Below the pieces are notes generated by a model, which worked only from the letters and a program-made list of their open reading frames with translations, was not told the origin of the DNA and did not search any database. A program made the translations under genes and the position numbers. A stretch of 63,906 bases of DNA, the filler included, from Dugesia japonica (lineage: Eukaryota): assembly GCA_001938525.1 (NCBI GenBank). It is 6 parts of 6 records of this genome, joined end to end, with 100 filler letters (N's around TTAATTAATTAA, not from the genome) between each part and the next. Parts side by side here need not be neighbours in the genome. Positions count along the whole stretch, not along the records: positions 43,922 to 55,437 come from MQRL01640716.1; 5 more parts are not named here. One strand, given 5' to 3'. Below are positions 1 through 63,906 of this stretch, piece after piece (the first letter of the stretch is position 1; each line of letters begins with the position of its first letter).

Positions 1-14978: not shown

Positions 14979-15165
14979 ACCATTTGTTTGAACCTTTTAT
15001 CATATATTCATGAAACTTCAATTTTTATATTATCATAATATTTTGTGTGTCTAATAAATAATTTCATAAATTATTATTAATTAATAATTAAATTTAAATT
15101 AAATAATTAAAACTAATTAAATTAATTAAAGTTTAAAATAATGAAAACTATTTCTTAAAGTAGTC

Positions 15166-15207
<42 letters not shown>

Positions 15208-15256
15208 TATTACATTACTAAAAAATGATAATTTTAAATAGAAAATAAAAACTTAC

Positions 15257-15609
15257 AATTGATAACCAAATACTAGTCTTGATAATTTGATTCTTTTCAT
15301 CCTTTAATTAAATTTAAATGAAACAAATAATTAAATAAATAAACAAATACTAACAACATCGATTATTTGAGTTAAGGTAGTTCCAAAAAGAACTTCTAAT
15401 GTTTCGCTTTCATTTTTCACAGGCCTTTCCAATGGATTATGAGCGTCATGTCTATTTGGATTCAATAAATCTCCAAGCAATCTTTTTTCATGAGATCCAC
15501 CTATTAAAAAAATTGGTCATTGTAAAAATATCTAAATAAATTAATTACCAATTACGTATCGAACAATTATACTACTGATTAAAATACGCAACCAGATGAA
15601 ATAAATCAT
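15257..15609 (-). CDS. Nicotinic acetylcholine receptor subunit, alpha7-like, exons 1-3 (partial)
   Basis: Exons 15609-15549 (signal peptide MIYFIWLRILISSIIVRYVI), 15500-15355 (GSHEKRLLGDLLNPNRHDAHNPLERPVKNESETLEVLFGTTLTQIIDV) and 15301-15257 (DEKNQIIKTSIWLSI, 45 nt). Introns are 48 and 53 nt, then a GTAAGT donor. Not shown in the ORF track. Confidence 0.92.
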
Positions 15610-16373
15610 TAAAAATTTATATTTGTATTATTTGTTGTTTTATAAAAATATCTTTAGGAAATTTGATATTAAGGAAATTAACAACCACATATAACTGCAC
15701 AATTTCTTGTTTGTGTGATATTGCTTGTGTGTATTATTTTCAGCTATATTTTGTTCACTGGTACAGTATTATAAATATTGATTAGAAGTTTGATTGAAAA
15801 TTTACGGTATTTTTATATTCAATAATAAAATAAAGTTAGAAACTTTTACTTAAAAATATTTCGAATTCCCATAATTTGGATAAATTTTTTTACATGATTT
15901 GCAAGTATTTATTTGATCATTTATATAATTGAAAATGGATAGTTATTATTCGATAAATATTACCAGTTTTATTAACGATTTATTTTAAAATTGAATTAAA
16001 TTCAATAATTTGTCTGATTTTAATTATTCATTGTACTAATTACTAAATCAGTAGCATTAAATTTGATTTCTAACGGTTTAATGTTGAATGACAATTTTTT
16101 TCTAACAAGATGTCTAAAATTTAATAACACTTATATTTTCAATACTACAATAAATCAAAACAAAAGTAGTTTATGCCTATAATTTATTGTAATTAAATTG
16201 ATATGTAAATATTTAAAGTCCATTCATTAAATTTTGTTATCTACAAACCGAGTAAATTTCAAAAAAAAACTGAGAAATTATCAAAAACTATAAATCTAAG
16301 ATCAATATCATTGAAATATAAACAATTAAATTAATAAACACAAAAACACGCCATTTAAATAAATATTTATCAA

Positions 16374-16414
16374 TTGCAACGCATTTCGACAGTATATCTA
16401 TCATCTTCAGGCAA
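16374..16414 (-). ncRNA. Minimal type I hammerhead ribozyme motif (Penelope-type, family B)
   Basis: UUGC-CUGAAGAU-GAUAG(AUAUA)CUGUC-GAAA-UGCG-UU-GCAA: stem I UUGC/GCAA, 5-bp stem II with one G-U pair. Confidence 0.7.
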
Positions 16415-18763
16415 ACTTTTTTAAACTATGAACAGAGTATATATACTAAAGATCCGCATAATGCAATCGACGATGTAACAGTTTCAATAAAATTNNNNNN
16501 NNNNNNNNNNNNNNNNNNNNNNNNNNNNNNNNNNNNNNNNNNNNNNACTTAACCATTTATCGTATTTAAGATTTCATTAAATTAAAAGCTTCGATCAAAT
16601 TGATGTTTTTTTTAATATTTTTTATCCTTGAAGAAGAACATGGTAGAAAATTCGAAATACCAACAACTAAAACATAAAAAACAATATTTTCATCGAAGCT
16701 TTTAATTTAATAAATATAGACACTCAATAAAGATTTAAAAAACCTGTTAGAACAATAATTTTTGGATCATATGATCGAATAATCAATGCTTCACACATGA
16801 TTCACTTTCAATAATCTCTAAACTTTCTGCATAAAATTTTGATATTATTAATTTTGATCACTGATATACACTGAATATTATGTTCTGCAATATTATTGTG
16901 TCTATTTTAACGATATTGTCTCGGAATTATTTTACAGAGATGACTGGAAGTCTCTCAAATGTATGCGGCATTACATCCATTACACTTATATTTATAAAAT
17001 AGATAAGAAACCAACCCATAAGGAATCTTAGACTTATTAATGAACGCATTAGGAAAATTTACTGAATATTTAAGTAAACTATTTTAAAATATNTAAAACC
17101 CTAATTGATTAAATTAATATATAATAAAACTAATTAAGTAAGATTAAAAAAATAAATATTATTCCTTGTTTCTCCGAAACTAAGCCCTAACCCAAAACCA
17201 AGCTCTAGACCAGGAGTAGAACTGCCAAATTTTTATAGGAACCAATAATAATATAAAAGAACACTTCCTCCCCTCCAACTCTTGCCAAAAGATACCAAGT
17301 GGTGCTAATATTTATATATGTTTTCGTGAAAGAAAATAATTTTTCCTTTAGTGGTTGAAAAATCTTTTGAATCGGATCGATAAATTTTTGTTCTGATTCG
17401 ATCAAATTTGAAATCTATGTACGCAGAATGTATAGCTTCATATTTCGGTGCTATTTTATTTAGCGAATATTCACGAACAACATTTAGCCCTCTACTGCAC
17501 TCTTGCTTAACTGATTTTCATTTTTTCAAATTTAAATCGTTGCTACCGAGGTGGGACCAAAAACTTAGTGCGGAAAGTGCTTCGTTCTCGATATAAACGG
17601 AAGTAGTGCATGTCACTACCTGATGAGTTATCGCGCATTTGCGAAATAATTGTTCCAGTAATTGAATGACATAGATTACTATGATATTTTTTAAGTCGGG
17701 AAAATAAATATTCAAATCAAGAATTTGAAAAAACTTTTTTTGAAATCGCTATACAGGGAAATATTTCCATTACAGTCATCAAATTTTTGCTACCACTGGA
17801 TGGAGAATTAAAAACTATCCATACATTATTTAAAGGACCTAAAGGATTTGTTTTGTTTTAAATGTCGTAATTTTAAATTTTCTATTTTTATCATATTTTT
17901 ACTATTTTATTGTTTTAATTAACTCGTTTAATATACACTTTATGTAAAAAGAATTAGTAATTCTGATCTAATATATTCAACTAAGGTATCATTGAATAGG
18001 TAATGGGATTACGGAGTTTTCTGTGATATTTAGAAAAAATCGATAAATGAATATTAAAATCGATAATTATCAAAAACTTGTACAGAGAAATTTCTCGTTA
18101 CAACTATGAATTTTTTTATACTAATGGATAGAGAATCAAAAACTGTCGATACATTGTCTTAAGAACAAGTATTGATTTATTTTGTTTTAATGAAGTCATT
18201 TTTAAAATAAAATAGGTGCACTATATAGGTGTCTTAGGCAATAAAATTTACATATTTCTATAAAATTTTTGTATATTTTTAAGAAAATAGTAGATTTTTT
18301 TTATAACTTTATGAACTCAGTACATATTAAAACTTATGTATTGAGATTATTGTATATTTTAATGAAATTACTTTGAAGTTAGAGTATATTTATTGACGTT
18401 TTATGTAAATATATTAAAAGTCTGTGTCTTAAAGAAAATTGTACACGAATTAAAAAATTATTTTGAATTAGTCTTAATGTATAAATGTTCAAATTTAATG
18501 TATATTTGATGAAATTGTATGTTTTGGATATGTTGATGGACTTTATGTATATTTGTTAATGAAATTGATATTTACAAAAATAGCATATACATTTTATTGA
18601 ATTAAGTTGCTTGCAGTCAGACTTCAGAATCAAAATAGTGTATATTACTTATAAATTTATGCATATTTCTCAATAAATTATTGTATATTTTATTGAGATT
18701 GATATATTTAATGACGTTTAAATAAAATTTGGTTGCGTGAAATCATTTATGGAACTTACTTAA

Positions 18764-19008
18764 TCCTACAGTTCAGGTTGATTCATATATGCATCACCAT
18801 CTTTTTTTACACCTAGCTTTGTATTTAAAGCATTTTGGTGTGGTAAATGCATGACATTGCAAATATGAATCATCCAGGCAACATAATGGCATACCATAGA
18901 CAACATGTAACCTAAAAATTCTACCAGTATGTGTCATTTCGTCGAACGTGTGTCGGGTGGCGGACGTTATATTTTTTTTAAAAAACAAAAAAATCATGCA
19001 CTGTAGGG
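18764..19008. mobile_element. piggyBac-type MITE (245 bp)
   Basis: TTAA on both sides; imperfect TIRs TCCTACAGTTCAGG / CATGCACTGTAGGG. Confidence 0.7.
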
Positions 19009-19849
19009 TTAAGAAATTTTATGTATGAACCTTTGATATATTACTTACTAAAATCACGTTTTTTTGTATGTTATAATGAAATTTAATTATACTTTTATGA
19101 AATCATTCCGATCGATATGAGTATGTGTGTATTTTTCTATCCCTTTGTAAGTGTGTGTCAGTATGTAATACATACATGATTAATCATACAAACAATAGGA
19201 ATACAATACAAATACCAGCAGTCAGTCTATCTAAAAGAAAATATTTTACTTTTTTAAAAAAAAATTATTATGTTCAAAAATATACGTTATTACACTTTAT
19301 ATTCTAGTTACTTATTTTAAAATCTTAGTCGCTGAGCAGAGAGGACTCAGACTTTTTTAAAAGGGGTAACTGAAATAATATTTGGTTTACTATCTATACT
19401 AGTGAGATACATGCATTATACATGAAAAAATTTACAAAATTTTCCATTAATTTATAAAATTAAATAAATTTATAAAAAGTTTCCATAAAAATAAATATAC
19501 TTAAATAAAAATATATAATTTATTAATTATTTGTAAAATCTAATAGTTCGATAAATAATAAAATCGCACAAGTTTGATAAAAAAAATTTATGTTAATCGA
19601 TAAATTTGTATCTATCTAATACATTCCGCAAAGGTAAAAAATATAAAAATATTTACAAAAGATAGAAATGTTCATCATAAAAATATTTAGAAAAAACATA
19701 AATGTTAATCTAATAATAATTTCAAGATAATTAAACAGTTGTTAATAAATCATAGATTGATTTTGGGTGTATTTTTTGAAGGCTTGATGGATTTATTGGT
19801 TTTGAAATTCCAACAGCTGTGCGCACGTCTGCAAAGCAAGATTTAATCG

Positions 19850-19927
19850 AACAAAACTGTTTTTCAAAAACCGTGTTAAAGCGAAACCCTGTTAAGCGAG
19901 TATCGTGTTAAGCGCGGGATGGGTGTA
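19850..19927. mobile_element. pogo/Tigger-like terminal fragment
   Basis: Three GTTAA(A)GCG subterminal repeats ending in ...GGGTGTA. Confidence 0.4.
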
Positions 19928-20699
19928 TTTATCTCATATTTTTATTTTTATAGTTATGTTTAATTTTTAAGTTATCCTATTTTATCTTCATTTTAAAATT
20001 ATAATCCATTAATTTTGATTTTGTTTCGCTGTATTTTGGTGTCACTAACAATTTTTGTCTTATTCTAAATTGTACCAATGTCTTATTCTGAGTTTTGCTT
20101 TATTTGTAAACTTTGGTTTGGCTTCTTAGTCATTTTGATGAATTTAGATGAATTTATGTCTTTTTTAGAATAATAGTTTTTTTATTTTGATCGAAGCTTT
20201 CTATTTATTTTAATGAAATAGTTTTTATAATCTTTTTTTGGTTTAGTTTTTTTCTTACTAATTTCGGTCAATGTTGATCTCCATTCTCGATATTGTCATA
20301 GTTAATATAGTTTCATTTGTTTTTCGATTTTCACTAGAATTTTAATTTATATATATAACATTATTCATGTTTCTGGATCTACTGAATCGATCTTAGGGGC
20401 CTAAGATCTTATTTTTGCACACAATGAACAGTTTCCAATCTCACAAGAACGATCGACACTGTTGCTGTTAAAACATTTAATATCTTTAATTGGAACATTT
20501 CAATCCAAAACCTTATTACTGGCTCTCATATTAGTCACTCGAAATCTCTCTCTTCTGTTTTTTATATCTCTAAATATCATGACAATCATCTATATCAGGT
20601 CTGCTATCTTCTTTTTAGTCCATGTACTTAATCTGTCAAGTCATATGATGTTATAATTGTCTCAGATTTTCTTTACTCTTGACAAATATACCCAACTAG

Positions 20700-23060
20700 A
20701 CAAAATGATAAATTACGAATTTAGTAATGACCTCAACACGGAAAAATGGCAAGAAATAGAAATCGTAAAAAAGAAAATAATTGAGCTTAAATAGCCATGA
20801 AACAGATTTTTCAAAGTATCCAGTTCAAAAGATCAAATAAGAAATAAAACGTTATAATTACAATGGGAAAGGTCATATTGTCCGAAATTGTAACAAATCA
20901 TGACTATGCAGGAACTGTAACCAATTTGGACATAGACCTCAATTTTCTTAAGTGGCAAAAATGATTCAATGTTCAGAAAAAAGCTTTTCAAAGATTTGAA
21001 GAAACGAATGACAATGCAAGTATTTAATATGATGAAGCCAGTGGCGATTAAGAGCAAAAATCTGAATATAACAAAGAATTTTTCAAAATTGTTTGCAAAA
21101 TAAAAAACTAAAAGATAATACGCTGGAGTTCAAGTTCAAGGTCTTCACGTATTGTGGTTGTTCAAAAGAAATCCGGAGACATTAAGTTATGTTTAGACTC
21201 TACAAAATTAAACCCAGTTACTAACAGACCTATAAATGCTATTTTTGATAACCATCAGTTGTTTGATTCACTTGCGGGATACAGATTCTTTAGTGCTTTT
21301 GATTTATCTATTAGTTATTACAATGTAGAAATAGATGACAAAGACAGAGGAAAAACAGATTTTGCTACACAAAAAGGTTAGTATGAATTTAATTACATGT
21401 CGTTTATACTGTGTGGAGTACCAGTGACTTTTCAAAAATTAATGCATTTGGTTCTCAAAAAACAAAACTTTAATAAATGCTTAATATATCTAGATGACAT
21501 TTTGATTTTCGGTAAAAGTATAGAGGAACACAATGAAAGACTTAAAACTGTGTGAGAAAAGATACGGCCGTTGAGAATTAAGTTCTTTCCAAAGAAATGC
21601 GTTTTTTGAAAACGACAGTAAAATATCTNGGTCACATAATATCACGCGAAGGAGTGACAACTGATCCAGAAAAAAATAGTGCAGTAAAGAATTGGAGTAT
21701 TCCAAACCAAATGAAGAACTATCAAGTTTTATAGGGTTTTGCAATTATTACAAAAGATATTTTTGGAAATATGCCAATATTGTTAAACCTCTAGAATATT
21801 TTTAAAGATGCAAGTATCGTGAGAAACAAAAAGAGGTAGATTTAAAATGGGAAGAATTTCATAAGGAATCTTTCGACAATTTGAAACATGCTCTCACAAG
21901 CACACCAGTTTTATCGTTACTAAATAGGGATATTTTTTTATTTGATACAAGTGCTTGTCATTTTGAAATAGAAGCAGTTTTAAGTCACATTCAAGATTAC
22001 GAAGAAAAGGTAATATGCAATGGATCTAAGAAATTTTTGAATGCAAAAAAAATGTATTGTATCACCCTGAAAGAACTTATAGCGGTTTATTACTTTGTGA
22101 ATAAATACAAGCATTATTTATTGGGAAAAAACTATTTATTTGCACAGATCATAAGAGTTTAACATGGATTTTGAATTGGGTAAAACCAAATACATCACAG
22201 TACTGCTTCTGGTTTGATGAACTAAATGCGTATGATTTTGAAATTCAGCATCAAATATTAAAATTACACACAAATACCGATGCACTTTCCAAAGAATTTC
22301 AATGCGAATAATGAGAAATAAAACTCTTTGACCAAAAAGCTAGACAAAATGTCAAAGTGTCAAAATCCAACAAGTGCGATTCAGATAATGAAGGTTATCG
22401 ACAAGTCAATGAATTAAAAGATACTTATAAAGAGTATGATGCAAAGAAAATAAATGACATTTTCAATTATTTTCACGGTCGATCTGGCCCTCAAAACCCT
22501 AAACAAACTTTGAATATATTTAAGGAATCATCTGTTTTTTCTAGATATATAGCGTTAATACCATCGAAGTTTATTTCTACAAAGACAGTTACTGAACTAA
22601 GATTTGGAAGATGATTAAAGTGCTTTAGAATTCCAAGGATAATTCATTCTGATAATGGCACATATTTTAGATCATGTATCAGAGCAATTCATTTTGTTGA
22701 ATTAAATATTAGATCATCAAATTAGAAAAAACGTGAAGTATCACATTTTGAAATTGTATTTGGGAAAAAGATGAATTTGAAACCAGATATTTTGATGGCA
22801 AATGGATTGGAAAGATGGATTTTCAGAATAACTTTTAAAAACAAAAGGAATAGAATTACATAAATGATAAGAAAGATTTCAGAAGAAATTAAAGTAGAAA
22901 GTAAGTACACTACAGAAAAGATTAGGTAATAGTAGAAACAGAAGAGAGAGGGTTACTTAAAAAAGATATACGGGCCGTTGAAGAGCAAATTTTACACTAA
23001 TTATAATTTAAAATTAGATGATGAAATAAAAGTAATTCGTCGAAATCTTCACTATTAAAC
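20700..23060 (+). mobile_element. Decayed Ty3/gypsy LTR retrotransposon (gag knuckles, RT, RNase H, integrase fragment)
   Basis: GHIVRNC and CRNCNQFGH knuckles at ~20850-20940; RT VVVQKKSGDIKLCLD, FSAFDL and YLDDILIFG; RNase H LFDTSAC...YCITLKELIAV; integrase IIHSDNG at ~22640; many stops and frameshifts. Confidence 0.9.
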
Positions 23061-23902
23061 TATTCAGTGAAGAATTCAGAAATTAAAAAGAAACTGTTGA
23101 CAAATCAATCATTAGTAACACATGTTCAACACTTAACACCAGTGATGTAAACACTGCTGTTATAGACAACTCAGAACAATATTCAAGCGATATGCAACGA
23201 GTGAATGGAAGCCAAATCTTAAAAGAACGAGTATTTTGATTTATTTGTTTTAATAATATTAAAATTTTATGTAATTTAAATAAACTTTAGTGAATTAAAT
23301 GNTTCGCAACAACAAATATACTAATAAACAATATCCTAGTTGTAAACCAGTCAATATTATTAATAATTTTAGAGATTACATGGGGAGTTACGTCAGGCAA
23401 TGATGATTTTTTTAATAATTAATTAAATTTGCATGAGAAATTAATTCATCATACAACCAGAAAGTTAATTAATTAAACCTTTTAAATGAATTTTAAAAAA
23501 TATTCGTGAATATGGNATTTATTTTGTCGAAACATGAGTTTAAATTTATTCATTAGTAATTTTTATTGTATAATTATTTGCCATATTAGACTGTAAACGT
23601 TTGCTTCGGTTTTAGTAATTGATAGCCTAAAATGATTGAATGTGTTTCAAATATTATTATTTGCTTGTTTGAATTTGGATTTACGCATTATATTATGCAT
23701 GATTTGGCCGCATTTTTGTCGAACAAGGAAATTAACAGAAATTTAATAAAATTAAGAATTTATTGTAAGAAAAGATGAAAAATAAAATTATATCTTTAAA
23801 ATTTGCATAATAAATTAAAATATATAAAATTTAAATAAAATTTGATTATTTAATATAATAAATCGATTATTGCATAGATACCAACAAGACCTATATTTAT
23901 TA

Positions 23903-25382
23903 ATGAGAGAAATTGTTTATGTCCAAGTCGGTCAATGTGGAAACCAAATGGGAACTAAAGTAGATACTTTATTTGTGAATGAAATTATCTAAATTCTAAA
24001 TAATATTTAACTCAGTTTTGGGAAATTATGTCTGATGAACATGGACTTGATCCTAGAGGCCTTTATAGAGGTGAATCTGATTTGCAATTAGAGAGAATAA
24101 ATGTTTATTACACGGAAGCAACTGGTGAAAACGTTTTCTTTTGTAAAAAATTTTAAAAACATTCTAGGAGGGAAATTTGTGCCGAGAGCTATTCTAACTG
24201 ATTTAGAACCATCAACAATGGAAACATTACGTGGTAGTCCATATGGGCAACTGTTTAGGCCGGATAATTTTATATGGGGTCAACGAGGGTCATCAAATAA
24301 TTGGGCTAAAGGTCATTATACTGAAGGTGCCGAGTTACTGGAGTCAGTAATGGATGTTCTACGAAAAGAAGCAGAAGGCTGTGATTGTTTACAAGGTTTT
24401 CAACTTGCTCACTCTATTGGTGGTGGTTGTGGAGGAGGCATGGGAACATTATTATTACAAAGAATTAAAGATGAATATCCTGATAGAATTAGCATTACAT
24501 TTTCGGTTTATCCATCGCCAAAGGTAAGATATATATACATATATATGAATGTGATTCTTTTTACTAGGTGTCAGATGTAGTAGTTGAACCATATAATGCT
24601 GTTTTATCAATTCATTTAATGCTGGATTATTCAGACGAAACAGTTGTTATCGACAATGAAGCTCTTTTCGATATCTGTCAAAATACTTTAAAAATTGCAC
24701 CATCTTATGGTGATCTAAACCATTTAATATCTGCAACAATGGGTGGTGTAACAACATGTTTCAGATTTCCTGGTCAATTAAATGCTGATCTTCGAAAATT
24801 AGCTGTTAATATGGTTCCTTTTCCAAGACTACATTTTTTCATGCCAGGATTTGTACCATTAACATCTCGAGGTAATCAGCCGTACAAAAATATTAGTGTT
24901 CCCTCATTGGTTCAGCAAATGTATGATGCAAAAAACATGATGGCAGCATGTGATCCGAGAAATGGAAAATATCTTACTTGTTCCGGAATTTTTAGAGGTC
25001 GAATGAGCATGAGAGTAAGTAATATTTATCACAAACATGATATATCATTGAATAATAGGAAGTTGAAGAACAACAATGGAATATTCAGAATAAAAATTCA
25101 CGCTATTTCGTTGAATGGATTCCAAATAATATTAAAACTGCTGTATGTGATATTCCACCAAGAGGTATGAAAATGGCAGCCACATTTCTTGGTAATACAA
25201 CTGCTCTTCAATGGGTATTTAAAAGAATTGGTGAACAATTCTCTGCTATGTATAGAAGAAGAGCTTTTTTACATTGGTACACAGGAGAAGGAATGGATGA
25301 ATCAGAATTCCCAGAAGCAGAATCAAATATGAATGACTTGATTAGTGAATATCAACAATATCAAGATGCCACAGTAGACTAG
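23903..25382 (+). CDS. TUBB: Divergent beta-tubulin, 5 exons, 430 aa, no acidic C-terminal tail
   Basis: Exons 23903-23959, 24016-24124, 24168-24523, 24568-25014, 25059-25382 (introns 56, 43, 44, 44 nt; 1293 nt, open frame). MREI start, [52 protein letters not shown]; ends [10 protein letters not shown]; AATAAA at ~25442. Confidence 0.95.
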
Positions 25383-25974
25383 AGACTTAATAGATAATCA
25401 TCAAACATTAACAAAAAGATATTTTTCTGTACTTCGGCATCAATAAATGTTACAACGATTTTATTTTATTATTTTAAACTGATATAGAAAATCTTCTTTT
25501 AAATTTCATGAAAATTTATAACAAATTCATAAATGTGGAGAATTGAAAAATGCATAACACATTGCACACATGCAACATAACAAAAACAGAGAAAGCAGCT
25601 CAATAATCAATTAAAACATTACAATAGGAGAACAGTTCAATCAATCGAAGCAGGTGATCAGATCAAATCTCCTGACAATTTTATTTTAATTTGTTGACAG
25701 TTATCAAATCTCCTGACAATTTTTATTTTNNNNNNNNNNNNNNNNNNNNNNNNNNNNNNNNNNNNNNNNNNNNNNNNNNNNNNNNNNNNNNNNNNNNNNN
25801 NNNNNNNNNNNNNNTTGACAATTTTATTTTAATTGCCGATTGAATGCATCGAATTTATTTTTAAAGGTTATTGAATTCATCGAATTTAATTTTTAAAGGC
25901 TATCGTTGATTTAAAGGTTATCATCGATTTAATTGATCTTGTTATTAAAATTTTATGTAAATATTTGATTTAAT

Positions 25975-26074
25975 NNNNNNNNNNNNNNNNNNNNNNNNNN
26001 NNNNNNNNNNNNNNNNNNTTAATTAATTAANNNNNNNNNNNNNNNNNNNNNNNNNNNNNNNNNNNNNNNNNNNN
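25975..26074. other. Artificial scaffold spacer
   Basis: N44-TTAATTAATTAA-N44. Confidence 0.95.
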
Positions 26075-26413
26075 CTGATTTTATTGTGTAATTCGTTGAA
26101 CAAATATTCCAGCTCCGAGGCTATCCAAACTTTCTCACTGGAGACACTTGTCGATGATTTATCATCGATTGGAACTTCTAGATCTTCTTCTTCTTTCATT
26201 TATTCTGTCTAAATGAGAAATATTTATAATTATTATGTAATAATTGATAATTATATAATAAAATAAAAATAATTACCAAATAGCTTAAAATGTTATTTAA
26301 ATTTAAAAAATTGTTAATAATTAAAAAATTGTTATTTAAATTTTGAAATTAAATAAACAAGCAATAATTACTGAATTCTTTAAATTTAAGCTTTTCTATT
26401 TATTTATAAAGAA

Positions 26414-26810
26414 TTACGTTATTAATGGATTTAATTGCTCCATTCCTATACAAAAACAATTGTTACATAATTTTCAATTTTAAAAAAACTTTATTAAGAG
26501 AAATAATCATACCAAATTGAATAACGAAATTCTTATTAGTTTCTGTTTCAGAGTAAATTCTATTCATTGGAAATTTCATAAGTTGTTCTGGAATGTCGCC
26601 AAGTCTAACCTGAACCTCATTATTACGAAAAAATCCCAAAAGAGTAACCTAAAATATAATTAAACAATTTGAAAATTTTATAAATTAAAATTAAAAATTT
26701 TGATATTAAAAATTAACAATTAATTAAACTAACTGGGTAGCACTCACTGGAACCGCCTATTCCTCCAACTTTTATAACAATAGACATTCGTAAAATAAAT
26801 TTCAAATTTT
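26414..26810 (-). CDS. Probable 3' exons of an unidentified spliced gene
   Basis: Phase-consistent GT-AG exons 26810-26734 (NLKFILRMSIVIKVGGIGGSSECYP), 26648-26513 (VTLLGFFRNNEVQVRLGDIPEQLMKFPMNRIYSETETNKNFVIQF) and 26445-26414 (GMEQLNPLIT*). No family recognised. Confidence 0.4.
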
Positions 26811-28659
26811 CTGAAGAATAAATAGTTGATTATTTAAACAAATAATTTATTTTTTCTAATTGTAAATATTGCAGAAAATCTTCATTACGCAGACTGACGA
26901 AGAATATTTATTTAAGTGTAAATTATTATTGCTTTATCAATAGATAACTTTTTTTATATTAATTATAATTTAATTATTATAATTATTATATTATTATAAT
27001 TAATATTATTGATTTTATATTATTATTATTATTATTAATTTTATATTATTATAATTATTATTGATTATTATTATTCTATATTGATTATTAATTAGGTTTT
27101 ATATCAATAACGAAAATAAAAGTAACATTGAAATGACAATAAGAAAATCAATTTTAAAACCGAGGTCTGTAAATACATAATCTCACAGCTTTTATGTATT
27201 GTATATAAGTATATATTTCTAGTTTTAGGTAATTCAATTAATAAATCATATTTTTTAACTTATTTTATATTTTGGCGGATCCAATATTTAATTGTTTATT
27301 TTATATTTCATTGATTATCAGAATTAATATTAACTGAAATATTATTCTTTTCCAATTTTGTTATTTTCTCAATACATGTTAAATGTAGCAAATGATCGTC
27401 TGTATATCGAATGATATGCTTTGTAACAATCAACAAATTTTCTACAATCATCTACATCAATAACAATTTGGTTTGATAAATAATAATTAGAAATTTTGTT
27501 GATATTTTCTTTTGAACATCTACTATTAAAATGTAGATAAATCTCTTTCTCGTTTGTCATTTTCAATTAACTTTATAATTAAAGAATTATCTTATCAATC
27601 TCGGTCATATAAAATAATACCAGATGAATCTTTCATAAATATTTTATTGAAATTAATTTCAGTTTCATAATTAAATTCCCCATTGATCTCATTGTAAAGC
27701 AAATCCCCATAGGTACAAATTATATATTTATTAACTCTGAATAAATGAAAATTATTAATATAAAAATTCAATATAATAAATTACGAAATTATTAATAATA
27801 ATTGAGACATTATTTCAATATTTTCAATAAATTGATTTTACAAATTCAAATAAATAAATTTATTCTATAATTTGTTCTTTCTGATTTTTCATGTATTCAT
27901 AAATCGTATAAATACAGAGAGGTAACTAGGGTATTGTGCACCCGGGGACAAATGAGCATGTTTGCGTCCCACTCAATTTTTCAAAATATTTTTAGATGTC
28001 GAAAGTAATTACAATTTTGTAACAAAATAATTCTTAATTATATTTCTTTTTAATTAATTCTAATTTTTTTTAAGATCAATATAAATTAGTTGATATATTT
28101 AACGATAGAAAATGAACGTTGTTGTACAGTTATATTCTTTATTTATCAATTGAAAAAGTAGATAAAAATATCTCAAGAGCATTAAAATTTTTAAAATTTA
28201 GTATTTGCAGATGCCCCTTCCTGCCCACCGTACGCTACGGACCTGCATTAATAATTCAAATAATTTAAACAAGAAACATCTTATTTATATTTTTAAATTT
28301 GAAAAAGTTGAATACTCAAAATAAATTTAAGAAACTTTCCATTTATTTTACTTAATTTAACATCTGGTGACATAAAATAGTAAATATTCAGCAAATCTTA
28401 CAATAGGTGCAGAAATATTACTTATTCAATCTTCAATTTTAATAAATATTGATTACACGAAACAAATATTTTCAAGAATACGAACAAAGATAAAATTAAT
28501 CGATCAATCGCTTATGTTTTATTTAGGTCTATGAGTAAAACAATCAATCTATGAATTAATATCTGAGTTATATAATAATATTGGATGAAAATAAAGAAAA
28601 ATATTTAAATTTCATTTTACTTTTTGTTTTATGTAATTATTTATAATTATATTATTATA

Positions 28660-28717
<58 letters not shown>

Positions 28718-28767
28718 NNNNNNNNNNNNNNNNNNNNNNNNNNNNNNNNNNNNNNNNNNNNNNNNNN

Positions 28768-28832
<65 letters not shown>

Positions 28833-31800
28833 CTTTAGAATTAAGTGGTCTCCCATTTTTCAATTGATATAGTTAACTCCATAGCTGTATAGTCAAACCG
28901 CTTTATACCGCTTTATATATCTCAATTGTTAATTTATTTTCTTTTAAGTGAACAACTCCCGCGCAAAATCATCAACCTCTAATAAGAAACTTAAGAGTTA
29001 TAGCAATGACCAGAAAAAGACCTGGGAGCTATACAAATTAGCTAAACGACAAATGAAAGCTGCGCCAATACAAGAAGCGCTATACGGACTTTCGTGAAGA
29101 GGCCATGCACTCGCAAGAACAAGAACGCCTATGGATAGATCAGCCTTTGAAACTTTTGCCGAGCTACTAAAACAATCTCTCGAGCGCGCAGACCGTCTCG
29201 TTCAGAATGTCCTTATATGATTCTGTAGTATTTGATATTGGAACCCAAAACAGCGGCTAAATCAATTATTCTGAGTTAATAATAAATTCTTGTTCATTTA
29301 TATATTTGCTTTTTTATCTAATTTTATCTTTTTTTATCTAACAGCGGAATTAAATTAAATTTAGATCAGAAGAACAAAGAAATGAGCATATAATTAATAT
29401 TTAAGAAGAAAATAAAACAAATAATTTATTTATTTAAATAAAATAAATCATAGAAATTAAAATGATTTATTTTTAAAAGAAAATTAAAAATTTTGTGAAA
29501 TATGGCAAAAACGACGACTTCCCATGGTGAAAAAATTAGCAAATAAGAAAATTATGGTCAAGAAAGATTCTGGGATTTCGAAAATGCGAGTTAGAAAATC
29601 GTAAGAAGATCCAGAAAGAAGTAACTAGGGTTTAAAGACTGACCAATAATTTTGGAATCCCAAAATAACCACCAATAAAAAGAAATCATGTGACAAAATT
29701 TAAATAATTAACCAGTAAAAACAACGAAATTGACGGTTAGCCAATGAAAGGCACGAGGGTATGAAGACAAACCGGTATAAATACCGATGTAATTTTCATC
29801 AAATCTAACGAAAAAAGCAGCTTAATCAATCGAAACTGTTACTTATCAAACTTTAATATTGGATTCAAATTTATCACAAGAGGTAATCATTGGTTTAGTA
29901 TAAAAAATGTGTTTGGCCACGGTTTCCGACTCCAANACTTATGGAAAATGACGAATGTTAAGAACAAAATTCCATTTGGTTACCAGGAAGATTTTTCTGC
30001 CGCTCGGTGTGCTTGCTCCGGATTGATTCGAGTCTTATGTACGTTCTGACTATTATGTAACTTTAAAATTGTACTGTACCCTATCTTAACAATATATGTT
30101 TATTAACAAAGTTTTGTATTATTAATTAGTTAACTAATTTTTCTTGACTTTTTAGGAAGCGATCATTTTGAAATTAAATTCCCAAGGTTAATACATGTAA
30201 TAAATGATTAATAAAATGTTCCAAAACTGCTAACTATTTAATAATTCCTCCTGTCATATCAACAAACCCGTAAAAGTTGTTATTAATTAGGATTTGAGTC
30301 CAGATAATGCATTAAAAACTATTAAACGTCGCACAAAGAGGAAATGTAATAATTTAAGGGGTAATAAGAAAATGACTAATAAGGATATCTTGAGAATTAA
30401 GCGGGAATTATGAAATATGAACCCAAACCAAAGGAAAGCGAGTCTATACTCGAGTTTCGAATCAACGGCTCCATTACGAAGATCTGGATTTTTGGGGAAG
30501 CCAAATTAAATTCTTCGAGGGGTTTTATTAGGTCAACTACCCTAGATTTGTCAAATCACCTAGATAAGACCCCAACATTAGTAATATTGTAAAATTAGTA
30601 CAATTAAATAAAATTAAAATGCATATTACTTTTCAATTATTCGATCTGCAACGGAAAAAATTGTAGAATCAGAAATTTGTCTGGGAATAACTGTGGGTTT
30701 AACGCTAATAATATTAGATGAAAAATTCCTTGTTTAAGTCACAATTAAGCAAAGAGCTTCGAAAAAGTCAAAATTTTGAATAAAATTTTTTCGGGGATTT
30801 TTATAGTTTTACGTTTAACCACTCACGTCGTTTTTATTGGTACCCTGATTTTTTCTGATCCTTAGCCTTTGTTGATTGGTGGTTAATTTTAACTCCCCAT
30901 TTTTCTTTGTCTTTTTTTTGTGTTTTTTAGTATTGTTTCTTCTAACCCAGTGATTCTCAACCTTTTTTTGTTGCGGATTTTTTATCGGTCTTGTCTTCAA
31001 TTTCTTTCAAGGCCTCTTATTAGTAGACTTATAACCACCTCCTCATTCTTTCGAAGGGTTTTTGAAATAGCCGTTACTGAAAATAATTTCTCCTTGCTTG
31101 TAGCTGTTCATGTTTTCTTATTTCATTTCATTTGGACGTCTCTATATCAAAGTTTCTTAGTTTTCGATATTAACTAATTATTTTCGAATTTGTTATTAAA
31201 CTATTTTTTTCACTGTTAAATTGACTGATAATTACTTGTCTATCTATCGTAACTCGTAATTCCCGTCCCAATTTTATTATTTTTTCTGTTCCGATTGATT
31301 ATTTTTGAATTTCTTCTGAATTATTTGGAATTTTGGTTGATGAGAATTATTTTAATTTTAATATGAATTTAGTGACTACTTAATTGGACTGACAATCATT
31401 TAATTTCCGAACACTTTACAGTTTTAATTTTTTTAATGGGTGTTTCCCTCGAACAGAACGATACATTTTTAGTAGAAGTTTATTAAGCAATTATAGAGAG
31501 TTTTTAATTATTAATCGAATCATGTCAATTTCAAATTTATACGATCACTATAGGCTGAGAAATTTATAACACAATAGTTGACGGTGTCAATGCGCTACAA
31601 CCTTTTTTCAGAGAACCAAATATATGTATACAGTAAACCTTATTTAAAAATGTTCAGTTTTTAATTTTAAAACGATTGGTACCAAATTTGAAACCATACG
31701 ACTATTTTTTACCGATAACATCAAAGTCAAAATTTTGACATTCGACCTTCCCAAGCCAAACTTCGACAATTTTAACCCAAATTCGAAAAAGGGTTTAACG

Positions 31801-33360
31801 TAATCGTAATAGCTAATCAAAACGCTACCATTTTTAAACATTCATAACACCAAAATTAGTAAAACAGTCGGTGGGAGGTTGTTCCAGTGCGCTACCATAC
31901 CACTACTTATGATAATTTACTATAGAATAGGCTATTTAATTTTTACTGGTTCTATTGAGGAATCATTTTTAAAATTCGTACTTTTTTTTACTAAAATCTG
32001 AATCAAAAACTGTGTGCGATACATTCATCTTCATTCACAAGTAAAATTATATGGATTTTTAAATATCGACTATCTTTTAGGTTATTTCAACATTTTCATT
32101 TTGATTGACACTCAGCATTTTTATTTGTTATTAATTGTAATAGTTATATCGTGCGATTTATTTTTCTTTGTCATTGTGAGGATATTTTAAATCATAATTA
32201 AAATTGTATGTTGCAAAATTAATATTTGACTGTGAGTTCAAATATTTAGTATGTTCCATAATATGTCAATGTTAGTTTGATGATTTAGGTATGCTGGTTG
32301 CTCAAATCATAATTACATATTTATTTATTCCTCCTTTTCTAGATTTTTATTAATAAATATCATGGTAATTAAACAAACTTCTCACTGCCATATATTCAAC
32401 TTTTCACTTTTTTAGTGGAAACGGAGAATATACAAAAGTGAATTACAAAATTGACAGTTCACGTAGTCCCCCAAAATAAATGGGTTTTGAAGCTCAATAA
32501 TGTATTTATTAGCATTAATATCTAGATGAATAAGTGGAAAACTGTTACTCGGTTAAATTGTATAGAAATTATTCTATTTAATATGAATTTTCTTGATTAA
32601 CTAACTGTGATGCTAATATTCCACTAGGTTTTTCATATCGATGACACTTTACATAGTATTGTTTCTTCTAATCCAGTGATTCTCAACCTTTTTTAATGCG
32701 GCACACTTTTTATGATTTCAAAATTTGGTGGCACACAAAGAAAAAGATAAGTTTAAAAATTATTTACTTACCTGTTGGGTATTCAGCTCAACAAAGTTAT
32801 TTTATGGTTCGTTAACTTTACTATAAAATATGTCTTTGAGTTTTAGGGGTGTTGATTTTACCTTTGTGTGTTAGTACAAATATTATATAAGATATATCTT
32901 TACTCGAAAATTATAAATATGGTAATATATGTATGTTTGCCTTTATATAAATAAATCAAATAATCACCATTAAAATTTTATTTTTGATGTATAATACAAT
33001 ATAAGTACACGTCACTAATATTCTTAACACCTTATTAGCAAGATTTAAAATCTAGTTAGAGATGCCGCCCAGTGACGTTTGGATTCTAACTGATTAAAGT
33101 TACTCAAAAAATTGAGTGAAATCAGTCAGTATATATACTGANTTCACTCTCATGCAAACATACCATTAACGAACCAAATTAATGCACTTTAGAAAATAAA
33201 AATTATTTACATAAAAATCAATCGCAACTTTCAAAAATCACCACTAAAATATTTACATAATTAGAATAAATAATTAAAATCAATAGTGATTTTCAAGATC
33301 ACTTATCAATCAGTAAGAGAAGTAATTCAATATTAAATATATTGGTAATAAAAATCAATA

Positions 33361-33493
33361 ATATTATTTTCAACTGAATTGTCAAAATAACAAAATAAAA
33401 ATGTTCAAATATTATTTTCAACTGAATTGTCAAAATAACAAAATAAAAATGTTCAAATATTATTTTCAACTAAATTGTCAAAGTAACAAAAAT
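33361..33493. repeat. 48-bp tandem repeat, ~2.7 copies
   Basis: Unit ATATTATTTTCAACTGAATTGTCAAAATAACAAAATAAAAATGTTCAA. Confidence 0.9.
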
Positions 33494-33615
33494 AATTTTA
33501 CAATTGCAATTATTGCGAGAGTAATTGTTGGACATAACTATTGATCGTTTAATAGAATTCATTTAATATAAAAGCTTTCATCAAAATTTAGGTTTTATTT
33601 ATTGATATTGGATAG

Positions 33616-33652
33616 CAATTCGATATTTCGACCTTGTCTTCGGCAGGAATTG
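33616..33652 (-). ncRNA. Minimal hammerhead ribozyme motif (family A), mutated core
   Basis: CAAUUC-CUGCCGAA-GAC(AAG)GUC-GAAA-UA-UC-GAAUUG; 6-bp stem I, core A6 changed to C. Lies in a ~160-bp repeat (33495-33660) homologous to 38376-38533. Confidence 0.7.
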
Positions 33653-34685
33653 ACTTTTTTTAAAAAAACTACCTACATAAAATCTTGTTAAAAAGTTTAC
33701 AGATATCATTCAACGTTATATTATTTCTGGTATGGTCATTAACCAAAATAGCTGAAATCAAGCGGTCTTTGATAGTAAAATCACTTGTATCAGTCATTTA
33801 AAATTATAAAGTATTTATACAGCTGTAAAGAGGGAAGAGATTTTTTATTATAAATATTTCTTTATTGATTTTTTTTAATTAGAAATAAAGAATAGTAGTA
33901 TTATTTCATTTCTTTCATTAGAATCATGGGACTTTTTGACCACCATGTAGAATTTATTTAGTAGAGGTTTTCATAAGAAAAACAAAAATAGACTTTCTAT
34001 CACTTATAAATTAATCCAAACTTGATAAAAAGTTGAAGCCAATGGAGTATTTCCAAAGATTACAAAAGTGTTAGCTAATAAAATTCTTGGATTTTTTACA
34101 AAGCAATTTAACAACTAACAATCGGAACATATTAAGTTGCTTTCAGTAACTAATTCGTTAAATTCAGAAACACTTATTTAACTACAGTTATTGTATCTTA
34201 TGTATTCTGAATTTGTATAATACAAAACTTAATAGAAGTTTATACTATATCCTTTGATAATTTTTTATACCTCTTTCACAAAAAATTCGTAATTTTGAGC
34301 ATTATATCAAAGTGCCTTTTATGACAATTTAACATCTATTTTGATTTATTGCGTGGATTTGTGAACTTATTAAAAGTTCACGATTCATTGTTTTTTCAAT
34401 AGCAATATTACATTTACAAACTAAATTATAATTAATGTATACGGCCCTTATTTTAGATTGTTATTCAAAATGGTTGTTGATCTTTGGTTGCAATTCTTTG
34501 AAAGACCAAAAATTTTATGAACTTGATTTAATATAGTGCATATAAATGCTGAATACTTTCTTGTTAATTTTGCACAGAGAATTTAAAAAAGAAAATTAAA
34601 TTGTATTCAATTAATAAATTTTATAGCGATGTTGTGAAAAATAAATAATTCTGAACAAGAATATTTGAGGAAAAAAATGATTTTA

Positions 34686-34785
34686 NNNNNNNNNNNNNNN
34701 NNNNNNNNNNNNNNNNNNNNNNNNNNNNNTTAATTAATTAANNNNNNNNNNNNNNNNNNNNNNNNNNNNNNNNNNNNNNNNNNNN
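34686..34785. other. Artificial scaffold spacer
   Basis: N44-TTAATTAATTAA-N44. Confidence 0.95.
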
Positions 34786-34786
34786 G

Positions 34787-37700
34787 ATTTTCTCAGATAA
34801 ATTTGGCAGAATGGCAGGATGCGTATTAAGCTATTATATGATTTCTGTTTTTGCTACAACAGCCGCATTATCGCCATGGTATAGCATGCATGCAGTTGGA
34901 AGGCTTTTAACTGGGTTTGCTGTCAGTATTTCATTTGTAGCAAACAGTGCAATGGCATTAGAAATTGTTGAAATCAATCATCGAACTAATTTTGGATTTT
35001 ATTGGTCTTTAGGATACGATGGTGGTTATTTAATATTAGTTTTTATTACATATTTCGTTAGAAATCATTTTACTCTTCAAATTGTCACTTGTTGTCTTTC
35101 TTGTGTAGCNNNNNNNNNNNNNNNNNNNNNNNNNNNNNNNNNNNNNNNNNNNNNNNNNNNNNNNNNNNNNNNNNNNNNNNNNNNNNNNNTCATTATGCAC
35201 ATAGCGAAATTCAACAAAAAATGTGTTTCGGAAACTCAAGTTGATAAATGTATTCAAATATTTGAAGATGAAAGATTGTGTAGCGTAATTAAACAAGTCA
35301 GCATAAAGGTGAACGGAGATATTTATTTATTTAATATTTTAATTGAGATTATTTTAATAAAGATAATTTGAAACAAATCTTTTCGTAAAGGTTTTTTAAA
35401 TATTATTTTAAAACCATTATCCATTAATAACTAATTTGTTTTCTTTCTAAATTGAAATAGATTTTGTTTTAAGTGGTAAATAATCTTCGCTTCATTTCTT
35501 TACAATTTGAAATGGTAAATTTGAATTTATATTCTAAATTTTGTAATTTAAACCTGTGTTGATTCTATGAGAATATTTTTTAAACAGCTTTAGTTGGCGT
35601 TAAACTACTCTTTGATGATCAGTAATGTATTTTAGGGAATGTAAATGTTAATATGAATTTTATAAATTGTTTAAATGAAGTATTAATTTAACTTAAGTTT
35701 ATTAAAGGAAACTTTCGTGAATGCTTGAGAACTTAAAGTCATATAAAACTATATTCAAATATAAAATAATAATAAAAATCCATTGTGCTCATAATATTTG
35801 ATAATATATAAACAAAGTTAACATTTTATTTTCATTTCAAATTTTTTAATGTTTAATTATTGATTTATTTTATTTTAATAAATTCAATGTTTTTGTTTAT
35901 TTTATAATTTTTTTAAATACATGAATATATTTTTTTGTATTAATTTTTGTTTTAATAAATGAAAATATTTACATTACCTCCATACCCATTTTGTGTTGTT
36001 ATCGCATTATTCGGATAATATCTTTGTTTATTATTTCCGAATTATTTTATTAGATATTCATTCTTATTAGGATGATTAAACTGCCTAAGATTTGGCCTAC
36101 TGACTATAGTGGATTTATTGATTGGTTATTTTTAATCGGATCAGATTTTTTATCAGACAAAATTTTTTTGATCGGATCAAATTCGAAAATTATTTTATTG
36201 TTGTTAAAATTAATTAGTTATTTTGTGTAATTTTAAATTTTCTTTTAATAATTTTTGAATTTTTTTTGGGTTCAATGGGGCTGAGTGCAGTTTTGTGTGG
36301 AATATAAATTTTGGTGCAATGTTTATAGTGTTGGTGTGTGTAGAGGAATATATTGATAAATACAATTTGAGACCGATTGTGTGCGGATGTGTTGTTTATG
36401 AACTTTTGAGTGAATTTAACCAAGTCGTTGAATTCAGTTTATAGGTTGTCAAAGGTAACTATGGGCTAAAATGGCCTGAGGGTTCCAGAACTTTTCTTTA
36501 AAAAATCATAAAAGCTTGGAACTTTTCTTTAAAAATATATCTATTGTAATAAAAAATATTAAATTTTAATAAGAAGCAAAAACTTTTGTTAAATTTCTTT
36601 AAAAATGTAACAAGGATTACTTAATAAATTCTTTATATATATGTGCATAATAAAAAACTACAACGTAATATATTTAATTATTTGAAAATTAAATCTCTAA
36701 ATTTTAATGGATATAATATGTACTTGAGTTGTACTTTTATTACATCTGTCTTGCAAATTTAAAAATTCTTTCAATCAAATTGAATAAATCTGAAGTAATG
36801 TTATTTACATGAAATGTTATCTTTGAAAATTCAAATTTCTAAATTCTAGTTTTACTGCTTTTCCTGTTGAGAACACATTTACACATAAATGGACATATTT
36901 TACAAGCCTTAAAGTAGGAAATTAGTCTTGTTCGAACGAACAATTGACTATTCTTGCTAATGTTTACAAATTAAGTGAAACTCTCATATTTACGACAATT
37001 GTTAGCGATTGTAATTGTATATTTTTGATATCATAGGTGTTCAAATCATGTGGTTCCAATGGTTTCTTACAACCCAGTATTCTACATTTTTCTGATCTTA
37101 GGAATATTATTGAAAACTTTGCGAATTGACACGGTCTATAGAAAAGCTCATTTTCTTTGTTACTACTTGAGACACTTCACTTCTGTAATTAATATTACTT
37201 ATCATAATTAATTACATTTAATGAATTAATGAGGAATATAAGATAGTTTTTAAAAAACAGATTTAAATGTTTTATCTTTAAAACGAAAAGTTTTTAAAAT
37301 CAAAAGTATATTTAAATTTGTATTAAGAAAATAATTTATAAAATAAATTACTCATATGTAAAGATTTTGAAAAAAAATTAAATGAATGAAAAATGTTTAT
37401 TTTAGTGTTTTAAAATTAGATATTAATAAAATATAAGAGTTTAAATATTTAGTATTTTCCGTTTTTAAATATGAATTTTTAAATCTGTATCGACAATATC
37501 TGCAAATATGACCTATTTTGTTACAGTTCTAACACGTGACTTTTCGTCTTTCATTGTTGCTGTTCTGTTGTATCCATTCGTTATGACTCTTGTTGAAACT
37601 ATTTTGTTCTGGACTTCAGAGAACTGCATCTCTGTAGTGATGATCTACATTTGTTTTTTCAATTTTTACTTAGTCTTTTATGTCTTCCCACGTTTTTATT

Positions 37701-40700
37701 GTTTTAAATGGATCTTCTACTTTTTCTAGTTTTCCTGATTTGATAGAATGCTTTATCTTAATGTCGTAACAATTATTCATTATTATCACATTTGTTAAAA
37801 CATCTTTGTTTTATTTTCTACCTTTCCATCTATCATTTACTTATAAATACTCACATTTTCTCCATTCCTTCGATAATTTAGAGCTTTCTACAAATCTGTA
37901 GGCATTGATGATTCCCTAAAAAAAGCCGTTTGGAATCTTTCTTCAAATTCCAATGCTTCGTCTTCATTTTCATAAATTTCCCGTAGTTATTTATCTTTGA
38001 AAGCAACTTCAAACAAACTTCTATGACCTTTCTTTATTCCGTATAGATAAAAATATTTGGCTGTTTTCAGAATAAATTTTCCGACATCAGCGTTCATTCT
38101 AAAAGCTCCAGGATGAATTGCTTCTTTTAGCAAATTCAATGATGCGATGGTAACCTTATTAGTAAAAGTAAGAATATCAAAATTATCCTTAATTATTATT
38201 CAATGATGTAAGCAAAGACTACCATATTTAAGCAAATAATCCATATCTGAGAATATTAAATTTATATTTAATATACGATATTTTCTAATAATAAACATTT
38301 CAATAATCCTTCAAAATTATTCTATGAAATTATACACTTCCAAAAGGTTTTCAAAAAATAGTAACATATTTTTTGTTTTACAATTGCTATTGCGAGAATA
38401 ATTGTTGGAAGTGACCATTGATCGTTTTTTAGAATTCATTTAAAATAAAAGCTTCGATCAAAAATTTTTTTTAATGTTTTTTTTGAGATTAATTCGATAT
38501 TTCGACTTTGTCTTCGTCAGGAATTGACTTTTTAAAAAGTCAATTCCTGACGAAGACAAAGTCGAAATATCAAATCAATTTAAAAAAGACAAAAAAAAAT
38601 TTTTGATCGAAGCTTTTATTTAAAATGAATATATTTTTTACTAAAAAATAATTCAAAACAAATTTAATATAATACAATATACAATACATTTAACAGTTAT
38701 TTAAATTAAATTACATTTCAAAAACTTTCGAAAAAAATGTAAACTATTTCAAAAATCTCTCATATACTTTTATTCTATAAAATATTGTAAATTATTTTAA
38801 CAATATTTCCATAAATAATTTTAATATAATGCAATATAATTTGTACCAAATTATTTGAATTAAATTAAAAATTTTCCCAGATATGTATAATCTATGAATT
38901 ATTCTTACAATATTAATATAAAAATAGATAGGTATTCTTAAAAGATGCTATTGAAATTTTGGAATATTAAAAATTCCGCCATTGATTTTCTAATATTATC
39001 AATAAATCATAAATAAATTTATAATAAATCAATAAAATAATTATAATTATATATTAATTTAATTATTTATTAATATTTCTATTTTTGGAATTTCTAAATG
39101 AAAATAAATTATAAAATATATTTAAATATTGTATTAATTTAAATATTTATTTTAAATATTTATATATTTTTCAAAATTAGGAAATTTTCAAATTCAAAAC
39201 CGTTTTCATTAATCTGCTAATTCTTTGGTTCATATTCTTATCATGTTCATTCAATTGTTATTCATTCGTTCTTGGATCTTCCAAAATTACTAATGAACTT
39301 TTAATTGCCACAGCAATCAATGCCAGTGCTTCATTTATTTGTCGATCTACTTACATGATCCTTTGTCAAAGAATCGGCCGAATCAGTATTTTGTTATCAT
39401 TACAATTAGGAGTTGCATTTTTATTTATCGGCAGTATGATTTTTAAATAGTAAGTTTAATTAATTATAGAATTAATTTTTTTTTAAAATAAATACAAACA
39501 ATTTTTAATTAAGATATTAACTTTTAAACTTATTTTTTAATTTTTAAATTTCTCTTTTAAATTCTTTAATTATTAATTTTAAAAATTAAACACAGGAAAA
39601 AATTTAAAAACATTCATTAAATTTTTATCTATTATATTTCACGCGTCATCATTCATTAGAACTGGAAATTCGATTAATTTAAATTTTGTCAGCAATATCA
39701 TTATTAGTACAAGGTGATACAAAAGTAGATATAAAGTAATCATTACTGTTATAAATATTGAAATTGTTTATAATTTTCATCAATAAAATTTGTTTATGTT
39801 TAAATATTACAAATTTTTAATTTTGTCCAATTGAATATTTTAGTTTTAATGTATTTTAGATGATCATTGCTGGTAATTAAAATATTAACTAACAGTATTA
39901 AACGATAATAAACGCTAGAATGGTTACAGATGAATGAGGGGAAGCTATTAAAACATTTAAGTATGTTCAAAAACTTTAGAAAATATGTGGAGAAAAAGTT
40001 TTAAAAGTAAATAAAAAATGTTATTAGAAAAAAGTATTCCGTTTTTTTATTGCATTGTTCAAGTCTCAAAAATTATCGAGAATAAAAGTTTGCAATCATT
40101 TCCAACGTTTGGTGTTGATGATTTAATATAAATTATAATAAATATTGTTTGAAATCCGATTATGTAATCGGCGCTGCAACCAGGTCACGGCTTAAAGAAG
40201 GACATTCAGATAATTTTTAAATGGATTTGGGTAAGGAAATTTACAACTCTTAAGTCAAAAATATAAAATTAAATCATTATATTGTATTTTTATAGTACAA
40301 AGCTGCACCTATAAAAAGATTTAGTTGCACATTAAGTGATAGTTTGAAAAAGTACTTTGTGCAAACCGCTAATAAAACCGAGATAAATGTGTTACCGAAA
40401 CGTATTCATATTTATAATCATTCATATTACAGGAGTTTAAATGGAGCAAGACTATCTTAGATATAGGTTCAAACATACAATTCAAGTTATAGCTATCACG
40501 TTAACAACAAAATTAATTAAGAAACCAAAATATAAAGTTNGAAATCATGTTTAAATCTCAAAAACAAATGCATCTACATTTATCAAGAATTTTGATAGCA
40601 ATTAGAGCGATGAGGGGTTTCAAAAAAATCAATAATTAGTATTTATTTGATTAGAAATGATGAGAATAATTTGGTTCAAAGAAAGTTTTATAAGCAGAAA

Positions 40701-43418
40701 TTTTACGAAATTTTGCCGCCAAACGTCTTAGAATAAAAAAATTATAAAATCTAAAGAAAGCTGTAAGAATAGATAATACTATGTAAAGAGGCATAAATAT
40801 CAAAATCCCATTCTAATATGAGAACTACAGTTAGTTAATCAACAAAATTATGAATAACTCAAATTATGCCTACAGTATTACTTATTAATAGCTGTACTCT
40901 TATTCATCCAAATAATAATTTTAGTATAATCAGTGTTAAGTGGAAAAAATCTGATTTACTTGTATGGACAATGGTAAGTAGCCATGATAAATTTGATCTT
41001 CGTATATTATACCTACTAAATATGAGATACGGAAAAATGAATGACATCATAAAACTATTAGAATTAATAATAAAGATAAAAATAACAGTGTTGGAGTAGT
41101 TGATAATTATTTCTAAATATTATTCTTATGAGATCATATTGGAAAGAATCGACTACACGCTAAAATGTGGATACAGTTTAGTGTCTAACCAGATATCATA
41201 CTATAATGAAATTTACAGAGCTGTTTATGAAACATTTAAGAAAAATTATTCAACTGAAAGAATTAAAATTAAAATATGATATTGCATGGTAATGATTTTA
41301 TTTTGGCTCATGACACACTTAGCCGATCTGAACATTTTTGCGGCACACTTTACACACTCCGGCCTACAATAAAACTATTTTTAGCTTCTCTTCATTTTCA
41401 TTAATTTTTTTCATTCTCGAAAATTCAAAATTTGATATACTTTAAATTTTAAGACAAAATATCTATAATTTTTTCTTTTTGGATTTAAACTTTTTAATGA
41501 GAAGACAAAGTCTGCTTTCAAAAAGCAAATAAGGTTGAAACGAGACTCCAATATTGACATCGAAGAAGCTGGTCTCTCCTTTTGTATTTGATTATAGTCA
41601 GAGCTAAAAATAAAATAGGTAAAACCACAAAGACGTAAAATGTAAACGAATTTTAACTGCTTTTGAACTAATCAAAGGATATGACGGTTTAAGAGAGAGG
41701 CAAAACTCGTCAGAAAAACCAATTGATGGAAGTTGTTGTTCATTAAGTCAAAAGGTTGTTCTTTTTCCATGGTTATAAGATTTGCTGTTACACGCATATA
41801 AATTGGACTGATGTTGAAATGCTGCTTGGAAACCTATTTCTGAGATAACAACAACAATGTTTTATTTGACTATAATTCATTAATCGAAGAAAAGCAGTCA
41901 AAATCACGCTTCAATATTTTGTTATCCCACGGTATCAGATTTTTACAAGTTTTGATGTTGATGAGATAATAATTTTCAATTATCCTCGAAGACTTAAATT
42001 CACAGAATTCAGTTTGTCAAAAGAATTGGAAAGATTGAACTTTCATATCTCGTCATACAGAGAAAATTTGCAATCTACTTCATTGACCTCCCAAAACGAA
42101 ATAACTTCAATTTTTAGGTTAACAAGACACTTTAAAACTTTTTCTTTCGAGAACCAACAAACGTTGGTATGATAAAGCATATATTTATGGTCTTAATCGA
42201 TGACATTTCAAGGTTGAGAGAAAAGTCGAGATTCGGGTAGTCGAGACTTACAAATAACTCAATATCCAGCAATTCCAAAATATATGCCATAAACATGTTT
42301 TTATCCGTTATCCAGGGTTGGTCTTTATTCTGACTCTGAAATTTTTCAAAGGTTTTGACTAATCAAAATCGATTATACATAAATAAAGAAAGAAAGTTTT
42401 TACCCCAGAAGCAAAGAGTCAGTCTTTGTTTACGTGCATCACTATCTACCTACTGGCATGTTTCAATATTATAAGTTTGCCTGTTAATACAATGTATGTT
42501 ACCATTTTTTGTTATTTTTTATTTATATATAAATAAAACTTCTGTCTTTAATACAGGCCTGTATTGTTTTCATTATATATATATTTTTGGTAAAAATAAT
42601 ATTGAAATCTAAGAGATAAATAGAGATTTCGTTTTTAAAGTGATTCATTTGTTTTAATCGTTTCAATATTTATGAATAATATTTGTTGTTAAATAATTAG
42701 TTATTTAGTTTTTTTGTTATTTCTTCTGAGAAACATAATTGACAATACATAAATATTCAACCGAGTTATTCGAATAATAAATTTATCGATTATACCTAGC
42801 TTCATTTATTTTTTAGTTTTGAAAATAATAATAGATAAAACAAACCATTAATTTGTAGTAATATGTACATGGATTGTTAGGATACAAAATGTAGATTAAT
42901 ATATATAAACTGACCAAACTGACTGGAATATAATGTTGCGAAATTCTTTGTAAACTAAACAAATTTAAACAAAGTTTTATTTTGTAAAGTTTTGATTCTT
43001 AATAAATAATTTAAATTTCAGTTTCTACGGTGTAAAAAATTTGTTTACAACAATTTTTTTAATGATTGCAATATCTATGTCTTCTACAAATATTGGATTT
43101 ATGTGGATTTATGGAGGAGAAGCATTTCCAACAGTAATTAGATCCACTAGTGTTAGTATTGGATCAGCATGTGCCGGGATTTCTGGAATAATTGCTACTC
43201 AGATGGAATGGGTATTTGAAATTGCACCGAATGTCCTACCAATGATCGGAATGGCGATGGCTCTAACAGGATCAGCTTTAACATTTTTCTTTTTACCGGA
43301 AACATTTAAACGTCTGAGTCTCGACTTTTTACCACAAGCTGAAAAATATTTTAAAGAATGGCGCCAACCTTGGAGAAAGCACACGAAAGTTATTATTGAT
43401 ATGGAATGTAATACTTAG
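34787..43418 (+). CDS. MFS transporter, SLC22/organic cation transporter-like, 3' part (3 exons visible)
   Basis: Exons <34787-35308 (FSDKFGR motif A, EIVE...R; N gap inside), 39181-39449 (EIFKFK...QRIGRI) and 43022-43418 (YGGEAFPTVIRS, LPET). Phases 0 and 2 are consistent; introns are ~3.9 and ~3.6 kb. The 5' end is lost at the scaffold edge. Confidence 0.85.
37488..38200 (-). mobile_element. LTR-retrotransposon gag fragment
   Basis: CX2CX4HX4C knuckle C*NCNKIGHICRYC at ~37490-37535; gag-like helical region upstream with frameshifts. Confidence 0.6.
38491..38525 (-). ncRNA. Minimal type I hammerhead ribozyme motif (family A), intact core
   Basis: AAUUC-CUGACGAA-GAC(AAA)GUC-GAAA-UA-UC-GAAUU: 5-bp stem I, 3-bp stem II, palindromic AUAU stem III, predicted AUC cleavage triplet. 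Confidence 0.8.
38542..38576 (+). ncRNA. Hammerhead motif (family A), degenerate 3' strand of stem I
   Basis: AAUUC-CUGACGAA-GACAAAGUC-GAAAUAUC-AAAUC; mirror copy of the previous motif. Confidence 0.65.
41490..42200 (-). mobile_element. Decayed hAT (Buster/Charlie-type) transposase fragment in the SLC22 intron
   Basis: MLYHTNVCWFSKEKVL (cf. LLYHTEVRWLSRGKVL) and FDKLNSVNLSLRG (cf. FxKLNxLNLSLQG). Confidence 0.75.
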
Positions 43419-43821
43419 ATGTTCTTTTAGTAAAGATATTTCTTCTGTTTTAATGAAACTTGGTTATTAGTGTTATTTTATTAAAATATAATGAGAGATT
43501 TTGTAAAATGTTTAATTTATTTTTAAAATAAAAATTTCAAAGCTCATAAATCAATAATTTGTCTTGATATTCTTAGTATACTTTGTACAGAATTGTTAAT
43601 CTTTTTTCTAATTTAATTTCAGTTTCTTAACCAGGCTTTCGTTTTTCCATTTTAAATCACATCTGTCAAATATAACTTATTTTAACATCAAATTGCCGAG
43701 TAATATTTTATTAAAGAGTTCTACAAGTGTTTATGAGTATAAAGATTTTAGCAAATACCTGAACAATTCCTTTGATTTTATATTGTAATCATGTATAAAA
43801 TATCATCACCTCATATAGTAT

Positions 43822-43921
43822 NNNNNNNNNNNNNNNNNNNNNNNNNNNNNNNNNNNNNNNNNNNNTTAATTAATTAANNNNNNNNNNNNNNNNNNNNNNN
43901 NNNNNNNNNNNNNNNNNNNNN
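43822..43921. other. Artificial scaffold spacer
   Basis: N44-TTAATTAATTAA-N44. Confidence 0.95.
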
Positions 43922-45606
43922 TTACAAATAAATTTTGTTTTGATCGAAGCTTTATCTTATTTTAATGAAATTATTAACAATAATCAAAGCAATGTAATGA
44001 TTGAATATAACGATCAGAATCAAAAATCAAAACTAAATTATTATACTAAATCGGCGTAATATTTTTATTAACAGGTACAATCATTTCTCAGAAAAATTAT
44101 AGTAATAAAACATTAGAGTAACCACCGTTATCAAAGTTCATTTTCAAGTTATCTTAACAAAATTCGTTTTCACAACTATCGTGTCATTTTTACCGATGTT
44201 TATGCATAATTATCATATCATTTTATGGAGGTTCATTTCATGCCTATCATATAAATCCATCAGGATAACCATTACTTCATCATGATAACTATTAATTCAT
44301 TTAAAACTTCTTCACAATAACTATTAAATCATTTACAACTTCTCCGTGATAACTATTAAATGAGTGGACGATATCTTCTAAGATATCTAACGTTGACAGC
44401 CGCTACTGCCGACGGAGTCGACGAGCAACTACTCTCTACACAGTCTCCTTCTTTATCACTTTTTTTATAAGCATTTAAAATATAAATAACAAAAGTTTTA
44501 CTTTTCTTTTCATCTCCTGGCTTATTTAAAAATAACAGTTAATGTTTCGACTTGACACTTTTAACAATAAGTTAACAAGCTTTTAATTTTTAAAAGCTTT
44601 TGAATTTTTAAGAGCTAACTTTTTTATAAATTTTCATCGGTTTATATACTATTCTGTACAGTCACTATTTGACATATAAACTGATGGGTATCCACTTCAA
44701 ATTTTGTAGAAATCCATTGAATTGTGCGGTACTCACTTGCAGATTCTTTATGAAGGTCTATGATTTGTATTTTTTGATTTTTTCATATTATTTACCGGTG
44801 CTTACTTGGCATCATAGATTTCTATTAGCATTTTAATTTTATACGTACAAAGTGCGTTGCTCACTCGACACAGATTTTATTTTTATTTCTTGTGCGGTGC
44901 TCATCCGACACAATTTGTTCATAATTATGATCTGCTAGAACGTGCACGGTGCCAATGAAATTTGTGATCATTGNACCGGNACGAGTCAATAATATTTTTG
45001 ATAGATAATAATTTCTGAAACTTTGTTGAACACCTATAAATAAAGATATATACACGAATATTTATAAATACTTTAATATGCTTTCAATATCCTAACTAAA
45101 CTTTTTCTTATCTTTCATTTCGTATGACTTTTTTTTATTATATTCCCATTCTTTCAATAAAATTAATAATCTTTGTCGCAAAATAATAATGCTAGATTTT
45201 AATACTTTATTAAGTTATTATATTAATATGATGTTCCTAATTGAATCATACTGATTTTAATAATATTTTATTAATTATAATAATAATAATGATTTATTTC
45301 ATACTTATTTTCTTGTAATTTCTCTTAATTTTATTAAAATCTTTTAATAATACTTTTGTTTTAAATCTACATTATGATAATAATTATTTTATTATATTTC
45401 TACTTCTACTACATTTATATAAATTATAAATAATAATATGTAGCATTCATTTATTCGATCTTTACTTCATTTTATTATTTCTTTCTGATTTATTAGACTA
45501 ATTTAGAATTGTTCTTTTGATTTATTGAGCATTTTCGATTTTCGATATTTCCAGCTTTGAATTTCCGTTTAATTAATTATTATTTCTCCAGATTATTTGA
45601 TTATTA

Positions 45607-48600
45607 TTAATTCCCGTCCATTTTCCGTTTTAAATATTTCACCTTAGACGATTTAGACTTCGCATTTTCATGTTCAGTCTTGCATTGTGAACAATAACTG
45701 GGCGTCAATCTTGACATACCATCAGCATTGGAATGATATTCCCCTTTCCTATACTTTAGTTTGAAATCATATTCTGATAATTCGTTCATTTTAAATCTGA
45801 AACTATGGCATAATTGGTTTTTTCGAATTCTTTATAAACTCTAAAGCTTTGTGATCGGTTCTTGCGACAAAACGTTTCCCATAAAGATAATACCAAAAAT
45901 GTCGAATAAATAAAAGAGCCAATAACTCCTTCCTGGTCACGCAATATCCTTTTTCAAGTGCGTTCAATAACCTTGATTTATATGTTATAACGACTTTCAT
46001 ACCGTTGTGTGATTGGCTCAGTACATCACCAATTCCCGAAAAACTGGCATCAGTATCTAGAATGAATTGACCTTCTGAACTAGGATACCCCAATACTAAA
46101 GAGTAACGAAGGGCTTCCTTGCTTTTCTCAAAAGTCGTCTCTCGTTTCTTTGTCCAGATGATCTCGTGCTTTGGATCTTCGGTAGCAGCATGTAAAGGTG
46201 TAGCAAGTTGCGAAAAATTCTTTATAAATTTTCTATAATAGTTTGCCATTCCATGAAAAGATCGCAACTGTTTAGTACATTTTGGAATTCCAGCATTAAG
46301 AATCTCCTTGACTTTTTGATTTTAATCCAAATTTGTTTATTGTATGACCCAAAAACACAATCTTTTCTTGATACAGTTTACATTTGGCTGGATTTACTTT
46401 AAGACCAGATACTTGAATTTTTTGAAATATTTCTGCTAGAATACGATCATGTTCCTTCCAAATTTTTGCAAAGGTTAGAATATCATCGATATAAACTACA
46501 ACACTCATAAATAGAATATCCGTCAAAATTGTTAGCATAAATTTTTGAAACGTAGCAGGAGCGGATGATAGGCCGAATGGCATGCGATTATAACACTATA
46601 ATCGATTATAACTGGCCTTTCTTTGTAAAACAAAGAGGTTTTAATTTTATCCTCCTCTTCTAGTTCGATTTGATAATGCTCTTGGCTGATATCTAGTGCT
46701 GAAAATATGATACATTTGAGGATCTGGCATAGGAAACAAAAATCTATCAGTTGCTTCATTCAATAATCTGAAATCCTGACACATGAGAATAGCTCCATTT
46801 GTTTTGCTAACAATCATCATAGGTGCGTTCCACGGGATACTGCATTCTTTTATAATGCCGCTTTTGATAAGTGTTTCAATTATCTCATCAATAATGTTTT
46901 CTAGATGCTTCGGCTGTCATCTTGGCTGTAGTAAAACAGGATTTCTTGTTGTTTGGATAGGATGTTTAACTAAGTGTGTTTTAACATGATCAAACGTATG
47001 CGTGATGAATATCGAGGCGAAACGCATTTACAATTTTTTCAAGATNNNNNNNNNNNNNNNNNNNNNNNNNNNNNNNNNNNNNAAATGATCCTCATCAGAA
47101 ACATTACACATTACATTATCTGACTCGATTAATCCAATCATCTTTAATTGGATATTAAAAACTTTGAACATGTCCATTCCGCTAATGAACTATGGGCTTA
47201 TACTCTGTACAACCACCAAATTGACAGTTGCGTTCATATTAAGGTACCCAATTTTCACATTTCCGACGCCCAAGCATTTAACGGCTTCTTTCGAAAATGC
47301 TCCACTAAATTTTATCTGTGAATTTTTCAATGGGAACGAAACACATCTTTTCCAAGCATTAGATTACTGAAATCTATGCTTATGAGTCTCACAACATCTA
47401 CACACCTCTACCATTCACTTTAACTAAGCTTTAAATTCTTCTATCGCTCTTCTCATACATCTCGTCATCTACGTTTAAATTTCGATTTTGATTTTTTCTT
47501 ACTGTCTTGACTCCACAGACGAAATTGGAACAGTGAAGTTTTCTCGTTTAAGTAGTTTACATCATGTGCTACTTCATCTGATTCATCGCAAATTACATCT
47601 ATTACATCTTTTTATTAGTTTTATCCACAATACATTTAAAAATTGTTTTTGTGGTGATATTTCCCAAGCAGTCTACAATTTTTAAACTTATGTCCCGATA
47701 TTTTACAAATTAAACAACAATCTTTTAGAGGACAATTATTACGAAAATGTCACATTGAAACACAAAAAAAACACATCCCTGGTCTCAAAATCCCTTCTCT
47801 TGGAGGTAGAAAACCTTTTAATTGATTATACAACTTTCTGGCAATGAACTTCATGGATGTCGTCGGCGAGTTTCTCTGGATTTGCTATTGGTATAAAATT
47901 TCAGAATTTTTTTTCTGGATAATTAACAACAGGAGCTAGCCTTTATGCAACTGACCTATCTGGAATTCGAATGTAGCTCTGAACATTACTTTTTCCTGTA
48001 TTTATCCTCTTTAACATCGGACGGTAATTAGCTGCTGCCACTTCAGAATATGATAATTTATTGACTGATAACTTTCTCTCAATGTCATCGTTTTTTCATA
48101 ATTTGCAGCTAGCTGTCGCATACCATCAGCATTCAAATCTGGTTTCAGGACAAATGCTTTTTTTAAATCTTGATATTTTACTATTTTATGAATTACTTGT
48201 TTCATAATTATTTCCATTGATAATCCGGATTTTAATATTTCTTTCAGAGTTCTTGTAACTCGAAATTTGACATTTTCATATCTTTCACCAGTCTTTTGAC
48301 TGATTATATTAAAATCTTCAATCATCCGTAAAAAAGATTTATCTTTGAAGAACTTTAACTTGAACCAATCTCTTGTTGATTTGTCTTCTATTTTGGTTCG
48401 TGATTTATTAGCTAACCATAAATCCTTAGCGTCGCCATCTAATAAAAAATAAAAAGTTGACATGAGGTTAAAGTTATTAGTGGCTGAGAACGTTCCAACT
48501 CCTTTCAACCAGGCAATTGTATTTTCATCACAATTTCCTGAGAATTTTGTTATTCTTGGAAATAACAGTTCTCGCGATTCTTTTTGTAAAGCTCCATAAA

Positions 48601-48640
48601 TTCTTTTTGCTTCTGCTGCCTGTTATTGAATTGACATGGT
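45607..48640 (-). mobile_element. Decayed Ty3/gypsy LTR retrotransposon (gag, RT, RNase H; no integrase seen)
   Basis: gag ORF 48011-48508 and knuckle CLICKISGHKFKNC at ~47670-47720; RT MPFGLSSAPATFQ and VYIDDIL; RNase H FILDTDAS, YCVTRKELLA, RTDHKAL and HSNADGMSR. Confidence 0.92.
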
Positions 48641-50194
48641 AGTTGGAACCAGTTACATGAGTAATAAGTGACATCTTGAAATTCAAAAATATATTTCACT
48701 ACTAAAAAATGTTACCAACCCCTGATCTAGACCAATATTATTATATTATTTATATTGTGAAGATTTACACATCTAATTTTTTTATGCGAGTTTGATTTAG
48801 CGTGATATTTATTACGACGCGAATTAATTCATTTTTTGATGTTCAATATTTGTTACCTTACTTATTTTATGTATTCAGATTTATATAAATCGTTAGCAGA
48901 ATACAGAAAACAAACAGGTGAAGGATTTATGATCGTTGCTAAACTAAATATTGACTTATAATTTACTGATTTCTACTCATTTTAGCAAAATTTTCTTAAA
49001 GAAAAATTATTAATTTAGAAATTATTGAACCTCATTTCATGACAAATAAATATTTTTTTATTTTATTTTTTTTTATTATTTGAATATTTCATAAATTATC
49101 CAGTTTATTTATTTTAATAATAATCTTACAAAGATTACCTGAAAATTAACATCAATGGAAATATCATCGGAATACCATTGGTTAATAAAAGAAAGGAAAA
49201 TCATTTAAAAAAATATTTGTATGCAAATGTCTCANNNNNNNNNNNNNNNNNNNNAATTATTTTTATTTGAATCAAAATATTATTTTTCACATGGTTCTAT
49301 CACAGCTAAATTGTCACCCACACTATTTTGAAAAAATACTGTCAACTTGCAAACTAAAAACACCAATTGAATGCAATTCAGTGCCTCTAGTGGTAATTTT
49401 TTGTACTACATATAATAGATAAAGTTTGTGGCTATTCAGCAACATTATGCAAGAGTCAGATGTTTGATTACGCATAGTATTTATTAGTGAGAATTTAGCG
49501 TCTGCTCCGTTTCTCCAAGTATATATTGATTGTCTCGAATATTAATATCTTTGTCTTTAAACTCCAATGTAATATCTAAACTGCCCAAATAGTTAATCTA
49601 AGTCTGAAACTGAAATAATATCAGTTTTTTGGTCTATTCTAAGAATAAATTGCTTTGTATACAAGCAATGTTTAAAATGACACAAAAATTTTACATAGTC
49701 AATAGTTCTTTAGGTCTTGTTACTCATTACATATTACCCATATACGCATACTCGTTTTCTTTATCTACATTTCGTTATCAATATCTCGTGTGATATTACC
49801 GCACCAATCATTTTGAAACTGACGTCTATGTCCCATATCAATTCTCTATATATGTTGGAAAAGCATAATACTGAAAATATTTGTATGCAAATGTCTCACA
49901 ACTTACCTAGTTTTAAAGAATTATTTTTATTTGAATCAAAATATTATTTGTCAATAGTGCTTATTTCAGTCCATTAAAGCGTCTTCCAGTTTATTCTTCA
50001 TTCAATCTTGTTGCTATGTCTGTTCCAACAAACTGGTTTAGTTTGAATAGTCCTTAAATAATCTGTGATAGTATTTACCAATTCCCAAAAAGCTTCACAT
50101 TGAGTGAAATCATTTGCGATCTTACCAAAACTAATATCGAATGTAAGTGAAAATATTTTTCTTTAGTAAAAAACACAAACTAGTTACAATAATA

Positions 50195-50820
50195 TTTATT
50201 CAAATATCGATCCAGATTGGATTGTACGCCATTTGAGATTTTCCAAATAAGTTTTCTTAACTTTTCTAAGAAAGACACTTCATAATATGATAGAGATGGC
50301 TGTTGGTTAAAAAATAATTCAATATTTTTGAGACTCTCAATCGTGAATTTTCTCGTGACGGTTTCTTCTGATTTGCTGTTAACTATTTCATTCTATTGTA
50401 TGAAATCCTCAAAAATATCATCATGCATCACAATACTTAATATTTCTTCATCGTCAAACATTTTTGAAGTTACCAAATCAACATCGGAAGTTATAAGTTC
50501 ATTAAAAGTGACAACATTTTTCTTTCCTTTTCTCAAAGCTAAATTTGTATATATAGCATTTACAATGATGCTAAATCAGTAGTATTGTCCTTTGGGTTTG
50601 GCTTTTCATCGTCAACAAGTCTGAATTTCAACCATTAAGTTTTTATTGTACTACATGTTACTCCTTCCAATGCAGAAAAACACTACTTTATGATCATATC
50701 CATTGCAATATAAACATTTTCATCAGCATCTAAAAAGTTGATTATTTTCTCTAATAAAAACTGCTTATAATTTATTTTAAAATGCTGGATTACGCATTGG
50801 TTCATTGATTGAATGTGGGT
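50195..50820 (-). mobile_element. pogo/Tigger-type transposase C-terminal fragment, truncated at the Polinton boundary
   Basis: THIQSMNQCVIQHFKINYKQFLL (cf. TSxLQPxDQGVIxxFKxxYR), then DLVTSKMFDDEEIL and a terminal QSNLDRYL. Confidence 0.7.
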
Positions 50821-51312
50821 AGATAGATAATCCCGAGATGCATCCTTTTTTTGTTAGCGTTTTTAAATTTTTCAAAAAATTTTTTAAATGAAAATAATAA
50901 ANNNNNAAGGTATTATTTTCTAAGTAAAAATTAAAAAATTCTCATTTTTTAATTTTTATAAATAGCGCATTTTCTATGAAAATATCGGAAAATTAGAAAT
51001 CGCGCAAAAAACAAGAAATGTAAAAAATTAGAAATCGCACAAAAAACAAGAAATTGCAAAAGTGTCATTTTCTACAAAAACAAGAAATGCAAAAAAAAAC
51101 CGAGAATGTAAATTCGACCATGAGAAATTTCAAAATCGTAAATTTTTTGAAATTGAGAGTAGAAAAAATTTCCTCTTTAAGAGGATACCCTCTCACAAAA
51201 AATAAAAAAATATGAGTATAGAGATAACTGCCATTCTTAAGCACCACTACTATAAAAAAAATTACACAGTGCGATAGAAAAAATAAATCATAAATTTTTC
51301 CTTTAGAAAATA

Positions 51313-52739
51313 ATGGGAAGAATAGGACCAGGTTTAGAATTAACTTTAATAGCATTTAATAAAATAGTAGGTAAAGAACTGCCTACTTTAGAAGAAATTA
51401 AAGATTATAAAAGAAATTAATCACTAGTGCAGATAGTGGATGAAAATTTAGAAGATTATAATTTTTTAAAAAAAAATTTGAAACATTAGATTTAAATGAA
51501 ACAGAAAAGAAACACTATGGAAAATTATTAGAATATTTTACTGCGTTAGCAACAGATGCAGAGTGCAATGGAGAGTTATACTTTCAAGCTGAGGATGAAA
51601 AATATGAGATAAAAAAAATTACCAAAAGGAACGAGATGAGCACAATGCGGCATTAAAAAAATTAAATGAAGAATTAAAACCCAAAATGGTTTGTTATAAA
51701 CAGTTTGGTTTAGATACAGATCCAAGAATTAGAAAATTTAGAAAACCAATAGAGTGTGTAAAAAAAATTAAGATTTAACTCTATAGAAAATGGAAGAAGA
51801 AAATGAAATCGGGATAGATGTAATTTATAATATAATTGAATATTTAAATGATAATAAAATATATGATAAAAAGATTAAAGAATATTTAAAAAATAAATTA
51901 ACAAAAGATGTAGAAGAAAACTTAATTAGCCTTAATCAATAAAATAAAATGGTAGAAGAAAATAAAATAAAAGAAAAAGACAGGGAGATGTATAAATTTA
52001 TACTATCTTTTTTTATTTATCAAAACATAGAAAATGAGTGTATGGATTTGTTACTTAATTCTAAAAAAACGAAACAAACAATAAAACCAAGAATAATTAC
52101 TTATAAAGACTTGTGTTTTACATTTTCATTAAAAGAAGGTAGAAAACGACTTTCAGAAAAAGAGATTATAAAATTTTAGGATAACTTAGAAGGGAAAGAA
52201 AAAACTACAGAAAAATCTAAACGAGTGAAAGTTCCCCCATCATGTACAAGTATAGCTAGAGCAACAGCTAAAAAAATTATTATAAAAAATGCCTGATTCT
52301 ATTTTACTCACAATGATGAAAAATTATAATTTTAAAAAAAATTCAATAAAAGATTTTTGTAAAATTAATTAATTTAATGAAAAAACAATAAAAACATATA
52401 TAATTAAATTTAACATTCCTTACAATAAAATAACAACAAAAACTTTAATGGAAAGAGATAATAATGGGAGATTTATTTCGCTAGAAGATGGGGTTGGGAA
52501 AAAAACACCATAGTAAAAAAAATAATGGAAATGATAATGGTAGGGACAACCGTAAAGACAATAGTAGGGCCAACTGTTATAGTGATGCTAATTGTAATGG
52601 TAACTGTAATGGTAATTGTAATGGTAATTGTGATGGTGATTGTGATGGCGATGGAAAAAGAAAAAGTAAAAGAAGATGTCAAAAACCATCTGATATGATA
52701 AATTATAAAAAAATACACACCATTAAAAAATTACTATAG
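51313..52739 (+). pseudogene. Cluster of small Polinton accessory ORFs of unknown function
   Basis: Consecutive ATG-started A-rich ORFs at 51313, 51790, 51949 and 52448/52488 with internal stops or frameshifts; the last contains a TAATGG/TAATTG-type hexamer repeat. Confidence 0.5.
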
Positions 52740-52742
52740 AAA

Positions 52743-54036
52743 ATGGAGCTGAAAATAAATCTCGATAATAATATTATTTTTACTCACGAATTATTAAAAA
52801 AATGACATTTTAAAATTTTCACCAACATCGGGTTCAATAAATAATATGATGGGTGGAGGAGATGTTTTTTTCCAATCTTTGCAATCCACAAATCCATTAG
52901 ATATTTGCAACGCAATGTTATATTTTAAAATTGAAACAGAAATTGAAGCTGGTAAAACTGTAACTCTAGAAAATAATTTTTTTCCATCTTTATTTAAAAC
53001 AATGAGATTAAGACTTGGAGCATCAGATGTAGAAACTATAAATGATCCTGGCACAATAACAACAATGTTAAATTTAATTTTAACAAGTTATATTCATAGA
53101 AAAGTATATGGAGAATTATCAGGATGGGTTTTAGAAGAAGACCGAAGAAAAAAATTATATGCAATTAAAAAATTTGAAGTATATTTTCCATTAAGAATTT
53201 TATTTGGATTTATACAAAATTTTAACAGAGTTCTTTACAATACAATGATTAAATGTTGTTGTAATCGACAACTAGAAGATAAATTAATATTTAAAGGAGA
53301 TGGTACCGGAAAATTAAAATTACTAGCATTAGAATTACACATTCCAGAATGTCGACTTACACCAAAAATGGAATTATTATTATTAGAAAGAATTTCTACA
53401 GACCGCCCAATTAAAGTTGCATTTCTAAATCGAATAACTGGTAAAATGACATTAGACTCATGAAATTATTCTTCTTATAAAATTAGCAATCTTTCATACA
53501 AACCAAGATATATTTTTATAGTTATAAAAAATGAAGTTATTTCTTTTGCAAATAATAATAATTAATTTATACAAAAGAAAACAAAAACTACAAAAGTGAC
53601 AGTACCAGCAGTACCACCAGCAACTGTTGATACAACAAAAGATAAGCCCACCGATTATTATTTAAAAACTATGCAAATACAATTAAATAATAATTACTAT
53701 CCAATTAACGAATGTAAATTTAATATGGAAAATAATGAAATGATTTATCCTTATTTGAATTATATAAAATGTTGTCAAGATTTTTTTACAGAACCACAAT
53801 TAACACTTTTAGAATTTATTAATGATTATCCTATTTTCTGTTTTGATGTTACAGCAAAAGATGATAGATTAAATATTAAAAATGTTGATGTAACACTTTA
53901 CATTACAAAAGATCCAGAATTTACAGGAAATCTTTATTGGTGCATTCTTAAAGAAAAACATATAGAAATGAAATTAGCAAATAATAAAATTGCAATGGTA
54001 GAAAATGTTTGTGGTGTTGAATTTTTAAATAAGTAA
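52743..54036 (+). pseudogene. Polinton/adintovirus major capsid protein (double jelly-roll), disrupted
   Basis: One ~430-codon frame after allowing a +1 shift in the A7 run at 52796-52802 and in-frame stops at 53461 and ~53563. Motifs PLRILFGF, KPRYIFIV, QLNNNYYP and YPIFCFDV are typical of Polinton MCPs. Confidence 0.8.
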
Positions 54037-54037
54037 A

Positions 54038-54559
54038 ATGGTCAAGTCAATAAAATTTACATGTGAAAAATGTCATAGAATTTTATTAAAAAAAAATAAA
54101 GCTCGTCATGTAAAACTTTGTAAAGGTGGTGGTGATCTTCAAAAATCGAGTTTTATTAGTAATGTTTTAAAACCATTTACTTGGGAAAAATATGAAGGCG
54201 AACGACATTTACCCGGACATAATTATACTGGACCAGGAACTAGATTAGATATTAGACTTGATGAAAATAATATTCCGAAAGAAGGAGAAGAACCAGTTAA
54301 TCGAATTGATGCAGCAGCATTGAAACATGACATTGCTTATTATTCAGAAGACATGAGAGATCGACACGTAGCAGATGTACATTTAATAGAAGATATTAAT
54401 AATATGGAAGATCCTACTTTGGGAGAAAAATTTCAAGGCTTTCTTGTAAAATTAGCAATGAAGGCAAAATTATTAATTGGTCAGGGAGCGAGCGAAGCAA
54501 GCCACGGAGGGACTATAAGTAAATCAAAACAAATAAAAAAAATTAGAAACGAGCTATGA
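54038..54559 (+). CDS. Zn-finger + parvovirus VP1u-type phospholipase A2 domain (PLA2X)
   Basis: CEKCHRILLKKNKARHVKLC (C2HC finger); LPGHNYTGPG calcium loop; PVNRIDAAALKHDIAY catalytic HDxxY. Confidence 0.9.
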   Translation: MVKSIKFTCEKCHRILLKKNKARHVKLCKGGGDLQKSSFISNVLKPFTWEKYEGERHLPGHNYTGPGTRLDIRLDENNIPKEGEEPVNRIDAAALKHDIAYYSEDMRDRHVADVHLIEDINNMEDPTLGEKFQGFLVKLAMKAKLLIGQGASEASHGGTISKSKQIKKIRNEL

Positions 54560-55327
54560 GAATGAAATACCCTATGAAGAAACGGTGGCAAATGAATTAC
54601 ATCATGAATATAAAAAACCAAAACAATTTTTAAAAGTGCAAGTAAGCGCTCCTGATGAAATTTGGTCTGCAGATTTAACATTTCATAATAAGAGAGTAAT
54701 ATTAACTGTGATTGATCTTTATACAAGATTTGCTTTTGTTGAACTTTGTCAAAATAAAACCGGTCTATAGGTTACTAAAGCATTTGAAAGAATTCTAGAA
54801 AATAATATTTACACTCCAAATAATTTATGGGTTGATCATTCATCATTTACTACTTTTTGTGAAGAAAATAATATTAACCAATATTCTACTCATAATGAAG
54901 GAAAGGCAGTTGTCATTGAAAGATTTAATAGAAAATTTAAAAACAAACTTTTTAAGCATTTTACTGCTGTTGGGAATCAACAAATTACAGATGGTCTTTT
55001 ACAAAAAATTTTAGATAACTATAATAACACAATTCACTCATCAATCAACACAACTCCAAAAGAAGCATACAAAACTGGAGAAACAAAAGAAGAAGTTCAA
55101 AATGAAATATATAAAAAACCTAAGTTAAAAATAGGAGATCGCGTGCGAGTATTTCTTACTAAAAAAATATTTTAGGAAAAGCATATAGATTTAAATGAAC
55201 AGTTAAAATTTATACAGTGACAAAAAGATATTTAACAATTCCACCAACATATCAAATCACAGATTTTAATGGGAAAAAAATTCTTGGAAGATTTTATGAG
55301 AATGAGTTACAAAAAACTTCTCTGTAA
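54543..55327 (+). pseudogene. Polinton retroviral-type (rve/DDE) integrase, disrupted
   Basis: ANELH, EIWSADL, LTVIDLYTRFA, LWVD, VIERFNR, YNNTIHSSI.TTP, KIGDRVR and GRFYENELQK. Stop at 54768, apparent deletion after LWVD, frameshift near 55175. Confidence 0.9.
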
Positions 55328-55332
55328 AAAGG

Positions 55333-55437
55333 ATGAGTAATTTTGTTTGGAAAAAAGACAAAGTAATTTTTAAAAATAAAATTTTTCCTAGTAATTTTAG
55401 ATTGTTGATAATTGGATCTTCTGGTTGTGGAAAAAAT
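55333..55437 (+). CDS. Polinton packaging ATPase (FtsK/A32-like), N-terminal fragment
   Basis: MSNFVWKK...FPSNFRLLIIGSSGCGK Walker A; starts 5 nt after the integrase stop; truncated by the spacer. Confidence 0.8.
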
Positions 55438-55537
55438 NNNNNNNNNNNNNNNNNNNNNNNNNNNNNNNNNNNNNNNNNNNNTTAATTAATTAANNNNNNN
55501 NNNNNNNNNNNNNNNNNNNNNNNNNNNNNNNNNNNNN
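55438..55537. other. Artificial scaffold spacer
   Basis: N44-TTAATTAATTAA-N44. Confidence 0.95.
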
Positions 55538-55604
55538 TGTAACATGTTGATAATAAAAATGATTTTGAAATGTCAAAAATGATTTCAACGAGGAGGTTAA
55601 ATCT

Positions 55605-56260
55605 TTGAGCAGATGGAGTTTCAATACATCTATACCATATCAAATGCCGAACCTGTTTGATTCGGTGGAAGAATATGGAACACAGAGAGAACCATGGTGG
55701 CAATATGAGGACCTCATCAGGCTTAGAGACTTGGAAATTGTAGGGTTACGAAGCAAAATCGAAGGATTAAAACGAGAGTTAGAACAGAATGAAACATGTG
55801 AAGTCTTATTAAATCAAAATCAAAACTTGATGAATCAAGCACTCGCCAATCTCATAGAAAGGTTATCAGATCATCTCAGACGGCCACCAAAGATATACGA
55901 ACAAGGAACGGTATCCAAGTTAAACTTTTTGGCTCATAATAAAGTAGCAGAACGTTTGGTCTACAAAAAAACAGTAGAACTAGAGTAAAAAGATTGAGGA
56001 AAGAGCTAAAAGACTCGAAAGAGAATACAACAGTCAAACGGAAATTGTCGAGGCTATGTGAAAGATTAAGTTTAAGCCGCAGGCGCGAGTTGACGTTGAT
56101 CAATAACAATAGAATGTTAGCCAATATTATTAAGAGCTACGTGGACCGAGAAGTCTCGGTGCTCGCCAATATCAAAACTCTCTGGAGTGAGTATGACGGA
56201 CAGAAGATTACAGAAACAGATTTTGTTATCATCGAAGAGATCATCTTTGGGTCACCGTGA
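55605..56260 (+). CDS. Intronless coiled-coil ORF pair, probably one frameshifted ORF of mobile or viral origin
   Basis: Two abutting ORFs (127 and 88 aa) with heptad-like Leu spacing and higher GC than the flanks; no recognised domain. Confidence 0.4.
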
Positions 56261-57870
56261 TATGTACATTGAAAATAGAAGTGTATTTATTCCTCGCCAA
56301 TTTAATTTACTTATACCCAAAGTTCAAAAAAACAGAAATAAGTAATGTAAAGCGCATTAAAATACTAAGGTCCAACGAAATAAATCTGAGCGGGAACATC
56401 CCAAGTCGATTTTCATAAGACGGGATACAGCATACCCCGTATTGACCACGGGGTAGATAATAAACACACGAGGTATTGACAAATTTCTATCGGCTTCGGA
56501 ATATTTATCCCTAGAAACGCGGTTCAATCGATAATAACGGAATGACGTGAAATGAAAAGAAAGAATCAAAATAACATCGAAAACCTCGAAGCCCAACAAA
56601 AATAGTGATTGATTAAAACTATAAATATATAAATTATGTGAATGTAATGTACTGAGTCATATTTTTTACTCTTAGAATTCTGAAAATAGCTTAATTACAG
56701 GTGGGAAAACGAGTGATATTGGTTTGAGAAAACGAAACAACCAAGATAGTAGTAGTAATTAGTAGTGGAAAAAATCTAAGGATAGTTTTTAAACTCTTTT
56801 TAGATATAATTCTGAAACTCATTGTTTTATTCGCGGATAAATTAATTTTGAGCTATCGTTTGATTACAGTTTACCTACAGGTTAAACAAGAATTTCCCCA
56901 TACAAAGAAGGATTGAAAAAGTGACAATCATTTATTTATATCACAGTTTGCACTTTTAAAATGATATGATGAAAATCCGGCCATCCCTCCCAGAGAGAAA
57001 TATTAGTTTGACAAAATTGTTTTATTATGAGATAATATGCCATCAACTATGAAATGTTTTATATAAGTTACTCCAGATTAAGAGAAATTTATTTCCACAG
57101 TGATGCTCCACTTCTCCGTTTATGTTAGAAACATGCTTCATACATGTTTGTGTATGTGGCATGTTCGAGATATGGGTTTCATCTTATTTAATTTTAGAGT
57201 TTTACGTAATTAAATTAGTAAAATTTACTATTTAACAACTTTTATTAATGAAGTGGAATTTTTCCTTATATATCTATTAAAATTGAATAAATTCCATAAT
57301 CAATTTTATTTAAATGTTAAAATTGATTACAAAATATACTGATAAAATATCAAAATATCATAAAAAACCCTACAAATAAATAAAAAGAAAAATGTCGATT
57401 TGCCATGTAACCACTTTTAGTATATTAAAATTATTTTAGTAATAAGCTTTTATACTAAACGCCTAAGAATCTTTTAGATCCATATTTTTGAATAAAAATA
57501 ATCAATTAAGTGAAATCAGAATATCTTACTGTTTTTTAATTTAATTATGTAAATATGCCATTATAACAAAATATCTCGTTTGTAAGAGCAACATTTAGCA
57601 TGATGCTTATGAATGGCTAAGCCAAATATGCTAGTTCCACGTGCAAATTATTAAAGTAAATTGTTAATATCAAATTTGAATGAGTTTTGTTATCTTTAAA
57701 TTTTCATAATTAAGCTTTTAAATGCAAAAATTTAAACATGTTTTCTTGATATTTAACAACTCGAAATGGAAATCATTAACACTTAAATTTCAAATATTTT
57801 TGGAAATGTATTTTAGATAAATTAAAAATTCAAAAGAAAACTTGGAAATGTATTTAGAATAATTACAACA

Positions 57871-58971
57871 TTATTTGGCTTTTCTTTTTTTTGATTGTTT
57901 CTTACTTAATTTGATATGAGAGTTCTGTGGATTTTCCATAACCTTTTAAAAATTTGTAATTATATTTAATTAAATTAATTACGTTATACATTTTTAATAT
58001 TTTTTCTATTGATTTTTTCCAAGAATTCTGTAGCTTTTCGTTTTCTATTTGCTTGCAAATTCGAATTATCAGTACAATTTACAGGTTGTTGTTGTTGACA
58101 ATAAACTACCATAAAATAATGATAACTAATCAATGATTGCACTGTTACTCACAATTTTGGCGGCCGATTTCTTCAGCATTAATTAAACATGAAATATAAT
58201 CAGTAACTGTAACCAATTTCTGTTCAACAGGACTTGCAATTATACGGCTTTTATGACTTTCAACAGTTAGTTTCGGTGCTGACTGAATATTTCCAGAAGG
58301 AACCTTTTTAATGAAATCTTCCCATTTTGGATAATGATTAACAATTGGCATCTTAACATTCTGTTGGGTATCTACTAATTTATTTAAACATCAATTAAAC
58401 AAAACCAAATCATAAATTAAAAGAATTTTTTATTTGTATTTTTATAATTTCAAATTTAAAAACACACTATTTGATTTTTTGGCTCGGGATAGACAATGCT
58501 GATAAAAACTATGATTTTGATTATCGGGATCAAGAAATTTCAGTTTATCACTTTTACTCATGATTGCATATTCAAATTCACTGCCGTGCTTCATTATATA
58601 ATCTACAAATTTGATTGTAATGCAAAGTTGCTTTCTCCTTTCAATATTTTCTTGCTTCAATCTAGAAATCGATTTACATGTTTTCTTCACTAATCAACCA
58701 TAATACTTTTCAATTCTTGCACTTTCTTCTTGGTCTTTTTGATATTGTTCAACGCCTGCTTTGGCAGCATAAGCTGCGGCATTTATCGCCAAAGATTTAG
58801 AATCTTCTTGGATTTGAAGTTGATTTGATTCTTGAAGCATTGGAGTATTGTTGTGTACTTGGTAGTAATAATTGTAATAATATGTATAATATTTTTCATA
58901 AAGGCTTTTGTATAATTTTTCTTTCGTGTCTTCTATTTCATCTGGAGAAGTGACATCGAATTCCTTGTTAT
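57871..58971 (-). CDS. SFSWAP: SFSWAP (suppressor of white-apricot)-like SURP splicing factor, last five exons
   Basis: Exons 58971-58707, 58661-58468, 58371-58153, 58105-57990, 57942-57871 (introns 45, 96, 47, 47 nt; phases consistent). SURP domain IKFVDYIMKHGSEFE...KFLDPDNQNHSFY; LQANRKRKATEFL recalls SFSWAP LQAERKRKAALFL; ends in basic KKQSKKRKAK*. Confidence 0.72.
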
Positions 58972-59208
58972 CTGAGAGATAACATCATTGGTAAAATCAA
59001 GAGAATTTTTAAAATTTAAAAGAATATCGACAAAACAATATCAAAATTTGAATTATGAAAAAATAACAATTAGAAAAATTTCTTTTCTAAATATAAATAT
59101 ATAAAATATTAAAAATATATTAATATTAACAACTATTAAAAAATTATTTTTCTTCGTTATACTTCAATGTTTTGATAAAATTAAATTATAAATCAATATT
59201 AATATATA

Positions 59209-59419
59209 TCAGATCTGGCCAACCCAATTGATCTTGAGGACCACTTTGAAAATTCATTATAATTCTACGGGCCGCATGTATATATGAAGATTTAGAACAC
59301 AATAAATCATTATTATTTTTTATTATTATTGACAATTTTCATTACAACACTAAAAAGACAAATAATGCACAAATTAAACATATTTTTCAAATAGTCTCGA
59401 ATCTCATTGGCCACTCCTG
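59209..59419. mobile_element. hAT-type MITE
   Basis: CAGATCTGGCCAA ... TTGGCCACTCCTG imperfect TIRs, internal GGGCCGC motif, TATATA flanks. Confidence 0.55.
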
Positions 59420-60279
59420 ATATAGATAATGTGTTACAATTAATATATAATCATTTCCATGTATAATAAACTCAAAATTTATAAAGCAACATAGTCTATA
59501 AAAACATGAAAAATAATCTGAAACAATTTTAATTTGTCATAATCGATAAATGTAATAAGACACAAATTTTAGTTGGAATATTCGTTCAAATATTCAAAGA
59601 CAAGTGATAGGTTATATGTAAAAATTAATTTGTTATTCAACCAATTCCAGCTCAAAATATTTGATTTTTTAATAAAGTTCCAACAATATATTAATTTAAT
59701 AAAACTATATCACAATTGCAGTCAAAAGTGTTTTTGTTCGTCTTTTTATGCGATTTTTTTTTGAGCAGTATATAAAAAAATCGGATAAAAAAGAGCGCAC
59801 TAAAACAGGTTTAACTGCAGAATATCTCACAAATTTTGGAAAAATCGAAATTCACATTTAATATTAATAACAAAATATAATCCGTTTATTTTATAAGCGA
59901 ATAAAAGTTTTCAAATTCTTAATATTAATGTCAACTTTTGAGACGATTTATTAGGTTGTTACACCGTATAAATGATTAATTTAAATCGTTATTTTTGTAA
60001 TTTTAGGCAATTTCAAAATTTTATTAAAATTATAAATGAAACAGAAAACTAATGAAACATTTATATAATATCAAATGATTAATAAAGTTTTTATTTAACT
60101 CAAGATAAAATTTCTATGATCTCCATTAGTTGCACGTATGATATTCAAACCATACGAAATTTCTGTAAATGGTCTTATTATTTTGACTTCATAACTACAG
60201 CGTTAGTTATCCTTTGTTTCAGGTTAACTATATTCTTTAACTTGGTCTGAAACACAGCAGTTTCACGTAACCGCACAAG

Positions 60280-61645
60280 AAAACTTCATTGGAGTTACAT
60301 CGGAGGAACAAGGTGGCCACAAAATATGGCCATCTCTTCCTATCCAGCGATCATGAAAAATTAAAAAAAAAAGTGACGAATATTTTTCCCATTTGAAGTG
60401 GTGCGCCATCTTGCTGAAAGATACTATTAGGATGTAGCTCTTCCAATTGTACATTCATATTTAATTACCTTTGAAAAACTTTTTAAAATTAAAAAAATTA
60501 TTTTATATCCAAAAAATTATAATTAATTAAAAATTTTTTAATTTTTTGGATATAAAGTAATTTTTAAATTTTTTTGAAATTTTAATTTATTTTCAAAATT
60601 TTTTATAGGTTTTGTATTTAATTATTATGTTTTGAAAAAAATTTCAATTTTCAAAATTTTTGAAAAATTTTAATATAATCTAAAATTAAAAATTTTTAAA
60701 TATTTTGGTAAAACAACTTTGATTTTATCGGTAACAGTAATAAAATATTATTATATAAATTAATTTTTTTTGAAAAATTGTTAAAAAATTTTAAAAATTG
60801 AGAATGTTTTTTTAAAACAAATTAAGAATTATAGCCGTCTTATATTCAGTATAATTAATCTTTGTTTGAATAAAACTTCATTAGAGTTACATCGGAGGAA
60901 CGAGGTGGGTACAAAATTGGGCCATCTCTTCCTATCCAGCGATCATGGAAAGTTTTATAAAAAAAGTCACGATTATTTTTCCCATTTGAAGTGGTGCGCC
61001 ATCTTGTTGAAAGATACTATTAGGATGTAGCTCTTCCAATTGTACATCCATATTAAATTACCTTTGAAAAACTTTTTAAAATTGAAAAAAAATTTACAAA
61101 TTACTTTATATCCAAAAATTTTTAATTAATTAAACTTTTTGGATATAAATTAATTTTTAAATTTTTTTGAAATCTTAATTTATTTTCAAAATTTTTTATA
61201 GGTTTTGTATTTTATTATTATTTTTTGAAAAAAATTTCAATTTTCAAAGGTTTTGAAAAATTTTAAAATAAAATAAAATTAAAAAATTTAAATATTTTGG
61301 TAAAACATCTTTGATTTTATAGGTAACAGTAATAAAATATTATTAAATAAATTAATTTATTTTGAAAAATTGTTAAAAAATTGAGAATTTTTTTAAAAAA
61401 ATAATTTAAATATTTATTATTTTTATTTTATTATTATTTTTTGAAAAAAATTTCAATTTTCATAGGTTTTGAAAAATTTTAATATAATCTAAAATTAAAA
61501 AATTTTAATATTTTGGTAAAACATCTTTGATTGTATAGGTAACAGTAATCAAATATTATTATATAAATTAATTTTTATTGAAAAATTGTTTAAAAATTAA
61601 GAATTATAGCCGTCTTATATTCAGTATAATCGCATTAATCTTTGG
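60280..61645 (-). mobile_element. Tandemly duplicated Tc1-like transposase fragment plus AT-rich arm
   Basis: Two copies (~60280-60865 and ~60873-61645) each encode FQQDGAP...RWIGRDG and one WPPCSSDVTPM (cf. WPPRSPDLTPLDF); the second has a further internal duplication. Confidence 0.8.
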
Positions 61646-61653
61646 TTTTTTGT

Positions 61654-61683
61654 CTGATGATGACTGTTGATCCGTCGAAATAT
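61654..61683 (+). ncRNA. Hammerhead core remnant abutting a Tc1 MITE
   Basis: CUGAUGAU-GAC...GUC-GAAA-UAUA followed directly by TACAGGGTG. Confidence 0.5.
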
Positions 61684-61684
61684 A

Positions 61685-61936
61685 CAGGGTGTTAGTTAAA
61701 CATGGCGCAAAAATTTAAGGGATTTTTCCTTGGATGTTTATACATATAAATATATCATTATTTGTATAAAATGATTTTTTTTTGGATGCAATTCTCTATA
61801 TTATGTGTATTGAAATTGTTTGTTTTTAAATCTTTAAATGTGTGTATCTTTGAAACGAGACGACCTAGCATAAAGTGTTACTGTAAAATAAGACAGGTAA
61901 TAATTCCTTAAATTTTGTCCCCATGCTTAACTAACA
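61685..61936. mobile_element. Tc1/mariner-type MITE
   Basis: TA-CAGGGTGTTAGTTAAACATGGCGCAAAAATTTAAGG is mirrored by CCTTAAATTTTGTCCCCATGCTTAACTAACA. Confidence 0.65.
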
Positions 61937-62005
61937 ATAAAGTTTTATTTTAAATGGCGTTACTTATTTTTTAGTAAAAATAAATATTGAATAAATCAAA
62001 AAAGT

Positions 62006-62035
62006 CAATTCCTGACGAAAACAAAGTCGAAAATT
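62006..62035 (+). ncRNA. Degenerate hammerhead motif (family A)
   Basis: CAATTCCTGACGAAAACAAAGTCGAAA followed by the family's GATCGAAGCTTTT tail. Confidence 0.5.
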
Positions 62036-63086
62036 AAAATTATTATAAAAAACAAAAAAAAAGAATATTGATCGAAGCTTTTATTTTAATGAACCTTCAT
62101 TAAATTTATAATAATTTAGATTTTAATAGCAGTATCATTAAATCTATTAGAATGAACCTTTCGTAAGCATATAAATTAATATATTTTAAAAAATTTGAAA
62201 TAGCGGCCAATGAATACTTACCGCCACCGACATTTTCAACAAATTCCGCTATGTTGGGGTAAGTTGTTAGGCATTTAATTGTATAAATCGTTATGAAATA
62301 TGAAATTTACTCAACTCTAACCCAACAATTAGAAAATGCTTATTCGTCATGAATATTGTCCACTCCATGTTAATGCGAATTGTAGAGCTAGATACTGATT
62401 TGTTAATAGCAAAGTTTCACTTAAATTTTTGATAAACATTCTATTTGAAACAATAAGATTAAAAAATAACCAGTTATGATTTGGCTGCTATCGCAATTTA
62501 CTGCCTTTTCATTTCCTTGGGAATCAGCTCTACCATTTTTATCAACAGATCTAAAATTACATTTAAAATGTAATCATTGCCACATAGTAAGTACAAAGAT
62601 AGTTCATAAATTATGGATCACACTTCAAACAGAATAATACAACTAAGTGATAAATAATAATTCCTCATAATAAATAACTTCAACTTTATTTTTATCTCAA
62701 ACATTTTCGTACTATATCAATTAGTAAAGAAACACCTTTCCATTTTTAAATGAATAGTATCAATTTTTGACAAACTTAAGTTTTTATAAAACGAGAGTAA
62801 TTAATTAAATATTGAAGTAACTCAGTGTTCCAAAAAACTTAAGCTCTTTAAAGGCCACAATAAAAAATGACAAATAATTAAGATAAAAAGAAAATGAGAT
62901 TTTTTATTGATGACCTGATTATGACAGAATGAAATAAAGTAAATTTAATTTAAAGTTAATAAAATGTCACACTACAATTGTATAAATACTAATAAATTTC
63001 CAAGATAATAAAAATAGAGCGTAGAAGTTACTTCCAACTTAGCAGTAATCGCATGCAGTCATAGTGTCATTATTATTATTACTTTG

Positions 63087-63150
<64 letters not shown>

Positions 63151-63254
63151 NNNNNNNNNNNNNNNNNNNNNNNNNNNNNNNNNNNNNNNNNNNNNNNNNN
63201 NNNNNNNNNNNNNNNNNATGGCAATTTATTGATAAATACTGAAACACGCAATAT

Positions 63255-63294
63255 AGCTACAATTTTCGACAGTATATCTGTCATCTTCAGGAAA
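63255..63294 (-). ncRNA. Hammerhead motif (family B) inverted next to a Penelope ORF
   Basis: CUGAAGAU-GACAG(AUAUA)CUGUC-GAAA; near-identical to the 16374-16414 copy. Confidence 0.65.
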
Positions 63295-63329
63295 ACGGTT
63301 TTAAACTGTTTTATTAATCATTTCATAAG

Positions 63330-63906
63330 ATAAATTTTCTACAAATGATTTGGAATATCCGTTTTTATTTAATAAAGACATCAAATTTTGAACATTTTTA
63401 CAAGACTTCGAATAGGAAGAAGAGAGAATATCTATATATTAATTCTTTAGTCATATTAAATTTATAACGAGATTGTAGAAAGATTATTTTATGAAACGAT
63501 TAAAAAATTGTTAATATTGTTAAAACTGTAATATTAATCCAAATGATGTTATTAAGGAAGGAGATAAATCTAATAACATTGATAAAATAAGTTGTTTAAA
63601 AATATTCCTTATTTTGAAGGCTTTAAGGATTTTAAAAATGGTTTGCTAAAATTTTCAGTAAATGTCCCAAATTTTAAAATTGTCTCCCGGTCTTTTAAAA
63701 TTATAAGTGCGTTCAGTAATAAGTCTAAGACTCCTTATGGGTTGGTTTCTAATCTTATTTATAAATATGAGTGTAATGGGTGTAATGCCAAATACATTGG
63801 AAAGAATTCCCGTCATCTCTATAAAATAATTCATGAACATAGTCGGTTAGGTAGTCCCAGTAATATTGCAGAACATAATATTCATTGTAAATCAATTATA
63901 AATATT
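63330..63906 (+). mobile_element. Penelope-like retroelement remnant with GIY-YIG endonuclease
   Basis: LVSNLIYKYECNGCNAKYIGKNSRHLYKIIHEH at ~63735-63840 (xIY-CxxC-YIG...EH); upstream RT-thumb region is decayed; runs off the window. Confidence 0.8.

Follow-up and report, generated by a model that had tools for sequence, protein, structure and literature searches.

A decayed Polinton-type provirus in Dugesia japonica in which phospholipase A2 and integrase probably share one open reading frame

What is the compact run of genes at positions 50821-55437 of our Dugesia japonica window (the whole 63,906-nt stretch of DNA that was analysed), and does it hold anything that related elements do not? 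The original prediction of an integrated element of Polinton or adintovirus type was borne out by a double jelly-roll capsid protein, a phospholipase A2 (PLA2) domain and an rve integrase, and the genes that it named are all on the plus strand, tightly packed and intronless. The run makes up the left 4.6 kb of a Polinton/Maverick-type (adintovirus-type) element that has since decayed. Because Polintons with PLA2 are already known, the element by itself is of an ordinary kind; and since 10.1101/2023.08.22.554363 reports pPolB1 Polintons from 17 of 23 invertebrate phyla, one further decayed Polinton carries little weight. The possible novelty is the fusion of PLA2 to integrase. We consider it likely that the locus is the left end of a dead Polinton/Maverick provirus (Polintoviricetes-like, with a PLA2-bearing virion module of group 2/Alpha type) in which PLA2 and integrase form one ORF encoding a virion-core precursor.

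The left boundary lies in a pogo/Tigger (DDE_1) transposase relic on the minus strand, of which the C-terminal part remains (50180-50820; E 0.0031 over positions 115-177 of the 177-position profile, downstream extent judged by eye), the apparent insertion target. The DDE_1 match begins at profile position 115 exactly at 50820, as expected if the element inserted at 50821, to within a few codons. Positions 50821-51200 (plus strand) form a left terminal non-coding region, probably a terminal inverted repeat (TIR), which starts with AG as Polinton termini do and contains a 35-nt tandem repeat in four copies (repeat family D1, 50989-51111). A search of the whole window found neither a partner TIR nor a second copy of the element. 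Terminal inverted repeats and a 5-8 bp target site duplication are given as Polinton hallmarks in the consulted part of 10.1101/2023.08.22.554363. On the right, the element's scaffold (43922-55437) is closed by a break at 55438-55537 (N44-TTAATTAATTAA-N44), one of five identical spacers in the window. This spacer is artificial and therefore the DNA past 55537 is unlinked to the element; a continuation beyond it was rejected on this ground and because the ORFs that follow match no Polinton.

Across the three identifiable genes, for the major capsid protein (MCP), PLA2 and integrase, we counted four internal stops and three frame switches, with further lesions in the small ORFs. Four stops in 2,664 coding bases correspond to about 2.5-4% substitutions per site (95% range 0.7-10%). 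The insertion had been called fairly young: it is indeed relatively recent, but the copy is dead.

The MCP gene (52743-54036, plus strand) encodes a double jelly-roll protein of the PY/hexon type (PF21738, E 8e-13) and is interrupted by a frame switch near an A-run at 52796 and by stops at 53461 and 53563. Structure prediction on the repaired protein had been set beforehand as a refuting test; the AlphaFold model, computed with X at the two stops (pLDDT 80.6, pTM 0.82), has the double jelly-roll fold. In a fold search of 48,161 PDB representatives, the top 16 rows were all viral double jelly-roll proteins, with the PBCV-1 capsid as the best match (Z 24.9, rmsd 3.0, 335 residues aligned). Alignment against PDB sequences gave no match at E up to 1, so the structural identity of the MCP comes from the fold search alone. 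The best matches in BFVD are at most 15% identical.

We found 103 homologs of the MCP with identities up to 52%, and in this word-limited search none was a named adintovirus. In a tree of 36 selected near-full-length homologs and the window MCP, built without reference adintovirus hexons, the window protein falls in a separate 15-row clade (SH-aLRT 100) whose members are 36-52% identical to it. The only named sequence relatives are Lottia gigantea LOTGIDRAFT proteins (PF21738, unannotated Polinton-type capsids), which are 26-29% identical over nearly the full length, yet the window MCP belongs to a different clade. The original prediction also raised a possibly undescribed family; the MCP relatives are indeed either unnamed proteins or Lottia gigantea proteins lacking annotation. 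Membership in Adintoviridae/Eupolintoviridae is defined by a hexon recognisable by BLASTP to Mayetiola or Terrapene references, by an OTU-bearing Alpha or Beta PolB, of which the window shows none, and by a C-terminal chromodomain on the integrase.

Downstream of the MCP, the open frame at 54038-54559 (plus strand) encodes a Zn-finger-like N-terminus, a GG site, a parvovirus-type PLA2 domain (PF08398, E 1.1e-11) and a GxG site, and is probably the 5' part of a PLA2-integrase ORF. Of MCP, PLA2 and integrase, it alone is free of lesions. The catalytic set is intact, comprising the Ca-binding loop and the His-Asp motif with H97, D98, Y101 and D113 conserved, and the AAV VP1 PLA2 motif matches the domain at E 0.065. 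That such a PLA2 is a Polinton/adintovirus feature agrees with the literature (PMC8502044, PMC4642659, 10.64898/2026.06.19.733378). Its assignment to the adintovirus PLA2X type did not hold: the GxG site is followed by 23 polar or basic residues or by integrase, and a pX-like C-terminal domain is absent by eye and in Pfam, so the architecture is not that of PLA2X.

Glycine motifs flank the PLA2 domain in most of its relatives. When mapped by position, GxG or GG occurs downstream of PLA2 in 75 of 103 relatives and upstream in 65 of 86, at a background of 8.5%; the downstream count supersedes that of a stricter motif pattern (38 of 109). The window's LIGQG fits the adenain cleavage motif (MIL)XGXG as quoted in the accessible portion of 10.1101/341131. 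In most relatives the residue four positions ahead of the putative cut is Lys or Arg and none of Met, Ile and Leu. PMC4642659 proposes that Polinton lipases are packaged in virions.

The integrase frame (54537-55327, plus strand) contains the rve residues D46, D100 and E128, aligned with those of relatives, and a C-terminal beta domain (integrase profile iE 1.9e-52 and 2.2e-10). It shares 44% identity with a natural integrase across some 200 aa, and its Pfam rve match (E 8.3e-6) is under the cut-off (26.4 versus 32.6 bits). Stops at 54768 and 55196 and a frame switch near 55161-55178 interrupt it. The spacing from the second Asp to the Glu is six residues shorter than in P0123, a natural PLA2-integrase fusion, and the frame terminates where P0123, P0198 and P0230 do, without the extra chromo-like tail of P0239. 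Pfam gave no chromodomain match on the window integrase, and the final domain in the model of P0123 reaches only Z 7.1 against a chromo domain.

The original prediction took PLA2 and integrase as separate genes, a reading against which the Met-less integrase frame and in-frame fused relatives argue. None of the ATGs near the integrase is in its frame, and none has the AAA context shared by five of eight other starts; the switch from the PLA2 to the integrase frame falls near an A-run at 54535. Judging from the reading frames and their relatives, Zn-finger, PLA2 and integrase probably belong to a single gene. Among the 150 best PLA2 relatives, 17 match the window integrase by tblastn, 21 match the integrase profile in frame (the profile was built from eight of these) and 11 more carry the integrase N-terminal motif only (12 were flagged, one false on inspection). 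Pfam PLA2 and rve occur together in four of the 18 long relatives scanned. Five fusions are complete, 27-42% identical to one another and colinear with the window frames, and in several relatives the integrase helix starts within a few residues of the GxG motif. The model of P0123 consists of two separate domains, one PLA2-like, with a middling match to rice PLA2 (Z 7.9, rmsd 4.1, 92 aligned), and one resembling the foamy virus intasome (Z 20.4, rmsd 6.8, 230 aligned). We found no description of a PLA2-integrase fusion in the literature searched.

The fusion is unevenly distributed: 52 of the 150 relatives stop directly after PLA2 and 27 have other tails. In a quick PLA2 tree of 112 rows, from which 39 of the 150 relatives were omitted as too short or starting late, the window row lies inside no well-supported group; the nearest protein, P0109, has the integrase N-terminal motif at its end, and in a weakly supported 16-row clade with the window only seven of 15 relatives carry integrase or its motif. 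Two scans for the relatives' loci in a bacterial and archaeal genome collection gave 5 and 30 pattern matches, none confirmed. The library contains evident chimeric gene models, in which fn3 or MBT domains are attached to PLA2-like pieces, so gene prediction may have created some of the fusions, which are known here as protein sequences.

These chimeric models, together with the relatives that end after PLA2, the window PLA2 frame that is open and has its own stop, and the distinct ORFs for PLA2 (CAP/PLA2X) and integrase in published elements, are what an ordinary group 2/Alpha-type Polinton would have in its favour, that is, one in which PLA2 and integrase are separate neighbours, the integrase start has been lost in this copy and the database fusions are gene-predictor joins in decayed copies. 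We think this unlikely, since the five complete fusions are divergent and their junctions compact and alignable, the integrase frame is devoid of Met, and the integrase helix comes a few residues past GxG in several relatives. Still more doubtful, in our judgement, is that the A-run frame switch is natural recoding, by ribosomal frameshift or polymerase slippage, yielding much PLA2 core protein and little PLA2-integrase in the manner of retroviral gag-pol. The switch does lie in an A8 run just upstream of the PLA2 stop, PLA2 alone is lesion-free, near relatives include both fused and stop-terminated forms, and frameshift fusions have been hypothesised for other adintovirus ORFs. However, the offset is +1 and not the -1 usual in viral frameshifting, this copy has comparable A-run switches in its MCP and at the 3' end of its integrase, as well as 19 runs of at least seven A, and complete in-frame fusions exist.

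Compatible with either reading of the fusion is a further alternative, to which we give a low probability: a Polinton-type virion module and integrase combined with helicase/primase replication instead of pPolB, hence not a strict Polinton or eupolintovirus. The window contains no replicase, and group 2 Maverick-Polintons, in which PLA2 is common, are described in the sections of 10.64898/2026.06.19.733378 consulted as often swapping pPolB for SF1/SF3 helicases. For that reason pPolB may or may not lie past the break, where the original prediction placed it. Against this, animal contigs with adenain, rve and FtsK nearly all encode PolB according to the available part of PMC8502044, and a Lottia pPolB is among listed Polinton pPolB2 sequences, in a listing that does not extend to a link with the window's capsid clade. 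That the locus is an assembly artefact or contamination and no host insertion at all seems very improbable. The assembly is fragmented, the scaffold holds transposon relics only with no host gene identified, and contaminant adintoviruses are documented, but the junction within the transposase relic is clean, the premature stops imply neutral decay, the GC content of 25.7% is near that of the window, and another scaffold of the window carries a further integrase relic of greater age.

Returning to the fused precursor, the closest known systems are the Alpha (Mayetiola-class) adintoviruses or group 2 Maverick-Polintons (Eupolintoviridae, Polintoviricetes), which, in the parts of PMC8502044 and 10.64898/2026.06.19.733378 consulted, share the double jelly-roll hexon, parvovirus-type PLA2 and rve integrase. 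They also share dense co-oriented genes and an animal host, and have an A32/FtsK-like ATPase, the type to which the window's 35-residue fragment probably belongs. They differ in having a pX-like tail on PLA2X where the window has integrase after PLA2; the window integrase has no clear extra chromodomain; and pPolB, adenain and penton were not seen in the left 4.6 kb, a Pfam search of 50821-55437 recognising neither an adenain-like cysteine protease nor a penton. Spodoptera Sf-Mavericks, as described in the available text of PMC5803895, are alike in their tandem small ORFs, among which are ATP, INT and a PLA2-bearing 'CAP', but INT and CAP are separate ORFs, INT has a chromodomain and the gene order is different. 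The PLA2 of the parvovirus VP1-unique region has the same Ca-binding loop, His-Asp motif and proposed role in endosomal escape, whereas it is attached to the capsid protein and the window PLA2 to a Zn-finger and probably to integrase.

In the active virus, the capsid protein would have built an icosahedral shell into which the ATPase loaded linear dsDNA, with the Zn-finger-PLA2-integrase precursor packed in the virion core. An adenain-type maturation protease, not seen in this part of the element, may have cut the precursor at its flanking Gly-Gly and Gly-x-Gly sites. The freed PLA2 could then serve endosomal escape, as in parvovirus VP1, and the integrase would arrive together with the incoming genome; delivered in this way, it could act before viral gene expression. 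The rve integrase would have put the element into a transposon of pogo type, in germ-line DNA of a long-branched, AT-rich animal. Host beta-tubulin matched many animals mostly at 75-77%, plants and fungi at 68-70%, and a single record (P0300) at 97%. In retroviral Gag-Pol, integrase enters the virion inside a precursor and is freed by the viral protease. The proposed precursor would be alike by analogy, but in a dsDNA virus with a cysteine protease, no reverse transcriptase and PLA2 as the carrier.

Tentatively, and with less confidence than we place in the locus itself, we suggest a widespread unnamed lineage of animal Polintons in which integrase is the C-terminal part of a virion-core precursor cleaved at Gly-x-Gly, lipase and integrase are delivered together, and the junction is possibly recoded in some members. 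If true, a dsDNA virus would be using a pre-integration strategy like that of retroviruses. With integrase fused to an enzyme presumed to belong to the virion core, natural particles are predicted to contain integrase peptides and to show cleavage at the GxG sites; the fusion would also provide a simple marker for a capsid clade nearly all of whose members are unannotated. According to the portions of 10.64898/2026.06.19.733378 and 10.1101/2023.08.22.554363 consulted, no Polinton virions have been observed so far; the sections of the Polinton literature examined do not address the question of whether the virion carries integrase or the enzyme is made only once the virus has entered.

At the right end of the run, 55333-55437 (plus strand) holds the first 35 residues, up to Walker A, of a probable A32/FtsK-like packaging ATPase. 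Pox_A32 is its sole Pfam family (positions 5-26, E 0.12), PDB matches are unrelated P-loops at E 0.75 or worse, and the final codon before the break is Asn at the Walker A position normally held by Thr or Ser; for these reasons the label rests on motif and context. Among the small ORFs upstream of the MCP, all on the plus strand, ORF1 (51313-51778), if read as a single gene, would be interrupted by one stop and by two apparent switches of frame, and had no credible match in Pfam, PHROGs or Atlas; an HSP90-like identity for one piece was rejected (best Atlas score 0.89, to HSP90 fragments). ORF2 (51790-52296; one or two genes) is Lys/Glu-rich, with only weak Pfam matches (E 0.019 or worse) and none in PHROGs. 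ORF3 (52289-52739), for which neither Pfam nor PHROGs gave a family, is broken and encodes a basic product with an Asn/Cys/Gly 12-bp repeat (D3), possibly a DNA-binding core protein.

The gene run at 51313-55437 is dense and intronless as predicted, tightly packed and all on the plus strand, with a base skew of A 44.5% vs T 29.8%. It belongs to a real and correctly recognised Polinton-type relic (50821-55437, +), for which a PF21738 capsid, a PF08398 PLA2 and an integrase are all matched. We are nearly certain that the element is Polinton-type and consider contamination highly improbable. Viewed as an endogenous Polinton relic, the element is nothing unusual; its probable novelty rests on a PLA2-integrase fusion, which carries a testable consequence.

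Scaffolds in the window are strung together by five identical 100-base spacers (N44, TTAATTAATTAA, N44). Scaffold 43922-55437 carries the element at its right end, where a spacer cuts it off; DNA past 55437 is therefore unlinked to it. At the left edge, a minus-strand DDE_1 transposase match (E 0.003) starts in mid-profile, at position 115 of 177, at 50814-50820, which places the element inside a pogo/Tigger relic. Its first bases are AGATAG, Polintons having AG termini, and four 35-nt repeats lie at 50989-51111. Polintons are described with long TIRs and a TSD of 5-8 bp; recognising either takes both ends of an element, and the scaffold has the left one. CpG observed/expected is mildly lowered across the element, at 0.59-0.78 in the three 2-kb blocks that cover it (50001-56000) vs 0.66-1.46 elsewhere; this may reflect methylation or viral composition. 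The basic ORF3 contains a 12-bp tandem repeat (52582-52641, +) coding for Cys-Asn/Asp-Gly-Asn units.

With its two stops read as X, the major capsid protein (MCP) frame (52743-54036) gives a PF21738 match (E 8e-13). A single-sequence search found 20 relatives and a 12-sequence profile 103, the closest of these 103 being unnamed proteins at no more than 52% identity; all named relatives are hypothetical Lottia gigantea proteins, 26-29% identical across nearly the full length. The double jelly-roll proposed as a check was obtained. In a search of 48,161 PDB representatives with the AlphaFold model (pLDDT 80.6, pTM 0.82), viral double-jelly-roll proteins fill the top 16 rows: PBCV-1 leads (Z 24.9, rmsd 3.0, 335 aligned), phiCjT23 closes the series at Z 8.9, and the first non-viral row follows at Z 8.0; Foldseek agrees. 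In a quick tree of 37 rows, the window and unnamed proteins make up a 15-row group (support 100), distinct from the Lottia proteins, within which the window falls in a 6-row group (99). At 53590-53660 (+) the MCP has an insertion, Pro/Thr-rich and about 23 residues long, that the closest relatives lack, and the loop around residue 113 is about 12-16 residues shorter than theirs. Unannotated capsid copies number in the dozens in Lottia gigantea.

For the 173-aa frame at 54038 there is a PF08398 match (E 1.1e-11). This frame still has the Tyr/Gly/Gly of the Ca-loop, His97-Asp98, Tyr101 and Asp113, all of them residues that most relatives share. The integrase frame (54537-55327), with its DDE residues present, matches natural integrases strongly and Pfam rve weakly, under the cut-off (E 8.3e-6). 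Both domains were rightly called; as for their being separate genes, one Zn-finger-PLA2-integrase ORF, broken at 54535, is the simplest reading and a likely one. Of the predicted packaging ATPase, 35 residues are present (55333-55437); they include a Walker A motif and match Pox_A32 weakly (E 0.12), and the identity is plausible from context, not proven. A second, far more decayed Polinton-type integrase relic lies at 40014-40700 (+) on scaffold 34786-43821 (tblastn E 4e-7, profile iE 4e-4), with no PLA2 or capsid match beside it.

A PLA2 search of 1.84 billion representatives gave 1,073 matches, of which the best 150 were examined. Among these 150, the window's integrase is matched by 17, and an integrase-profile match directly follows PLA2 in 21 (8 had served as profile seeds), that is, in 21 of the 61 with tails of at least 25 residues; 11 further relatives carry the integrase N-terminal helix motif or have it terminal (12 flagged, one false). 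In a Pfam scan of 18 long relatives, 4 have PLA2 and rve in a single chain. The model of one natural fusion, P0123 (pLDDT 73.2, pTM 0.51), has a helical PLA2-like domain with a middling rice PLA2 match (Z 7.9), a low-confidence linker and an integrase domain matching the foamy virus intasome (Z 20.4). In a quick PLA2 tree the window adjoins the relative P0109 (support 82) within a 16-row group (92), where integrase or its motif occurs in 7/15 relatives; no well-supported group in this tree contains the window.

Against a fusion, 52 of the best 150 relatives stop after PLA2 (35 others are too short to judge and 27 carry tails of other kinds); the library also contains clear cases of chimeric gene models, and the fusions are known here as protein records, not DNA. 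Separate PLA2 and integrase genes, with artefactual database fusions, nevertheless seem unlikely: the five complete fusions (P0123, P0149, P0198, P0230, P0239) share only 27-42% identity, each maps in order across the window's PLA2, integrase and integrase 3' frames, and the integrase frame lacks Met, its nearest ATGs being out of frame. We found no description of such a fusion in literature searches, including the accessible text of PMC3671162, PMC5803895, PMC4642659, PMC3014272, PMC11296320, PMC4028283, 10.1101/2023.08.22.554363, 10.1101/2024.03.25.586562, 10.1101/341131 and 10.64898/2026.06.19.733378, and the main text of PMC8502044 lacks the words "fused" and "fusion"; genome maps in figures, bioRxiv supplements, Repbase or subscription papers may show one.

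Four stops (53461, 53563, 54768, 55196) interrupt the capsid and PLA2-integrase regions, whose reading frame also switches three times, close to A-runs (52796, 54535, 55161). Natural recoding at the A-run could join the PLA2 and integrase frames, which we judge improbable; the switches could also be sequencing errors. From four stops in 2,664 coding bases, substitutions are put at about 2.5-4% per site (95% range 0.7-10%). The predicted youth holds in that the copy is relatively recent; it is dead, and a date in years needs a host rate.

Polintons encode an rve integrase along with a virion module (PMC4028283, in part); for their PLA2, packaging and a role in entry like that in parvoviruses have been proposed (PMC4642659; PMC8502044, both in part). 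Gly-Gly or Gly-x-Gly occurs just before PLA2 in 65/86 relatives and just after it in 75/103 (background 8.5%). These motifs resemble the adenain cleavage sites, (MIL)XGXG in the accessible part of 10.1101/341131; the window's site C-terminal to PLA2 fits exactly, but in most relatives the first position is Lys or Arg. Because such motifs flank PLA2, we tentatively propose that the one-ORF precursor may be packed in the virion core and cleaved to give separate Zn-finger, PLA2 and integrase parts; the integrase would then enter the cell together with the viral genome.

In its workings the element resembles group 2 Maverick-Polintons or Alpha adintoviruses; PLA2, present here, is common in the former (10.64898/2026.06.19.733378, in part). 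Taken in the original prediction as an adintovirus feature, PLA2 typifies the virion module of the Mayetiola class (PMC8502044, in part), but the element lacks the pX tail of adintovirus PLA2X. A pX-like tail was flagged in 3 of the best 150 PLA2 relatives, one convincing by eye; by eye, a GGF motif in the Lottia gigantea model P0020 is also followed by a hydrophobic stretch resembling pX. Eupolintoviridae membership is not established, because the window contains no PolB, protease or penton (the scaffold stops at 55437), the hexon class is unplaced and PLA2 has no pX tail. A helicase-based replication module, compatible with the fusion, is a minor possibility.

The host DNA is AT-rich, with short GT-AG introns. 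A strongly divergent beta-tubulin (24101-25382, +; introns of about 45 bases, signature loop GGGCGGGMG) has one exon mostly 75-77% identical to many animal tubulins vs 68-70% to plant/fungal ones, and one database record is 97% identical; judged by sequence, its source is a long-branched animal. Other host genes are glutamine synthetase (13997-14365) and SLC22-like transporters (34742-43418), both by eye, and a SURP-domain protein (58145-58984, E 5e-8). The next, unlinked scaffold starts with two overlapping GC-richer ORFs of 139 and 105 aa (55569-56260, +), neither with a Pfam family and the first also without an Atlas family. A direct repeat (49210-49290/49874-49954, spacing 664 bases) flanks a 20-N gap and may be a duplication made in assembly; between its copies, the minus strand has RNase H-like words by eye, without a Pfam match. 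A broken LTR-retrotransposon, Ty3/gypsy type by eye, lies at 45803-48622 (-) with RT (E 7e-21), RNase H (E 4e-22) and a gag-like ORF, and more RT/RNase H fragments occur around 21112-22162.

What the first reader, a model, noticed from the sequence alone, without database searches (positions are those of the whole stretch)
54038..55327. Probable Zn-finger-PLA2-integrase fusion split by a single frameshift at an A8 run
Seen: the integrase frame has no ATG of its own. Removing one A from the run at 54535-54542 gives ...KQIKKLETSYENEIPYEETVANELH..., joining the C2HC finger and intact PLA2 (YTGPG, HDIAY) to the integrase. Inference: a polyprotein coupling endosomal-escape lipase to the integrase in the particle. 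The shift may be decay, a homopolymer error, or a programmed +1 shift making both a free PLA2 and the fusion. The MCP has a similar +1 in an A7 run, which favours error or decay. Similar fusions may already exist in other invertebrate Polintons.
Basis: partly seen in the sequence, partly recalled or inferred. Interest (0 to 1): 0.72.

Follow-up and report, generated by a model that had tools for sequence, protein, structure and literature searches.

The report
Decayed polintovirus lipase-integrase fusion gene
This is a broken copy of a real gene from a family of integrating DNA viruses of animals in which a membrane-breaking enzyme is fused to the integrase, probably as one precursor that the virus's own protease cuts apart; the frameshift seen here is decay, not a control switch.

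Summary
The fusion is real; 'single frameshift' and 'programmed shift' are not. 54038-55327 is a pseudogene copy of a Zn-finger/basic-PLA2-rve integrase gene in a high-copy Polinton/adintovirus-type element (MCP upstream, packaging ATPase downstream). It has four breaks (two frame changes, two stops) and two core deletions; the MCP has three breaks. Intact one-ORF fusions exist: 20 of 36 longer homologues carry both Pfam domains, 17 of 19 metagenomic loci spanning both domains join them in frame, the window integrase nests in an otherwise all-fused clade (SH-aLRT 99), and one paralogue contig from the same host has an in-frame junction. Intact linkers hold no long A run. Added here: the PLA2 is bracketed by GG/GxG motifs (46 of 50 and 26 of 32; background 3 of 717), which also fill the pX-like genes of the same elements, and close relatives encode an adenain-fold protease. 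I infer a protease-processed virion polyprotein. The architecture is already auto-named in a public atlas but I found no paper on it in ten searches.

The parts
52743..54036 (+). Major capsid protein (double jelly roll) pseudogene; frame change at A7 52796-52802, stops at 53461-63 and 53563-65
   Evidence: PF21738 on two pieces; tblastn 37-45% to MCPs of L004, L009, L034; stops
54038..54127 (+). N-terminal basic Zn finger (CxxC-x11-H-x3-C) followed by a GGG motif
   Evidence: translation; aligned to fingers of intact relatives
54128..54487 (+). Parvovirus-type PLA2 domain with Ca-loop YTGPG, HDIAY and downstream Asp; ends in a GxG motif
   Evidence: PF08398 1.1e-11; 74% identity to P0001 over 118 aa
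54488..54586 (+). Variable linker holding the frame change (between 54535 and 54556; A8 run 54535-54542)
   Evidence: 3-68 aa and in frame in 17 of 19 relatives
54587..55327 (+). rve integrase pseudogene (DDE residues present, SH3-like C-terminal part, no chromodomain); stop 54768-70, frame change near 55161-67, stop 55196-98, two core deletions
   Evidence: intact relative's model matches retroviral integrases
55333..55437 (+). Start of an A32/FtsK-type packaging ATPase (Walker A), cut by an assembly gap
   Evidence: tblastn to ATPases of L001, L003, L004; L004 ATPase is PF04665

Best explanation
Shown: the locus is a decayed genomic copy of a Polinton/adintovirus-type element whose intact relatives encode one 380-490 aa ORF, [Zn finger or basic leader]-PLA2-integrase. 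The frame change at the A8 run is one of at least seven coding breaks in the MCP and integrase and is not a conserved signal. Inferred mechanism of the intact gene: the fusion protein is made late and packaged with the genome through its basic/Zn-finger leader; during maturation the element's adenain-like cysteine protease cuts at the GG/GxG motifs on both sides of the PLA2, releasing a ~115 aa lipase for membrane penetration at entry and an integrase that travels with the incoming DNA. Free PLA2 would then need no frameshift. Odds: ancestral fusion about 0.93; A8 break is decay in the genome rather than a programmed site or an assembly error about 0.8; proteolytic release about 0.55.
For: Fusion: 20 of 36 longer homologues carry PF08398+PF00665; 17 of 19 loci spanning both domains are in one frame with no linker stop, L014 and L018 add two more in-frame junctions; window integrase sits in a clade of 22 rows, 21 fused plus the window, SH-aLRT 99, sister to P0001; a host paralogue contig in run X3 joins 54486 to 54603 with 31 other letters, net in frame and without a stop; five Lottia gene models run from PLA2 straight into the integrase's N-terminal ELH/EIH motif. 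Decay: four nonsense codons, and at each the covering paralogue contigs differ from the window in 98-100% of depth (53461: 1187/1187; 53564: 8529/8633; 54768: 926/941; 55198: 1370/1400; run X1); end branch 0.81 against 0.24 for P0001; A-run length varies among paralogues at 52796 and 54088; longest A run in the 17 in-frame linkers is 5. Cleavage: GG/GxG at the PLA2 C-flank in 46 of 50 and N-flank in 26 of 32 fused proteins against 3 of 717 integrase windows; both sites lie in or beside low-confidence segments of the P0001 model (32-52, 153-161); stand-alone PLA2s P0038, P0040, P0061, P0064 end at this motif; pX-like genes of L001, L003, L004 carry 7 such motifs each; L007 and L010, whose integrases are nearest to fused ones, have an adjacent ORF whose model best matches adenovirus proteinase with H, D, Q, C invariant. 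PLA2 Ca loop plus HDxxY kept in 36 of 46 fusions.
Against: Only 9 of 50 C-flank motifs fit the strict adenain P4 rule (M/I/L)xG (rule as quoted in 10.1101/341131), so a relaxed protease must be assumed. The same motif also ends non-fused PLA2s, so it may be a helix cap or inherited relic rather than a used site. No locus held shows PLA2, integrase and protease together on one contig (L007, L010 are cut just before the integrase); no protease, PolB, penton or TIR was found in the window. Searches were seeded with fusions, so the fused fraction is inflated. The A8 position was not among the 12 of 34 indel rows shown, so a homopolymer error in this assembly is not excluded for that one break; three of six A runs of 7 or more in 52743-55327 coincide with frame changes. 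A second host joint (54469 to 54592) is out of frame. No proteomic evidence that the integrase or PLA2 is in particles.
Confidence: 0.75

Rival explanations
1. The fusion works uncut: PLA2 and integrase stay on one chain, and the GG/GxG motifs are helix caps or flexible hinges, or relics of the PLA2X precursor.
For: 41 of 50 C-flank motifs miss the strict adenain P4 rule; the motif follows a long helix (H132-152) and is also present in non-fused PLA2s; some linkers are only 3-4 aa (L005, L006, L009).
Against: The motif is kept on both sides of the domain, recurs seven times in each pX-like gene and also lies in the linker of protease-integrase fusions P0126, P0164, P0167; pTM 0.44 gives no sign of a fixed PLA2-integrase interface.
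Confidence: 0.3
2. The A8 frame change is a homopolymer error of this assembly; the genomic copy is in frame there, although dead elsewhere.
For: All three frame changes in MCP and integrase fall at A runs of 7-8; the window is a gapped draft; no contig listed is shown to span the run.
Against: Four nonsense substitutions and two in-frame deletions show real decay; polymerase slippage also targets such runs; several other parts of the locus are matched with 0 differences by contigs of three studies.
Confidence: 0.15
3. A programmed frameshift at A8 yields both a free Zn-finger-PLA2 and a minor PLA2-integrase fusion.
For: L015 also changes frame at an A8 run in its linker and its integrase core is open over the part shown; stand-alone PLA2s exist in the family.
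Against: L015 shifts in the opposite direction; 17 of 19 loci are in frame with A runs of at most 5; the window integrase could not be made anyway (stop at 54768-70); a host paralogue is in frame.
Confidence: 0.03
4. PLA2 and integrase are two separate neighbouring genes, and the integrase has merely lost its start codon.
For: 125 of the 150 best representatives lack PLA2; P0038, P0040, P0039 (65-71% to the window PLA2) are short PLA2-only proteins, context unknown.
Against: No Met in the integrase frame; nearest relative and all 21 other rows of the clade are fused; frame-2 residues before the run align with linkers of fused relatives.
Confidence: 0.04

Closest known systems
Alpha (Mayetiola-class) adintovirus / group 2 Maverick-Polinton, PLA2X gene (Starrett et al. 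2021, PMC8502044; 10.64898/2026.06.19.733378)
   Same: Parvovirus VP1-type PLA2, rve integrase, double-jelly-roll MCP, FtsK/A32 ATPase; in relatives also PolB (L008), adenain-fold protease (L007, L010) and pX (L001, L004). L037 shows the described PLA2+pX form.
   Different: Here PLA2 is joined to the integrase and pX is a separate gene (L001, L003, L004). The integrase of this clade ends 13 aa after the GRFY-type motif and has no chromodomain.
Sf Maverick CAP protein (Geisler 2018, PMC5803895) and Polinton PLA2 (Yutin 2013 PMC3671162; 2015 PMC4642659)
   Same: PLA2 with catalytic and Ca-binding residues; proposed to be packaged and to aid entry (passages seen).
   Different: Described as a gene separate from INT.
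Parvovirus VP1u PLA2
   Same: Same Pfam family PF08398, YxGPG and HDxxY motifs.
   Different: Tethered to the capsid protein, not to an integrase.
Retroviral Gag-Pol / adenovirus core precursors (recalled)
   Same: Works like: enzyme delivered in the particle as a precursor and freed by the viral protease; adenain cuts at di-Gly-type sites (motif quoted in 10.1101/341131).
   Different: No Gag or RT; a lipase is the fusion partner; cleavage and packaging are inferred here, not shown.

Membership tests
Maverick/Polinton (adintovirus) | rve-type DDE integrase | tested here: met
   PF00665 weak on the broken window piece (0.0028), 6.5e-12 on P0001; DDE positions present; fold matches retroviral and MELD virus integrases
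Maverick/Polinton (adintovirus) | double-jelly-roll MCP | tested here: met
   PF21738; broken in this copy
Maverick/Polinton (adintovirus) | A32/FtsK packaging ATPase | tested here: met
   N-terminal 35 codons only, cut by a gap
Maverick/Polinton (adintovirus) | protein-primed PolB | tested here: inconclusive
   no hit in the window, element cut by gaps; present beside a clade-like integrase in L008
Maverick/Polinton (adintovirus) | adenain-like protease | tested here: inconclusive
   none in the window; present in L007, L010
Maverick/Polinton (adintovirus) | terminal inverted repeats and target-site duplication | tested here: inconclusive
   no bounding inverted pair among the 25 longest of 469 shown; element runs into an N gap
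Adintovirus as defined in 10.1101/2024.03.25.586562 | integrase with C-terminal chromodomain | tested here: not met
   window and the clade members checked end 13 aa after the last conserved motif; more distant fusions P0137, P0152 do have one
Alpha adintovirus PLA2X | pX domain at the C-terminus of PLA2 | tested here: not met
   integrase follows instead; pX separate in L001, L004
Alpha versus Beta adintovirus | PolB and hexon clade | not tested
   no reference sequences fetched; Alpha/group 2 is inferred from the PLA2 only
Parvovirus-type PLA2 (PF08398) | YxGxG Ca loop, HDxxY, downstream Asp | tested here: met
   activity not testable here
Programmed ribosomal frameshift site | shift site conserved in relatives, downstream frame intact | tested here: not met

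The most novel reading that the evidence does not exclude
A widespread lineage of animal-associated polintoviruses carries its integrase inside the particle as part of a protease-cut polyprotein with the entry lipase, and so integrates straight after entry as retroviruses do. Joining the integrase to a virion protein happened more than once: the PLA2 label needs 11 changes on the integrase tree (6 forced by strong branches), and three other integrases carry an N-terminal adenain-like protease instead.
Probability: 0.4. Interest if true: 0.7.

Novelty: new variant of a known kind. Interest (0 to 1): 0.45.

Why it matters
How and when Polintons/adintoviruses integrate is open: no animal Polinton particle proteome turned up in my searches. 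A natural PLA2-integrase fusion with candidate protease sites makes a sharp, cheap test (three purified proteins) of whether the integrase is a virion protein and what the Polinton protease cuts. It also changes gene-calling for these elements. The window copy itself is an ordinary pseudogene and the programmed-shift idea can be dropped.

Tried and rejected
No genome was held for the window, so host paralogues could be seen only through short contigs. Viral contigs gave no relative with P0001 or alignment A2; the phage collection gave no match. No RNA holder listed. RNA run X10, about a quarter read, laid 79 reads, 2 at 99% identity or more, 95% running on into unlike sequence: no sign that this copy is expressed, and weak either way. 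Pfam and phmmer against PDB did not recognise the L007/L010 protease; the atlas and the fold search did. The N-flank count was faulty (negative slices, redundant members) and was redone. A third joint (54254 to 54594) is in frame but removes most of the PLA2 and was not counted. The 14 long Lottia models look like chimeric gene predictions; only P0017 shows the integrase motif. No one-clade (AU) test was run, so several origins of the fusion are not shown. Earlier findings of the scan: none. Programmed shift and separate genes were considered and rejected as above.

Full report
Observation. The ORF at 54038-54559 has a CxxC-x11-H-x3-C finger and a PF08398 PLA2 domain with YTGPG and HDIAY. The integrase continues in another frame that has no Met codon. 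Stops in the two frames confine the frame change to about 54535-54556, which includes the A8 run. It is not the only break: the integrase has a stop at 54768-70, a second frame change near 55161-67, a stop at 55196-98 and two in-frame gaps of about 8 and 6 residues in the core. The MCP upstream (PF21738) has a frame change at 52796-52802 and stops at 53461-63 and 53563-65. A packaging ATPase starts at 55333 and runs into an N gap. No PolB, penton, protease or bounding inverted repeat was found in the window.

Is the fusion real? Yes. Of 36 longer homologues of the PLA2 ORF, 20 carry both PF08398 and PF00665, 2 list only PF00665, and 14 are Lottia gigantea gene models with PLA2 only. Of 49 metagenomic loci, 19 span both domains; 17 join them in one frame with no stop in a linker of 3-68 aa (4 of these have one stop elsewhere), and 2 change frame. 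L039 shifts inside the integrase and is broken several times; L015 shifts at an A8 run in the linker but in the opposite direction to the window. Most of the other 30 loci are cut by contig ends; L014 and L018 still show an in-frame PLA2 tail, and L037 is a stand-alone PLA2+pX gene. These searches were seeded with fusions, so the fractions are inflated. Among the 150 best representatives at 50% identity, 25 have a PLA2 match in front of the integrase (two of them only partial) and 125 do not. On an integrase tree of 148 rows (21 of 169 dropped for short coverage; quick IQ-TREE, SH-aLRT only) the window nests in a clade of 22 rows, 21 fused plus itself, support 99, sister to P0001 (88), with an end branch of 0.81 against 0.24. 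The window PLA2 is also nearest to P0001 (74%), followed by identity by short PLA2-only proteins at 65-71% and P0002 at 69%, so unfused forms are close by in the family.

The host's own copies. Contigs of three DNA runs from three studies cover all 30 bins of 51300-55430, with summed depth up to tens of thousands against about 12 for single contigs, so the family is abundant in this host (not a copy number). At all four nonsense codons the covering contigs differ from the window in 98-100% of depth: these stops are private to this copy. A-run length varies among copies at 52796 and 54088. The A8 position is not among the 12 of 34 indel rows shown, so an assembly error there is not excluded. 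One contig in X3 joins 54486 to 54603 with 31 other letters; the net length keeps PLA2 and integrase in one frame and the letters hold no stop in that frame (read by eye). Another joint, 54469 to 54592, is out of frame. The longest A run in the 17 in-frame linkers of relatives is 5. A programmed shift is therefore very unlikely.

How the intact gene most likely works. Shown: catalytic motifs of PLA2 are kept in 36 of 46 fusions and a finger in 13 of 29; the DDE residues are invariant in 15 aligned fusions; the P0001 model (pLDDT 70.5, pTM 0.44) matches retroviral and MELD-virus integrases. GG or GxG lies at the PLA2 C-flank in 46 of 50 and the N-flank in 26 of 32 non-redundant fusions, against 3 of 717 16-residue windows of the integrase part and 2 of 151 of the PLA2 helices (the N-flank window was 28 residues). 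Several stand-alone PLA2s end at this motif. The separate pX-like genes of L001, L003 and L004 have seven such motifs each. L007 and L010, whose ten best integrase matches are all fusions, carry an adjacent ORF with invariant H, D, Q, C, atlas neighbours in Peptidase_C5 (15-62% of members) and a model whose best match is adenovirus 2 proteinase (E 6.7e-5). Inferred: packaging through the basic leader, cutting at both motifs during maturation, PLA2 acting at entry by analogy with parvoviruses (as proposed for Polinton lipases in PMC4642659), and integrase arriving with the DNA. Against: only 9 of 50 C-flank sites fit the strict adenain rule quoted in 10.1101/341131; the motif may be a helix cap; no held contig shows all three parts together; nothing here shows the proteins in particles.

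Wider pattern. The fused label needs 11 changes on the tree (6 forced by starred branches; 8 and 5 against integrases with a clearly different long N-terminus). This allows several gains, losses or mis-called genes; no AU test was run. P0126, P0164 and P0167 carry an adenain-like protease in front of the integrase, with a Gly-rich or GxG linker.

What is known. Ten searches found no paper describing a PLA2-integrase fusion. I saw passages found by keyword, not whole texts, of PMC8502044 ('fused' and 'fusion' 0 hits; PLA2X is PLA2+pX; one supplement archive, cut when stored, shows PLA2X and Integrase as separate labels), PMC3671162, PMC5803895 (CAP and INT separate), PMC4642659, 10.1101/341131 (49), 10.64898/2026.06.19.733378 (phospholipase common in group 2), 10.1101/2024.03.25.586562 (integrase defined with a chromodomain), PMC11296320, 10.64898/2026.07.28.741253 (67) and PMC11131425. 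The library lacks most subscription papers and Repbase, and bioRxiv supplements were closed, so prior mention in a genome map is possible. The architecture is not unseen by machines: the ESM Atlas has clusters of 184, 111 and 72 members in which 78-99% carry PF08398 and 93-100% PF00665, one auto-named after both (scores 0.82-0.85, leads only).

Verdict. The window holds a multiply broken copy of a real PLA2-integrase fusion gene of a Polinton/adintovirus-type element. It works like an Alpha/group 2 element but fails two described features (PLA2 joined to pX; chromodomain on the integrase): a new variant of a known kind. Interest 0.45, resting on the testable polyprotein model and not on the frameshift.

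Noticed in passing
P0126, P0164, P0167: Integrases with an N-terminal adenain-like protease domain (H, D, Q, C kept) and a chromodomain; a second kind of virion-protein-integrase fusion, or read-through gene calls.
   Followed up: partly
L001:2378-2926, L003:2413-2922, L004:3503-4069: Stand-alone pX-like genes with seven GG/GxG motifs each, three or four of them in a repeated GxG-L-Y/F-L unit; look like multiply cut core precursors.
   Followed up: partly
P0152: DUF5679-PLA2-rve-chromodomain protein far from the window's clade; DUF5679 also leads stand-alone PLA2s (P0051, P0065), so the metal-binding leader is interchangeable.
   Followed up: no
window 52448-52739 +: Small basic Gly/Asn/Cys-repeat reading frame just before the MCP, probably also frame-broken; candidate core protein; no real Pfam match.
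   Followed up: partly
window 45607-48622 - and 40221-40620 +: Decayed Ty3/Gypsy-like retroelement (RVT_1, RT_RNaseH) and a separate rve integrase fragment.
   Followed up: no
window 42996-43418 + and 58445-58693 -: Probable host exons: sugar/MFS transporter piece and a SURP-module protein.
   Followed up: no
window 12733, 25975, 34686, 43822, 55438: Identical 100-base N gaps with a central TTAATTAATTAA: an artificial scaffold linker, so order across these gaps is unverified.
   Followed up: no
window 55569-56260 +: Two overlapping ORFs of 139 and 105 aa behind the gap, no family above cut-off; link to the element unknown.
   Followed up: partly
window 60277-61605; 16850-17048 with 63708-63906: A duplicated unit with about 590-base spacing, and an 83% inverted pair over a frame that resembles a GIY-YIG nuclease fragment (resemblance recalled, not tested).
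   Followed up: no
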